In this document: one piece after another, positions 1 through 32,000 of the stretch
How positions within the stretch are numbered: the first letter of the stretch is position 1
How the letters are laid out: the number at the start of each line of letters is the position of its first letter
NCBI GenBank assembly: GCA_025839675.1
Contig: CP104013.1
Span: 1,380,001 to 1,412,000, forward strand
Source: Candidatus Lokiarchaeum ossiferum
GTDB lineage: Archaea; Asgardarchaeota; Lokiarchaeia; Sigyniarchaeales; Promethearchaeaceae
Direction: 5' to 3'
Length of the DNA: 32,000 nucleotides
Program-made: the position numbers and the translations under genes
The notes under the pieces: generated by a model
What the model saw: the letters and a program-made list of their open reading frames with translations, nothing else
Told to the model about the DNA's origin: nothing
Database searches by the model: none

Positions 1-1
1 G

Positions 2-2821
2 GTACCCTATCCCTATACTTCGGGACCACTGCATATTGGACATTGTCGGACGTACAATTTAGGGGATATTTTTGCGAGGTATAAACGACAAACGGGCTTT
101 AATGTTATGTGGCCTATGGCATACCACATTACTGGAACACCCATTTTATCAATATCTTCGCGAATTGAACGTAAAGAACCAAAAGTATGGGATCAATACC
201 GAAAATATGTGGGCATCTATGAGAAAAATCCCCAAAAAGTCGATGAAATCATTTCTTCATTCACTGAACCGATGAATGTGGCCATGTACTTTGCAAAACA
301 TCTGATGCAAGATTGGCAATCCATGGGATTTTCCTTAGATACCAGTCGCCAATTTACCACTGGTGATCCCGAATATAAGAAATTCATTGAGTGGCAATAT
401 CATCATTTACATAAGAAGGAATATATCACCAAAGGCACCTATCCCATTTTATGGTGTAAACAATGTCAAAATGCGGTGGGTGAAGATGATATATTAGGTG
501 GAGATGAGCAAAAAGTTGAAGTTTCAGAATTTGTGGGCATGAAATACAAATTCGATGCAAAAACCTTCATCGTCGCCGCAACTTTACGCCCAGAAACAAT
601 TTATGGAGCGACCAATTTATGGGTGCATCCCGATGCCACTTATTCAAAGATTCATATTGATGGAGAACAGTGGATTGTTGCAGGTGATGTAATACCGAAG
701 TTACGGGAGCAAAATCATGAAATCGCAATCATTGAAGAATTTCCAGGAAGCAAATTAGTAGATCATGAGATTGAGGTACCTTGGACAGAGCAGAAAATTC
801 CAATTTACCCTGCAATTTTTGTTAATACTGCTCATGCTACAGGCGTAGTATATAGTGTCCCAGCCCATGCTCCTTTCGATTATGCCGCGATTAAAGATTT
901 ACAAGCGGATGATGCAACAATTGAGAAATATAATATTGATCGTGATCGATTATCAGCAATTATGCCCATTTCCATCATTTCCGTAAAACAATATGGAGAA
1001 TTTCCAGCCGTGGAAATATATGAACGGATGAGGATAAAAAATCAAGATGATGCAGAACAGTTAGAAAAAGCAACCCAAGAACTGTATCGGGATGAATTTT
1101 ATTCTGGGATCATGAAAAAAAATACAGGGATCTTTGCCGGAATGAAGGTAGAACACGCCAAGGATCATGCCGCGATAAAATTCTTTGAACAAAAGATCGC
1201 TTCAAAGATATATGAAGTATCACGAAAAGTTCAATGTCGGTGTGGTGAAACGGTTTCAGTTGCGATTTTGAAAGATCAATACTTCTTAAATTACGCAAAC
1301 ACGGAATGGAAAATGCAAGCAAAAGAAATGTTGGATCAAATGACAATCACCCCCAAAAAATATCGATCCAGCTTTGAATTTACATTCAATTGGTTAGACA
1401 AACGTCCCTGCGTGCGAAAACGAGGCATCGGTACAGAATTTCCGATCACTAAAGGAAAAGGGTGGATCATCGAATCCTTAAGCGATTCGGTGATTTATAT
1501 GGCCTTTTATACCATCATTCGAACGATTCATGAAGCAAAAATTGAAGATCAGCAATTAACCATTGAATTCTTCGATTATATTTTCAAGGATCAAGGTAAC
1601 ATTGATGATGTATTCCAGCAAACCAATATACCCAAGAATGTTCTAAACCAAATCAAGCAAGAATTTGAATATTGGTATCCCAATGATTTCCGTCATACAG
1701 CGATTGCACATATATCCAATCATCTATCCTTCGCAGTATTTCACCATGCAGCCATTTTTGCTAAGAACTATTGGTTGAAATCCTTTTCATTGAATAATAT
1801 GTTAATACGGGAAGGAAAAAAGATGGGTAAAAGCAAAGGAAATGTCATCCCGATGGCAGAAATTCCCAAAAAATATAGTGTGGATTTGACCCGCTTACAT
1901 TTAGCCTCAGTAGCGACAGCCGATTCAGTAATTGATTGGAAGGAGCAAGAAGTTATGCATTCATTGAAACGGTTGATAAAATTTTGGGAATTAGTTGAGA
2001 AATATCCCCCTAAAAAAAGAAAAATAACACAAAAAATCACTTTTCCTTCGAGATTGTTCCAAGCTAATGTCAAATATAATTTTATAACAGCCCAGCAAGC
2101 AATGAATGATCGTAAAGATATACGTGAATATGGTCAAAACTCATTCTTTAATAATATCAGATTAATTGAGGAATTTGAACGGAATGATACCATTACAAAC
2201 GAAGGGGAACGAAAACAGGTAATTAGTGAATTAATGTTTGAAATGGCTATTTTTAACGCACCTCTAATACCCCATCTGTGTGAAGAAATTTATGAGAAAG
2301 CGGGACAGGATGGTTTTGTATCTTTTGCCCAATTTCCAGAAATTAAATTGACCGAAGAAGATCGAATTATCATTAATCAAGGGAAATTTATAGAAGGCGT
2401 TCAAGAAGATATTAATAATATCTTGAAAATGATGGAAACTCACCCTAAGCATATTTATGTATATGTAAATGCCAAGTGGAAATCGATCTTATATTCAAAA
2501 ATTCAAAATTATTTTGATGATCGAAAAGTGACCATCCCAGAGATCATGAAGATTGCCAAAGAAGACCCCATATTACGATCCCACATGAAATTGATTGCTA
2601 CTGAAGCAAAATTGATTATAAAAAATCCATCAATTTTGAAAATGGAATTATTAAATAATATCCAGCAAATCACAGCGCTGAAGGAACATATTCCGATGTT
2701 TAGATCCAAATATCCAGAGATTATCATGGAATTTATCGAGGCCGATGCGCAAAATATATATGATCCAAAAACACGAGCCTCAAAAGCCCGTCCAATGAAA
2801 CCAGCATTATATATGGAATAA
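2..2821 (+). CDS. leuS: Leucyl-tRNA synthetase, archaeal/eukaryal type (5' end cut by window edge)
   Basis: The frame is open from base 2. Upstream of the tracked Met it reads VPYPYTSGPLHIGHCRTYNLGDIFARYKRQTGFNVMWPMAYHITGTP, which contains the class I HIGH motif. The WPMAYHITGTPI block matches archaeal-type LeuRS, not the bacterial PMGWDAFGLP. A KMSKS variant, KMGKS, lies at 1820-1834. About 940 aa are visible. Confidence 0.95.
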   Translation, partial: VPYPYTSGPLHIGHCRTYNLGDIFARYKRQTGFNVMWPMAYHITGTPILSISSRIERKEPKVWDQYRKYVGIYEKNPQKVDEIISSFTEPMNVAMYFAKHLMQDWQSMGFSLDTSRQFTTGDPEYKKFIEWQYHHLHKKEYITKGTYPILWCKQCQNAVGEDDILGGDEQKVEVSEFVGMKYKFDAKTFIVAATLRPETIYGATNLWVHPDATYSKIHIDGEQWIVAGDVIPKLREQNHEIAIIEEFPGSKLVDHEIEVPWTEQKIPIYPAIFVNTAHATGVVYSVPAHAPFDYAAIKDLQADDATIEKYNIDRDRLSAIMPISIISVKQYGEFPAVEIYERMRIKNQDDAEQLEKATQELYRDEFYSGIMKKNTGIFAGMKVEHAKDHAAIKFFEQKIASKIYEVSRKVQCRCGETVSVAILKDQYFLNYANTEWKMQAKEMLDQMTITPKKYRSSFEFTFNWLDKRPCVRKRGIGTEFPITKGKGWIIESLSDSVIYMAFYTIIRTIHEAKIEDQQLTIEFFDYIFKDQGNIDDVFQQTNIPKNVLNQIKQEFEYWYPNDFRHTAIAHISNHLSFAVFHHAAIFAKNYWLKSFSLNNMLIREGKKMGKSKGNVIPMAEIPKKYSVDLTRLHLASVATADSVIDWKEQEVMHSLKRLIKFWELVEKYPPKKRKITQKITFPSRLFQANVKYNFITAQQAMNDRKDIREYGQNSFFNNIRLIEEFERNDTITNEGERKQVISELMFEMAIFNAPLIPHLCEEIYEKAGQDGFVSFAQFPEIKLTEEDRIIINQGKFIEGVQEDINNILKMMETHPKHIYVYVNAKWKSILYSKIQNYFDDRKVTIPEIMKIAKEDPILRSHMKLIATEAKLIIKNPSILKMELLNNIQQITALKEHIPMFRSKYPEIIMEFIEADAQNIYDPKTRASKARPMKPALYME

Positions 2822-2851
2822 ATATTCAGTTAGAATATGAATTAATCATAC

Positions 2852-2867
2852 TTTTTTTTTCTCTTTT
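2852..2867 (+). terminator. Oligo-T tract (T9 then CTCTTTT) downstream of leuS, archaeal-style terminator candidate
   Basis: T9 run at 2852-2860, about 30 nt after the leuS stop. The call rests only on the known use of oligo-T as an archaeal termination signal. Confidence 0.35.
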
Positions 2868-2934
2868 ATTACCCTTTAATGAAATTTTGAAACATTTTTA
2901 AGAATTCACTTCTTAAATGCTATGCTGATAAGAT

Positions 2935-4395
2935 ATGAGTATCGAAATCTTAAAAATTGTCGTTATAGTTCTCTATGCTGGAATTATCCTATATGTTGGA
3001 ATCATTGGTAAGCGTAAAACAAAGTCCACTGAAGATTTATTGTTCGGAGGGGGAAAAATAGGTGCCCTAATGTCTGCTTTCTCCTACGGAACAGCTTATT
3101 TTTCTGCCGTATTATTCATAGGATTTGCAGGACAAATTGGATGGAATTATGGACTGTCTGGGTTGTGGATTGCACTTATTAATGCTTTAGTAGGAGTATT
3201 TGGAGCATGGATGATAATTGGATGGCGAATGAAATCTGCTTCACTTCAATATAATGCCCAAACACTTGGAGAATTTTTAGAAGGACGATATCAAAACTCA
3301 CACCTTCGGATTATTTCTACTTTTGCTATTTTCATTTTCTTGATTCCTTATTCTGCGGCTGTATTTATGGGCTTGTCTTATTTGTTCCAATTCAATTTTA
3401 ATATTCCTTATGAGATTGCAGTTATTGTGATGGGAGTCTTCACCACATTTTATTTGGTTATGGGAGGTTATAAATCCGTAGCGATCATTGATGTTATTTT
3501 TGGAAGCATAATGCTAGTCGGAGTTAGTGTACTTCTATATTCAACTTCTTCAACCGCAGGGGGATTTGAAGAAATATTATCTAAATTAAATGCTATAGAT
3601 CCAAAATTAACCGCTACTGTTGGCCCTCCTGGACTTTGGTCATTATTTTCCCTAATCTTTCTCACTAGCATCGCTCCCTTTGCGATGCCTCAACTTCTGC
3701 AAAAATTTGTATCTATAAAAGATAGAAAATCTATAAAGAAAGGAGCAATAGCTTCAACGATATTTGCACTAATTATTGGTGGAGTGGCCTATTTTGTTGG
3801 AGCAACAACTAGAATTTTAATAACTCCTGAAGAATTTCCTGAGGCATTTAATCTCGATAGCGGAACACCTATTTATGACCGTCTTATGCCCGAACTATTA
3901 GGACATGTTGTACCAGACTTTCTTTCCATACTCCTTCTCTTATTAATTTTAGCCGCTTCAATGTCGAGTCTGGCATCCATGGTTTTGACATCCAGTTCTA
4001 CATTTGTAAAAGATATCTACTTAAAACTGCAAAAAGAGGAAATTGAGGATAGAAAAGTGAAAAAAATTTCCCGATTAGCTAGTGTTATTTTTGTGATTTT
4101 AGCAGTTGTTCTCGCTCTCGGAAATTTTGATTCAATTGTGATGATAATGAGTCTCTCTTGGGGAGCTTTAGGATCTGTATTCTTAGGTCCAGTAATATGG
4201 GGACTATATGGAAAACCAAGCATCTTTACCAAATTTGAAGCACTTTTTGCATCCATATTTGGATTAGGGACTTGTTTTTTATTGGCAATAGTTGGTAGAC
4301 CTACTCCAGAAGCTGGAACTATTGGTATGTTGGTATCTTTTTGTACCCCAATTTTGCTAGCGTGTATTAGAAAAATACAACAGAAACAACAATAA
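2935..4395 (+). CDS. Sodium:solute symporter family (SSF) transporter
   Basis: 486 aa, about 12-13 hydrophobic helices. The N-terminal layout is typical of PutP/PanF-like SSF proteins: a charged loop with LFGGGKIG, then MSAFSYGTAYFSA, RY in the loop before TM4, and MGGYKSVAIIDVIFG. Confidence 0.8.
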   Translation: MSIEILKIVVIVLYAGIILYVGIIGKRKTKSTEDLLFGGGKIGALMSAFSYGTAYFSAVLFIGFAGQIGWNYGLSGLWIALINALVGVFGAWMIIGWRMKSASLQYNAQTLGEFLEGRYQNSHLRIISTFAIFIFLIPYSAAVFMGLSYLFQFNFNIPYEIAVIVMGVFTTFYLVMGGYKSVAIIDVIFGSIMLVGVSVLLYSTSSTAGGFEEILSKLNAIDPKLTATVGPPGLWSLFSLIFLTSIAPFAMPQLLQKFVSIKDRKSIKKGAIASTIFALIIGGVAYFVGATTRILITPEEFPEAFNLDSGTPIYDRLMPELLGHVVPDFLSILLLLLILAASMSSLASMVLTSSSTFVKDIYLKLQKEEIEDRKVKKISRLASVIFVILAVVLALGNFDSIVMIMSLSWGALGSVFLGPVIWGLYGKPSIFTKFEALFASIFGLGTCFLLAIVGRPTPEAGTIGMLVSFCTPILLACIRKIQQKQQ

Positions 4396-4427
4396 AGGTT
4401 TCTCGGTTTTTAACTGTAAAATTTGAT

Positions 4428-5261
4428 TTAATTTAACAACTTTTTTAATTGCATCGGATCTTCAAGCATTTTGCGAGAAATGGATATTTTTTTTGCTTTT
4501 TTTTTTAAAGTTTGAATTAAAGAGGATAATATTGCGATTCCTTCCGGAGTATTGAAGAGTAAACATTTTTGATAATCGATTTCATCATTCAAATCAGGGA
4601 GAAATATAATCCCCAAGTGATTCACAACTCCAAAATAGAAATTAAGAGGTTTCTCTAAAATAAAGATACTGATTTTCTGACTTCCCACCATTTTAATAAA
4701 GGTTGAAAAGTGTTCATGATTCAAAAACTGAGAAAAATTCTCTCGATCAGACAAAATTTCAGTGTTTGCAAACTGAAATTTAAAATCACTGAAATTCATG
4801 GCCCTATATTCGAGATCAAGATCAAAACTTCCCCCAATGCAAATGTCTAAATTATGAGGGGTTAAATATTGCTGGAAACTGGACAAGAGAGAAAAAAGAT
4901 CCGGAATAACCAAGGGTTTTGTCGTCATCAACCTTAAAATCATTAAAGCATCTTTAAAGGGAAAATAGTGATTTTTAAAGTATTCAAGATCATTTTGCGA
5001 TAGTTTAGTTAATGAGAGAATTCCATGAGCAATTTGTGAGTTTCCGTTTGCCGAATATCCTTCCACAGTATGATTTATGATCCCATTTTCAACCATTTGC
5101 TTCACATGATATTCCAAGGAAGACGATTTCATACCGGTTTGTTTCACTAATTCTGAAAATCGAACAAGTCCTTTTTCTTGGAGTAAAATTTCAATAATGC
5201 GGCATCTAATAGGGTGAAAAATCGCCGTAAGCATAGAAGACGAATCAGAGGACGGTTCCAT
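4428..5261 (-). CDS. ArsR-type winged-helix transcriptional regulator with an uncharacterised ~190-aa C-terminal domain
   Basis: The N-terminal IFHPIRCRIIEILLQEKGLVRFSELVKQTGMKSSSLEYHVKQMVENGIINH fits the ArsR/SmtB HTH pattern. I do not recognise the remainder. Confidence 0.65.
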   Translation of the reverse strand: MEPSSDSSSMLTAIFHPIRCRIIEILLQEKGLVRFSELVKQTGMKSSSLEYHVKQMVENGIINHTVEGYSANGNSQIAHGILSLTKLSQNDLEYFKNHYFPFKDALMILRLMTTKPLVIPDLFSLLSSFQQYLTPHNLDICIGGSFDLDLEYRAMNFSDFKFQFANTEILSDRENFSQFLNHEHFSTFIKMVGSQKISIFILEKPLNFYFGVVNHLGIIFLPDLNDEIDYQKCLLFNTPEGIAILSSLIQTLKKKAKKISISRKMLEDPMQLKKLLN

Positions 5262-5299
5262 TATTAATTAATAGCATGGGTTTATTTAAGTTATCGTGA

Positions 5300-5323
5300 A
5301 ATGTACGAAAAAAATCGTACATT
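5300..5323. promoter_or_regulatory. Perfect 9-bp inverted repeat (AATGTACGA-N6-TCGTACATT) in a divergent promoter region, candidate operator
   Basis: Read directly: 5300-5308 pairs with 5315-5323 around an A6 spacer. It lies between the start of the ArsR-like gene (5261, minus) and the ICMT-like gene (5412, plus). Confidence 0.4.
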
Positions 5324-5411
5324 ATAAACTTCTTTGCGCGAGCCTTTATCTATAAATGCTACTCTCTATTGGTTATACTTCTTGAATTAGAAGTAAAGAA
5401 GATGCATAAAA

Positions 5412-6008
5412 ATGTCACTAGCATGGATAAATTTAATTTTATATTATGTTGCATGGATCGGATGGTTCTACTTGTATATGATAAGTCTGCAGCCCATGAA
5501 ATTTGAATCGAAATTTGGTGAAGAAACATGGAAGAAATGTGCTTCCTATCGAAAAATGGCAATTTACCCTGCAATTTTGCAATTTGTTTGCCTTTTTCTC
5601 TGGTTTTTCTTCCCAGTTGAACCTGCTCGATGGTCGATTGCAAGCACTCATCTTCCCAGCATTTTGATAGCCCTTGGAATAACAGCAGTATTCGCGCCAA
5701 TTATGATTAAAGGAACCATAGACGCAGGAAAAGAAACCTTAGTACCTTCAAAAGAAACGACCATGTATGGAGGAATTTACAAATACTTACGTCATCCACA
5801 AGTTTTGGGAGAATGGCCACTATTTTTAGCCATGGCTTTTTGCACCAATTCTTGGTTAATGGTAATCATTTCACTGATAATCGTTGTGATAACAGCACCT
5901 CTTATGGTTTATTTGGAAGAAATTGATTTAGTGAAAAGGTTTGGTGAAAGTTATCAAAATTATCAAAAACAAACCCATGCGCTCATTCCAAAATTTTTTT
6001 CAAATTAG
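5412..6008 (+). CDS. Isoprenylcysteine carboxyl methyltransferase / phospholipid methyltransferase family membrane protein
   Basis: 198 aa, multi-TM. It carries the C-terminal family signature GGIYKYLRHPQVLGEWPLFLAMAF (the RHPxYxG-like motif). Confidence 0.75.
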   Translation: MSLAWINLILYYVAWIGWFYLYMISLQPMKFESKFGEETWKKCASYRKMAIYPAILQFVCLFLWFFFPVEPARWSIASTHLPSILIALGITAVFAPIMIKGTIDAGKETLVPSKETTMYGGIYKYLRHPQVLGEWPLFLAMAFCTNSWLMVIISLIIVVITAPLMVYLEEIDLVKRFGESYQNYQKQTHALIPKFFSN

Positions 6009-6027
6009 GGAAATAGGAAGGAAAACT

Positions 6028-6462
6028 ATGAAATTATCCATTGATCCAAGCCTAAAACGCAATAAACCACTCTTGATTGCAGCGTGGGGATTTATAATAT
6101 ATGCAATAATCGAAATAACTGATAGCATCGCCATAATGCTTATTGCTCTAAAAATAATTCCTAATATCTACTCAACATCTATAACGCTAGCTTTCACCCC
6201 GATTCAAACAATCGTGGAAACCCAGCCCGTTTTTTTGATTTTTATGTTTATTGCTTTTACGGGGATGCGTATCACAGCAGCAATTGGGCTGATGAAAAAT
6301 CGATTATGGGGGTTTTGGGTTGCAGCAATGAGCTTAATTTTCACCATATTATTTTGTTTGATTTTGCTCCCTTGGGGATTTATCGAGAGTTTCCTCTGCA
6401 TGGGATTGTTAACCATATTGATTATTGGAAAAATGGGCTCCAAGTCACTCATCTCCAAATAA
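6028..6462 (+). CDS. Small integral membrane protein (about 4 TM), function unknown
   Basis: The tracked ORF 5941-6462 overlaps the previous gene. The internal ATG at 6028 (MKLSIDPSLKRNKP...) is preceded by GGAAGGAAAA and removes the overlap. The protein is strongly hydrophobic. Confidence 0.55.
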   Translation: MKLSIDPSLKRNKPLLIAAWGFIIYAIIEITDSIAIMLIALKIIPNIYSTSITLAFTPIQTIVETQPVFLIFMFIAFTGMRITAAIGLMKNRLWGFWVAAMSLIFTILFCLILLPWGFIESFLCMGLLTILIIGKMGSKSLISK

Positions 6463-6525
6463 TCTGTCTTTTTTCTTCGTTTTCAGCCCGAAGGTGTATT
6501 AAAAAAGAAAAGAAAATAATTTATT

Positions 6526-9309
6526 TTATTTCATCAACACAAGTTTTTCCTTCCTTCGAAGAAAGTATTTACGTACTTCTTCCACGATCAAAATTGTGGA
6601 ACCAATTCCAAGAATAACTACCCAGTCGATGAATAGAAGTGGAGTCGTTTCCAAAATGAGGTTGAAGAAACTTAAGTGGACGGCTAGGATTTGCAAGCCA
6701 AAAGATGCAATTAAACCAAATAATATCATACGATTATTACGAAATCCTATCTTGAAAATGGATTCCCGATTTGATCTACTGGCAATCGCATTAAAAATCT
6801 GTAATACGGCGAGTACCGTAAAACTTAAAGTTTCTTTTCTAACAATTGAGTCATCTTTAGAGTACACATTGAATATGAAAATAACACCTGCAGCCATCAC
6901 TGAAGCAACGAGTAAAATATTTGCAATTATCGATCTATCAATCAATGAATCTTCAGGTTTTTTAGGAGGGCGGAGCATAACATCATTTTCACGAGGTTCA
7001 GCAGCTAATGCCACGGTCAAACTACCATCAGTCACTAAATTAACCCATAATATCATAATAGGTGTAAAAATTAGCGCCTCCGAGTTAATAAGAAGCATTG
7101 AAACCAAGATCGTAATTACTTCACCCATGTTGGTTGTTAGTAAGAATTTAACCCCTTTCTTTATGTTTTCATAGACTACTCGTCCTTCTTCTACAGCATT
7201 CACAATACTCGCAAAATTATCATCAGTTAAAATCATTGAAGCAGCATCTTTTGTAACATCAGTTCCAGTTATCCCCATAGCTACTCCAACATCAGCAGTT
7301 TTTAGTGCTGGTGCATCATTAGCACCATCCCCCGTCATTGCTACAATCTCTCCTTTAGATTTTAATCCATTGACAATCCGGTACTTATGTTCAGGCGAAA
7401 CACGAGCAAATACGCGGTTTGTATCCAATTTTTCAATAAATTCACTTTCTGAAGTTGAATCAATTTCTTTGCCATCCATAGCAGTGAATTCGGTTGTTAG
7501 AATTCCAATATCCTTACCAATGGAAGAAGCAGTCAATTTATGGTCACCTGTAGCCATAATTACCTTTATTCCAGCATTATGAGCACGTAAAATGGCTTCC
7601 TTAACTTCCTCACGGGGGGGATCAATAATGGCAATTAATCCCATGAAAATCATCTCTAATTCTCGACTTTCAAATTTGGCTTTTAAATCATCAGTAGTGA
7701 TATTCGAGTTAGATTCCTCATGATATGCGATGCCTAATACACGATAACCTTCTGAAGCATAATATTCGGCTTTTTGTTCAATCTGATCCTTCAATTTATC
7801 ATCAAAGGCAATTTTTTGTCCATCAACAGTAATGGACTTACTTACCTGCATAATTACTTCTGGTGCTCCTTTTACAATTAAAAGAGAATTTGCATCATTT
7901 TTATGAATAGTCAACATATACTTATTTGCTGATTCGAAGGGAATTTCATCGATTCGAGGATATTCACCCATCAATTCTAGTTTATTGAACTGTGCTTTTA
8001 ATGCCGCCACCAACAACGCACCCTCAGTTGGATCTCCTACAATTTCCCAAACAAATTCGTCGTTTTCTAATTCATGTTGACGCAATATGGCATCATTACT
8101 TAAGGCCATATTTTGTAAAATAAGAGGAAGTGTGGAATGTTGAGTGATTGAAATAATTTCTCCATCCACAGTAAAATCTCCGATTGGAATATATCCGACA
8201 CCACCTACTTCAATATCAGTATTATCCACGAAAATGTGTTTGACAGTCATTTGATTTTGTGTTAAAGTGCCAGTTTTATCACTTACTATTGTAGTTACTG
8301 CACCTAATGAATCAATTGCATTAAGCTTACGAATGATTGCATTGCGTTTTACCATTCGAGATACACCTATGGCCAGAGTAATGGTAATTGTGGCAGGTAA
8401 CCCCGAGGGTATGGATGATACCAATGTAGCACTCGCAAAAATTAACATATCAAGAATATCAAATCCTCGGATTATTCCGAGAATAAATGTCAGTGCACTG
8501 GCAAAAAAGGCAATAACACCAAGTTTTTTACTTAAAGAGCTGACTCGTTTTTCTAATGGAGATTTCATTTCTTTGGTCTGATTGATAAGTTCTGCAATTT
8601 TACCCACTTGAGTTTTCATACCAATTGCATATACTATTGCTTTTCCTCTTCCAGAAACCACAGTGGTTCCCGAAAACACAAGATTTTTGCGATCAGCAAC
8701 CGAAGCTCCAGACAAGACAGGTGTTGTAATTTTTCTAACTGGAAGTGATTCACCAGTCAAGAGTGCTTCATCTACTTGTAAATTCGCCACTTCAAATAAA
8801 CGGGCATCAGCTGGAATTTTATCACCCGCTTCTAAATAAATAATATCACCTGGGACAATTTCTCGAGCTTTGATACGATATTGTGTACAATGTAAAACAT
8901 TCCCACAATCCCTAAGTATTGTGGCTTCAGGGGCAGTCATAGATTTCAAAGAATCTAAGGCATTTTCAGCTTTTACTTCTTGAATAAACCCAATTATACC
9001 ATTTATCAACACAATTGCAACAATTACAATAAAATTAGTTAATTTTCCTACGAGAAGGGATAAAATTCCCGCTGCAAGTAGTACATATGTGATAGGATTA
9101 AGAAACTGTTCTGAAAACATTTTCGCCCGACTTCTCCTATCTTGGGTTTGAATCTCATTCCAACCATATTTTTCTCGAAGGATATCAATATCTTGCTCGG
9201 GCAATCCAGTAATTTTAGTTTCAAGAAATTTGAAAGTATCATTTATTTCCATTTCATGAACTAATTTCGTTTGATCTGAAATTAATTCATTATCTCTTAT
9301 TGTCATCAT
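6526..9309 (-). CDS. P-type cation-transporting ATPase, type II (Ca2+/cation pump-like)
   Basis: 927 aa. Motifs seen: TGES (LTGESLP), the phosphorylation motif DKTGTLT (D at 8278-8280), the hinge MTGDGANDAPALK, TM5 TNMGEV and TM6 NLVTDG. An N-terminal Cation_ATPase_N-like segment is present. Confidence 0.93.
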   Translation of the reverse strand: MMTIRDNELISDQTKLVHEMEINDTFKFLETKITGLPEQDIDILREKYGWNEIQTQDRRSRAKMFSEQFLNPITYVLLAAGILSLLVGKLTNFIVIVAIVLINGIIGFIQEVKAENALDSLKSMTAPEATILRDCGNVLHCTQYRIKAREIVPGDIIYLEAGDKIPADARLFEVANLQVDEALLTGESLPVRKITTPVLSGASVADRKNLVFSGTTVVSGRGKAIVYAIGMKTQVGKIAELINQTKEMKSPLEKRVSSLSKKLGVIAFFASALTFILGIIRGFDILDMLIFASATLVSSIPSGLPATITITLAIGVSRMVKRNAIIRKLNAIDSLGAVTTIVSDKTGTLTQNQMTVKHIFVDNTDIEVGGVGYIPIGDFTVDGEIISITQHSTLPLILQNMALSNDAILRQHELENDEFVWEIVGDPTEGALLVAALKAQFNKLELMGEYPRIDEIPFESANKYMLTIHKNDANSLLIVKGAPEVIMQVSKSITVDGQKIAFDDKLKDQIEQKAEYYASEGYRVLGIAYHEESNSNITTDDLKAKFESRELEMIFMGLIAIIDPPREEVKEAILRAHNAGIKVIMATGDHKLTASSIGKDIGILTTEFTAMDGKEIDSTSESEFIEKLDTNRVFARVSPEHKYRIVNGLKSKGEIVAMTGDGANDAPALKTADVGVAMGITGTDVTKDAASMILTDDNFASIVNAVEEGRVVYENIKKGVKFLLTTNMGEVITILVSMLLINSEALIFTPIMILWVNLVTDGSLTVALAAEPRENDVMLRPPKKPEDSLIDRSIIANILLVASVMAAGVIFIFNVYSKDDSIVRKETLSFTVLAVLQIFNAIASRSNRESIFKIGFRNNRMILFGLIASFGLQILAVHLSFFNLILETTPLLFIDWVVILGIGSTILIVEEVRKYFLRRKEKLVLMK

Positions 9310-9462
9310 TATCCATTTTTACAAAATGAGTAATAAAAACATAATCAATTGTAAAAATAAAAGGTGTATTTGAAAAATTTATAGACTAAATAGGATAGTT
9401 GAAAAAAACTATTAATAAATTATTATTAGTTTTAATAGAACTTCTTGGAAAAATAATTGGAA

Positions 9463-10035
9463 TCAATTAATATCTTCAAAGGCATTTTTCTTTTCTGAAA
9501 CCCAATTATCTAAAGCAACATCAGCTCTTAATAAGCGATAATTTAACGTGCCAATGTGAAGCATCAAATGCCGTAGATTATATATAAGCGAACTTAAGAT
9601 ATTGGTTCCATGCCATTCAAAGACAGAAGGTCGATATAAATCTTGAATTTCCAGTCGTGAAAAATATTTTCGAGCTTTTTTAGAACATTTTTCCAAATAT
9701 TCTTTAACTTGATGAGGTTCCAAAGGAATTTTAGGCGTGTTTCCAACACGATGAGACACATTCCGAAAATACGGTTGGAAACTCTCTCTTTCCTCTGTGG
9801 TGAAACATAAATAGAGATCCAAAAAATAGAGGGCATGGTAAGAAATGTGCCAAAAAGGAGGACCATGAGATTTCTCATTCCATATATGCTCTGGGCACTT
9901 ACAAATTACTTCTTTCATCATAGCGAGTGCAGCACCAAATTGTTCATCAATTGCTATAATCAAATCATTGGGTCGTTCTTCATTGTTCATAATGACAAAG
10001 TTGATTGCAAAAAATAAAAAAGATTTGTCAGTCAT
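9463..10035 (-). CDS. DinB-like (DinB_2) four-helix-bundle protein
   Basis: The spaced His pattern (WHISYHALYF ... LRHLMLHIGTLNYRL) resembles the DinB superfamily. The true start may be the internal Met at 9990 (MNNEERP). Confidence 0.5.
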   Translation of the reverse strand: MTDKSFLFFAINFVIMNNEERPNDLIIAIDEQFGAALAMMKEVICKCPEHIWNEKSHGPPFWHISYHALYFLDLYLCFTTEERESFQPYFRNVSHRVGNTPKIPLEPHQVKEYLEKCSKKARKYFSRLEIQDLYRPSVFEWHGTNILSSLIYNLRHLMLHIGTLNYRLLRADVALDNWVSEKKNAFEDIN

Positions 10036-10050
10036 GTTTTTTTAGGATCT

Positions 10051-10063
10051 AAAAAAAAAAAAA
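10051..10063 (-). terminator. T13 run on the minus strand downstream of the methyltransferase gene
   Basis: A13 on the plus strand at 10051-10063, about 40 nt past the stop at 10105. Confidence 0.35.
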
Positions 10064-10104
10064 TGCTAAAATCTAAGTATTTAATTAAGATTTCACATAA
10101 AATG

Positions 10105-10857
10105 TTATTTCTGCGCAATTATTAAGTAACGCTGGCTTTCAATATCGAGAAATCCTTTTTTTTGTATTTTTTGATGCAATTCATATAATTTATCCTTATA
10201 TAATTCAATTGTGAAATTTGGAATTTGCCAAGGTATTGCTTTGAAATAATAGACCATAGCTCCAATGTCGAAAATCCGTGTTATATATTTTAAGGAACGT
10301 TTTGTATGGATTTTTAATCCATTATCCGCCAATTGATTGGCTAAAAAATCAACAGTCCAATTTGGATCATAATCCTCTGGATTAGGTGCTCCAAGCATTT
10401 GGTTTAACATGATATCATTATCGGGGCCTACTTGTTGGGTGATAAAGCAACCTTGGGGTTGAAGAACTCGAGCAACTTCCGAGGCATTATAATATTCATG
10501 GCGATTAATGATCAAATCAAATTGTCCATCAGTAAAAGGAAGCTTATTTTCATCTTCCAATGAAATCACAGATATTCCCCTAGGTTGTAACCGAGATTTT
10601 GCAATAGGGATGTTAGGAGCGTAGCACTCTGTGGCAACGGTTTTGGAAGGAAAAGGAAGGATACTTAAAAATTCCCCACCACCAGTTCCCATATCCAAAA
10701 GTGATTTAGATTGCAGTAAATAAGGGATAATCAGAGAATGATAGCTCCACTCTTTAACCGACTCAACAAATCGATTATTTATGTAAGAAAAATCCCATCC
10801 TTGAAAATTTTGGGAAATTTCCTTTAGATAAAATTCAAAATTTCTTTCCATAATCAA
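10105..10857 (-). CDS. Class I SAM-dependent methyltransferase
   Basis: Motif I LLDMGTGGGEFL with a downstream acidic/hydrophobic block (DLIINRHEYY). 250 aa. Confidence 0.8.
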   Translation of the reverse strand: MIMERNFEFYLKEISQNFQGWDFSYINNRFVESVKEWSYHSLIIPYLLQSKSLLDMGTGGGEFLSILPFPSKTVATECYAPNIPIAKSRLQPRGISVISLEDENKLPFTDGQFDLIINRHEYYNASEVARVLQPQGCFITQQVGPDNDIMLNQMLGAPNPEDYDPNWTVDFLANQLADNGLKIHTKRSLKYITRIFDIGAMVYYFKAIPWQIPNFTIELYKDKLYELHQKIQKKGFLDIESQRYLIIAQK

Positions 10858-10922
10858 TAAACCTACTCAATTCATGGTATTTGATATATTTTAGTAAAAA
10901 AAAGTCAAACGATAGAGAAGAA

Positions 10923-11990
10923 TCAAATTTTTCGACTTAGAAGCTTGAAATCAAACTTCCGGAGATATTTTATTTGATTTAACACATACTTCCGTGGATT
11001 AGGACTTTTCCCCAAAATATCGTGTGAATTGAGAAAAGTATACTTCGCCACTTTATCTTCTTTATATTCACTGTAATTCTGGAAAGCGGAGAGCAACACT
11101 GCATCATATTTATTATGAAAGAGTAATACAGTGGAAGAAGAGTTTAAATTATCCACAATTTCAGGTGTTATCGGAGAATTCGGAAGAAAACGGAAATGGT
11201 AATAGACTAAAAGATCATAGTCAAGCAATACTAAGTTCGGAATGATTACTTTTCTCATCAAACCTTCACTCAAATAGCGCTCCCGTAATTTTGAAACAGT
11301 ATGTCTATTCAATTTCACAGTCTCTAACTCTGAAATTTCTTTTATGGATTTATCTGGAAAATCAACTAAAGCAACAAAAACGGCTTTATCATTCTCGGAG
11401 AGATTCACCAATTCAGAATTATCGAAGTAAGAAACAGGAGAGTCTTCAATTGCATCGAAATTCAGTTGGTTTATATCAATGTTGAAATTCTTTTGTAATA
11501 AATAAGAATAATCGAAGAAATTTAGGACTTTTGAGGAATTTATAGAAAAAGTTACATTTTCTGGTAAAGCTTTGGTTATTAACTTCAATTTTCCCATTAT
11601 TTCAGTTCTCTCATGAGTATTCGAAATAAACTCGGTATAATTCTTGTTGAAACTAATCGAAAATTCTTTCTCTGCTTCACCTAATCTCAAAAATATATCA
11701 TTCGATGATTTTATTTTGGCCATAATATTCATTCGTTTAGCAGGAGTCAGTTTCAAATTGTATTCAGCGAAATTAATACTTAAAATCTCAAAACCCAATC
11801 GATTGAGGATCGGTACATACACCACTTGAAACATCTTGCGCTTCTCAAGTTGATTGCGACAATAGTTTACAGTAGAATCTTTAATTTTCAGGACTTCCGC
11901 CAGCTCTCTATCATTCCGGTTGGGAAATCGGACCATACCATAAAGGACTAATTCTTCATTATGCGAAAGGGTTTTTTGAATGGCAGCCAT
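10923..11990 (-). CDS. Putative transcriptional regulator with two tandem wHTH-containing modules
   Basis: Two internally homologous segments are visible about 189 aa apart: LSHNEELVLYGMVRFPNRNDRELAEVL... and LSENDKAVFVALVDFPDKSIKEISELE.... Each is followed by an HTH-like stretch and a beta-rich segment. Confidence 0.55.
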   Translation of the reverse strand: MAAIQKTLSHNEELVLYGMVRFPNRNDRELAEVLKIKDSTVNYCRNQLEKRKMFQVVYVPILNRLGFEILSINFAEYNLKLTPAKRMNIMAKIKSSNDIFLRLGEAEKEFSISFNKNYTEFISNTHERTEIMGKLKLITKALPENVTFSINSSKVLNFFDYSYLLQKNFNIDINQLNFDAIEDSPVSYFDNSELVNLSENDKAVFVALVDFPDKSIKEISELETVKLNRHTVSKLRERYLSEGLMRKVIIPNLVLLDYDLLVYYHFRFLPNSPITPEIVDNLNSSSTVLLFHNKYDAVLLSAFQNYSEYKEDKVAKYTFLNSHDILGKSPNPRKYVLNQIKYLRKFDFKLLSRKI

Positions 11991-12047
11991 AATTAAATAT
12001 CACACTCATTAAGCGGTAAGAAAAAAAAATCAGATAAAATTTGGGAT

Positions 12048-14048
12048 TTATTGAGCAAGTTTTTCATCCACAAGCTTTTCAATTAATCCATCTTCAGGAA
12101 TTTCGGGTATGGTAATATGACCCCGACTACGAGAGTTCCATTCGGTAGCAGTACTGACAGCATTGGGATTTCTTGCCCAAGCCCGTCGTGCTACACCACA
12201 ATGCACATCCCAATCAAGCGCCATTTCGATAATTGTGTCCACCCGTTCACTTCCATCGAGAACTAAACCGAAACCACCATTGATAACTTTTCCGGTTCCC
12301 ACCCCTCCACCATTGGAGAGAACACACATAGTCATCCCACGAGTAGCATCTCCTGCCCAACAATGGTGTGCCATATCTGCCATAATGTTGCTTCCATCTT
12401 TAATATTCGAAGTTTCACGGAAGGGACTGTCAGTTCCAGATACGTCATGATGATCACGCCCTAGCATTACGGGCCCAATTTCACCATTTCGAACCATTTC
12501 ATTAAATTTCAATGCAATTTTCACCCGGCCTTGCCCATCAGCATATAAAATACGTGCTTGGGTCCCAACAACTAACCTATTCTTTTCCGCATCACGAATC
12601 CATGTCCAATTATCGCGATCCTGACCTCGACGATTTGGATCAATGCAGCTCATAGCCATCTGATCTGTTTTGATTAGATCTTCATGTTTTCCACTCAAGC
12701 AGACCCAGCGGAATGGCCCATAACCAAAATCAAAGCATAATGGCCCCATAATATCTTCCACATAGGAAGGATAAATAAAGCCATTTTTAGGGTCTTCTTT
12801 GATGGCAATATCTTTAGCTCCTGCATCATACACGGCTTTCAAGAAAGAATTACCATAATCCCAGAATTTAGTTCCCCGTTCAGACATAATTTTGATCAGT
12901 TCATATTGCTTTCTTAGTGATTCATCAACTTTCTGATTAAACAATGATCGGTTAGACTTCAATAATTCTCTTCCCTCTTCAAAGCTAATTCCTGCGGGAG
13001 TATAACCTCCTTCATAAACCGCATGGCAACTTGTTTGATCAGAAGCCAATTCAACATTCAGATTCTTGTCTACAACATATTGCCATAAATCTACCACATT
13101 TCCATGATAAGCTATTGAAAGACGTTCTTTTTTCTGGCGGTATTCTTCAACCCATGCAAAAATTTCATCTAAATTATCGGACACTTTTGCAACCCAACCT
13201 TGTTCATGACGGGTTTGAATTCGTGAATAATCAACTTCAGCCGTGATACTAATAGCCCCTGAAATATCGGCGGCTTTGGGTTGCGCACCACTCATCCCTC
13301 CTAATCCACTACTAATATACAACACACCGGATAAATCTTCATCCTGGGCATGTCCTAAATATAATCTCCCAGCATTCAATAATGTTATATAAGTCCCATG
13401 AACTATACCTTGCGGTCCAATGTACATCCAACCCCCAGCAGTCATTTGACCATAGTTAGATACACCTAAGGCTTGTGCTCTTTGAAAATCTTCAGGATTA
13501 TCATACATACCGATCATTAACCCATTAGAAAAAATAACACGAGGGGCATTTCTTTTAGTTGGAAATAATCCTAAGGGATGACCAGACATAACAACTAGTG
13601 TCTGATCAGGTTCCATAATTTCAAGATATTTCTTAATCATACAATATTGCATCCAATTTTGGCAAACTTGTCCCGATTCACCATAAGTAACCAATTCGTA
13701 GGGGTAAAGAGCAATATCAAAATCGAGATTATTGTCAATCATAACCTGAATGCCTTGAGCTTCTGGAATCCCTTTATATTCAGTAAGAGGTTTGCCCTTC
13801 AATGGCCCTTTTGGGCGATAACGATAACCATAAATACGTCCTTTTGTCATTAGCTCTTCTAAGAATTCCGGAGCAAGGGTAGCATGCAATTCTTTTGGAA
13901 CATAGCGCAAAGCATTTTTCACGGCGATAATGGTCTCATCGTGAGTGAGATTATAGCCCCGATTTGGAGCCCGTCGATATTGGGGATCAAATATCGGATC
14001 GGCGGGGAGGACCGAGGGTAATTTTAAATCTGTGATGGTGGTTTTCAT
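12048..14048 (-). CDS. hutU: Urocanate hydratase (urocanase), long form
   Basis: 666 aa with the conserved urocanase blocks QMTAGGWMYIGPQGIVHGTYITLLNAG, GLGGMSGAQPKA, GPVMLGRDHHDVSGTDSPFRETSN and GGGVGTGKVINGGFG. Confidence 0.9.
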   Translation of the reverse strand: MKTTITDLKLPSVLPADPIFDPQYRRAPNRGYNLTHDETIIAVKNALRYVPKELHATLAPEFLEELMTKGRIYGYRYRPKGPLKGKPLTEYKGIPEAQGIQVMIDNNLDFDIALYPYELVTYGESGQVCQNWMQYCMIKKYLEIMEPDQTLVVMSGHPLGLFPTKRNAPRVIFSNGLMIGMYDNPEDFQRAQALGVSNYGQMTAGGWMYIGPQGIVHGTYITLLNAGRLYLGHAQDEDLSGVLYISSGLGGMSGAQPKAADISGAISITAEVDYSRIQTRHEQGWVAKVSDNLDEIFAWVEEYRQKKERLSIAYHGNVVDLWQYVVDKNLNVELASDQTSCHAVYEGGYTPAGISFEEGRELLKSNRSLFNQKVDESLRKQYELIKIMSERGTKFWDYGNSFLKAVYDAGAKDIAIKEDPKNGFIYPSYVEDIMGPLCFDFGYGPFRWVCLSGKHEDLIKTDQMAMSCIDPNRRGQDRDNWTWIRDAEKNRLVVGTQARILYADGQGRVKIALKFNEMVRNGEIGPVMLGRDHHDVSGTDSPFRETSNIKDGSNIMADMAHHCWAGDATRGMTMCVLSNGGGVGTGKVINGGFGLVLDGSERVDTIIEMALDWDVHCGVARRAWARNPNAVSTATEWNSRSRGHITIPEIPEDGLIEKLVDEKLAQ

Positions 14049-14463
14049 AATTGATCAAATAAAGTTGCATTTCGAACCATTTAAAATTTTCTTAAAAATT
14101 CCACAAAAAATTCAAAAAATATGCAATAGAAGTAAAAAAAAAGTGACTTTTTTTGAAAGTGTCAAAGAATTATGTGGGAAAAAGGCATCACGAAATTATT
14201 TTTTCAATGGAGAAAGGGAAGTTTGAATTGAACTTGATTATAAACTGTTTTTCATAGAATTTTTGATTCAAAATGATGTTCCCTAGTCAATTATTATTTT
14301 TATAAGAAAAAAGGTTATGCTGTGAATGCATTAATCCCAAACAAGTAGAAAGCATTTTTAAAAAAAGGAGCCAAGTTTATAAATTGAGATTACTCATCTA
14401 GCTCCAAGCTAAAATATGTTTCAATAATCCATTGGATAAAGAAATAAAAGGGGAGATTGAGAA

Positions 14464-15027
14464 ATGGGATTCTTTCATGAAAAAGAAAATGTAGAAAAAT
14501 ATATTAAAATGGCAGAAGGCTTTGATGGAAAAGAATTAATTAAAGAATTAACCGATTTCTTACCAACCCAATCCTCAATACTTGAAATTGGGATAGGTCC
14601 TGGAGTCGATTTTCTTATTTTGGAACAATATTTTCAAGTCACAGGATCAGATAACTCGCAAGTATTTGTAGATCGTTTTAAGCAAAGACATCCGAGCGCC
14701 AATGTATTGAATTTGGATGCTGTTTCCCTAAAAACAGAGATTAAATATCAAGGGCTTTATTCCAACAAGGTTTTACATCATCTCTCCCGAGATCAACTTA
14801 AGCAATCGATTCTAAGGCAAGCGGATATATTGCAAACCAATGGAATAATTTGTCATTCATTCTGGCAAGGAGATAAAGAGGAAAATATGGATGGACTCCT
14901 ATTTATATACTATACAATGGAACAACTTCAAGCATTGTTTCAAGAGCATTTTCAAATTCTCAAAATGGAACAATATCAAGAGATGGAACCAAATGATTCT
15001 ATCTATTTAATTGCCAAAAAAAAATAA
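14464..15027 (+). CDS. Class I SAM-dependent methyltransferase
   Basis: Motif I ILEIGIGPGVDF. 187 aa. Preceded by GGGGAGATTGAGAA before the ATG. Confidence 0.75.
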   Translation: MGFFHEKENVEKYIKMAEGFDGKELIKELTDFLPTQSSILEIGIGPGVDFLILEQYFQVTGSDNSQVFVDRFKQRHPSANVLNLDAVSLKTEIKYQGLYSNKVLHHLSRDQLKQSILRQADILQTNGIICHSFWQGDKEENMDGLLFIYYTMEQLQALFQEHFQILKMEQYQEMEPNDSIYLIAKKK

Positions 15028-15100
15028 TTACTGCCTCCATTGTTCGGGCAAAAAACTTATGATCCAAATATTTTTTTTAACTCTACCTCCGCTTTTAATC

Positions 15101-15862
15101 ATGAATACTGAACATTCAAAATTTTCTCAAAATTTCCAAGTAAGATATGGGGAAGTTAATCAATCGGGGCAACTGATGATTCACCACTTATTTAATTATA
15201 TGCAAGAAATTGCATTCAATCATGCAGATGCACTAGCCAATACTATAGAGGGAAAATCACACTTTGATTTTGCAGTTGTATGGACTAGGATGAAGTTAGA
15301 AGTGGAAAAAATCCCAAATTGGAAAGAAAATCTAACCATTTCAACATGGATCTCACCTTTAAAAGACCAACAACGTTTTGCGTTTAGAAATTTTGCAATT
15401 TTCAATCAATCCGGCCAAAAAATAGGAAAGGGGTATGGTTCGTTACTCTTTTTTGATTTAAAACAAAGAAAAGCCGTAGGAGTACCAAAGGATGTTGAGA
15501 ATTATCCGACTCATGAAGAACCAGGGGATTCCCATCATTTTTCACAAATTGATATTAATGTTTCCGAGAAGAAGGATACTTCATTTTCTACGAATTTTCA
15601 AGATCTTGATATTTATCGTCATGTGAACAATGTCAAATATATTGAGTGGGCATTTAATGAAGTGAAACCAGAAATATATAAATTATATATTCCTTCTTCA
15701 GTAGAAATAAACTTTCTAAAAGAACTACGACTCGGAGAGTCAGTCTGTGTCCAAACGGAATATCTTGAGGGAAGCTCTGAATTGTTAATTAAACATTTAA
15801 TCTATAAAGAAGAAAGTGGAGTCAAAATTGCCCAACTTCAGACATCTTGGAAAAAAAAATAG
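15101..15862 (+). CDS. Acyl-ACP thioesterase-like double hotdog protein
   Basis: VRYGEVNQSGQLMIHHLFNYMQEIAFNHADAL and DLDIYRHVNNVKYIEWAF match the two halves of the acyl-ACP thioesterase (FatA/B-like) fold. I placed the start at Met31 (15101) because the tracked start at 15011 overlaps the previous gene. Confidence 0.7.
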   Translation: MNTEHSKFSQNFQVRYGEVNQSGQLMIHHLFNYMQEIAFNHADALANTIEGKSHFDFAVVWTRMKLEVEKIPNWKENLTISTWISPLKDQQRFAFRNFAIFNQSGQKIGKGYGSLLFFDLKQRKAVGVPKDVENYPTHEEPGDSHHFSQIDINVSEKKDTSFSTNFQDLDIYRHVNNVKYIEWAFNEVKPEIYKLYIPSSVEINFLKELRLGESVCVQTEYLEGSSELLIKHLIYKEESGVKIAQLQTSWKKK

Positions 15863-15923
15863 TCAATAATTAAACCCTTTTTTGTTATTATTCAGCATTT
15901 TGTCTCCATTTTGTTGGTTTAGT

Positions 15924-17264
15924 TTATGATGAAGAGATAATTTCATCCTTAGAAAGGATATATTGATTCGCAATTTGTAAAGAAGCGAGCACAGCTTCCA
16001 ACTCGATTTTATCAGGGGTATCTTCCATAGTATGATATACTAAATGGTCACGTATCACATGATTTTCCATCCCCAATAATGTTGTAGCTTCAATGCCGTG
16101 CCTTCCAAATTCAGCTGCATCTGTGGCTCCTCCGCCCCAAGCAATCTTTCCCTTAGTGGTGGGATAACCTAATTCTTGAGCAATTTTTTGGCAATCTTCT
16201 ATCATTGAATCCGATAATTTGACAATTTGGTTGAGATCCGATTGTAAAAAGGATAATTCATCTACGTGGTAAATGCTATCCATGTTAAAGAGAAACGTGG
16301 GTACTGATCGCAATTCCTTTAGATGATGTTTTACATAAGCGCGTGAACCTCTAATTCCTGCTTCTTCAGAGTCGAAACTAATAAATACCAATTCAGTGTG
16401 ATTAAGAGGGTTTTTACCGGCTTTTTTGGCAGTTCCATATAATTCCGCCAGTTTGCATGTTATAGCAACAGCAATCATATTATCTCCAGCACCAGGAGAG
16501 ACTTCCTTACTATTGAAGAAATAGAATTGTAAAACTGCGGGAGACCCTACCAGCAAGATTAGGGGTAAGTAATTAACAAACTGTGGAATAGTTCCAGTAA
16601 AAATATCAATTATTGCCCATGCGAGAAGTAATCCATTAATTCCAAAAAATATCAATAGACCCGTAATAATACGAGGGCCGTACCATTTCTGCAACTTTGG
16701 GTTGGCCATAAAATTCATCACCTTGGCACTATCATGATGTCCAGCTACAATTACACGTCTTTTTATTTCATTTTTCGGTGATATCTTCCCAATGATATTG
16801 GTTCCAGATTTTTTCTTGAAAAGAAAATTGAAGGTTTCTTTATATTGAACGAAATGGAGATAAGCATAAAGAGTTGCAAACGAAAAGCCTAAAGCCGCCA
16901 AATAGATCCCAGCTCTCCCAATCAGTAAAAGAGATGAAAAACAAACATATACAATACCAAATATTTTCATGAATGCCATGAAGGAATTTGGACATGTTTC
17001 AAATTGTTCTTTGGTTGTTGTATCGCAATATTTTGATAAATTTGCATGAATAGCATCACCTGCTTTTTCACAAGCAGTAGTTCCGGTCAACCGAGGCCCA
17101 AAATCATCAATGATGTCAGATGTAAAAGTTAAAGCATCCTTAGCATCTGTTGTGTGAATCATGACAGTTGTATCAAGCAATTTTGGATAAATTGTCCGAA
17201 TATTTGTTTTCTGGTCTTCAATATGATTATAAATTTCAGTATGAACAAGAGTTTTGTATGTCAT
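15924..17264 (-). CDS. M28-family metallopeptidase with integral membrane segments
   Basis: M28 zinc-ligand blocks VIVAGHHDS and ISFDSEEAGIRGSRAYV, plus a C-terminal HT..D block. Several hydrophobic helices are present (FGIVYVCFSSLLLIG, IYLAALGFSFATLYAYL, ITGLLIFFGINGLLLAWAII, LPLILLVGSPAVLQFYFF). Confidence 0.8.
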   Translation of the reverse strand: MTYKTLVHTEIYNHIEDQKTNIRTIYPKLLDTTVMIHTTDAKDALTFTSDIIDDFGPRLTGTTACEKAGDAIHANLSKYCDTTTKEQFETCPNSFMAFMKIFGIVYVCFSSLLLIGRAGIYLAALGFSFATLYAYLHFVQYKETFNFLFKKKSGTNIIGKISPKNEIKRRVIVAGHHDSAKVMNFMANPKLQKWYGPRIITGLLIFFGINGLLLAWAIIDIFTGTIPQFVNYLPLILLVGSPAVLQFYFFNSKEVSPGAGDNMIAVAITCKLAELYGTAKKAGKNPLNHTELVFISFDSEEAGIRGSRAYVKHHLKELRSVPTFLFNMDSIYHVDELSFLQSDLNQIVKLSDSMIEDCQKIAQELGYPTTKGKIAWGGGATDAAEFGRHGIEATTLLGMENHVIRDHLVYHTMEDTPDKIELEAVLASLQIANQYILSKDEIISSS

Positions 17265-17511
17265 TCGAAATATTCACATCCTAGTTTTGTAGATTTTTCA
17301 ATTATAAATTGTTATATCTACTTAGTAGATCTAACAAACCTTTTTAAATTTTTGTTCTGCCTACATAGCAAAGTAGGAAAAGAGTCTTGATGAGAAAGAG
17401 TCTTCTTATTAAGTTTTTGGAAAACACCAAAAATTGCACTTATTGTGCAAAATTGGTTAATTAGAATCTCACTAAACAGATTCCTTCCAATTTATAAAAT
17501 GCAAATGAACC

Positions 17512-20214
17512 TTATCTCATTAAAGAAAATAATGATTCAATGGAAATTTTTTTTTGTAATTCCTCAAGATTTTTTGTAATTCCTTGTTTGTTCAATAGAA
17601 TTTTCATTGTTATTACTCGATCCTCATTTGGATGCAAGCTAAAATAATTATCAGAAACAATAAAATCACAATCTTGCACTTTAAAGTGAACATATAGAGC
17701 AATTTTTTTAGCACTGATCTTTATTTGAAAGGAAAAGCGATCTTGTATTTTTTTTTCTTCAGAATTTATTGGAAATAAATCAAAATTAATACCCGGGTTT
17801 TGTAAGGGAAATGATTTAGGTTCCTTAAACAATCGGAAGCCAAATGCTCGATCCCTTAGGGATTCAATTCCATTGAATTGTGTAGAATAGAAAATAACAT
17901 GATTTTTTAATTCACGTCGAGAAATAGAGAGTTGCTTTAGTGTGATTTTGTCTATTAGAATCGAACAGCAAGGGTCCAAATTAACTTCCACTGAATTTTG
18001 ATACTTGATAACCCCTAAATGATTTTGAATAGACCACTTCACAGAGGATTGCACGGGATATTGCAAATCATTGGTACCCCAAATTTCCACTTTGCTATCG
18101 GATTCCTGGATACTAATGAGGAGCGGGGAATAACTACGTTTTACAAAATAATGAGAGGCTTTCCACCGACCATAATAGTCTACCGAAGACCAACTAGCTA
18201 CAGGCCAACAATCATTCAATTGCCAGTAGAGAGAGCCCATACATTCAAAATTTGTTCGATGACGACGCCAATGTTCAATTCCATATTCCAATGCTTCACC
18301 ATGAGTTATTTGGGATAAGATCACTTGACTCTCAAAAGAAGAAGGAATTTTAAAACGCCGCTTCATATATTTTAGAATTTTAGCATTTCCAGCCAAATTT
18401 TTTTGGTGGTTTTCCATAATTGAAGAGAAAAAATCAAGTTCTGAATCAGGACAAAACGATTTAATAGTCTTCAAAGAAGGAAAAGATTCAAATCCATATT
18501 CTGACATAAATCGAGAATTAAATTTTCTGAAAGCAGAAAAAGGAGCACTCTGATGCCAGACTTTCCAAAAATGGGAGTCACCAGTATGAGCTTGATTACT
18601 CTTCAATAAATTCAAGAGGGAACCTTTAAACTTCTTTCCTTCGGAAAAACCATTGGAAGGAGAACTGGGCCAATAGGAGCGAGAAGGATCAAACCTTTCG
18701 GTGAGAAAAGGGAGTTTTTGCTCAAATAATTTGTGATATCCCACTTTAAATTTACGATGGACTTTTTTACCTAAAAGGCGGGATTCAAATGCGAGTAAAG
18801 GCCACAACTGTTCAATTTCATTATTACCACACCATAATGCCAAACTAGGATGATTTCGAATGCGTTTTATATTCTGTATCACCTCAACCTCTACATTCTT
18901 TAGGAATTCATCATTGTAAGGATAAATTGCGCAAGCAAAGGGAAAATCTTGCCACACTAAAATCCCTAATTGATCGCATAAATCATAAAACAAGTCATCT
19001 TCATAGATCCCACCACCCCAGACCCGTAGAAAATTCATATTAGCATCTATCGCCGCATGGAGATTCATTTCATAAAGACCCATCTTTTTTCCACGGGGAA
19101 TGCAACTGTCAATCGGAATCCAATTGGCACCTTTTGCAAAAATTGGAACTCGATTTAGTGAAAAATAAAAGCTTTCACCCCATTGATCGGGTTGTCTGAT
19201 CAATTGCAATTCTCGAATTCCAAATTTCAACTGTCTCTCATCCAATACTAAAGAAGATGAATGAGAACGAATAATTACCTGAAGAGTATACAAAATTTGA
19301 TCTCCAAGCCCAATAATCCACCATAGTTTTGGATTTTGAATAATTAATTGCTGAGAAGAAGATGAAGTTTCAAGTTTTTGCGAAAATTTAGAAATTATTT
19401 GCGAATCTAGAAGAATGCTTGTCTCAATATCCACATCTGCCATATTCTTAAGGGGTATTTTTCCATCAAGTTCAAGATCAATGCAAACTTCAGCTGAATC
19501 TACTACCGGTTGTATTGAAGAAATAGATTTTTTCCAATGGACTTTGTGTTTAGAAAAATTGAGTTTTTGCTTTATGTTGACGGAATTAATTTTGACCTTA
19601 TTCCACGATACGATTTCCACCGGTTGCCAGATACCAATATCTGGAAATTTAGGTCCCCAATCCCAGCCAAAGGAATATTGGCTTTTTCGGAGATAAGGAG
19701 CCCCAGGAATCCCAGCATAACCAGTATTTAATTTAATATGTTCTTTTTCAATTTTCTTCGCAACATACTTTGTTGGACTATGAAATTGGACCTTGAGTTC
19801 ATTTAATCCTTCATGGATGTAATTTTTAATATCGAATTCATATTTACGGAACATATTTTTCGTTGAGCTAACTTCTTTATCATTTAAGTAAATTGTAGTT
19901 ATTGTATCTAAACCATGAAAAATAAGCTCAATTTGTTCAAACAACAGAATTTCATTAGAAATAAAAAATTTTTTAATGAAAATCCAATCTTCTTCAAAGA
20001 CCCATGAAATGTGCCCTTCATTATTACCATAAAAAGGATCTGAAATAATATTTCTTTCCTCTAATACTTCTAATACAGTACAAGGAACATCTATATGAAT
20101 AGGTTTAATGGAAGAGTTCTGAATAGTCCAACCTTTATTTAAGGAGAGATTTTGTGGAGATAATAGGTTCGTTGAAGAAACTGAATTCATCGAATTGATC
20201 TTGATGTTTATCAA
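17512..20214 (-). CDS. Glycoside hydrolase family 2 beta-mannosidase-like
   Basis: 900 aa. Has a GH2 sugar-binding-like N-terminus, the acid/base block LWCGNNE, the nucleophile block FMSEYGFESFP and WQLNDCWP. The start could instead be the Met at 20190. Confidence 0.85.
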   Translation of the reverse strand: MINIKINSMNSVSSTNLLSPQNLSLNKGWTIQNSSIKPIHIDVPCTVLEVLEERNIISDPFYGNNEGHISWVFEEDWIFIKKFFISNEILLFEQIELIFHGLDTITTIYLNDKEVSSTKNMFRKYEFDIKNYIHEGLNELKVQFHSPTKYVAKKIEKEHIKLNTGYAGIPGAPYLRKSQYSFGWDWGPKFPDIGIWQPVEIVSWNKVKINSVNIKQKLNFSKHKVHWKKSISSIQPVVDSAEVCIDLELDGKIPLKNMADVDIETSILLDSQIISKFSQKLETSSSSQQLIIQNPKLWWIIGLGDQILYTLQVIIRSHSSSLVLDERQLKFGIRELQLIRQPDQWGESFYFSLNRVPIFAKGANWIPIDSCIPRGKKMGLYEMNLHAAIDANMNFLRVWGGGIYEDDLFYDLCDQLGILVWQDFPFACAIYPYNDEFLKNVEVEVIQNIKRIRNHPSLALWCGNNEIEQLWPLLAFESRLLGKKVHRKFKVGYHKLFEQKLPFLTERFDPSRSYWPSSPSNGFSEGKKFKGSLLNLLKSNQAHTGDSHFWKVWHQSAPFSAFRKFNSRFMSEYGFESFPSLKTIKSFCPDSELDFFSSIMENHQKNLAGNAKILKYMKRRFKIPSSFESQVILSQITHGEALEYGIEHWRRHRTNFECMGSLYWQLNDCWPVASWSSVDYYGRWKASHYFVKRSYSPLLISIQESDSKVEIWGTNDLQYPVQSSVKWSIQNHLGVIKYQNSVEVNLDPCCSILIDKITLKQLSISRRELKNHVIFYSTQFNGIESLRDRAFGFRLFKEPKSFPLQNPGINFDLFPINSEEKKIQDRFSFQIKISAKKIALYVHFKVQDCDFIVSDNYFSLHPNEDRVITMKILLNKQGITKNLEELQKKISIESLFSLMR

Positions 20215-20323
20215 GATAAATATACTGCTTGCAATTTAAGAGATATCTTAATTGCACAGAAATGTCGCAAACATTCTTAGGTTTCTACCGCCATTTTGAA
20301 GTAAACTTAAACGAAAGATTAAT

Positions 20324-21622
20324 ATGAGCATAGAAGAAAAACAAATAATTATGCATAATCCCTTAAATTCAACACGACGGATTCAAGCATTTGATTTTTT
20401 ACGTGGATTTGCAATAATGATCATTATCTTCGTCCACCGAATTCATTATACTTGGACAGGTATGGAAAATGGAGAGAACTTATTTACGGATCAAGGTATT
20501 GGAGTAGTATTAATAATTGTAACAATCGTTTTTTTTATGATGGCAGGTATTTTTTATGTTGTCTCTGCTACGGTAAATACATACAATTTCTATCACCGTG
20601 TAACCCAAGATCATGAAAAAATTAAACAATACACTAAAATTGGGATCATTTCGGGGTTTTGGTTAATCGGTTTAAATTATATCCAACGGATCTTTTTTAT
20701 GAATGGATTTACAAGTACTTCATCGGGTTTAGAACCGGAATTTCCCATAGGTATCTTTCCAAGTTTATTGAAATACCAAGGAGAATTCACATGGTTTTGG
20801 TCCATCCTTACGCAAACAGGTACCCTTTTTGTATTAGGGATCAATTTAACTATCGTCACAGGAATTCTTTATTTGCTCTTTAAAAATAAGAACAATCAAA
20901 ATATGAAACAAAAATTGCGCATTTTATACATTTTAGGAGTAATGTTCTTTATCTTATCAATTTTCGTTAAATTTTGGGGACATCCTTTTTATTCTCAGTT
21001 GTATTCAGACGAAAATTATTTCGCAGCATTTATTTTGGGGGGGTTTACAACCGAATTTGGTCTCTTTCCGTATCTCAGTTTCGGGTTGTTTGGGAGTTAT
21101 TTTGGATTGTTAATTGCTTCTGAAGAGAATTTACTCATAATTAAAAAGAAATTTCGCAAATCGATTTTGATTTGGTTAGTGATCGGATTAATTGGAGTCG
21201 TCGTTTTTAATACCGATACCGATTTTGGAGATCGTTTGATGACTACTGCAATTAATTGTGTGGGAGTGGCTCTCTTCATGCTTTTCGAATGGATTTGTTT
21301 AAAAATTTATGACTATTCAGCCAAGAAAATAGATGAAACTAAAAGTAAGCCATCAAATGGCATTGTTACTTTCGGAAAAATTAGTTTAACCATTTATATT
21401 TTAGAACCCTTGCTCGCAGAAATATTGATTCTTCCTATAGATTTGATTTTTGGAATAGAATGGAAAACAAATGTCTGGATGGTGGGATTGTTTGGAATTT
21501 TGTGTATAGCTATGTGGATGTTAATAGCCTTTTTCTGGAAAAAGAGCGAATTCATTGGTTCTTTTGAATGGTGTTCCAAAAAACTGTTAAAAAAGAATCG
21601 ACCTATTCAATATAAGGTATAG
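20324..21622 (+). CDS. DUF1624 / heparan-alpha-glucosaminide N-acetyltransferase-like polytopic membrane protein
   Basis: The N-terminal RIQAFDFLRGFAIMIIIFVHRI is the family signature (R..lD.lRG.a...M...H). About 10-11 TM helices. Confidence 0.65.
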   Translation: MSIEEKQIIMHNPLNSTRRIQAFDFLRGFAIMIIIFVHRIHYTWTGMENGENLFTDQGIGVVLIIVTIVFFMMAGIFYVVSATVNTYNFYHRVTQDHEKIKQYTKIGIISGFWLIGLNYIQRIFFMNGFTSTSSGLEPEFPIGIFPSLLKYQGEFTWFWSILTQTGTLFVLGINLTIVTGILYLLFKNKNNQNMKQKLRILYILGVMFFILSIFVKFWGHPFYSQLYSDENYFAAFILGGFTTEFGLFPYLSFGLFGSYFGLLIASEENLLIIKKKFRKSILIWLVIGLIGVVVFNTDTDFGDRLMTTAINCVGVALFMLFEWICLKIYDYSAKKIDETKSKPSNGIVTFGKISLTIYILEPLLAEILILPIDLIFGIEWKTNVWMVGLFGILCIAMWMLIAFFWKKSEFIGSFEWCSKKLLKKNRPIQYKV

Positions 21623-21712
21623 AACAAATTAATTTGAATTAGAAAATGAAGAAATTATTGACTTCATTTAGAAAAAATGAATTGAAAAATTAACTTGGTA
21701 ATATTGATTGTT

Positions 21713-22441
21713 TTATTTTTTCTTTTTACTCGCCAATTTACTCAGAATCATGAAAATTCGTAGCACCATTCCAACAAAATCGAAGAAAATATCAATAACA
21801 GCCATCATCCAATAACCACGTTTTATTTTCCCCGGTAAGGTTGCGGCATCAAAGACCATCACTCCAAATAAATAGCCAAACATTAGTAAATCGACGACAA
21901 TATTATTTTCTCCTTCTCCAAATATGGCAATTATAACTACTTCTAACACTCCAAATAGAATACCAAATAACAAGAAATACCAACAATAATGTTTAGAAAT
22001 CTTGTCTTTCAATAAAATGCCCAAGGCCATGGCTCCACCAGTGGCAAAAACACCAATTAATGCACTCGTTATGAAAAGACTTCGGGTTAATTCTTCACCC
22101 AAATCTTCCGCTACAAAGGATACAACAAACGACAACAAAACTCCAGATCCCAGTGCAGAAATGAAGAACAATACCATGGCAATTAAATTAACTCGTAAGA
22201 AAGTAAAAATCATGAGTAAAATCCAAACACCTACAAACACACATAATGCAATGATTATTTGAGGAATGGAAAAAGTGGTGAGATCTAAAGCAGGAGCACC
22301 GAACAATCCACTGAAATAGAGAGTAGATAATAACCAAAGAAGTGCTGCAACAAACATCGTTGGTAAAACTTTAGAATAAAATTCGTTGTCAAGAGCAGGT
22401 TGTTTACCTTTTACATGACCAAAATAATAAAAATTTCCCAT
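21713..22441 (-). CDS. Bax-inhibitor-1/YccA (TMBIM)-like membrane protein
   Basis: 242 aa, about 7 TM. The C-terminal MAVIDIFFDFVGMVLRIFMIL followed by a Lys-rich tail resembles the BI-1 family C-terminus. Confidence 0.6.
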   Translation of the reverse strand: MGNFYYFGHVKGKQPALDNEFYSKVLPTMFVAALLWLLSTLYFSGLFGAPALDLTTFSIPQIIIALCVFVGVWILLMIFTFLRVNLIAMVLFFISALGSGVLLSFVVSFVAEDLGEELTRSLFITSALIGVFATGGAMALGILLKDKISKHYCWYFLLFGILFGVLEVVIIAIFGEGENNIVVDLLMFGYLFGVMVFDAATLPGKIKRGYWMMAVIDIFFDFVGMVLRIFMILSKLASKKKK

Positions 22442-22737
22442 AATGTGAGCTAATTCTTGGAAAATTTAATTGTTTTGATCGCTGAAAAGAAGGAAAGAAT
22501 TGAATTCCCCTTATTGGAAAAGAGACATCATTTATGTTTTTTAAACTATAAAAAAAATGGAATAAGAAGACCTTTTCTTAAAATATGCTATAATCCTTTC
22601 AAAACACATTTTTTTCCATTAACATACTCAATTGAAAGATAATTTTTATTTTTAGATTAAAGCAAACTTTGAAAAGCTTAATATTAATAATATAAATATC
22701 AGAGAAACGATTGATTTTTTTTGGTGTAAATTAACTC

Positions 22738-24108
22738 ATGTTATTTGAAAAATCTACTGTCCATTTTGAAATTACTTCTGAGTGCAACCATCGATGTATT
22801 TTTTGTTACAATCAACATCAGGTTTTTGACAATTCAAAAAATAAAGAATACATATCTTTCGATTTTTATAAGCAAATTATCGACAAGTTCGTTGAACTGA
22901 AAGTTAAGAATGTTATTATCACCGGTGGAGAACCATTTCTCCACCCTGAAATTCTTCCTTTTATTGAATATGCAAAAAAAAGGAAATTAGATATAAGTAT
23001 CAATACAAATGGATCGCTTTTAACACCTGAAATTAACCAATTTTTAGCGAACTACAAAATTCGCCTACTTGTTTCTCTCCATGGCACTAATTCTTTATTT
23101 GAAAAATTAGTTCAAGTTAAAACCTTTGATCGAGTTCGAAAAAATCTAATTGATGCACGCAAAAATTATAATCTAAATATTTCTCTACAATTTGTTCCAA
23201 TTAAAATTAATTTCCATCATATCCGAGAAGTTGCACAATTTGCAAAAGAGTTGGGTTGTTATCTACAAGTAGGAAGATACACGGATCCTTGTGGAATATC
23301 AGAAAGTACTTCATCCTTTGGATTAACGATTAAAGAATACCATTCTCTTTTCAATGAAATTCTCAAAATAAAAAGAGAATTAAAAGTACCCATTGGACTC
23401 GGAAATGGTATCCCATTTTGTATGATTGATGAAGAAAACCTCTCCAATGACATCCTGAATCTATTTAATCGCTGTGGGTGTTCTTTGGGAAAATCAATTT
23501 GGGCTTTGAGTCCAGAAGGTAACATTCGGGCTTGTCCGCAATTAAGTAATACAATTGGAAATATATTAACGGATTCTATCAAAATCCTATCTCAAAAAAT
23601 TGAAGATTTATTTAATTCATCAGTAATCACTCCCGAAATATGTCAAGATTGCGGAATTCGAATACTTTGTTGTGGAGGATGCAGAGCAAGCGGATTGGTA
23701 AGAAATGGTGCAATTAATTCATTTGATCCCCTATTTCCTCTTGATGAAGAGAGGCGAAATAAATCAATTGCATTAATTAAGCAAAAAATCAAAATTCTTG
23801 GAGAGAAAGAGAACCAATCATTATCAAGTGAATTTGATGAACAAAGCATTTTGACTGCAAATCGAGAGCTATTTCGAAGAAATTTAAATAGTTACGTTAT
23901 TTTAAGAGGATTTGGAAAAAATGGATTCATATATAAAGAGTTAAATGAATCTGCCTTGGCGATATTGAATGAATTCAAACATCCAAGTTCTGTGAAATCA
24001 GTTCTAATAAAATTAAGCAAAGATTTCTCTATTGGAATCGAAGAAATTAGAGGAGACGTTTTCAATTGCATTGAAAATTTTCTTAAAGCAGACATTTTAC
24101 AATTCTGA
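22738..24108 (+). CDS. Radical SAM enzyme with a full SPASM domain and a PqqD-like C-terminal extension (putative peptide maturase)
   Basis: CX3CX2C at C16/C20/C23 (CNHRCIFC, nt 22783-22806) and the GGEPFL SAM-binding motif. The SPASM signature is read exactly: C248-X12-G-X4-C266, then C302-X2-C305-X5-C311-X3-C315 (nt 23473-23682). Residues ~385-456 resemble PqqD/RRE. Confidence 0.9.
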   Translation: MLFEKSTVHFEITSECNHRCIFCYNQHQVFDNSKNKEYISFDFYKQIIDKFVELKVKNVIITGGEPFLHPEILPFIEYAKKRKLDISINTNGSLLTPEINQFLANYKIRLLVSLHGTNSLFEKLVQVKTFDRVRKNLIDARKNYNLNISLQFVPIKINFHHIREVAQFAKELGCYLQVGRYTDPCGISESTSSFGLTIKEYHSLFNEILKIKRELKVPIGLGNGIPFCMIDEENLSNDILNLFNRCGCSLGKSIWALSPEGNIRACPQLSNTIGNILTDSIKILSQKIEDLFNSSVITPEICQDCGIRILCCGGCRASGLVRNGAINSFDPLFPLDEERRNKSIALIKQKIKILGEKENQSLSSEFDEQSILTANRELFRRNLNSYVILRGFGKNGFIYKELNESALAILNEFKHPSSVKSVLIKLSKDFSIGIEEIRGDVFNCIENFLKADILQF

Positions 24109-24163
24109 TCTCAATTTCTTGTCGTAATCCGTAGACACTCAAAAAATAAAAACAATTTTTATA

Positions 24164-25669
24164 TCAAATTGATTTTTCATTTTGTATCAAATAATCCCGA
24201 TTACCAAGATATGTTAAAAATTCACTCAAATCCGCTTTAACTTCACCCATTTCATTTTCTTCCAAATCAAAAGATTGTTTCAACTGAGTCAAAATATCAG
24301 CTAATGACCAGTAATTTAATTCAAGTAAAATTTTAGTAATTTCATATGCAACATCATTAATGAAAAAAGCGGTTTGTTTTTTCTCATCTAAAAAATAATA
24401 TGAATTTTCATTAACATGTTTTAATAACACATGTTTTGGAAAGGAATATGTTTGCGTTTCTATTAATTTGAAATCTATATTCTCATCAGAGTAATTAATT
24501 TCAGATTCACTATTGAATATGGTTTTGGGAATTTGTTGTTTTCCCGATATGATTAAATATACGTCCCGAATAATGTTATTAATATCGCCTCCCGACCAAA
24601 TTGAAAGAAAAAAGAATGTAGTGCTTATTACTGCGTAATATACCATTGTAAACAAAAATAACTCAAATTTTTCGTTGAAAAGATTTCCACTTCTAACTGA
24701 AATAATTGAGAGCACTGTGGGAAATAAAATAACGAGATTACACCACAAGGTACCCATTATAGCGATTTTTATTCTTTCTTTTGGAGTAAAAAGCAAAAGT
24801 GGAATTTGAACAGTCTCAACATTAATAAGAGAATTCAACTTTGAAATATAAGACCCAAATCCGCCATACATTTTGGCAGCAATTAAATGACCCCATTCAT
24901 GAAATATGGAAAGAAATAGAGATAAAAGTAAATAGGTTGAGTAATTAAAAGCATCAGAAAAAATATATGAAATTGAAATTGGATTGTTCGTAAAAAACCA
25001 AAAAAATTCCAAAAATGTTGCAGAAAGTAATAATATCCAATAGAGATTCTTAATTTTTTTTTTCCAGAAAAGTTCTGATAAATAATTGAATAGTTTTGTT
25101 CTAAAAGTCATTCGAAAATGAATTGCCAGAATAAGGTTTGGAGAAACACCTAAGATATTGAAAGCGGGCCAATCTTTGTTAATTGCGAATTCTATTAATT
25201 GATTTAAAATAAACCAGCTATTTCGAGTTATTAAGAAAAGAGATACAAATGATAAGGAAAATATCCGTTTATCAAAAGAATAAATTACATATAAACCAAT
25301 ACCAAGTAAAATTGAAAAGAAATGAAGAAGGAGGACAAGAATTCTTTTATTTTTCTTTAAAAGGATAGAATCAATATGAATAAGAATTTGAGAATAAGAT
25401 AAAATCGACCAAACTCCATAAATAGAGAATAGGATATTTTTGATTTTAAACGAATTATCCCCAATAGAAAGCACTTTATCCAAAAAGATTTGAGACATTA
25501 TGAAAAAAACTAAAAATCCAAGCAATGAAAATGCGAATATTCTCCAAAAGGGAGGTTTAATTATCTTCTTAAACTGAAAAAGACCATAAAACCACAACAT
25601 AATTGGAATTGTGAACGCAAAAGAGGAGAAAATGAAAATACGGAAAATTATATATAATCCAGAATCCAT
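24164..25669 (-). CDS. Polytopic membrane protein with an HExxH motif (M50/site-2-protease-like) and a C-terminal PqqD-like soluble domain
   Basis: 501 aa, about 10 or more hydrophobic helices. HEWGH at residues 257-261 (nt 24887-24901) sits at the end of a hydrophobic helix. The C-terminal ~90 aa are hydrophilic with a PqqD-like pattern (FFINDVAYEITKILLELNYWSLADILTQLKQSFDLEENEMGEVKADLSEFLTYLGNRDYLI). Confidence 0.6.
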   Translation of the reverse strand: MDSGLYIIFRIFIFSSFAFTIPIMLWFYGLFQFKKIIKPPFWRIFAFSLLGFLVFFIMSQIFLDKVLSIGDNSFKIKNILFSIYGVWSILSYSQILIHIDSILLKKNKRILVLLLHFFSILLGIGLYVIYSFDKRIFSLSFVSLFLITRNSWFILNQLIEFAINKDWPAFNILGVSPNLILAIHFRMTFRTKLFNYLSELFWKKKIKNLYWILLLSATFLEFFWFFTNNPISISYIFSDAFNYSTYLLLSLFLSIFHEWGHLIAAKMYGGFGSYISKLNSLINVETVQIPLLLFTPKERIKIAIMGTLWCNLVILFPTVLSIISVRSGNLFNEKFELFLFTMVYYAVISTTFFFLSIWSGGDINNIIRDVYLIISGKQQIPKTIFNSESEINYSDENIDFKLIETQTYSFPKHVLLKHVNENSYYFLDEKKQTAFFINDVAYEITKILLELNYWSLADILTQLKQSFDLEENEMGEVKADLSEFLTYLGNRDYLIQNEKSI

Positions 25670-25742
25670 TGTAGTGAAACCGATCTCCCACGTTCATAAT
25701 ATTTTGATAAAATTATAGAAAAAAAGTTATTGATTTCTTGGG

Positions 25743-25967
25743 TTATTCTCCAGAAACATCCCCAGGAATATCGAAACAATCGCAATCACAATTACAATAA
25801 CAATCATCACAATTGGCCGAATAACAATCACAATTTGCTGGGTCTTGGCAGTTGCTTGCATAACAAACTCCAGAAACTTTGCCACCTGGGTCATTCATCT
25901 GACAATCACATGAAGGATTAAATTCTGAAATTATATTACGAATTACGGGTTTTGTCCACTTCTTCAT
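25743..25967 (-). CDS. Cys/Asp-rich small peptide, candidate RiPP precursor
   Basis: 74 aa: MKKWTKPVIRNIISEFNPS then a core with 12 Cys and 10 Asp (CDC, CYC, CNCDCDC). GGAG lies about 11 nt upstream of the ATG. It sits directly upstream of, and co-oriented with, the HExxH membrane protein gene. Confidence 0.7.
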   Translation of the reverse strand: MKKWTKPVIRNIISEFNPSCDCQMNDPGGKVSGVCYASNCQDPANCDCYSANCDDCYCNCDCDCFDIPGDVSGE

Positions 25968-26130
25968 TTTTTCTTATTCTCCAAGATTTTTCGAATTAAA
26001 AATCTGTTTATACTATCAAAATAATGAATTGTCTATATAAAATTTTTCCAACATTAGTACATATTTAGGGCATTTTTATAGCTTCCAAATACATTTTTAA
26101 TTTTGAAAAATTAATAATAGTGATTTTAAA
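25968..26130. promoter_or_regulatory. Divergent promoter region between the precursor gene (minus) and the TPR gene (plus)
   Basis: 163 bp of AT-rich spacer with several TATA-like elements (CTATATAAAA at 26032-26041, TTTTTATA at 26073-26080, GTTTATAC at 26006-26013). Assigning them to either gene is a guess. Confidence 0.3.
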
Positions 26131-28392
26131 TTGTTAACTGATTTTGATGGACACAAGATTCGTTTTTCAAATGAATTAAAAAAAAAAATTGAACTGAAAT
26201 ATAAAGATATAGTGAATCATGATATCACACACCAATATCGCGAGAAATTTAATATATTATCCGATTTGACACTTCAAAATAAACGAGATGAAACCGAAAT
26301 TGCATATTTAAAGGCAAAATATGCATATATCTTGTATGAAATGCAGTATTTTGAATCCAATCCGCATTTTAAAAATAGAAAAGTAATCTTCCAAAATGAT
26401 AATATTGGTGAATTAATTTGGTATCTAACTTATTTATGTTCCAGAAAAATTACTCCAGAGGTAGACGAAATTCATGATTATTTAAAAGAGAAATTGGAAC
26501 ATTCAACAGATAACCTTCTTAATCTTGAATTTCTATATCCTCATTTCTTAATATTAAGTGATCAGCGTAAATTTTCACATGTATTTGATGAATTTTTGAA
26601 TATCAAGTCGGAAATTCTTCTTCTTTCAGAAGAATTTAGATTAACAAAAGCATTGCTCTATTCTTGTGCAATAAATATTATACCTTATATTGAAAAAGAA
26701 TCAGAAATAATCGATGAAATTTTTGTTGAAATAGAAAAAGTAATTAATTTTCAAAAAGACCTTTTTGGATATTGTGAGATTCAAAGATATTTAATTAGTA
26801 CAGAATTATTATCTCCTGAAAAAGAGGAAACTAATCGCAATCAACTCAAAAAATTACTTTCTTATTATTTTGGGATTGGAACTAAGCTCATTCAAATGAA
26901 AGTTACAATGAATTTAGGACTTCTTGATTATTATAATGAGAATTATATTTCGAGCGTGAAATATCAACAACAGGCACTTCAATTAGCCAAAGATTTAAAA
27001 AGTATTAAATTTCAATCTTATATATCCTATTTGACTGGATTATCACTAGTTAAGTTGGGGAATTATTTGGAAGCTAAGCAACATTTTTTATCAGCTCTGG
27101 AAGGAAATCGTCTTCAAGCAAATGAAATTCAAATAATTAATATTTTCGAAGCATTAGGAAATCTGTCAGAAGATATAGGTCAATTTGATAAGGCAGAAGA
27201 ATTTTATAATTCCGAAATTGAACTTGCTAAAAAACATAATGTTTTATCATCTATTGCTGCAGGGAACTTGAATTTAGCAATATTAAAGCTTTCTCAAGGA
27301 AATCTTTTAGAAGTCTTGAATTTATTACAGGAAGCAAATCATTATGCTCAAGATACATCCATGGATAATTTTATTCTTTCCATTATTAGTTATCAAGCTA
27401 AACTTTCATTTATGCAGGGAAATTATCAGAAATCATTAACATTATTAGAAAAAGGAAAAGAAAAATTAAACCAAAATTCATCTCCCGATGAATTGGCAAA
27501 TTTTTACCTTCATGAAGCAGAAATACGATTGGGAATTGGTCAAGTTAATATTTCAAAAAAAATCTTACTCTCAGTTTACAATAAACAAGTTCGGGGGGAA
27601 TCATTATCAACTTTTAGTGAAATTAATGAAATTCTTGGATCAATTCATTTCTTTGAAAATAAAACAGATGAAGCAAAAAAAATACTCATCGAAACTTATG
27701 AAAAATTGGCAGAAAAGGGATCTTTTGGAGGTATTTTCCAATCAGTTTTGGTACATCTCCTCGAATTTTGCATGATTAACAAAGATGAAAAAGAATACAA
27801 CAATTGGAAAGACATAATGATGAGCCATTTAGGTACCCATAAAATTTCATTGTTATATGGAAATCAAATAAAACTCATATTTTTAGAATTAATGCATAAA
27901 TACAATTCAAATTCCTTAGATCTCACAGCCTTAAATGATTTTGAGACCACTTTGAAAGAAAAACAATTTCTAAATCTTAAGTATAAAGTGAACTTGCTCA
28001 AAATTCGTTTTTTAGTTGACTCAGATCAAATCAAACAAGCGCTTGGTGTTATTCAACAGCTTGAATGCTCAATCGCAGACAATCCTAACTTAATCTTCGA
28101 AATTGAAATAAAACTCATTCAAGGATTAATATTAAGTCGAGATTTTGATTTTGAACAAGCACGAGAAAAAATATCTTCATTAACAAGTTTATTACAAAAA
28201 TATAATCTGAAAAGATATATTGATCGGCAACAAGAAATCACCGATTTAATTCAAAAACATTGTGAATTATTTTCAGATATATATGATTTCTCTGAGCAAA
28301 AAGACACTCAAAATAGGCAAAAAGAAAATTTGAAGGTACCATTGAATGTTATTCATCAATATTTAGATGAATCTATTAAGATCTTATCTTAG
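26131..28392 (+). CDS. Large TPR-repeat protein
   Basis: 753 aa with repeated TPR-like units (NYISSVKYQQQALQLAKDL, GNYLEAKQHFLSALE, GQFDKAEEFYNSEIELAKK, QGNLLEVLNLLQEANHYA, QGNYQKSLTLLEKGKE). I found no Walker A motif. The start is TTG at 26131, and the first in-frame ATG is at 26341. Confidence 0.7.
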   Translation: MLTDFDGHKIRFSNELKKKIELKYKDIVNHDITHQYREKFNILSDLTLQNKRDETEIAYLKAKYAYILYEMQYFESNPHFKNRKVIFQNDNIGELIWYLTYLCSRKITPEVDEIHDYLKEKLEHSTDNLLNLEFLYPHFLILSDQRKFSHVFDEFLNIKSEILLLSEEFRLTKALLYSCAINIIPYIEKESEIIDEIFVEIEKVINFQKDLFGYCEIQRYLISTELLSPEKEETNRNQLKKLLSYYFGIGTKLIQMKVTMNLGLLDYYNENYISSVKYQQQALQLAKDLKSIKFQSYISYLTGLSLVKLGNYLEAKQHFLSALEGNRLQANEIQIINIFEALGNLSEDIGQFDKAEEFYNSEIELAKKHNVLSSIAAGNLNLAILKLSQGNLLEVLNLLQEANHYAQDTSMDNFILSIISYQAKLSFMQGNYQKSLTLLEKGKEKLNQNSSPDELANFYLHEAEIRLGIGQVNISKKILLSVYNKQVRGESLSTFSEINEILGSIHFFENKTDEAKKILIETYEKLAEKGSFGGIFQSVLVHLLEFCMINKDEKEYNNWKDIMMSHLGTHKISLLYGNQIKLIFLELMHKYNSNSLDLTALNDFETTLKEKQFLNLKYKVNLLKIRFLVDSDQIKQALGVIQQLECSIADNPNLIFEIEIKLIQGLILSRDFDFEQAREKISSLTSLLQKYNLKRYIDRQQEITDLIQKHCELFSDIYDFSEQKDTQNRQKENLKVPLNVIHQYLDESIKILS

Positions 28393-28409
28393 AGAAATTA
28401 CCAAGCGTG

Positions 28410-28419
28410 TTTTTTTTTT
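28410..28419 (+). terminator. T10 run 18 nt after the TPR gene stop
   Basis: GCGTG followed by T10, read directly. Confidence 0.35.
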
Positions 28420-28517
28420 ATACCCACTTTATTCCAATTTATTATGCTACTTCTGGTTTATTCCAATAAAAATATAAAAAAATGGAGGATAAATAGCAAT
28501 TTATATTAATATCTAAT

Positions 28518-29264
28518 TTAAGAAAAACAAAAATCAGTTAACTGAGAGATATTTTTTTGAAAGATAGCATTATCCTTCAAAATGTGTTTTCCCTGAGCAA
28601 TATTGAAAGCGATTTCGTCATAATAATTCATATAAAGAAAATTAGCAATCTTCATTTCCGATGAAAATTTTTTTTCCCAATTCGAAATTAGGCCACCCAT
28701 TGCATCTACATTTGGAATTTGGTTCCAGAAAACAGCAAATTCTTTTCCTAAAGCAAATGTTTTTTGATAAACATCTTGAACCATCTTTAAAGTACCTTTA
28801 AAATTGTTTAATTCTGCTCGTAAAATTAAAACAATTTTATTTGCGATTAAGCCATTATTAATTTGAATAAATCCCCATCCTGGACTGGAATCAATTATAC
28901 AATAATCAAATTGAGAGGATAGATTTCGTAAGTCACCTAAAAATAATTTCAATCGTTTTCCATGATAAGATTGGTCAACAGAAAAAACTTTATCATTGAG
29001 AGAAAAATTATAACCACAACAAATGACTGAAAATCCATGATTAGTTTTTGAGATTGCCTTGGATAAATCACAATTACCTTCATAATAGTCGTTAAAAGTA
29101 AATTTTGGGTTTACTTTCAAAATTTCAATAAATGAGGGCATACTAATATCAGTTTCAATTAATAATACCCGCTTATTTTTATTTGCTAAATTCGTTGCAA
29201 GGTTAAGTGCTATTAGAGATTTACCAGTTCCCCCGCGAAATGAATGTACTGTTATTCTTTTCAT
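28518..29264 (-). CDS. ParA/MinD-family P-loop ATPase
   Basis: Deviant Walker A HSFRGGTGKS (nt 29217-29243), ETD switch-like LLIETD, and Walker B CIIDSSPG. 248 aa. Confidence 0.8.
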   Translation of the reverse strand: MKRITVHSFRGGTGKSLIALNLATNLANKNKRVLLIETDISMPSFIEILKVNPKFTFNDYYEGNCDLSKAISKTNHGFSVICCGYNFSLNDKVFSVDQSYHGKRLKLFLGDLRNLSSQFDYCIIDSSPGWGFIQINNGLIANKIVLILRAELNNFKGTLKMVQDVYQKTFALGKEFAVFWNQIPNVDAMGGLISNWEKKFSSEMKIANFLYMNYYDEIAFNIAQGKHILKDNAIFQKNISQLTDFCFS

Positions 29265-29405
29265 AAATTTATCACCAAAGAATATTTGATGCGGATTATT
29301 TTTTTAATGATTATTTAAATGGACACAATTGTATGAAGTTGGAGTCAAAATCGGGTTCATTTATTGAGAAATTAATTTATACCTTTATATTCTTATGGGT
29401 ATTGA

Positions 29406-30005
29406 TTATGGAATCCAATATATTTTCTCCCCCTTATAATCCATACTCTCAATATATCCATCAGCTATAAGAAGGTCTAAACCAGCGAGAATAATATTTT
29501 CTTCCCTCTTTGTATTTTCGATTATGTTCTTTAGGGTTATTTTACCAGAATTATCATCTAATTCGACTAGTATCATTGCAATTTCTCGACAGAAAGGATT
29601 TAAATCCGTTAAAATTTCATAAAGATTTTCCCGTAAATTCTTGCGCTCTTTGTCAATTTCATTTAGAAAATTAGAAATGGAAGTATCTACAAATTGCTGT
29701 ATTGTTTTAATGGAATATTTTTTTCGAAATGAAGGAGAATTGATATTTTTCGTTATAGAATTTGCGAGATCCTTCTCTAAATAAATATTATACACATCAT
29801 AGAGAGTATTGGTTTTGCGTATTGCATCGCGAATAACGTTAGTATTTTGAATATTTTGGACGCTTGTACTATTTTTCACAGCAATTTTTTCCTTCAAAGA
29901 TTGAAAGTGCACAAGATCGTCATCCTTCAAATCAATTCGAACAATAATTTTCGAATTTGAGAGGTCTTTATCCACAGGTTTTTTGGCCAATTTTTTCCCT
30001 TCCAT
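29406..30005 (-). CDS. Hypothetical protein, possibly DNA-binding (RHH-like N-terminus, wHTH-like C-terminus)
   Basis: KIIVRIDLKDDDLVHFQSLKEKI ... NVIRDAIRK has a strand-helix-helix pattern. The C-terminal ILAGLDLLIADGYIESMDYKGEKIYWIP resembles a recognition helix plus wing. This is pattern only; I recognise no family. Confidence 0.4.
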   Translation of the reverse strand: MEGKKLAKKPVDKDLSNSKIIVRIDLKDDDLVHFQSLKEKIAVKNSTSVQNIQNTNVIRDAIRKTNTLYDVYNIYLEKDLANSITKNINSPSFRKKYSIKTIQQFVDTSISNFLNEIDKERKNLRENLYEILTDLNPFCREIAMILVELDDNSGKITLKNIIENTKREENIILAGLDLLIADGYIESMDYKGEKIYWIP

Positions 30006-30172
30006 AAATTATGTAAGTAAAGGTCATATTGATATATAAATATGTTACAATAGTACGATAGATTTTTGATGGAAGCATAATTTGTACTAAGTTCATACCT
30101 TTCACCCCATAAGAAAATTACTAAAAAAAAACCAATTAACTAAAAAAGAGAAAATTTGAGGAATAAAAGAAA

Positions 30173-31456
30173 TTATTCATATCGAATTGAATCAATTGGA
30201 GATAATCTAGCAGCTTTACGTGCTGGGATAAATCCAAAGAAAACTGAAATACAAAGTCCAAATAAAACAGTTTTAATAATCATTAGAAATGAAAAGATAG
30301 GAGAAAATTGGATATCAAGGGGAGAACTATTATTTTCATTACCACTAAGCTGCATATATGCAGAATCCCTATGATTGATGAAATTCGTTGCACCAAATGC
30401 GAATAAAATTCCAAGGGCTACACCCAAGATTGAACCTAAAAACCCAATTAATAAAGATTCAAATAGAAAAATACCAAAAATCTCTCGATCTTTAGTACCG
30501 AGAGCTTTTAAAATCCCAATTTCATGAGTTCTCTCCAGAACGGAAATCGTCATAACATTCATAATTCCAATTCCAGCAACAAGTAATGAGATTCCCCCAA
30601 TCGCAGCAAGAAACAAAGTAATTATTGTTGTTGCAGTATCTATAGTTCCACGCATTTCTTGTAAAGTTATAATGCCGACGTTTTCGCCAAATATTTCTTT
30701 GATTTCCAATGAAACAGTAGAAATAGTTTCATTGGAATCATCAGTGAGCTTAACTAAAATCATAGAACATTCATCAGTTTTGAAAAGTTTTTCAGCAAAA
30801 TGAATGTCCATATAAATTGCATCATCAGAGGGAGCACCAAAAGTATCATATGTTCCGATAAATTCTAAGACTCCACTAATTTGTTGTGAAGAACTATAAA
30901 TTTTTGTTGAGGAAGATGTCCGTTCAGCCCATTGTAACGTCAAATTATCACCAATATTTCCGATCGAACTTTCATTCCCCCAAGGAAAAAAGAAATCATG
31001 ACCCAAAATAATAGAATCATTCAGCGTTTCAAGTCCAGACCCATTTCTGAATTTAAAAGTATTAGGATAAAGCTGAGAATATTTTTCAAAATCAATCCCA
31101 TATACAACCGTCAACACATCTGTGCCATTTAAAGACAAATAAACCTGTTTTTGAAGCACCGCCACAGCAGTTTCTACTAAAGTAAGATTTTCAACCAATG
31201 AAGAATCGTTGATGTATAGGGAGACTTCAAAATCGGTTCGAGACATAATCGAAGTTTGCTTTGCTATAGTTATGGTATCTGTGGAAAATCCTTTATCAAA
31301 TTCATCATTTATGGTTTGTTCCAAACCTTCACCTAAAGCGAGTAAGGAAATAATAGCCGCAATACCAACCACAACACCTATAGTAGTAAACATAGCTCTT
31401 TTTTTACGGCTAATTAATGTAATTCCAGAATATCCAAGGATATCACGAATTTTCAT
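30173..31456 (-). CDS. ABC transporter permease, FtsX/MacB-type
   Basis: An N-terminal TM helix, a ~230-aa extracytoplasmic domain, then three C-terminal TM helices with EIGILKALGTKDREIFGIFLFESLLIGFLGSILGVALG (FtsX-like signature). The start overlaps the upstream ATPase stop by 4 nt (ATGA). Confidence 0.85.
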   Translation of the reverse strand: MKIRDILGYSGITLISRKKRAMFTTIGVVVGIAAIISLLALGEGLEQTINDEFDKGFSTDTITIAKQTSIMSRTDFEVSLYINDSSLVENLTLVETAVAVLQKQVYLSLNGTDVLTVVYGIDFEKYSQLYPNTFKFRNGSGLETLNDSIILGHDFFFPWGNESSIGNIGDNLTLQWAERTSSSTKIYSSSQQISGVLEFIGTYDTFGAPSDDAIYMDIHFAEKLFKTDECSMILVKLTDDSNETISTVSLEIKEIFGENVGIITLQEMRGTIDTATTIITLFLAAIGGISLLVAGIGIMNVMTISVLERTHEIGILKALGTKDREIFGIFLFESLLIGFLGSILGVALGILFAFGATNFINHRDSAYMQLSGNENNSSPLDIQFSPIFSFLMIIKTVLFGLCISVFFGFIPARKAARLSPIDSIRYE

Positions 31457-32000
31457 GTCATCTTCTCTCCATTTTGAGTATCATCTATTATTTGCCCATC
31501 TACAAGATGTAAAATTCGTTCACATTTTTGAGCAATTTCTTGATCATGAGTAACCATTATGGTTGTAATACCTTTTGCGTCATGAATTTTGCGAATTAAA
31601 CTCATTAGTTCATCCCGAGTTGTAGTATCGACATTTCCTGTTGGTTCGTCTAACAATAAAAAAAAAGGTTCTTGACCAAGGGCTCGTGCAATAGCAACGC
31701 GTTGTTGTTCGCCTCCACTTAATTCATTATTTTTATGCTTCACCCGATCTGAAAGCCCTACAAAAGATAATAATTCTAAAGCCTTTTGTTTACGTATCCG
31801 ATGAGAAAAATCACCTTGAACTGTCATAGCAAGTTCAACATTTTGGAGTGCTGTGAAACGAGGAACTAAATTTAAATTTTGAAATACAAATCCTATCCTT
31901 TGTCGTAATTTCGCTAATTCATTCCTCCTCATAATTGAAACCGGAATATTATTTATGAAAATTTCGCCTTCAGTTGGGAGGTCTAGGGCACCAATAAGAT
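31453..32000 (-). CDS. ABC transporter ATP-binding protein (MacB/LolD-like), 5' end beyond the window
   Basis: Q-loop IGFVFQNLNLVP, signature LSGGEQQRVAIARAL, Walker B FFLLLDEPTGNVD and H-loop VTHD. The frame stays open to nt 32000 (…LIGALDLPTEGEIFINNIPVSIM…), so Walker A lies outside the window. Confidence 0.9.
   Translation of the reverse strand, partial: LIGALDLPTEGEIFINNIPVSIMRRNELAKLRQRIGFVFQNLNLVPRFTALQNVELAMTVQGDFSHRIRKQKALELLSFVGLSDRVKHKNNELSGGEQQRVAIARALGQEPFFLLLDEPTGNVDTTTRDELMSLIRKIHDAKGITTIMVTHDQEIAQKCERILHLVDGQIIDDTQNGEKMT

Follow-up and report, generated by a model that had tools for sequence, protein, structure and literature searches.

Closest described systems and the layout of the locus

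In the sporulation killing factor (skf) locus (SkfA/SkfB/SkfC), a peptide modified by a radical SAM (rSAM) enzyme is encoded beside a polytopic membrane protease, which is thought to remove the leader. This protease, SkfC, is of the CAAX/CPBP type and has neither an HExxH motif nor an RRE, and the locus adds an ABC exporter and a thioredoxin-like protein. In staphylococcal agr and Bacillus comQXP, the peptide, the membrane processing enzyme and the cognate binding protein co-diverge within conserved flanks. PapB joins Cys to Asp/Glu and tolerates Cys-Xn-Asp with n = 0-6 (PMC9413430, PMC12373016). Archaeal RiPPs made by rSAM enzymes are known from genome-mining counts only (PMC12144867). For Asgard archaea, no rSAM RiPP has been characterised so far.

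The window analysed here was a stretch of 32,000 nucleotides. A preliminary description had proposed an archaeal host, which was confirmed by the 74-aa peptide, 100% identical to NEF87_001138 of Candidatus Lokiarchaeum ossiferum. All three ORFs described were intact. They encode the rSAM/SPASM enzyme NEF87_001136 (22738..24108, plus strand, 456 aa), the polytopic HEWGH membrane protein NEF87_001137 (24164..25669, minus strand, 501 aa) and the precursor peptide NEF87_001138 (25743..25967, minus strand, 74 aa). The three genes are adjacent and the protease gene follows the peptide gene directly on the same strand, both as described, but the rSAM gene lies on the opposite strand and is convergent with the peptide-protease pair. 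A TPR protein gene (26131..28392, plus strand, 753 aa), divergent from the peptide gene, is the fourth member of a hypervariable allelic cassette comprising the four genes and their intergenic regions (22480..28450). The TPR gene, the cassette and the broad cross-domain clade of the rSAM enzyme had all been missed.

Gene order was shared by three Lokiarchaeal loci. Since their collinearity extends across the entire region, synteny carries little weight on its own. No curated NCBIfam family and no paper was found for the rSAM/peptide/protease system, and the block of rSAM, protease, peptide and TPR genes looks like a new, uncharacterised modified-peptide system. We consider it likely, though not assured, that the locus is a RiPP system built on an rSAM/SPASM maturase. 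This reading had been put forward before, and each of its testable elements held; the support is computational, without evidence from chemistry, expression or proteins.

Radical SAM/SPASM enzyme and its clade

NEF87_001136 matched Pfam Radical_SAM (PF04055) with an E-value of 1.1e-23. Regular expressions located the cluster motif CX3CX2C at aa 16-23 (C16/C20/C23), which was invariant across 16 homologues, and the full SPASM signature that had been reported, C248-X12-G-X4-C266 and C302-X2-C305-X5-C311-X3-C315. The SPASM cysteines span aa 228-315, with C228 also invariant, and there is no Cys between C315 and C444. Pfam SPASM (PF13186) was matched in homologues and not in the window protein. The AF2 model (pLDDT 80.7) matched anSME, SuiB, SkfB and CteB in Foldseek at E-values of about 1e-14, with anSME closest, and PDB profile searches returned SkfB (7e-28) and CteB (2e-25). 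The nearest solved relatives are peptide maturases (SkfB, anSME, CteB, SuiB and PqqE); together with the SPASM motif, they uphold the proposed peptide-modifying type.

The enzyme scored below the cut-off of every curated NCBIfam family, with a best score of no more than 98 bits. Against an HMM built from non-Loki peptide-associated homologues, it reached 264 bits. Rejected families were PapB (NF047865, 72 bits vs a cut-off of 340), the SCIFF/CteB maturase (TIGR03974, 64.5 vs 425, the peptide being without an NCBIfam match), the sactipeptide maturase StsB (NF045574, 57.7 vs 625) and viperin (NF038283, 61 vs 180, aa 7-110 only). The sactipeptide maturase AlbA (NF012164, cut-off 850) was absent among the top matches of the window protein, and relatives scored 57-62 bits. 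Mycofactocin MftC (TIGR03962, 80.5 vs 265 bits) and PqqE (cut-off 381, outside the top 25) were also rejected, and the peptide matched no precursor model of either.

PapB/PapA (freyrasin) is alike in its rSAM/SPASM maturase, its leader-bearing substrate and a core repeating Cys with nearby Asp. The PapB model was among the better NCBIfam matches for this rSAM clade (72-89 bits), and clade relatives scored 62-89 bits. There are several differences: PapA has six CX3D repeats, whereas the Loki core has irregular CxC/CD spacing; the Loki score is far under the cut-off and the host is archaeal; the RRE-like domain of the Loki rSAM enzyme is C-terminal, and an RRE-bearing membrane HExxH protease and a TPR protein are present. 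CteB/SCIFF (thermocellin), SkfB, AlbA and StsB share the enzyme superfamily, the overall fold and Cys-rich substrates. However, CteB and the other SPASM thioether synthases carry an N-terminal RRE, and that of SuiB is likewise not C-terminal. All equivalog scores of the Loki enzyme are far below their cut-offs and its precursor has no SCIFF-like sequence. Multiple Cys-to-Asp/Asn thioether cross-links would be the most likely chemistry. Their type is inferred and remains a guess because the enzyme falls well short of the cut-offs for the PapB, SCIFF, sactipeptide and mycofactocin families.

Homologues of the rSAM enzyme with 24-32% identity were found in DPANN archaea, CPR bacteria, Bacteroidales and Clostridia. 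Had these homologues lacked small Cys-rich neighbours, the RiPP reading would have been refuted. Instead, such ORFs occurred at 0.30 per kb within 1.5 kb of the rSAM gene vs 0.023 per kb farther away (80 loci), a 13-fold enrichment, with adjacency in 45/80 loci and in both domains. They typically begin 0-20 bp past the rSAM stop codon. In 18 tabulated peptides of the clade, Asp was the most frequent residue after Cys. At least 17 of 33 such loci have a peptidase of 200-250 aa with an HExxH...E motif beside the peptide, and 10/19 of these small peptidases matched Peptidase_MA_2. The pairing of rSAM enzyme, peptide and HExxH protein was thus observed family-wide, and it ties L. ossiferum to a large uncurated cross-domain family of rSAM enzyme, Cys/Asp-rich peptide and small zinc peptidase. 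Related cassettes are surrounded by housekeeping genes, and the family survives even in the reduced, very small genomes of CPR and DPANN. No transporter or immunity gene was conserved in the 33 related loci, which is compatible with either an intracellular or a secreted product. Another MAG (locus L094) combines this leader motif, C-terminal rSAM domain and protease family with a core of 19 aa that is unrelated. The rSAM enzyme of that locus (613 aa) has a C-terminus 28% identical to that of the window enzyme, free of gaps over 95 aa.

The public names are "GTP 3',8-cyclase" for NEF87_001136, hypothetical or "Peptidase M50" for NEF87_001137 and hypothetical or "Metallothionein" for NEF87_001138. 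Taken literally, these GenBank and UniRef names describe unrelated neighbours, namely a MoaA-type cyclase, an M50 protease that turns over membrane proteins, and a metallothionein, whose adjacency could be inherited in three collinear Lokiarchaeal loci. We regard this as very improbable. MoaA models were rejected at 85 bits vs 284 (TIGR02666) and 82 vs 325 (TIGR02668), covering just aa 8-203 of an enzyme that also carries a SPASM motif. The rSAM enzyme, Cys-rich peptide and HExxH peptidase are found together in different phyla, leader, RRE and protease are found again in L094 with a different core, and precisely these genes co-diverge between genomes. All three public annotations are corrected by the locus analysis.

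Proposed precursor peptide, membrane protein and RRE-like domains

The peptide comprises a leader (aa 1-19, 25911-25967, minus strand) with the sequence MKKWTKPVIRNIISEFNP and a Cys/Asp/Asn-rich core (aa 20-74, 25746-25910, minus strand). Its 12 Cys, 10 Asp and 5 Asn all lie beyond residue 19. The C-terminal two thirds had been called almost entirely Cys/Asp/Asn; the enrichment stands, but these residues make up 48-49%, and 76% in aa 46-66 only. An ORF of this kind is practically never expected by chance: among ORFs of 40-150 aa, 200 dinucleotide-Markov simulations of the window yielded at most 9 Cys and never 12. L001 and L003 carry homologous peptides of 80 and 49 aa, respectively, at the corresponding position. 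There, the leader was kept (conserved pattern MKKWxKPxIxNIxxEFN), and the cores, 30-61 aa long, differed freely. Of the leader codons, 13 were identical between the window and L001, 5 were synonymous and 1 was non-synonymous. Judged by these codon counts, the leader is under purifying selection; the core is hypervariable. Non-conservation of the ORF had been named as a ground for refutation; it was kept in three lineages. As suggested, the peptide falls outside the named precursor classes, matching no Pfam or NCBIfam family at E <= 0.1. The UniRef name metallothionein was rejected, as no Pfam or NCBIfam metallothionein model matched at this threshold.

That name and the core itself, with 12 Cys, CxC spacing and flanking carboxylates, leave room for another reading. 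The rSAM-matured peptide could stay intracellular or membrane-associated as a metal-binding or redox-active, 'metallothionein-like' cofactor of the mycofactocin/PQQ kind with most thiolates free, instead of becoming a secreted compound with thioether bridges. The enzyme would then perform other reactions, for instance oxidising Cys, epimerising residues or forming C-C links to the Tyr/Phe found after several of the Cys. Structurally, the nearest match is anSME, which oxidises Cys without cross-linking it, and both the lack of a conserved transporter or immunity gene in the 33 related loci and the persistence of the cassette in very small genomes would suit such a product. We consider this possible and rather unlikely. 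A removable leader and a dedicated peptidase are typical of released RiPPs, the peptide has no Pfam match of any kind, and the extreme variability of the core from strain to strain is unlike what would be expected of a conserved cofactor or metal site. Asp beside Cys also agrees with the known acceptor preference of PapB (PMC12373016).

PqqD-like domains had been proposed at the ends of both large proteins. In the window proteins, Pfam PqqD (PF05402, gathering score 23.4 bits) remained sub-threshold: the rSAM enzyme scored 15.2 bits (E 0.028) as full protein and 18.3 bits (E 0.003) as isolated domain, the membrane protein 18.9 bits (E 0.002). The proposal rests mainly on the predicted folds and on the L003 orthologue of the rSAM enzyme, whose C-terminal domain matched PqqD at 1.6e-6. 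In the rSAM enzyme (aa ~365-456, 23830..24105, plus strand), AF2 placed strands at aa 371-402 and helices at 404-411, 419-429 and 434-450 with a pLDDT of about 90; the best match in a PDB sequence search was PqqD 3g2b (E 0.051). For the membrane protein (aa ~415-492, 24194-24427, minus strand), the best Foldseek match was TbiB1 with bound leader (5v1v, TM 0.73, probability 1.0), followed by the TigE RRE. Both models have winged-helix topology, with three strands in the membrane protein or four predicted in the rSAM enzyme, then three helices. The two domains had no detectable mutual similarity (hhalign probability 0.8%). RRE-like folds thus seem to end both large proteins, mainly on the strength of predicted structures, and leader binding is inferred.

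The polytopic membrane protein carries the proposed HExxH motif once (regex), as HEWGH at aa 257-261 (24887-24901, minus strand). This motif and a GGD motif (D362 in WSGGD, 24584-24586, minus strand) were invariant in three full-length homologues. As in site-2 proteases (M50), the HExxH motif falls within a predicted membrane helix, and the conserved Asp within a later hydrophobic segment. Unlike those enzymes, the Loki protein has WSGGD in place of the usual LDG context, and it adds an N-terminal membrane domain of ~230 aa and the C-terminal RRE. Peptidase_M50 (PF02163) matched weakly in 4/4 homologues carrying the region (best E 6e-4), and the window protein scored a sub-threshold 13 bits vs the gathering score of 27.2. 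The membrane domain was modelled poorly (pLDDT 62), and the membrane part returned no PDB sequence match and, from this poor model, no Foldseek fold match. The family is nearly orphan, with 3 matches among 1.84 billion representatives; the fusion of a polytopic HExxH protein to an RRE is a protease architecture of just a handful of sequences among billions. NEF87_001137 is a putative leader peptidase, its protease activity being inferred. The skf locus likewise places a gene for a polytopic membrane protease next to an rSAM-modified peptide, but the HExxH and RRE of the Loki protein are lacking in SkfC, and skf has the ABC exporter. In the lasso peptide B1/B2 system (TbiB1), the best match of the C-terminal domain, an RRE also hands the leader to a leader peptidase. 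There, the protease is a soluble cysteine protease, whereas the Loki RRE is fused to a polytopic membrane protein with a zinc motif.

For the RiPP reading, the following pathway is inferred. The 74-aa precursor would be synthesised with its N-terminal leader MKKWTKPVIRNIISEFNP, which the rSAM enzyme may bind through its C-terminal RRE-like domain. Using three [4Fe-4S] clusters and SAM, the enzyme would then cross-link the core through several thioethers from Cys sulfur to Asp/Asn carbon (ranthipeptide-like) or to C-alpha (sactipeptide-like); the ranthipeptide class is defined by attachment to a non-alpha carbon of the acceptor residue. The RRE-like domain of the HEWGH protein would bind the same leader, and the protein may cleave it off at the membrane, close to the conserved E-F/L-N-P/S motif; this cleavage might be coupled to release. 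The TPR protein, co-varying with the other three, would probably bind the peptide as receptor, chaperone or regulator.

Hypervariable cassette and TPR protein

In blastn against L003, a second L. ossiferum genome, positions 12637-22480 and 28454-32000 of the window were 98.5% and 98.3% identical, and the region between them was ~65% identical or unalignable. With flanks at 98.4% identity and the rSAM, protease, peptide and TPR proteins at 47-60%, a four-gene hypervariable cassette is delimited, in which the four genes diverge as one unit between strains. The TPR gene adjoined the peptide gene in all three syntenic loci. Its product contains TPR_MalT (E 4.4e-12) and TPR_12 domains, and no DNA-binding or kinase domain was detected. 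It was 50.3% identical between genomes with 97-100% identical flanks, reaching 91% in the last ~35 aa only. It is a candidate for binding the peptide, as receptor, chaperone or regulator.

Sharp-edged hypervariable cassettes in genomes that are otherwise nearly identical are a typical mark of defence islands, and TPR proteins are frequently sensors. The block could therefore act against viruses, with rSAM enzyme, membrane protease, small toxic peptide and TPR sensor working jointly and no natural product for competition or signalling being made. PADLOC pVip models did match the rSAM N-terminus at 3e-19. This match is limited to the generic rSAM core (aa 8-120), the NCBIfam viperin score is 61 vs 180 bits, and the SPASM and RRE-like domains are absent from viperins. 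The remaining cassette proteins had no PADLOC match, and related cassettes lie amid housekeeping genes. A defence island is accordingly thought improbable.

The hypervariability hints at diversifying selection acting on an interaction through the peptide, be it competition, signalling or recognition; the biological role is inferred. In agr/comQXP, conserved flanks likewise enclose a variable block with sharp boundaries, although these systems have no sequence relationship to the Loki cassette, for which there is no signalling evidence. A bolder proposal, which we hold to be speculative and on balance doubtful, is strain-specific peptide recognition: a cross-linked peptide would be freed by an RRE-fused intramembrane metalloprotease and read by a co-evolving TPR protein, the alleles serving as pherotypes or in kin discrimination as in agr/comQXP, and the Cys/Asp-rich peptides of the clade (DPANN, CPR, Bacteroidales and Clostridia) would constitute a RiPP class not described before. 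The variable peptide cassette sits in the closest cultured relatives of eukaryotes. L. ossiferum is in culture, and therefore the product can be sought directly.

Several smaller elements were read from the intergenic regions. A TATA-like box, TTTTATATA (26034..26042, minus strand), lies ~70 nt 5' of the peptide ATG behind a purine-rich stretch, its promoter function being inferred, and GGAG occurs upstream of the gene at 25979-25982. The upstream region of the L001 peptide gene keeps AAAAATTTTTTATAT, ACAGATTTTT and ATCTTGGAG. A T7 run 18 nt past the peptide stop codon (25719..25725, minus strand) could be a partial terminator of the archaeal type, placed between the genes for precursor and protease, again with inferred function. 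At a further related locus, L095, a TPR_MalT protein adjoined a protease fragment.

Genes of the locus and their products

The DNA of the window was chromosomal and low in GC content. The preliminary description, which had proposed a RiPP locus from sequence alone, was correct in the positions of its three ORFs, all of which were intact. The 456 aa radical SAM (rSAM) enzyme NEF87_001136 was encoded at 22738-24108 on the plus strand. It was convergent with a gene pair on the minus strand comprising the Cys/Asp/Asn-rich 74 aa peptide at 25743-25967 and a polytopic HEWGH membrane protein of 501 aa at 24164-25669, with the peptide gene 74 bp upstream. The peptide was 100% identical to NEF87_001138 of the 6,035,313-bp L. 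ossiferum genome. Public databases name the enzyme 'GTP 3',8-cyclase', and membrane protein and peptide are hypothetical proteins with the UniRef names 'Peptidase M50' and 'Metallothionein', respectively. Three start sites are on record for the membrane protein, giving lengths of 501 aa (GenBank), 478 aa (Logan) or 444 aa (RefSeq). The longest form was favoured because its N-terminal MDS... extension aligned with the 503-aa orthologue. The remaining genes of the window were ordinary, including a tRNA synthetase, a P-type ATPase, urocanase and a GH2 mannosidase, and the window held no tRNA or Rfam matches.

Every one of the 12 Cys, 10 Asp and 5 Asn of the peptide was located after residue 19. 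The densest stretch of this core, aa 46-66 (CDCYSANCDDCYCNCDCDCFD), consisted of 76% Cys/Asp/Asn. None of the simulated sequences gave a similar ORF, and no Pfam or NCBIfam family matched, in line with the earlier statement that it fits no named precursor class. Lack of conservation of the ORF would have refuted the proposal, but homologues were present at the equivalent position of two further Lokiarchaeal loci, with 80 aa in L001 (MKKWTKPVIRNIVSEFNPSCDCQAF...CDCDCFDIPPGMGET) and 49 aa in L003 (MKKWSKPKITNIITEFNSEGCNTCNCYDGPGGRTLCFRTDCDGPCFVGE), from a second genome labelled L. ossiferum (CP163304.1). The first ~18 residues, the leader, were conserved, whereas the core differed in length and sequence. 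Leader codons of the window and L001 showed five synonymous and one non-synonymous differences, indicating translation under purifying selection. Both loci shared a BRE/TATA-like element, GGAG and neighbouring motifs upstream of the peptide. A T7 run was located 3' of the stop codon.

The rSAM enzyme matched Pfam Radical_SAM (1.1e-23) and carried the cluster motif CX3CX2C at C16/C20/C23. The full SPASM signature that had been read from the sequence was present as C248-X12-G-X4-C266 and C302-X2-C-X5-C-X3-C315, and C228 was invariant. A profile of 16 homologues matched SkfB, anSME, CteB, SuiB, TigE and PqqE in the PDB, and Foldseek retrieved the same structures with the AF2 model (pLDDT 80.7) at about 1e-14. 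The NCBIfam search that had been suggested brought the enzyme near no equivalog cut-off: NirJ2 scored 98 bits against 500, MoaA 85 against 284, mycofactocin 80 against 265, PapB 72 against 340 and SCIFF 64 against 425. None of the equivalogs was reached by the peptide or by the relatives of both in other phyla either. This evidence places the enzyme among the SPASM peptide maturases, in no named family. The public MoaA annotation is wrong, since the scores of 82-85 bits were far below the cut-offs of 284-325; only the N-terminal half was covered, and the enzyme combines a SPASM motif with an RRE-like tail.

The membrane protein was polytopic, contained HEWGH once, at aa 257-261, and shared its strand with the peptide, as had been described. 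HEWGH and WSGGD (D362) were invariant across three full-length homologues. Pfam Peptidase_M50 matched weakly in all four homologues carrying the region (best 6e-4); as these matches were below threshold, M50 membership is not settled. The overall quality of the model was low (pLDDT 62). The C-terminal ~85 residues formed three strands and three helices, with the leader-bound lasso-peptide RRE TbiB1 (TM 0.73, probability 1.0) and the TigE RRE as best PDB matches. Foldseek against the PDB gave no match for the membrane domain, nor did a PDB sequence search. The family is near-orphan: exhaustive HMMER against 1.84 billion representatives returned the protein itself and two fragments, and a word-index search added two full-length relatives. 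Two metagenome scans, with the protease alignment and the peptide leader respectively, brought no further relatives of the Loki-type system.

PqqD-like domains had been proposed at both C-termini. RRE-like folds were indeed predicted in both, but the Pfam PqqD matches were weak and below threshold, with 0.002 for the membrane protein and, for the rSAM enzyme, 0.028 for the full protein and 0.003 for the isolated domain. Residues ~365-456 of the rSAM enzyme were modelled as strands followed by three helices with pLDDT about 90, and the domain of the L003 orthologue matched PqqD with 1.6e-6. The RRE-like domains of enzyme and membrane protein showed no significant similarity to each other, and the C-terminal domains of 24 members of the wider rSAM clade gave only generic winged-helix matches in the PDB. 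C-terminal RRE fusions are already known from proteusins (PMC7470986).

A hypervariable cassette in a conserved flank

Window and L003 were 98.4% identical at the DNA level in the flanks (12637-22480 and 28454-32000), with 97-100% protein identity. Between the flanks, identity was only 60.5% for the rSAM enzyme, 46.7% for the protease, 50.3% for a 753-aa TPR protein and about 52% over 40 aligned residues for the peptide. The TPR protein reached up to 91% only over its last ~35 residues. The window alleles were closer to L001, with 62, 62, 69 and 63% for rSAM, protease, peptide and TPR protein, whereas flank proteins of L001 were only 83-85% identical. The history of the cassette is thus incongruent with that of the genome. 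The variable block delimits a functional unit independently of annotation. The three-gene module of the preliminary description stands in that rSAM, peptide and protease co-vary, but the unit also takes in the TPR gene, which is divergently transcribed relative to the peptide gene. A TPR_MalT protein also adjoined a protease fragment on contig L095. Searches with the TPR protein gave generic TPR matches only (LGN, OGT, kinesin light chain), with no RRNPP-type receptor and no HTH. The cassette borders held no meaningful repeats, mobile-element genes, tRNA or Rfam match. A defence island would be consistent with the hypervariability, but this reading fits little else.

The flank encoded a ParA/MinD-like protein (28518-29264), a 199-aa ORF (29406-30005), FtsX/MacB (30173-31456) and an ABC ATPase from 31453 to the window end, where its ORF runs off. 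The ParA-like ATPase and the MacB/FtsX transporter were rejected as cluster members. They map to the flank with 98-99% identity, and for the transporter this adds to the lack of a conserved transporter in the wider family. Although both adjoined the cassette in each of the three Lokiarchaeal loci, they are part of the 97-99.5% identical flank and not of the variable block. In L001, an additional winged-helix gene (MarR/HTH_24-like) and a 55-aa ORF separated the TPR gene from the ParA-like gene (6572-7435); window and L003 lacked both.

Related enzymes and Cys-rich peptides in other phyla

When 185,579 species genomes were scanned, 292 rSAM relatives were obtained, from which 80 loci with 24-32% identity were kept; their sources included DPANN archaea, CPR/Patescibacteria, Bacteroidales, Clostridia and Myxococcota. 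In 45 of the 80 loci there were small ORFs, not inside larger ORFs, with five or more Cys per 25 residues, usually starting 0-20 bp past the rSAM stop. Within 1.5 kb of the rSAM gene their density was 0.30 per kb, compared with 0.023 per kb elsewhere. Homologues lacking such neighbours would have refuted the proposal, which was not the case, and a merely coincidental neighbourhood of the genes is effectively excluded. Cores similar to the Loki core were CDCFSCDGSCHCECDGGGDCDWG, CDCNCDCDADDCDCNTYCDNCD and CDNCDCNCDCWCDYD, and Asp was second to Cys in abundance across 18 tabulated peptides. An HMM built from 33 non-Loki peptide-associated enzymes scored the Loki enzyme with 264 bits, well over any curated family, identifying it as a divergent member of the clade. 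NCBIfam held no model for clade enzymes or peptides.

A 200-250 aa HExxH...E protein adjoined the peptide in at least 17 of the 33 loci. Ten of 19 scanned (two from L010 included) matched Peptidase_MA_2 and one was M50B-like; with hhalign, only the HExxH helix aligned between these and the Loki protease. Bacteroidales loci held a DUF4760 protein in place of the peptidase. No transporter recurred among the 33 loci, and other neighbours were unrelated housekeeping genes.

Individual loci varied. Bacteroidales (L016, L020, L021, L023-L025, L030, L031, L036) often had two different tandem Cys/Asp/Asn-rich precursors with the common leader motif ...V[AV]YDFSNL..., and their DUF4760 product was a membrane protein. 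L010 (345-7055) held two tandem cassettes, each with rSAM, an HExxH...NEG peptidase of 225 aa and a small peptide (cores CNVCQQCDVCKISCNSLPRP and CFCDTCYNPCNQPCHGEGPCYSL), adjoined by archaeal-type T2SS/pilus genes. In L091 (Anaerohalosphaeraceae, Planctomycetota), two tandem 103-107-aa precursors with homologous long leaders (~76 aa) and short Cys/Asp cores lay directly 3' of the rSAM gene (7311-7987). The DPANN subgroup L013, L015, L017, L022, L037 and L087 (Pace-/Woese-/Nanoarchaeota) had rSAM enzymes of 366-371 aa without C-terminal domain and, ~680 bp upstream, a distinct conserved ~72-aa peptide (...SACKSCQCNCRLCLGGKAPEG...EKLLAA) with Cys and almost no Asp. Two further rSAM genes were located downstream in L006. 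A different small ORF (MKKIFAPRIEVFSAF...ACCACTACTACR), identical in a Spirochaetia and a Proteobacteria contig, preceded the rSAM homologue by 95 bp (L051 66-209, L052 1333-1476). The Cys-rich ORF ...GPNCDKYNAPPSCDCFTCYSCNTCDSTCDRQHTR (L004 7313-7507, L005 3495-3689) was uncalled, and an overlapping 60-aa ORF in another frame was annotated, showing how such precursors escape public annotation.

Proposed leader recognition and maturation

On MAG contig L094, two tandem precursors, ...KQKKWVKPEIKDKNTELNPVFVCYNYNIQPPCPEYTSW and ...KKQKWVKPEIKDRNAELNPVFVCYVGGVQTPCTEYSGW, adjoined a more remotely related membrane protease with 38% identity. Their leader carried the Loki motif KKWxKPxI...E[F/L]NP, whereas the 19-aa core was unrelated. 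The 613 aa rSAM enzyme of L094 shared just 21% identity with the window enzyme, but its C-terminal 95 residues aligned gap-free with 28% identity (GF..GF..ELNExAxAI..EF). Leader, C-terminal rSAM domain and protease thus co-travel, and catalytic domain and core change. Such co-travel would be predicted by leader-RRE recognition, and the comparison also points to a putative leader cleavage site just after E-F/L-N-P/S.

The maturation proposed here is inferred and goes beyond the domain content, peptide conservation pattern, clade-wide associations and cassette structure, which were observed. Both RRE-like domains would bind the leader, the enzyme may form thioethers from Cys to Asp/Asn of the core, the HEWGH protein would remove the leader at the membrane, and the TPR protein might bind the peptide. 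The Cys-to-Asp/Asn chemistry is a guess, resting in part on NxxcB, whose product is a Cys-Asn beta-thioether. It remains possible that the matured peptide is intracellular and metal- or redox-active, given that no transporter is conserved, that even reduced genomes carry the cassette and that chemistry like that of anSME can be envisaged, although variation of the core between strains speaks against a conserved cofactor.

Leader-guided rSAM/SPASM RiPP systems as such are already known. New are a Cys/Asp-peptide clade that no curated family covers, a polytopic HExxH protease with a fused RRE, a TPR partner that varies along with the other genes, the allelic nature of the cassette, and its Asgard host. 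No description of locus or family emerged from literature searches, which used the locus tag, the organism combined with RiPP, or the core motifs, with most subscription journals outside the search. In a survey of archaeal RiPPs, rSAM-type clusters of Asgard archaea appear as genome-mining counts only (PMC12144867).

L094 also encoded a 642-aa fusion protein (3439-5367) with an N-terminal UbiA-type prenyltransferase domain and a C-terminal half that was methyltransferase-like by eye only. Together with a second rSAM enzyme, it suggests extra tailoring of the L094 peptide.

Follow-up and report, generated by a model that had tools for sequence, protein, structure and literature searches.

A 456-aa open reading frame in the window (the whole stretch of 32,000 nucleotides analysed here) encodes a radical SAM (rSAM)/SPASM peptide maturase whose last residues had been interpreted, in a sequence-only reading, as a PqqD-like RiPP recognition element (RRE) lying behind the SPASM domain. 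This locus raises two questions: whether an RRE is really present at this end of the protein, and whether it serves the maturase as receptor for the leader of a neighbouring precursor peptide.

Architecture of the maturase and fold of its C-terminal tail

The features of the maturase gene, in window coordinates, are as follows.

22738..24108, + strand: radical SAM/SPASM/C-terminal RRE maturase gene, 456 aa (ORF; Radical_SAM Pfam match; AlphaFold2)
22783..22806, + strand: CxxxCxxC radical-SAM cluster motif, C16/C20/C23 (columns invariant in two alignments)
23419..23727, + strand: SPASM region, aa 228-330 (alignment invariants; Pfam SPASM in family members)
23728..23844, + strand: linker, aa 331-369, about 39 aa (AlphaFold2 secondary structure and pLDDT)
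23845..24105, + strand: RRE/PqqD-like domain, aa 370-456 (AlphaFold2; Foldseek; Pfam PqqD)
23923..23943, + strand: strand beta3 of this domain, aa 396-402, GFIYKEL, edge strand predicted to pair with the leader

The Pfam Radical_SAM model matched aa 11-169 of the maturase (E=1e-23), and AlphaFold2 modelled the full-length protein with a mean pLDDT of 89.7 and a pTM of 0.83. Foldseek neighbours of the core were SuiB, anSME, CteB, SkfB, PqqE and TigE, the first three at E about 1e-16, as expected of a partial TIM barrel. ChlB (9gm3), considered as a precedent for the domain order, also gave long core alignments in Foldseek but showed no sign of a C-terminal RRE and was set aside. In the SPASM region, the signature CX2CX5CX3C (C302/C305/C311/C315) together with C228, C248 and C266 makes up seven cysteines, all invariant in the family alignments, and D330 is nearly invariant. 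Pfam SPASM reported no match to the window maturase at E<=1, and two orthologues gave borderline scores of 18.5 and 21.6 bits. Among the curated NCBIfam maturase models, none was matched above its cut-off: NirJ2 scored best (98 bits against a cut-off of 500), and PapB (72/340), SCIFF (64.5/425) and StsB (57.7/625 bits) also stayed below theirs. An upstream stop codon fixes the start of the frame and makes any upstream extension impossible; because the CxxxCxxC motif begins at residue 16, there is no space for an N-terminal RRE. The maturase thus lacks an N-terminal extension, and what follows its SPASM domain is the tail, in the order that had been proposed.

We found that the last ~87 residues of the maturase are a genuine RRE/PqqD fold, as confirmed by structure prediction and structure search. 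Modelled alone, the tail reached a pLDDT of 96.0, and both the tail-only and the full-length model placed strands at 371-374, 379-382, 387-393 and 396-402, followed by helices at 404-411, 419-429 and 434-450. Under its strict definition, an RRE is a winged helix-turn-helix with three beta-strands and then three alpha-helices from N to C terminus (PMC12710340); the tail satisfies this order, with strand 371-374 as an additional N-terminal element. The best PDB match in Foldseek was TbiB1 (5v1v; E=7.7e-4, probability 1.00, TM 0.81, rmsd 2.2 A across 87 columns), and the lasso B1 structure 6jx3 was matched at TM 0.75. All 16 top matches were RRE-containing RiPP proteins; the solved RREs matched comprise TbiB1, the TigE RRE, PqqD 5sxy, MibB, lasso B1, MccB, MadB, ThcOx and TglHI, and several of the top neighbours were solved with leader bound.

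Profile searches, which along with structure searches had been named beforehand as able to refute the assignment, pointed the same way. Pfam PqqD (PF05402) matched the whole maturase at aa 399-453 (E=0.028) and the tail alone at 19.5 bits (E=0.0012), below the gathering score of 23.4 bits. This cut-off was passed at the homologous position by two orthologues with about 60% identity, P0002 (26.2 bits) and P0003 (27.9 bits), and the distant family member P0020 scored 35 bits at aa 374-432. For a profile built from Loki-type tails, PqqD 3g2b was the best match among PDB sequences, the NCBIfam PqqD models matched the tail weakly, and a phmmer search of PDB sequences with the window tail returned nothing. 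Across the window, the maturase-tail profile had no second match. The L. ossiferum orthologue already bears the NCBI name 'PqqD family peptide modification chaperone'.

The limits of the domain differ from those first suggested. The residues quoted for it, 385-456, agree exactly with the translated frame, and the C-terminal placement stood; the fold, however, begins at about aa 370 (nt 23845) and not at 385 (nt 23890), so that the coordinates given earlier, 23890-24105, lose the first strands. Similarly, the linker had been put at ~50 aa, whereas the stretch quoted for it has 34 aa (336-369) and the whole linker about 39. It is partly helical: 337-351 is confidently predicted as a helix and 354-359 as a short one, with low confidence at about 351-360. 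In the family alignment, the linker of Loki-type proteins has an insertion of about 14 aa relative to other members.

Distribution of the rSAM-SPASM-RRE order

The domain order had been called atypical. This is correct relative to the characterised sactipeptide and ranthipeptide synthases, but other enzymes have the order too: it occurs in at least 25 clusters (50% identity) from Asgard archaea, DPANN and Bacteroidales, and is thus unusual yet conserved in a small family of uncharacterised enzymes rather than a one-off. About 25 representatives of 405-458 aa carry the tail-profile match at their C-terminus; when scanned with Pfam, 25 of 25 matched Radical_SAM and 22 of 25 SPASM, whereas PF05402 recognised the tail in just 2 of 25 at E<=0.01. 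The family-tail profile also retrieved a bona fide stand-alone PqqD, P0150 (PF05402 E=6e-19). Searched against PDB sequences, the mixed family-tail profile gave only weak, generic winged-helix matches (cullin WH-B, Lrs14, MotA and AsnC; E 0.1-0.7), and the assignment of the wider family by sequence therefore leans on few members together with structure. In 80 more distant rSAM genome loci the tail was sought and found in none, and scans of genome and metagenome contigs revealed no further Loki-type orthologous loci, recovering instead generic rSAM/SPASM genes with 20-36% identity (best segment). Within the full-text library searched, an RRE after a SPASM domain is nowhere described.

CteB/Tte1186, AlbA, SkfB, TigE and SuiB are built from the same modules (rSAM barrel, auxiliary-cluster SPASM or twitch, and PqqD-like RRE), and the RRE of TigE superposes on the tail, but in all of these enzymes the RRE precedes the rSAM core, whereas in the window maturase it comes after SPASM, joined by the ~39-aa linker. 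Sactipeptide and ranthipeptide systems have Cys-rich precursors, and so does the window locus. In PqqD/PqqE, MftB/MftC and StsC/StsB a PqqD-family domain likewise serves an rSAM-SPASM enzyme, as a discrete protein (PqqD, MftB, StsC) rather than one fused covalently; PqqD structures 5sxy and 3g2b are among the structural and sequence neighbours of the tail. The closest solved structures, TbiB1 and TfuB1 (5v1v and 6jx3), are both leader-bound; they are stand-alone proteins of another RiPP class with 10-15% sequence identity to the tail. PapB, the freyrasin enzyme, joins Cys sulfur to Asp beta-carbon; it is an rSAM-SPASM protein whose substrate core is rich in Cys and Asp, like that of the window locus, and the match of the maturase to the PapB model is weak.

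It has been previously reported that proteusin rSAM epimerases have a C-terminal RRE fusion (PMC8326336; PMC7470986), and PoyD/OspD therefore offer a known precedent for the placement. By their published description, PoyD/OspD contain the rSAM cluster alone, without SPASM (PMC8326336), in contrast to the full set of SPASM cysteines in the maturase; furthermore, the precursor at this locus is short with a 17-aa conserved leader, where proteusin-type systems have a leader of NHLP/Nif11 type.

These observations bear on how such enzymes are found. RRE mining usually expects an N-terminal or a separate RRE, and this family keeps it after SPASM; in addition, since Pfam PqqD mostly misses the family (2/25), its maturases are easily annotated as 'radical SAM protein' and the substrate-binding module is overlooked. 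An RRE behind SPASM also implies that the spatial role of this domain is reachable from either end of the chain, which would be helpful for the design of chimeric maturases.

Precursor, neighbouring genes and the variable cassette

With the genes that accompany the maturase, the locus is a candidate RiPP pathway of compact size in a lineage of cultured Asgard archaea (Lokiarchaeum). The features of these genes are as follows.

22481..28500, no strand assigned: hypervariable cassette of ~6 kb, relative to Ca. Lokiarchaeum ossiferum (blastn)
25743..25967, - strand: precursor peptide, 74 aa (ORF; conserved leader and variable Cys/Asp-rich core)
25917-25967, - strand: conserved leader of the precursor, MKKWTKPVIRNIISEFN (three-locus alignment)
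24164..25669, - strand: polytopic membrane protein, 501 aa, candidate leader peptidase (Pfam; HEWGH motif)
24887-24901, - strand: HEWGH motif of the membrane protein
24194-24391, - strand: PqqD-like C-terminus of the membrane protein, aa 427-492 (Pfam)
26131..28392, + strand: TPR protein, 753 aa, fourth gene of the co-varying module (Pfam TPR_MalT and TPR_12; inside the cassette)

The precursor lies 1.6 kb from the maturase. For its leader, the three-locus alignment gave the consensus MKKW[TS]KPxIxNI[IV][ST]EFN, invariant at 12 of 17 residues. Precursor length ranges from 49 to 80 aa, and the core varies in both length and sequence; C-D-C and C-N-C motifs dominate the core of the window precursor. 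This link to CxC peptides extends through the family: a CxC-rich short ORF was present near the maturase in all eight loci examined (the window and seven related ones).

In a blastn comparison with L. ossiferum, the cassette either aligned at about 65% identity or could not be aligned, between flanks that are 98.3-98.5% identical; its edges are sharp in 100-bp bins. The cassette delimits a functional module, in which precursor, maturase, membrane protein and TPR protein co-vary as one unit. Homologues of the membrane protein are three in number so far, all in the Lokiarchaeum clade. Pfam matched the 501-aa protein to PqqD at E=0.002 and to Peptidase_M50 at E=0.066 (its L. ossiferum orthologue reached E=6e-4 for M50), and the former match is the one indication that a second RRE may be encoded here. 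Comparison of the maturase-tail profile with this C-terminus by hhalign was not significant (probability 2%), and we therefore do not claim close paralogy of the two RREs of the cluster.

Proposed role of the tail in leader recognition

We consider it probable (roughly 0.7) that the tail (aa ~370-456) functions as an RRE fused in cis to an rSAM/SPASM peptide maturase. In the mechanism that we propose, the tail would capture the conserved precursor leader as an added beta-strand on beta3 (GFIYKEL), packed against helix alpha3, and the ~39-residue linker would let it position the core, rich in Cys and Asp, at the active site, which lies between the barrel of the rSAM domain and the SPASM clusters. 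The maturase may then install cross-links in the core, most plausibly Cys-derived thioethers; of this chemistry the Cys-rich composition of the core is no more than suggestive. The putative second RRE, on the membrane HExxH protein, would use the same leader for its proteolytic removal. It has been previously reported that the SPASM domain of TigE has its extreme C-terminus lodged in the N-terminal RRE groove (PMC10878394), and from this geometry an RRE added at the C-terminus could take a similar place.

An RRE fold is, however, no guarantee of leader binding, since SuiB has an RRE and yet binds its leader elsewhere, with almost no contact between the two (PMC8326336). By this precedent the tail might be vestigial or structural, the leader receptor being the catalytic barrel or the bridging region or, in trans, the RRE of the membrane protein or the TPR protein; both the second PqqD-like domain and the TPR protein lie within the same co-varying cassette and could act as alternative receptors, and the sub-threshold PF05402 score of the window tail fits a domain that is not a receptor. 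Three observations make this account unlikely. First, no other element of the tail is as conserved as beta3, the putative binding strand, which is invariant at 7 of 7 positions in four Loki-type tails, compared to 0-50% in the remaining secondary-structure elements. Second, the tail is retained across archaea and bacteria, mostly at loci that have neither the membrane protein nor the TPR gene. Third, structure prediction gives it as a compact domain at very high confidence.

Less probable still is a docking or regulatory role, in which the tail would recruit, for example, the membrane peptidase or an exporter, or would auto-inhibit the enzyme through its own groove. The C-terminal tails of TigE and SkfB contact the RRE, and self-regulation has been proposed for them (PMC10878394); co-variation of the four cassette genes would also be compatible with co-adaptation between proteins. 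Nevertheless, the close structural neighbours of the tail are all peptide-binding RREs, several of them leader-bound, the leader is conserved together with the tail, and a partner-specific feature of the tail was not found. A DNA-binding winged-helix domain that links the maturase to transcriptional control, to which the structural relationship of RREs with winged helix-turn-helix regulators (PMC7470986) and the weak winged-helix matches of the mixed profile might point, is rejected as very unlikely on the RRE-like order of strands and then three helices (PMC12710340) and on the top 16 Foldseek matches, which include 0 DNA-binding regulators, and sits poorly with fusion to an Fe-S enzyme beside a precursor peptide.

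A broader and more tentative proposal concerns the family and its locus. We speculate that rSAM-SPASM-RRE enzymes and their CxC/CDC-rich precursors might form an undescribed RiPP class in Lokiarchaeum, DPANN and Bacteroidales, in which the RRE was fused independently at the C-terminus, and that the four-gene module of Lokiarchaeum might be a strain-variable allelic cassette whose leader and RREs diverge together, comparable to a bacteriocin or pherotype locus. If true, this would be the first sign of an intraspecific polymorphism in peptide-based antagonism or signalling among the cultured organisms most closely related to eukaryotes. The natural allelic variants, comprising three precursor/RRE sets, would be usable for specificity swaps.

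Outside the variable cassette, a permease/ATPase pair is a possible exporter.

30173-31456, - strand: MacB-type FtsX permease (Pfam FtsX and MacB_PCD)
30173..32000, - strand: the permease together with an ABC ATPase that runs past the end of the window (Pfam FtsX, MacB_PCD and ABC_tran)

The ATPase differs from its L. ossiferum counterpart at one of the 181 residues present in the window.

Catalytic core and C-terminal tail of the maturase

The maturase is encoded by one open reading frame:

22738..24108, + strand, rSAM-SPASM-RRE maturase gene, 456 aa (ORF listing)

Pfam places Radical_SAM at aa 11-169 (E=1e-23), and the cluster-binding motif is C16/C20/C23. Because the listing opens each ORF at the earliest start codon that follows a stop, the maturase has no possible upstream extension, and with C16/C20/C23 so near the start there is no room for an N-terminal recognition domain. 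An AlphaFold2 model of the full-length protein (65-sequence alignment; mean pLDDT 89.7, pTM 0.83) matched SuiB, anSME, CteB, SkfB, BlsE, PqqE and TigE in Foldseek (E=1e-17 to 1e-12). No curated NCBIfam maturase model scored above its cut-off for the window protein or 25 family members (for the window protein, NirJ2 came top with 98 bits vs a cut-off of 500, and PapB reached 72 vs 340), and the maturase therefore belongs to an uncurated rSAM/SPASM subfamily. Cysteines C228, C248, C266, C302, C305, C311 and C315 are invariant in the alignment, the last four forming the canonical SPASM CX2CX5CX3C motif (aa 302-315), downstream of which there is no cysteine. A nearly invariant aspartate sits beyond it, roughly at the position of the last Cys ligand in SPASM enzymes:

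nt 23725-23727, + strand, D330 (DP motif), 15 residues past C315 (alignment)

A non-Cys ligand of Aux II has been reported for PqqE, and by analogy D330 could be another.

Past the last SPASM Cys, the model shows a helix (316-323), a loop and two further helices (337-351 and a short one at 354-359), with low confidence only at one stretch (about 351-360). The linker, measured between the nearly invariant D330-P331 and the start of the first tail strand, is ~39 residues long, holds a confidently predicted helix and carries, in Loki-type proteins, a ~14-residue insertion relative to other family members. The sequence-only reading had put the linker at ~50 aa; the string it quoted is 34 residues, 336-369.

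That reading had also assigned a PqqD/RRE pattern to aa 385-456, a string that agrees exactly with the ORF. The assignment held, with a shifted boundary: the fold begins near aa 370 (nt 23845), so that a domain start at aa 385 (nt 23890) leaves out the first strands. In the window protein the PqqD signal is sub-threshold (PF05402, aa 399-453, E=0.028); for the tail alone it rises to E=0.0012 (19.5 bits, below the gathering score of 23.4), and NCBIfam PqqD and lasso-PqqD models gave E=0.0015-0.07. Two orthologues exceed the gathering score over the homologous stretch, aa 399-453: P0002 from Candidatus Lokiarchaeum ossiferum (61% identity, 26.2 bits), which NCBI names 'PqqD family peptide modification chaperone', and P0003 from a metagenome (60% identity, 27.9 bits). 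For the distant family member P0020 (437 aa) the score is 35 bits, over aa 374-432. In the AlphaFold2 model the tail is a compact domain of four strands (371-374, 379-382, 387-393, 396-402) followed by three helices (404-411, 419-429, 434-450), an order that agrees with the strict RRE definition of strands, then helices (PMC12710340). Modelling aa 370-456 alone (18-sequence alignment) gave the same fold with a pLDDT of 96.0.

A Foldseek search had been proposed as a check for aa 330-456; run with this tail model, it returned RiPP recognition domains as all 16 of the best PDB matches, with no DNA-binding regulators among them. The best neighbour is TbiB1 in complex with a leader (5v1v; E=7.7e-4, TM 0.81, rmsd 2.2 A over 87 columns); among the others are the RRE at the N-terminus of TigE, an rSAM enzyme (8vpo), PqqD (5sxy), MibB, the lasso B1 protein TfuB1 with leader (6jx3), MccB, MadB, ThcOx and TglHI. 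A profile of four Loki-type tails searched against PDB sequences ranked PqqD 3g2b best, with the lasso PqqD-family chaperone 9x90 and TfuB1 also matched, all at weak E-values (0.06-1.9). Orthologues, predicted structure, structure search and profile searches are thus four independent lines that place the PqqD signal beyond chance. Taken together, these results demonstrate that the post-SPASM tail of this peptide-modifying rSAM enzyme is a genuine RRE/PqqD-fold domain, and that it is the sole recognition domain on the maturase.

Domain order and the family that shares it

It has been previously reported that the RRE precedes the rSAM core in CteB, SkfB and SuiB, and that PqqE uses a separate PqqD (PMC8326336); in TigE the RRE is N-terminal too (PMC10878394). 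A C-terminal RRE fused to an rSAM enzyme is known from the proteusin epimerases (PMC8326336; PMC7470986). They share this feature with the maturase but lack auxiliary clusters (PMC8326336), whereas the maturase has a SPASM motif. The architecture had been called atypical. This stands insofar as the solved rSAM-SPASM examples differ, but a C-terminal RRE has the epimerase precedent and the protein is not a singleton. What was already known comprises the module and its logic, the C-terminal RRE of those epimerases and the 'PqqD family' annotation of the orthologue. In the literature searched we found no description of an RRE placed after a SPASM domain, which does not prove that there is none.

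When 1.84 billion representatives were searched with a profile built from 18 tails, 72 matched at E<=1e-3, about 25 of which are proteins of 405-458 aa matched at the extreme C-terminus; the profile also found a bona fide stand-alone PqqD (P0150; PF05402 E=6e-19). When 23 of these C-terminally matched proteins, the window protein and P0020 were scanned with Pfam, Radical_SAM was present in 25/25 and SPASM in 22/25, and PF05402 reached E<=0.01 in only 2/25. Eighty rSAM loci of more distant relationship, taken from GTDB genomes, all lack the tail. Members with a named source belong to Lokiarchaeum, Nanobdellota/Nanoarchaeota and Cryptobacteroides; each of ten 90%-identity clusters that were checked for size comprises only 1-3 sequences. 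Proteins with the rSAM-SPASM-RRE order form a small family, so far uncharacterised, that goes with CxC-rich peptides and occurs in Asgard archaea, DPANN archaea and Bacteroidales.

Two or three rSAM genes often lie in one family locus:

L002 (Cryptobacteroides), 8125-9387, rSAM gene
L092, 6540-7691 and 7965-9035, rSAM genes
L006 (Nanobdellota), 2875-4101, rSAM gene
L004 (unclassified metagenome contig), 345-1622, rSAM gene

In L002, L092 and L006 just one rSAM gene of each locus bears the C-terminal RRE tail, and one RRE may therefore serve several enzymes. L004 has two tail-bearing paralogues, each with its own precursor.

Precursors, neighbouring genes and proposed leader recognition

The rSAM gene is convergent with a membrane protein gene, upstream of which lies the precursor:

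24164..25669, - strand, 501-aa polytopic membrane protein with HEWGH motif (ORF listing, Pfam)
25743..25967, - strand, 74-aa precursor ORF, MKKWTKPVIRNIISEFNPSCDCQMNDPGGKVSGVCYASNCQDPANCDCYSANCDDCYCNCDCDCFDIPGDVSGE, upstream of the membrane protein gene
nt about 25881-25910, - strand, C20/C22/P-G-G stretch, precursor aa 20-29 (alignment of three precursors)
26131..28392, + strand, TPR protein, divergently transcribed (Pfam)

The membrane protein shows weak Peptidase_M50 similarity, a PqqD-like C-terminus of its own (aa 427-492, E=0.002) and a conserved W[ST]GGD motif. It is a candidate RRE-guided intramembrane leader peptidase. A search of 5.8 billion proteins turned up only three homologues, each of them from the Lokiarchaeum clade; the one in L. 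ossiferum is annotated hypothetical. A soluble HExxH protein of ~220 aa, which may be the counterpart of this membrane protein, directly adjoins the precursor gene in L004 and L006:

L004, 1645-2322 and 6196-6873; L006, 2250-2912; soluble HExxH proteins (weak M1, BSP or SprT-like matches)

The TPR protein weakly matches the model of HaaT, a cyclophane-RiPP TPR protein (E=1.8e-5, 23 bits vs a cut-off of 1125), a match probably due to nothing more than generic TPR similarity. About 2 kb beyond the TPR gene there is a MacB-type FtsX/ABC pair.

The same genes as in the window occur in L. ossiferum (L001, CP163304.1; precursor MKKWSKPKITNIITEFNSEGCNTCNCYDGPGGRTLCFRTDCDGPCFVGE) and on a metagenome contig (L094/L095; precursor MKKWTKPVIRNIVSEFNPSCDCQAFGPGG...CDCDCFDIPPGMGET). 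Across these three Loki-type loci, precursors range from 49 to 80 residues and 12 of the first 17 are invariant; past this leader block, C20, C22 and P-G-G (aa 27-29) are invariant in all three, so that the border between leader and core, or a Gly-Gly-type cleavage site, may be close to residue 29 and not to residue 19. In each of five further loci examined, the maturase gene has in its vicinity a short peptide ORF whose C-terminus is CxC-rich, namely ...GKSCDCDCNCDNCDNGYDCNCNSCDCKNT (L092), ...SCDCFTCYSCNTCDSTCD... (L002), ...CNVCQQCDVCKISCNS... and ...SCFCDTCYNPCNQPCHGEGPCYSL (L004) and ...TTCCHGNGGCDSCYSNCDM (L006):

L092, 6357-6533; L002, 7313-7507; L004, 2315-2509 and 6870-7055; L006, 2047-2250; CxC / C(D/N)C-rich short peptides
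L001, 12997-13146; L094, 5612-5854; the same, Loki-type

Their leaders vary between subfamilies, and the peptides of the examined loci matched no NCBIfam family. This genomic context supports a peptide-maturase role for the rSAM-RRE protein. Judging from core composition and enzyme class, our guess is that the cross-links would be thioethers joining Cys to Asp/Asn or to another kind of acceptor.

The longest invariant run in the four Loki-type tails is RGF..GFIYKELN. Strand beta3 (aa 396-402) is invariant at 7/7 positions, and other fold elements are 0-50% invariant (alpha2 1/11, alpha3 6/17, beta1 0/4). Solved structures of RREs in complex with a leader show the leader paired with beta3 and packed against alpha3 (PMC7470986, PMC11002830). 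An invariant beta3, a conserved leader and a variable core are the pattern expected of a functional RRE-leader pair. Among rival readings, the leader might be received by something other than the RRE fold, a situation known from SuiB, where it is bound elsewhere (PMC8326336), or the tail might serve for docking or auto-regulation. A DNA-binding domain is disfavoured by both the secondary-structure order and the Foldseek neighbours. TigE offers a parallel in geometry: the last seven SPASM residues occupy the groove of its N-terminal RRE (PMC10878394), and the SPASM C-terminus is thus near the N-terminal RRE site in space. By analogy, we infer that C-terminal fusion of an RRE via a short linker would be a plausible other route to the same arrangement.

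Strain variation of the cassette

In blastn, the window and L. ossiferum DNA are 98.5% identical over 12637-22480 and 98.3% over 28454-32000; between them, at about 22480-28500, identity is about 65% or the sequences are unalignable. The edges are sharp at 100-bp resolution, and the divergent block, an island of about 6 kb, comprises exactly the rSAM-RRE, membrane HExxH/PqqD-like, precursor and TPR genes, and so delimits a functional module. Over the final ~300 bp of the TPR gene, identity climbs to 76-84%, which places the breakpoint at or just beyond its 3' end. The L094 flanks share about 80% identity with either genome, and the L094 cassette is 70% identical to that of the window and 64-73% to that of L. 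ossiferum (few aligning segments only). The window cassette is thus nearer to its counterpart in L094, the more distant genome (70%), than to the one in L. ossiferum (about 65%), and cassette relationships are incongruent with those of the flanks. Allelic replacement or strong diversification is suggested, perhaps of the kind known from bacteriocin or pherotype loci. Such a strain-variable cassette makes the locus worth more than domain order alone. L094 also carries, between its ParA-like and TPR genes, two genes that are absent from the window and L. ossiferum:

L094, 2183-3046, extra-gene stretch with a MarR/HTH-like gene (200 aa) and a 55-aa ORF

Follow-up and report, generated by a model that had tools for sequence, protein, structure and literature searches.

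Candidatus Lokiarchaeum ossiferum, an Asgard archaeon, is in culture, and the stretch of its genome analyzed here (the window; 32,000 nucleotides of contig CP104013.1) holds a precursor peptide gene, a radical SAM (rSAM)/SPASM maturase, a polytopic membrane protein with an HExxH motif, and a MacB-type ABC system. This locus is a peptide-antibiotic-like gene cluster, and it raises the question of which protein processes the modified precursor and how a protease embedded in the membrane would select a soluble peptide. In a review (PMC10885120), the choice of soluble peptide substrates by the intramembrane M50 proteases of RiPP pathways (EpeP and TglG/TmoG) is left without explanation. We propose, with a probability of roughly 60%, that the membrane protein is an RRE-guided, M50-like intramembrane zinc metalloprotease that most likely processes the rSAM-modified precursor encoded just upstream.

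Table 1. Features of the locus, in window coordinates
Feature	Position (nt)	Strand	Basis
501-aa polytopic membrane protein gene (HExxH core plus C-terminal RRE)	24164..25669	-	ORF, orthologues
N-terminal extension, aa 1-228, six predicted TM helices	24986..25669	-	Hydropathy, AF2 helices, positive-inside counts
M50-like core, aa 236-375	24545..24964	-	Pfam M50 below cut-off, hhalign, controls
HEWGH (H257, E258, H261), cytoplasmic end of TM7	24887..24901	-	Sequence, predicted topology
MGTLWCN, aa 305-311, collinear with AGPxxN of M50 third helix	24737..24757	-	hhalign
GGDINNIIRD, aa 360-369, cytoplasmic end of TM9	24563..24592	-	Invariant in 3/3, MAFFT, topology
Cytoplasmic RRE/PqqD-like winged-helix domain, aa 407-498	24176..24451	-	Pfam PqqD, AF2, Foldseek
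Precursor peptide gene, 74 aa	25743..25967	-	ORF; orthologous precursors in loci L001 and L002
T7 run between precursor stop and peptidase start	25719..25725	-	Sequence
Radical SAM/SPASM maturase, convergent with peptidase gene	22738..24108	+	Pfam, NCBIfam
MacB/FtsX-type ABC permease	30173..31456	-	Pfam, synteny

A preliminary description, made from the DNA letters alone, had read the membrane protein as a single 501-aa open reading frame, and this frame is borne out as a real gene, with orthologues at 61% and 47% identity. Gene-caller versions of the protein are shortened, at 478 and 475 aa. In locus L002, however, an in-frame ATG upstream of the called start yields MNYALLMLVRIFIYSSLVFTIPLM, which matches residues 1 to 24 of the window protein, and the L. 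ossiferum orthologue P0003 likewise begins with MDS. Because this upstream peptide is conserved, we take the long start to be the true one. The hydrophobic helices, originally described as reaching about residue 375, extend to approximately aa 358 and are followed by another helix, which ends at aa 375 (hydropathy and AF2). Application of the positive-inside rule gave nine TM helices in an N-out/C-in arrangement, with the HExxH motif and a GGD motif (see below) both at the cytoplasmic face. In the M50 structures of MjS2P and RseP, HExxH and the Asp motif likewise lie on the cytoplasmic face. The full-length AF2 model, built from a three-sequence alignment, had a pLDDT of 46.7 and an unreliable membrane part, and a Foldseek search with it returned only RRE matches, plus GPCR and transporter noise.

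Modeling and profile matches make a well-supported case for a genuine PqqD/RRE-type leader-binding domain over the C-terminal 107 residues. AF2 modeled them with a pLDDT of 88 and a pTM of 0.80 as three strands (model residues 20 to 26, 29 to 34, and 39 to 43) followed by three helices (45 to 56, 62 to 73, and 77 to 96). The top Foldseek matches of this model were all RRE domains: leader-bound TbiB1 (E = 1.6e-4; target-normalized TM-score, 0.73), PqqD, LynD, TfuB1, TruD, TigE, TbtB, ThcOx, and CteB. The segment that had been called PqqD-like, nt 24182 to 24445 (aa 409 to 496), coincides with the modeled domain. Pfam PF05402 (PqqD) matched two of the three orthologues below its gathering threshold (18.9 bits versus 23.4; E = 0.002), and NCBIfam PqqD matched the C-terminal domain at an E value of 0.023. 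The maturase also ends in a PqqD-like domain (about nt 23839 to 24105), with Pfam PqqD found in the tails of all three orthologues (best E = 1.2e-6), and NCBI names its L. ossiferum orthologue (P0128) a PqqD family chaperone. As was initially suggested, two enzymes of the locus each carry their own leader-binding module, the PqqD-like tail on the maturase and the RRE on the membrane protein. Compared with each other by hhalign, these two RREs gave a probability of 1.4%, so they are not recent duplicates.

By sequence comparison, the membrane part of the protein appears to be a remote version of the M50 (site-2 protease) core. Its only HExxH is HEWGH, as previously read; the motif ends predicted TM7, and thus lies within a transmembrane helix, and it is invariant in all four homologues that span the site (the window protein, P0002, P0003, and the fragment P0004). 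H257 and H261 are putative zinc ligands, and E258 is the putative catalytic base. The protein has the extended first motif of M50, HExGHxxxAxxxG (FHEWGHLIAAKMYGG), and the AAKxxGG context after HExxH is conserved. The decapeptide HEWGH(L/F)IAAK occurred at 119 bacterial-genome loci among the matches listed, and the ORFs at 117 of these 119 are Pfam M50 proteins (E ≤ 1e-5). M50 was the sole membrane-peptidase match in Pfam, found below cut-off in all three orthologues over aa 251 to 313 (best E = 6e-4; 13.0 bits for the window protein versus a PF02163 gathering threshold of 27.2), while NCBIfam gave no M50 match for the window protein.

Profile-profile comparison of the family with 82 Pfam-annotated M50 proteins gave a probability of 82% (hhalign; E = 1e-5), placing aa 241 to 308 on HExxH...AGP. 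The core (aa 230 to 385) scored 41.7, compared with a maximum of 19.3 over 30 column shuffles, and masking HExxH dropped the score to background (16.6). HtpX (M48) scored at background (16.8), single RseP and SpoIVFB sequences scored 24 to 25, and an MjS2P-type HMM gave only 6 to 9 bits. RIKIAIMGTLWCN fell on ElxIAiAGPlvN in the same register with or without HExxH and on its own had a background score; with HExxH masked, MGTLWCN was the best local match, also at background score. A 96% probability in hhalign against an RseP-type set (A6) was discounted because that set had been picked by the query's own decapeptide. An HMM search of 1.84 billion representatives reached no M50 protein at E ≤ 0.001, and sequence queries of the PDB, whether by the protein alone, by the family profile, or by the RRE profile, gave no relevant match. 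The original assignment of the HExxH region to an M50/site-2 protease type is supported by Pfam M50, hhalign, and the decapeptide, but all family thresholds were missed, and we infer M50 homology from similarity that is sub-threshold.

The core runs from TM7 with HExxH through a loop (cytoplasmic or re-entrant), the MGTLWxN-bearing TM8, and TM9 to the GGD motif and an amphipathic helix. The canonical second M50 motif, NxxPxxxLDG, is absent, in agreement with the first reading, and GGD(I/M)NNIIRD takes the place that is topologically equivalent to the M50 LDG. SGGDINN (aa 359 to 365; nt 24575 to 24595) had been put forward as the nearest candidate for a third ligand. Across the three orthologues, G360, G361, D362, N364, N365, R368, and D369 are invariant. 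MAFFT aligned GGDINNIIRD with the M50 PMDGG in three modes, and 105 residues separate H257 from D362, versus about 94 in MjS2P. In hhalign, aa 325 to 385 alone had no similarity to M50, and a greedy extension (mact 0.05) left GGD without pairing to DGG. Topology and MAFFT collinearity are therefore on the side of SGGD as a third-ligand site, whereas profile alignment is not, and either D362 or D369 could supply the third zinc ligand. Should the M50 assignment hold, GGDxNNxxRD in place of LDG would broaden the sequence space known for site-2 proteases. Preceding the core, the N-terminal extension (aa 1 to 228) matched no Pfam or NCBIfam family. Its predicted topology includes a cytoplasmic loop of 45 residues that is rich in K/R and carries the conserved motif PNLxLxIxFRMTFxTKxLNxLSE, and its TM6 may be the counterpart of M50 TM1.

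The genomic setting points to the precursor, which we presume to be both RRE ligand and protease substrate. From the precursor stop codon (25743) to the membrane protein gene the gap is 73 bp on the same strand, exactly as first described, and in all three loci no gene other than the latter follows the precursor directly in the same orientation. The precursor comprises a conserved leader, MKKWTKPVIRNIISEFN, and a Cys/Asp-rich core. Among the three precursors, the N-terminal 17 residues are the strongly conserved part, and they have a common C-terminal end, CF(D)xxxGE (CFDIPGDVSGE or CFVGE). Precursor and adjacent rSAM/SPASM maturase stand beside the RRE gene in three loci, and the MacB-type ABC genes, with the ATPase gene from 31453 onward, are syntenic in all loci; by sequence, the ABC system is a candidate exporter or immunity pump. 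Precursor, rSAM enzyme, M50-like membrane protein, and ABC transporter form one conserved neighborhood, and no other leader peptidase candidate was found within the syntenic block.

The pathway that we infer, with its third ligand, substrate, cleavage site, and export route, would begin in the cytoplasm, where the rSAM/SPASM enzyme would cross-link the Cys/Asp-rich core by means of its own RRE. The membrane protein's C-terminal RRE would then take up the conserved leader as an added strand, and this docking would keep the leader-core junction at HEWGH, at the cytoplasmic end of TM7, opposite GGD...RD at the cytoplasmic end of TM9. E258 would activate a water on zinc bound by H257, H261, and probably D362. 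The released core may exit via the neighboring MacB-type ABC system or via the protein's own helices; an export gate, offered at first as an alternative role, is conjectural. We regard as improbable the fuller version in which a single polypeptide unites leader recognition by the RRE, M50-like intramembrane cleavage, and transfer of the mature cross-linked peptide across the membrane by way of its six-helix N-terminal domain. If true, the protein would match peptidase-containing ABC transporters in function without using ATP, and it would so far be limited to Lokiarchaeum-type Asgard archaea.

The protein could be a protease without being a leader peptidase, trimming the C-terminal tail of the precursor or breaking the peptide down as self-protection or turnover, and its RRE would serve for recruitment only. 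The membrane-bound M50 enzymes TglG and TmoG cut the C terminus of their scaffold peptides (PMC10885120), and the shared C-terminal end of the three precursors would suit such trimming. Binding of N-terminal leaders, however, is characteristic of RRE domains and is seen in the top structural matches; precursor conservation is strongest at the N terminus; and the syntenic block offers no other candidate for leader removal. We therefore consider this reading unlikely. It is also doubtful that the protein is no protease at all and acts as an RRE scaffold anchored in the membrane, as an exporter, or as an immunity protein, so as to hold the precursor (and possibly the maturase) at the membrane or to pass the product outward, with the HExxH helix a convergent motif or a noncatalytic metal site. 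A complete HExxH, including the catalytic Glu, is invariant in its conserved AAKxxGG context, the decapeptide is specific to true M50 proteins (117 of 119 among the matches listed), and the neighborhood already encodes a MacB-type ABC exporter. Consistent with a nonproteolytic role, on the other hand, are the masking result, by which the M50 similarity rests almost wholly on one helix, the noncanonical second catalytic motif, and some 230 residues of extra conserved polytopic domain without known function; EpeP itself is thought to help export (PMC10885120, PMC7026026).

Convergence could also have produced a different, undescribed lineage of HExxH membrane metalloproteases with another third ligand, such as E221 or D369. 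The exhaustive HMM searches reached no M50 protein, profiles fail to align the second half of the core, and the HExxH domain is placed behind six additional helices, all of which would agree with a separate origin. Nevertheless, the protein runs collinear with M50 from an HExxH helix through a loop and a G-x-x-x-x-N helix to a helix that ends, at the same membrane face, in an invariant Asp, and M50 is the only membrane peptidase matched in Pfam, with HtpX (M48) at background. We judge a separate lineage very unlikely.

As an RRE-guided M50-like protease, the protein would have its nearest parallel by setting in EpeP (YydH) of the Bacillus subtilis epeXEPAB/yydFGHIJ locus, which encodes a precursor, a radical SAM enzyme, an M50 protease, and an ABC transporter (PMC7026026, PMC10885120). 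EpeP is likewise a membrane M50-type protein encoded with these partners, to which cleavage of the modified peptide, and perhaps a part in its export, has been attributed; EpeP and TglG/TmoG are M50 proteases that act in RiPP pathways (PMC10885120, PMC7026026). EpeP is bacterial, and its rSAM partner is not a SPASM enzyme acting on a Cys-rich substrate but an epimerase. Neither PMC10885120 nor PMC7026026 mentions an RRE fusion for EpeP. New in the window protein, relative to this parallel, are the six extra N-terminal helices and the C-terminal RRE; it also differs in the missing LDG and in a score below the Pfam M50 threshold. TglG/TmoG (pearlin) resemble it as M50 proteins dedicated to a RiPP-like pathway and acting on a peptide scaffold, but they are carboxypeptidases that free a C-terminal modified amino acid, belong to a different cluster type, and have no RRE mentioned in PMC10885120.

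In MjS2P (3B4R), SpoIVFB (8VJL), and RseP (7W6X), HExGHxxxAxxxG similarly belongs to a TM helix, close to the cytoplasmic face, and next come a loop, a G..N helix, and a helix that ends in an Asp-containing turn; Kangiella RseP also has HEWGH. These site-2 proteases differ in carrying CBS or PDZ accessory domains instead of an RRE and NxxPxxxLDG instead of GGD(I/M)NNIIRD, their similarity to the window family is sub-threshold, and the substrates known for them are regulators anchored in the membrane rather than soluble RiPP precursors. RRE-protease fusions do occur in lasso peptide pathways (PMC10885120, PMC7026026), where leader binding in fused B proteins places or activates cleavage (PMC10885120). 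Lasso B proteins (B1 RRE plus B2 peptidase) also join an RRE and a leader peptidase in one polypeptide, and, by structure, the lasso RREs TbiB1 and TfuB1 come closest to the RRE of the window protein (Foldseek). The lasso enzyme, however, is a soluble transglutaminase-like cysteine protease with an N-terminal RRE, whereas the window protein is an integral-membrane HExxH protein with a C-terminal one.

If the natural RRE fusion is what it seems, docking of the RRE at the cytoplasmic face would answer how an M50 protease selects its substrate, the fusion logic of the lasso cysteine proteases would extend to a membrane-embedded metalloprotease, and the processing step of an uncharacterized radical-SAM peptide pathway in Asgard archaea would be defined. 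The combination of an M50-like protease and an RRE appears to be undescribed so far. Literature searches found no papers on PqqD with a site-2 protease and none on Lokiarchaeum ossiferum with a biosynthetic gene cluster. An exhaustive HMM search of 1.84 billion representatives reached nothing outside the family, which comprises three full-length Lokiarchaeum-type sequences and three fragments, for which reason conservation is weakly informative; no further members came up when GTDB species genomes and JGI metagenomes were scanned by pattern. The next relatives of the maturase are approximately 30% identical and include those in a Bacteroidales (Cryptobacteroides) genome and in metagenome contigs. 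M50-like or RRE-membrane genes were absent from their neighborhoods, and hence no intermediate architecture was seen.

Between the precursor and the membrane protein gene, the T7 run has a counterpart in L002, where it is a T11 run; by its sequence it may be a leaky archaeal terminator.

The C-terminal domain of the 501-residue HExxH membrane protein (the window protein) resembles a RiPP recognition element (RRE), a PqqD-like leader-binding domain. The Pfam PqqD profile matched residues 427 to 492 (E = 0.002) with 18.9 bits, under the cutoff of 23.4. Independently of that match, residues 395 to 501 were modeled from an alignment of four sequences (pLDDT 88, pTM 0.80), yielding three consecutive strands and then three helices, plus one short additional strand at either end. 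When the model was compared with the PDB using Foldseek, the first 16 matches were all RiPP leader-binding domains, among them TbiB1 with bound leader (5v1v; E = 1.6e-4, target-normalized TM-score 0.73), PqqD (5sxy), LynD (4v1t), TruD, TfuB1 (6jx3), TigE, and TbtB; ThcOx, CteB, and McbB came further down the list, interspersed with unrelated folds. On the basis of this modeled fold, we regard the assignment of the C-terminal domain as an RRE as firm.

The radical SAM/SPASM maturase of the cluster also has a PqqD-like tail, matched by Pfam in all three orthologues (best E = 1.2e-6), and NCBI names the Candidatus Lokiarchaeum ossiferum orthologue a PqqD family chaperone. The proposal of the preliminary description, a separate leader-binding module in each of two enzymes, is thus upheld by the RRE fold of the one and the PqqD matches of the other. 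The two RREs have no similarity detectable by hhalign (probability, 1.4%). The maturase RRE is C-terminal, beyond the SPASM domain; in RRE-bearing thioether-forming maturases such as CteB, the RRE is N-terminal. Scores of the maturase against all NCBIfam maturase models, including PapB, SCIFF, and QhpD, were far under the cutoffs.

Rereading the sequence confirmed the coordinates previously reported for the open reading frame (ORF), the HEWGH motif, and the spacing to the precursor, whose ORF ends 73 bp upstream on the same strand. HEWGH (residues 257 to 261; nucleotides 24887 to 24901) is the only HExxH in the 501 residues, and the hydrophobic helices, earlier described as reaching about residue 375, run to about residue 358, with a further one ending at 375. 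Public gene calls are shorter: they begin at Met24, giving 478 residues for the window protein and 475 for its closest relative, P0002, and lose a conserved first transmembrane helix. In the metagenomic locus L002, translation from an ATG that lies 69 nt before the called start, in the same frame, gives MNYALLMLVRIFIYSSLVFTIPLM, which matches window residues 1 to 24, and the orthologue P0003 likewise begins with MDS. By this comparison, the long frame is the true one.

Only three family members came up when 5.8 billion proteins were searched with a word index: the window's own, P0002 (metagenomic; 61% identity), and P0003, a hypothetical protein of L. ossiferum (47% identity), an organism classified in the Promethearchaeota, the Asgard archaea. 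A profile search of all 1.84 billion representative sequences (50% identity) contributed just three fragments (P0004 to P0006), with no other family reached at E ≤ 0.001, and scanning GTDB species genomes and JGI metagenomes for patterns gave zero additional members. Because protein, profile, and pattern searches yield so few members, we conclude that the HExxH-RRE family is a small, lineage-restricted orphan; the evidence base for its RRE-M50-like architecture is a handful of sequences.

The membrane domain had been likened to M50/site-2 proteases. M50 was the only peptidase family matched in Pfam, with residues 251 to 313 aligning to profile positions 7 to 91 in all three orthologues, at E values (0.066 for the window protein, 6e-4 for the best orthologue) that never reached the gathering score. 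With hhalign, the family aligned to an independent set of 82 proteins with precomputed Pfam PF02163 annotation, retrieved using the MjS2P sequence (PDB 3b4r), at 82% probability (E = 1e-5, 61 columns), in a register that places residues 241 to 308 on the M50 HExxH helix through the AGP helix. The core (residues 230 to 385) scored 41.7, versus a maximum of 19.3 for 30 column-shuffled controls and 18.1 for the reversed query. MAFFT, in three modes, aligned the entire core collinearly with M50, with RIKIAIMGTLWCN on ElxIAiAGPlvN and SGGD on PMDGG. Back-translated HEWGH(L/F)IAAK, scanned over genomes of 185,579 species, occurred at at least 119 loci, versus a chance expectation of ∼0.05 calculated from the pattern's information content; among the matches listed, 117 of 119 ORFs are Pfam M50 (E ≤ 1e-5), most of them of the RseP type and carrying PDZ domains. 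The pattern is a sharply conserved RseP-type signature (in Acidobacteriota, Patescibacteria, Cytophagales, and others), and several of the matches listed, e.g., in Ekhidna and Solobacterium, have exactly the HEWGHLIAAK of the window protein.

A rival reading is that this HExxH lineage is convergent with M50. Several results count against M50. Whereas the decapeptide is exact in the Lokiarchaeal protein, the remainder of that protein is not alignable with the RseP-type proteins. Masking the five HExxH columns lowered the hhalign score to 16.6, which is background, although the top local match kept the AGP-helix register. Residues 325 to 385 alone had zero similarity to the M50 profile, extending the hhalign alignment greedily did not bring GGD onto DGG, and an MjS2P-type HMM scored just 6 to 9 bits. 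The canonical NxxPxxxLDG is absent, as initially noted. In single-sequence comparisons, RseP and SpoIVFB scored 24 to 25 versus 16.8 for the M48 protease HtpX, a small difference. A 96% hhalign probability against an RseP-type set (A6) was discounted because the set had been selected through the query's own motif. On balance, we consider a very divergent M50-type core probable, though sub-threshold, at about two chances in three; the protein should not be filed as an M50 member on present evidence.

The positive-inside rule gave a consistent nine-helix, N-out/C-in prediction for all three orthologues (19 K/R in predicted inside loops versus 7 in outside loops of the window protein). This puts HExxH where TM7 ends on the cytoplasmic side and an invariant GGD where TM9 does, matching the relative placement of HExxH and LDG in MjS2P and RseP, which counts in favor of M50. 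Candidate third zinc ligands are D362 and D369, invariant in all three orthologues, and E221, invariant in the four sequences covering it, fragment P0004 included. An AF2 model of the whole protein, built from the alignment of three sequences, had a pLDDT of 46.7, and a fold search with it returned RRE matches and noise. The N-terminal 228 residues are predicted to form six helices and a cytoplasmic loop of 45 residues rich in K/R, with conserved motifs WF(I/V)LNQLxE and PNLxLxIxFRMTFxTKxLNxLSE, and have no match in Pfam or NCBIfam. TM6 may be the counterpart of TM1 in minimal S2Ps, the remainder being an unexplained extension.

One leader, MKKW(T/S)KP(V/K)I(R/T)NI(I/V)(S/T)EFN, 17 near-identical residues (MKKWTKPVIRNIISEFN), is common to the three precursors, which also keep PGG. 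Because this leader is fixed while the Cys/Asp-rich cores (CDC/NCDC repeats) and the lengths differ, the precursor cores appear to diversify rapidly around a constant recognition sequence. GGAG immediately precedes the precursor ATG. The flanking box and T run look like an archaeal promoter and a leaky oligo-T terminator; such a terminator would leave precursor transcript in excess over peptidase transcript.

Features of the window and their counterparts in the L. ossiferum locus (L001) and the metagenomic contig (L002)
Feature	Window position	Strand	Remarks
242-aa polytopic membrane protein	21713-22441	-	conserved; divergently adjoins maturase; L001 13112-13840
Radical SAM/SPASM maturase	22738-24108	+	convergent with HExxH gene; window and L001
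PqqD-like maturase tail	about 23839-24105		
HExxH membrane protein gene, 501 aa	24164..25669	-	ORF
T7 run directly 3' of precursor stop	25719-25725	-	T11 in L002, about 9873-9883
Precursor peptide, 74 aa	25743-25967	-	ORF; L001 9771-9920 (49 aa); L002 9612-9854 (80 aa)
Conserved box AAAAATTTT(T)ATATA	about 26033-26047	-	∼65 nt 5' of precursor ATG; L002 about 9530-9545
753-aa TPR protein	26131-28392	+	divergent from precursor; syntenic in all loci
ParA/MinD-like ATPase; 199-aa protein without database match	within 28518-30005 and 30173-32000	-	syntenic in three loci
MacB/FtsX permease; ABC ATPase	within 30173-32000	-	syntenic in three loci

We propose that the radical SAM/SPASM enzyme would modify the precursor in the cytoplasm via its own RRE, after which the leader would dock on the RRE of the membrane protein. 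A putative zinc site at the inner leaflet would then receive the leader-core junction for cleavage, and the product would be exported, either through the MacB-type ABC system nearby or by way of the HExxH protein itself. The same protein could instead trim the C terminus or degrade the peptide. Alternatively, it could be a noncatalytic scaffold or exporter. The earlier "export gate" idea has as its sole basis the N-terminal 228-residue region.

In the epipeptide operon, a precursor and radical SAM epimerase accompany the membrane M50 protein EpeP/YydH and an ABC transporter (PMC10885120; PMC7026026); TglG/TmoG are M50 proteases of pearlin pathways, and lasso peptide B proteins are RRE-peptidase fusions whose protease is a soluble cysteine protease (PMC10885120). 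We suggest, with partial support, that the window protein probably combines a membrane metalloprotease resembling EpeP with RRE guidance resembling that of the lasso B proteins, within a radical-SAM peptide cluster of Asgard archaea. It would then offer a clean model, open to testing, of how an intramembrane protease selects its substrate. In the limited sources covered, no RRE joined to an M50-like membrane domain came to light, which does not prove novelty: PF05402 was found in 0 of 120 M50 proteins among the matches listed, no publication covered mentions PqqD together with a site-2 protease, and M50 goes unmentioned in the RRE-Finder paper. No RRE-M50-like neighbor accompanies the maturase's next relatives, which share ∼30% identity with it and include one from a Bacteroidales (Cryptobacteroides) genome.

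Gene neighborhoods are alike in the window, L001, and the metagenomic contig (L002/L003), where the contig end cuts the maturase position and precedes that of the 242-residue protein. Only the HExxH gene both follows the precursor directly and is read in the same direction. The 242-residue protein, without a Pfam match, could serve the cluster in immunity or export. The ABC ATPase appears as a 159-residue ORF, its upstream part apparently beyond the window end. The TPR protein weakly matches HaaT (E = 1.8e-5; 23 bits versus a cutoff of 1125), the NCBIfam model for a TPR protein of cyclophane RiPP biosynthesis. In L002, the ParA and TPR genes are separated by an additional MarR/wHTH regulator and a 55-residue ORF.

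Follow-up and report, generated by a model that had tools for sequence, protein, structure and literature searches.

What does a short reading frame crowded with cysteine and aspartate encode in the genome of an Asgard archaeon? The question is raised by the window analysed here, the whole stretch of 32,000 nucleotides taken from Candidatus Lokiarchaeum ossiferum B35 (contig CP104013.1, positions 1,380,001 to 1,412,000), in which a sequence-only reading had singled out a 74-aa ORF as the possible precursor of a peptide modified by a radical SAM (rSAM)/SPASM enzyme. In a survey of archaeal RiPPs, the clusters of rSAM type listed for Asgard archaea and for further archaeal groups are bioinformatic predictions only, lanthipeptides being the sole characterised products named (PMC12144867). 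A literature search returned no papers on the motif strings of this locus and none on RiPPs in L. ossiferum, and a paper on RiPP mining in Bacteroidales deals with a different rSAM system. Judged from its sequence and that of its neighbours, the ORF very probably encodes an rSAM-modified RiPP precursor, and the locus as a whole (Table 1) is best explained as a four-gene RiPP cassette following the path proposed below, a reading to which we assign a probability of roughly 0.7.

Table 1. Features of the locus, in coordinates of the window
Feature	Position	Strand	Basis
Strain-variable block, ~6 kb, ~65% DNA identity or unalignable between B35 and B36	22481..28453	.	blastn breakpoints
Radical SAM/SPASM maturase (predicted), 456 aa	22738..24108	+	motifs, Pfam, profile comparison
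Polytopic membrane protein, 501 aa, with C-terminal PqqD-like domain (~414-496)	24164..25669	-	
T7 run, 18-24 nt past the peptide stop, ahead of the membrane-protein gene	25719..25725	-	sequence
Precursor peptide gene (predicted) NEF87_001138, 74 aa	25743..25967	-	translation; positional conservation in L002 and L004
Peptide stop codon	25743-25745	-	
Cys/Asp-rich peptide core, residues 20-74	25746-25910	-	
Tandem repeat of 6 nt (two codons, Cys-Asp type), 5.2 copies, distal core	25776..25806	.	Tandem Repeats Finder
Peptide leader, residues 1-19	25911-25967	-	
Divergent intergenic region, peptide gene/TPR gene	25968..26130	.	
GGAG, 11 nt ahead of the peptide ATG	25979-25982		
BRE/TATA-like element GAAAAATTTTATATA	in 25968..26130; TATA part 26034-26042	-	sequence-based, putative
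Soluble TPR protein, 753 aa, with MalT-like TPR region (254-465)	26131..28392	+	Pfam

The peptide and its gene

The peptide of B35, MKKWTKPVIRNIISEFNPSCDCQMNDPGGKVSGVCYASNCQDPANCDCYSANCDDCYCNCDCDCFDIPGDVSGE followed by a stop codon, is read from the minus strand (25967->25743). The coordinates 25743-25967 given in the sequence-only reading are correct for that strand, and the plus-strand frame of the same interval was rejected as nonsense with stops. A script count agrees with the earlier hand count of 12 cysteines (residues 20, 22, 35, 40, 46, 48, 53, 56, 58, 60, 62 and 64) and 10 aspartates (21, 26, 42, 47, 54, 55, 61, 63, 66 and 70); likewise, residues 1-19 are free of cysteine, and the C-X3-D spacing is restricted to C22-D26 and C62-D66, as had been noted. 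Aspartate or asparagine stands at position -1 or +1 of 11 of the 12 cysteines, the one without such a neighbour, C35, being part of a conserved C-[F/Y] element.

Cysteine makes up 16% of the peptide, against 0.97% in window ORFs of at least 180 aa. Of 5,962 ORFs of 60-120 aa simulated from the window in 300 replicas with a first-order Markov model, not one reached 12 cysteines and 10 aspartates, and the highest cysteine count was nine. A search of related genomes, a check that had been proposed from the sequence alone, located the ORF at the same position in two more Lokiarchaeal genomes, L002 and L004, so that it is intact in three genomes despite a DNA identity of about 65%. Between B35 and L002, six of the seven differing codons in residues 1-23 are synonymous, as are all three in the conserved CDCDCFDIP block. 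Judged by these codon changes, the ORF is a real gene under purifying selection. A chance reading frame over the hexanucleotide repeat, with no gene at all, could draw on the 31 nt of core that the repeat spans and on the ORFs that also occur on the opposite strand, but is effectively refuted by the composition control, by the intact frame with mostly synonymous changes in three genomes and by the annotation of the ORF in GenBank.

Leader and core differ in their conservation. The leader is identical at 18 of 19 positions between B35 and L002, and is still recognisable in B36, whereas the core varies: the whole peptide measures 74, 80 and 49 aa in the three genomes, with cores of 55, 61 and 29 aa, and the B36 core carries only six cysteines, against 12 in B35, with Asn or Thr at positions occupied by Asp in B35. 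The hexanucleotide repeat is a possible slippage route to this varying core length. The claim of a leader-plus-core precursor tied to an rSAM/SPASM enzyme is strengthened by the nearly invariant leader and variable core in three genomes, by the co-inheritance of the peptide with the three other genes of the cassette described below, and by the small cysteine-rich ORFs that lie beside the nearest relatives of the rSAM enzyme. The supposed likeness of the first residues to M-K-K-x-x-K-P leaders did not reach significance: of 120 bacterial leaders, 13 contain KK.KP, and shuffles align with scores barely lower.

The T7 run behind the peptide gene, at whose equivalent place L002 and L004 have T11 runs, resembles an archaeal terminator and could tune the ratio of precursor to enzyme. 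The BRE/TATA-like element is common to B35 and L002 and absent from L004. A scan for sigma-70 promoters and terminators gave counts at shuffle level, the sigma-70 model being inapplicable to an archaeon.

A cassette of four co-inherited genes

B35 and B36 are sympatric strains from the same sediment (bioRxiv 10.64898/2026.02.13.705702). Comparison by blastn shows that the DNA flanking the variable block is 98.3-98.5% identical between them, and that the edges of the block are sharp, at ~22480 and ~28454. Within it, identity between the strains is 60.5% for the rSAM enzyme, 45% for the membrane protein, 45% for the peptide and 50% for the TPR protein, whereas the flanking genes reach 97-100%. 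All four B35 genes are nearer to those of the more distant L002 (59-64%) than to those of the conspecific B36 (34-50%). The flanking genes follow the organism tree and the four cassette genes conflict with it; therefore, the four move as one unit. Thus, the peptide, the rSAM enzyme, the HExxH/PqqD membrane protein and the TPR protein form one co-inherited cassette, known from three or four alleles only. Its locus tags are absent from the supplement of the B36 preprint. Block-wise allelic replacement of this kind here defined the members of a gene cluster without recourse to annotation, an approach that could serve for other loci.

The membrane protein has six hydrophobic segments, beside which lie the motifs HEWGH (257-261) and WSGGD (358-362), both invariant in its orthologues. 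It matches Pfam PqqD with E=0.002, and no BLASTP similarity was found between its PqqD-like domain and that of the rSAM enzyme. Against Peptidase_M50 (PF02163), three orthologues scored 13.0, 19.6 and 13.0 bits, all below the gathering score of 27.2, and the canonical LDG context is absent. An exhaustive phmmer search gave three matches in 1.84 billion representatives (the protein itself and two fragments), its profile had no match among PDB sequences, and the single-sequence AlphaFold model (pLDDT 41.8) was unusable. It is proposed to be a leader peptidase and/or an export partner, the protease assignment being drawn from the sub-threshold Peptidase_M50 matches and the two motifs.

The TPR protein lacks hydrophobic segments and may act as a chaperone, a receptor or an immunity protein, although its co-inheritance could also reflect hitch-hiking in a recombined block. 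It gives rise to another reading of the cassette, as a strain-specific recognition system in which a secreted modified peptide and a TPR receptor or immunity protein would serve signalling, kin discrimination or antagonism. Exactly four genes have been swapped as a block between two sympatric strains, their tree conflicts with that of the organisms, and a MacB/FtsX-type ABC exporter lies nearby. Such block replacement resembles that of pherotype and bacteriocin/immunity loci, and the peptide receptors of bacterial RRNPP systems are TPR proteins. However, a domain search revealed no recognisable DNA-binding or output domain in the TPR protein, the ABC transporter is encoded beyond the edges of the variable block and shows 99% conservation, the conserved part of the peptide is its leader and not its core, and the alleles known are few, so that we consider this role rather unlikely. 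It concerns function, and is compatible with thioether and oxidation chemistry alike.

The radical SAM/SPASM enzyme and the predicted modification

The rSAM enzyme contains a CX3CX2C motif at residues 16-23 and a SPASM CX2CX5CX3C motif at 302-315, and seven cysteines beyond the SAM cluster are invariant across the subfamily. It matches Pfam Radical_SAM (E 1e-23), and its relatives match the SPASM model. It lacks an N-terminal extension, the SAM-cluster motif standing already at residue 16, and has a PqqD/RRE-like domain at the C-terminus (~371-450), which reaches 28.4 bits against Pfam PqqD in the B36 orthologue and 17.9 in the window copy (cut-off 23.4) and appears in the structure model (pLDDT 83.9) as beta-strands followed by three helices. 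The closest solved structures in a fold search with this model were SkfB, anSME, CteB, SuiB and PqqE, all of them peptide-modifying SPASM/twitch enzymes, the top three acting on cysteine; the search did not tell thioether formers apart from C-C cross-linkers or the cysteine oxidase anSME.

Curated maturase models scored the window enzyme far below their cut-offs: 72.0 bits against 340 for PapB (NF047865), 64.5 against 425 for SCIFF (TIGR03974) and 66 against 453 for QhpD. Its bacterial relatives reach 75-79 bits with the PapB model, and their top NCBIfam match is GeoRSP_rSAM, at ~99 bits, a model with a cut-off of 400 that yields scores of about 67-100 bits here. Since all of these values fall far below the cut-offs, no family match is diagnostic of the chemistry, and by such searches neither the enzymes of this subfamily nor their peptides belong to a curated family.

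The nearest relatives of the enzyme, at about 25-32% identity, come from Bacteroidales, a bacterium and a DPANN archaeon. A locus search with an alignment of eight rSAM sequences gave 80 loci among the matches listed, mostly with generic rSAMs. At every informative locus a small cysteine-rich ORF, in most cases C/D/N-rich, adjoins the rSAM relative (L006/7, L008/9, L012-L015, L099, L100 and L101), and an HExxH protein is also found at L100 and L101, whereas 76 generic rSAM loci from the same scan were without such ORFs. In the reverse search from one of these peptides, the rSAM gene was met 3 nt upstream. A peptide profile gathered at least 217 clusters of unannotated C/D/N-rich peptides, mostly beside enzymes of this subfamily from Bacteroidales. 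In the cores of 120 bacterial peptides, C, D and N account for 26%, 22% and 13% of residues, the median (D+N)/C is 1.3, and the residue after cysteine is Asp or Asn in 80% of cases, D, N, F, Y or E being those that recur.

Homology between the Lokiarchaeal and the bacterial peptides was considered and dropped. The MAFFT motifs hydrophobic-hydrophobic-x-[D/E]-F-(x)-N and C-[F/Y]-x-C-[D/E] failed shuffle controls, as did the KKxKP start, persuasive in the MAFFT alignment as a mark of homology; a profile of the 120 bacterial peptides gave the Lokiarchaeal ones -8.6, -7.6 and -1.3 bits, values not above those of composition-matched shuffles. The Lokiarchaeal peptide is linked to the bacterial family with YDFSNL-type leaders only through related enzymes and a parallel core composition. 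Scans of JGI metagenomes returned no match with the peptide-leader alignment, and distant relatives only (20-24% identity) with the three Lokiarchaeal rSAMs.

The path proposed for the cassette is as follows. The Cys-free leader (residues 1-19) would be bound by the PqqD-like C-terminal domain of the convergently encoded rSAM/SPASM enzyme, which would then act repeatedly on the cysteine-rich core. The most likely reaction would link the sulfur of cysteine with a carbon in the side chain of an adjacent or nearby Asp or Asn, giving thioethers of the ranthipeptide/QhpC type and a densely cross-linked product. The co-transcribed HExxH membrane protein may recognise the leader through its own PqqD-like domain and remove it, perhaps in a process coupled to export, and the TPR protein would serve as a specificity partner.

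For the chemistry, the guides are residue composition and distantly related enzymes. To guess at Cys-to-Asp thioethers is reasonable, because Asp or Asn directly follows 80% of the cysteines in the bacterial cores, and yet their assignment as the specific product is tentative, at somewhat less than even odds. The sequence-only reading had argued that the direct adjacency of cysteine and aspartate would imply a different cross-link topology or a different chemistry. Taking into account that PapB accepts Cys-Xn-Asp with n = 0-6 (PMC9413430), adjacency means another ring topology at most, and the argument for a different chemistry is weakened.

Alternatively, the peptide may indeed be an rSAM-modified precursor whose cysteines are oxidised, to a thiooxazole as by SbtM or in an aldehyde-type reaction as by anSME, yielding a metal-binding metallophore instead of a knotted product. 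SbtM is an rSAM/SPASM enzyme that turns peptide Cys or Sec into thio(seleno)oxazole within a Gly-Cys/Sec motif (PMC9204691); its family model, GeoRSP_rSAM, is the one that tops the NCBIfam matches of the bacterial relatives, anSME belongs to the two or three solved structures nearest to the enzyme, and a very high content of cysteine and carboxylate would suit metal binding. Nevertheless, the family matches are all far below cut-offs, the SbtM motif does not recur in these peptides, where D, N, F, Y or E follows cysteine, and donor-acceptor pairs are the simpler explanation for Cys and Asp/Asn being paired at nearly 1:1. Oxidation is, in our view, unlikely.

About as unlikely is the boldest extension of the thioether proposal, in which nearly every cysteine would be joined to the adjoining Asp or Asn in tiny vicinal rings and the cassette would, in addition, have an allelic role in strain recognition, its four genes being maintained as old alleles open to exchange, on account of strain-specific recognition among Asgard archaea by the product and the TPR protein. 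Such vicinal Cys-Asp/Asn rings are not known from natural ranthipeptides, and this recognition system, if true, would be the first of its kind in the archaeal lineage nearest to eukaryotes.

That the peptide is simply a metal buffer of the metallothionein kind, unmodified and with coincidental neighbours, is suggested by the UniRef name 'Metallothionein' and by C-x-C motifs and 16% cysteine, which are typical of metallothioneins. This reading is very unlikely, and disfavoured by several observations: a search at E <= 0.01 matched the peptide to no family of Pfam or NCBIfam; a metallothionein would have no use for the conserved 19-residue Cys-free N-terminus; two strains of one species differ greatly in the hypervariable core (12 versus 6 Cys); the gene co-varies with an rSAM enzyme and two PqqD-like domains; and related enzymes elsewhere always adjoin such peptides.

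An equally slight probability attaches to the variable block being an anti-virus defence island with the peptide as its accessory. B35 and B36 differ chiefly in defence and mobile genes, and a published PADLOC analysis enumerates the defence systems of both (bioRxiv 10.64898/2026.02.13.705702); strain-variable islands are often defence loci, and the B36 TPR protein weakly matches the PADLOC 'TPR' model (E 2.7e-4). However, PADLOC detected in the rSAM enzyme a generic radical-SAM-core likeness to viperins (pVip, residues 8-120), which are without SPASM and PqqD domains, with no system-level match, and its protein models found nothing for the peptide.

The rSAM-modified precursor is preferred. 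New cross-linking enzymes could come from the enzyme subfamily, in which an rSAM core and a SPASM domain are combined with a recognition domain at the C-terminus. Few Asgard archaea are in culture, and the host is among them; its two sympatric strains differ in their alleles, and proteomes are available (B36: PRIDE PXD055577; the B36 preprint also mentions one for B35), so that the product and its role are directly testable.

Comparison with known systems

With ComQXPA pherotypes and agr groups, the cassette shares, on general grounds, the joint divergence of a peptide, its processing genes and a putative partner in near-identical genomes; it differs in having no homology to them and no identified kinase or DNA-binding receptor. 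The peptide resembles metallothioneins in being small and very cysteine-rich with C-x-C motifs, but not in its Cys-free leader, enzyme partners, richness in Asp/Asn and strain-level hypervariability.

QhpD and QhpC are the classical case of Cys-to-Asp/Glu thioethers made by an rSAM/SPASM enzyme in a small cysteine-rich polypeptide, one that PMC10352776 also cites. The rSAM enzyme of the cassette remains far from the QhpD model (66 bits versus 453), there are no dehydrogenase subunits nearby, and, unlike QhpC, the peptide is no enzyme subunit and has a leader and a hypervariable core. SCIFF/thermocellin CteA/CteB and the sactipeptide enzymes SkfB and AlbA are among the closest solved or sequence relatives, and in them too cysteine is the reactive donor. 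SCIFF and sactipeptide maturases carry the RRE at the N-terminus, whereas the cassette subfamily opens with the SAM-cluster motif; furthermore, the SCIFF maturase model gives 64.5 bits against 425, and no SCIFF peptide model matches the peptide. Seven conserved auxiliary-cluster cysteines are found in the enzyme, as in CteB, QhpD and Tte1186 (PMC10352776). SbtM/GeoRSP is likewise an rSAM/SPASM enzyme acting on cysteine of a small peptide (PMC9204691), but its product is a thiooxazole without a cross-link, and the cassette peptide has neither selenocysteine nor a Gly-Cys motif.

PapB, the enzyme that forms Cys-Asp/Glu thioethers (PMC9413430) in the freyrasin system PapA/PapB, differs from the cassette enzyme, whose recognition domain is C-terminal and which scores 72 bits against the PapB cut-off of 340. 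Only two of the 12 cysteines of the cassette peptide lie in C-X3-D; spacings of 1-2 residues dominate between cysteines, and C-[D/N] or [D/N]-C is the prevailing context. Its accessory genes are also different, encoding a membrane HExxH/PqqD fusion and a TPR protein, and the host is archaeal. What both systems share is a leader-plus-core peptide rich in Cys and Asp, together with an rSAM/SPASM enzyme that carries a recognition domain.

The peptide gene and its versions

The coordinates that the sequence-only reading had given for the Cys/Asp-rich peptide (25743-25967) stand, with the specification that the ORF lies on the minus strand; a plus-strand reading was rejected, its frame being interrupted by stops. 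All of the 12 Cys and 10 Asp positions described in that reading were reproduced by a script count, as were the absence of Cys from residues 1-19 and the restriction of C-X3-D to C22-D26 and C62-D66. Such a composition was reached by none of the 5,962 ORFs of 60-120 aa found in 300 Markov replicas of the window (33% G+C), in which the highest Cys count was 9; the Cys content of the window's long ORFs is 0.97%.

The peptide is identical to NEF87_001138 of Ca. Lokiarchaeum ossiferum, the source of the window (strain B35). Among 5.8 billion proteins, one other similar protein was found, 80 aa long and encoded on a metagenome contig (L002) with unchanged gene order, and a third version, located via the neighbouring enzyme, is encoded at the equivalent position of CP163304 (strain B36): MKKWSKPKITNIITEFNSEGCNTCNCYDGPGGRTLCFRTDCDGPCFVGE. 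The leader (first 17-19 residues) is nearly invariant across the three versions, and the cores measure 55, 61 and 29 residues, with 12, 12 and 6 Cys, respectively (B35, metagenome copy, B36). Between B35 and the metagenome copy, 6/7 changed codons in residues 1-23 are synonymous, as are 3/3 in the conserved CDCDCFDIP block. Judged by these codon changes and the leader/core pattern, the ORF is protein-coding, its leader being conserved and its core changing fast. A TATA-like element and GGAG upstream of the peptide are common to B35 and the metagenome copy, and an oligo-T run lies 3' of the stop codon in 3/3 loci.

A 6-nt tandem repeat encodes the CDCDC-type part of the distal core. The possibility that the ORF is an artefact of this repeat is excluded by the comparative data (leader kept, codon changes mostly synonymous). 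Replication slippage there, in two-codon steps, could insert or delete Cys-Asp units, which may be why the cores differ in length.

The known alleles from Lokiarchaea number three or four, and no further ones were found in JGI metagenomes. The fourth is an rSAM allele only (P0005), on a 1,981-bp contig (L005, ENA ERZ23498405) that ends short of any peptide gene; the identity of P0005, over its C-terminal part, is 60% with B35, 66% with B36 and 50% with L002.

Features of the Lokiarchaeal cassette and of related loci
Feature	Position (strand)	Description	B35/B36 identity
Flanking genes (every protein)			97-100%
Flanking DNA			98.3-98.5%
242-aa multi-pass membrane protein	21713-22441 (-)	abuts left breakpoint	100%
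Left breakpoint	~22480	intergenic, ahead of rSAM gene	
Radical SAM enzyme	22738-24108 (+)	456 aa; converges on membrane-protein gene; SAM-cluster motif at residues 16-23	60.5%
Membrane HExxH protein	24164-25669 (-)	501 aa; 73 nt downstream of peptide, same strand; six hydrophobic segments	45%
Peptide (NEF87_001138)	25967 to 25743 (-)	74 aa	45%
6-nt repeat	25776-25806	within distal core	
TPR protein	26131-28392 (+)	753 aa, soluble; divergent from peptide; MalT-like TPR region	50%
Right breakpoint	~28454	just past TPR stop codon	
MinD/ParA-like ATPase, 199-aa protein, ABC transporter	28518-32000; L002 2810-6487; L004 (B36) 15956-19581	adjoin cassette	97-99.5%
Cryptobacteroides	L006/7	Cys-rich small ORF beside rSAM	
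Gut metagenome	L008/9	adjoining Cys-rich ORF ...KSCDCDCNCDNCDNGYDCNCNSCDCKNT	
Rumen Bacteroidales, four genomes	L012-L015	one or two peptides each	
L099		Cys-rich small ORF beside rSAM	
Nanobdellota archaeon GCA_051819745.1	L100 1950-5320	compact set: Cys-rich peptide, HExxH protein, rSAM/SPASM	
L101	1-6137	two tandem copies of whole peptide/HExxH/rSAM set	
FGE-sulfatase-domain and CsgG-like proteins	L097 6942-11189; L014 7048-9392	3' of Bacteroidales peptide cluster	

Four genes varying as one block

Strain B36 belongs to the same species as B35 and was enriched from the same canal sediment (bioRxiv 10.64898/2026.02.13.705702). The flanking genes track the organism tree (99% within species, about 84% to the outgroup), whereas the four genes of B35 stand at 59-64% to the more distant metagenome organism versus 34-50% to conspecific B36. 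Since these genes conflict with the organism tree and their flanks agree with it, the block, judging from the alignments, behaves as one allele that has either been exchanged or been kept since ancient times, its membership being defined by the co-divergence of the four genes, independently of annotation. This block-wise allelic pattern makes a strain-recognition role for the cassette attractive, albeit unlikely.

The rSAM carries a full SPASM motif at 302-315 and a C-terminal extension of ~100 residues, modelled as beta-strands followed by three helices (pLDDT 83.9), whose PqqD match is above the Pfam cut-off in the B36 orthologue and below it in the window copy. In the membrane protein, the motifs HEWGH and WSGGD are invariant and a PqqD-like domain occupies the C-terminus; its assignment as a putative protease is weak.

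The MinD/ParA-like ATPase, the 199-aa protein and the MacB/FtsX-type transporter adjoin the cassette in all three genomes and, given their B35/B36 conservation, lie outside the variable block, although a part in export is still possible for them. In L002, an additional HTH gene and an ORF of 55 aa are inserted between the MinD-like and TPR genes. No family match was obtained for the 242-aa membrane protein.

Related enzymes and peptides elsewhere

Outside Lokiarchaeum, the best rSAM matches show 25-32% identity and a common architecture, including the C-terminal extension. A Cys-rich small ORF is adjacent at every such locus with readable flanks, versus 0/76 loci of generic rSAMs returned by the same scan. 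The ~220-aa soluble HExxH proteins encoded by L100 and L101, with one or two rSAM/SPASM genes, suggest that enzymes of this subfamily generally have a putative metalloprotease as partner.

A profile of twelve peptides retrieved at least 217 unnamed clusters, all of 40-99 aa, an unannotated family mostly from rumen and gut Bacteroidales (L012-L015, L097/L098, P0081-P0200). The 120 listed bacterial peptides among these share a leader, ...MVAYDFSNLxLQENSKxNC[F/Y], and hypervariable cores (26% Cys, 22% Asp, 13% Asn) that often end in GW or DW, with 80% of Cys directly followed by Asp/Asn and a median (D+N)/C of 1.3. Usually, one or two copies directly follow the rSAM/SPASM gene and precede a small DUF4760-like membrane protein; in a search begun from one bacterial peptide, the rSAM ends 3 nt upstream. 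FGE-family enzymes act on peptide Cys, and the FGE-domain proteins found nearby might be pathway members or unrelated lipoproteins. No enzyme or peptide examined reached an NCBIfam cut-off.

MAFFT pairs Lokiarchaeal IISEFN with bacterial VVYDFSN, plus a C-[F/Y]-x-C-[D/E] element, but homology of the archaeal and bacterial peptides is unsupported by the controls: leader alignment scores barely exceed those of shuffles, and against a bacterial-only profile the Lokiarchaeal peptides score no better than their own shuffles. Given these controls, the archaeal and bacterial systems are linked by the relatedness of their enzymes and by neighbouring peptides of parallel composition, rather than by demonstrated peptide homology.

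Proposed chemistry and comparison with known pathways

The cassette comprises a peptide built of leader and core, an rSAM/SPASM enzyme that carries a recognition domain and a membrane HExxH protein with a second one, its four genes being co-inherited. It can be proposed that the leader docks on the PqqD-like domain of the rSAM, which would modify the core many times using SAM-derived radicals; next, the membrane protein would bind the same leader and cleave it, possibly during product export, and the TPR protein would interact with a variable component.

As for the product, thioethers that link Cys sulfur with a side-chain carbon of Asp/Asn are tentatively preferred (probability about 0.35-0.4), because the closest solved relatives by sequence, SkfB, anSME and CteB, act on Cys; because seven auxiliary Cys are conserved in the subfamily, as reported for CteB, QhpD and Tte1186 (PMC10352776); because Asp and Asn are enriched alongside Cys, at a ratio of about one to one, and adjoin it; and because PapB makes Cys-Xn-Asp links, feasible for n = 0-6 (PMC9413430). 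C-D adjacency had been taken to imply another topology or chemistry: at most the former would apply, with unusually small rings, and the PapB range weakens the case for the latter.

The main alternative, in which another reaction at Cys would yield a product that binds metal, seems rather improbable, even though the rSAM/SPASM enzyme SbtM turns Cys into thiooxazoles (PMC9204691) and a fold search of the rSAM model does not separate thioether formation from other Cys chemistries. A plain metallothionein would fit neither the conserved leader, the enzyme partners nor the hypervariable core, and is very improbable; none of the metallothionein models in Pfam or NCBIfam matches the peptide. Its UniRef name, 'Metallothionein' (hypothetical in GenBank), appears composition-driven and is probably misleading. 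A defence island, without support in PADLOC, is just as hard to credit.

The literature search found no paper on this peptide/enzyme family or locus, and a survey of archaeal RiPPs gives Asgard rSAM-type clusters as predictions only (PMC12144867). The cassette would work in the manner of ranthipeptide, SCIFF or QhpC-type pathways, although its rSAM falls outside those families, with 72 bits for PapB (cut-off 340), 64.5 for the SCIFF maturase (425) and 66 for QhpD (453). Unlike ranthipeptides, the Lokiarchaeal peptide has no repeated C-X3-D, and the cassette is set apart from all three pathways by the C-terminal recognition domain of its rSAM, a membrane HExxH/PqqD fusion that was not found outside Lokiarchaeum, a co-varying TPR gene and block-wise polymorphism between strains.
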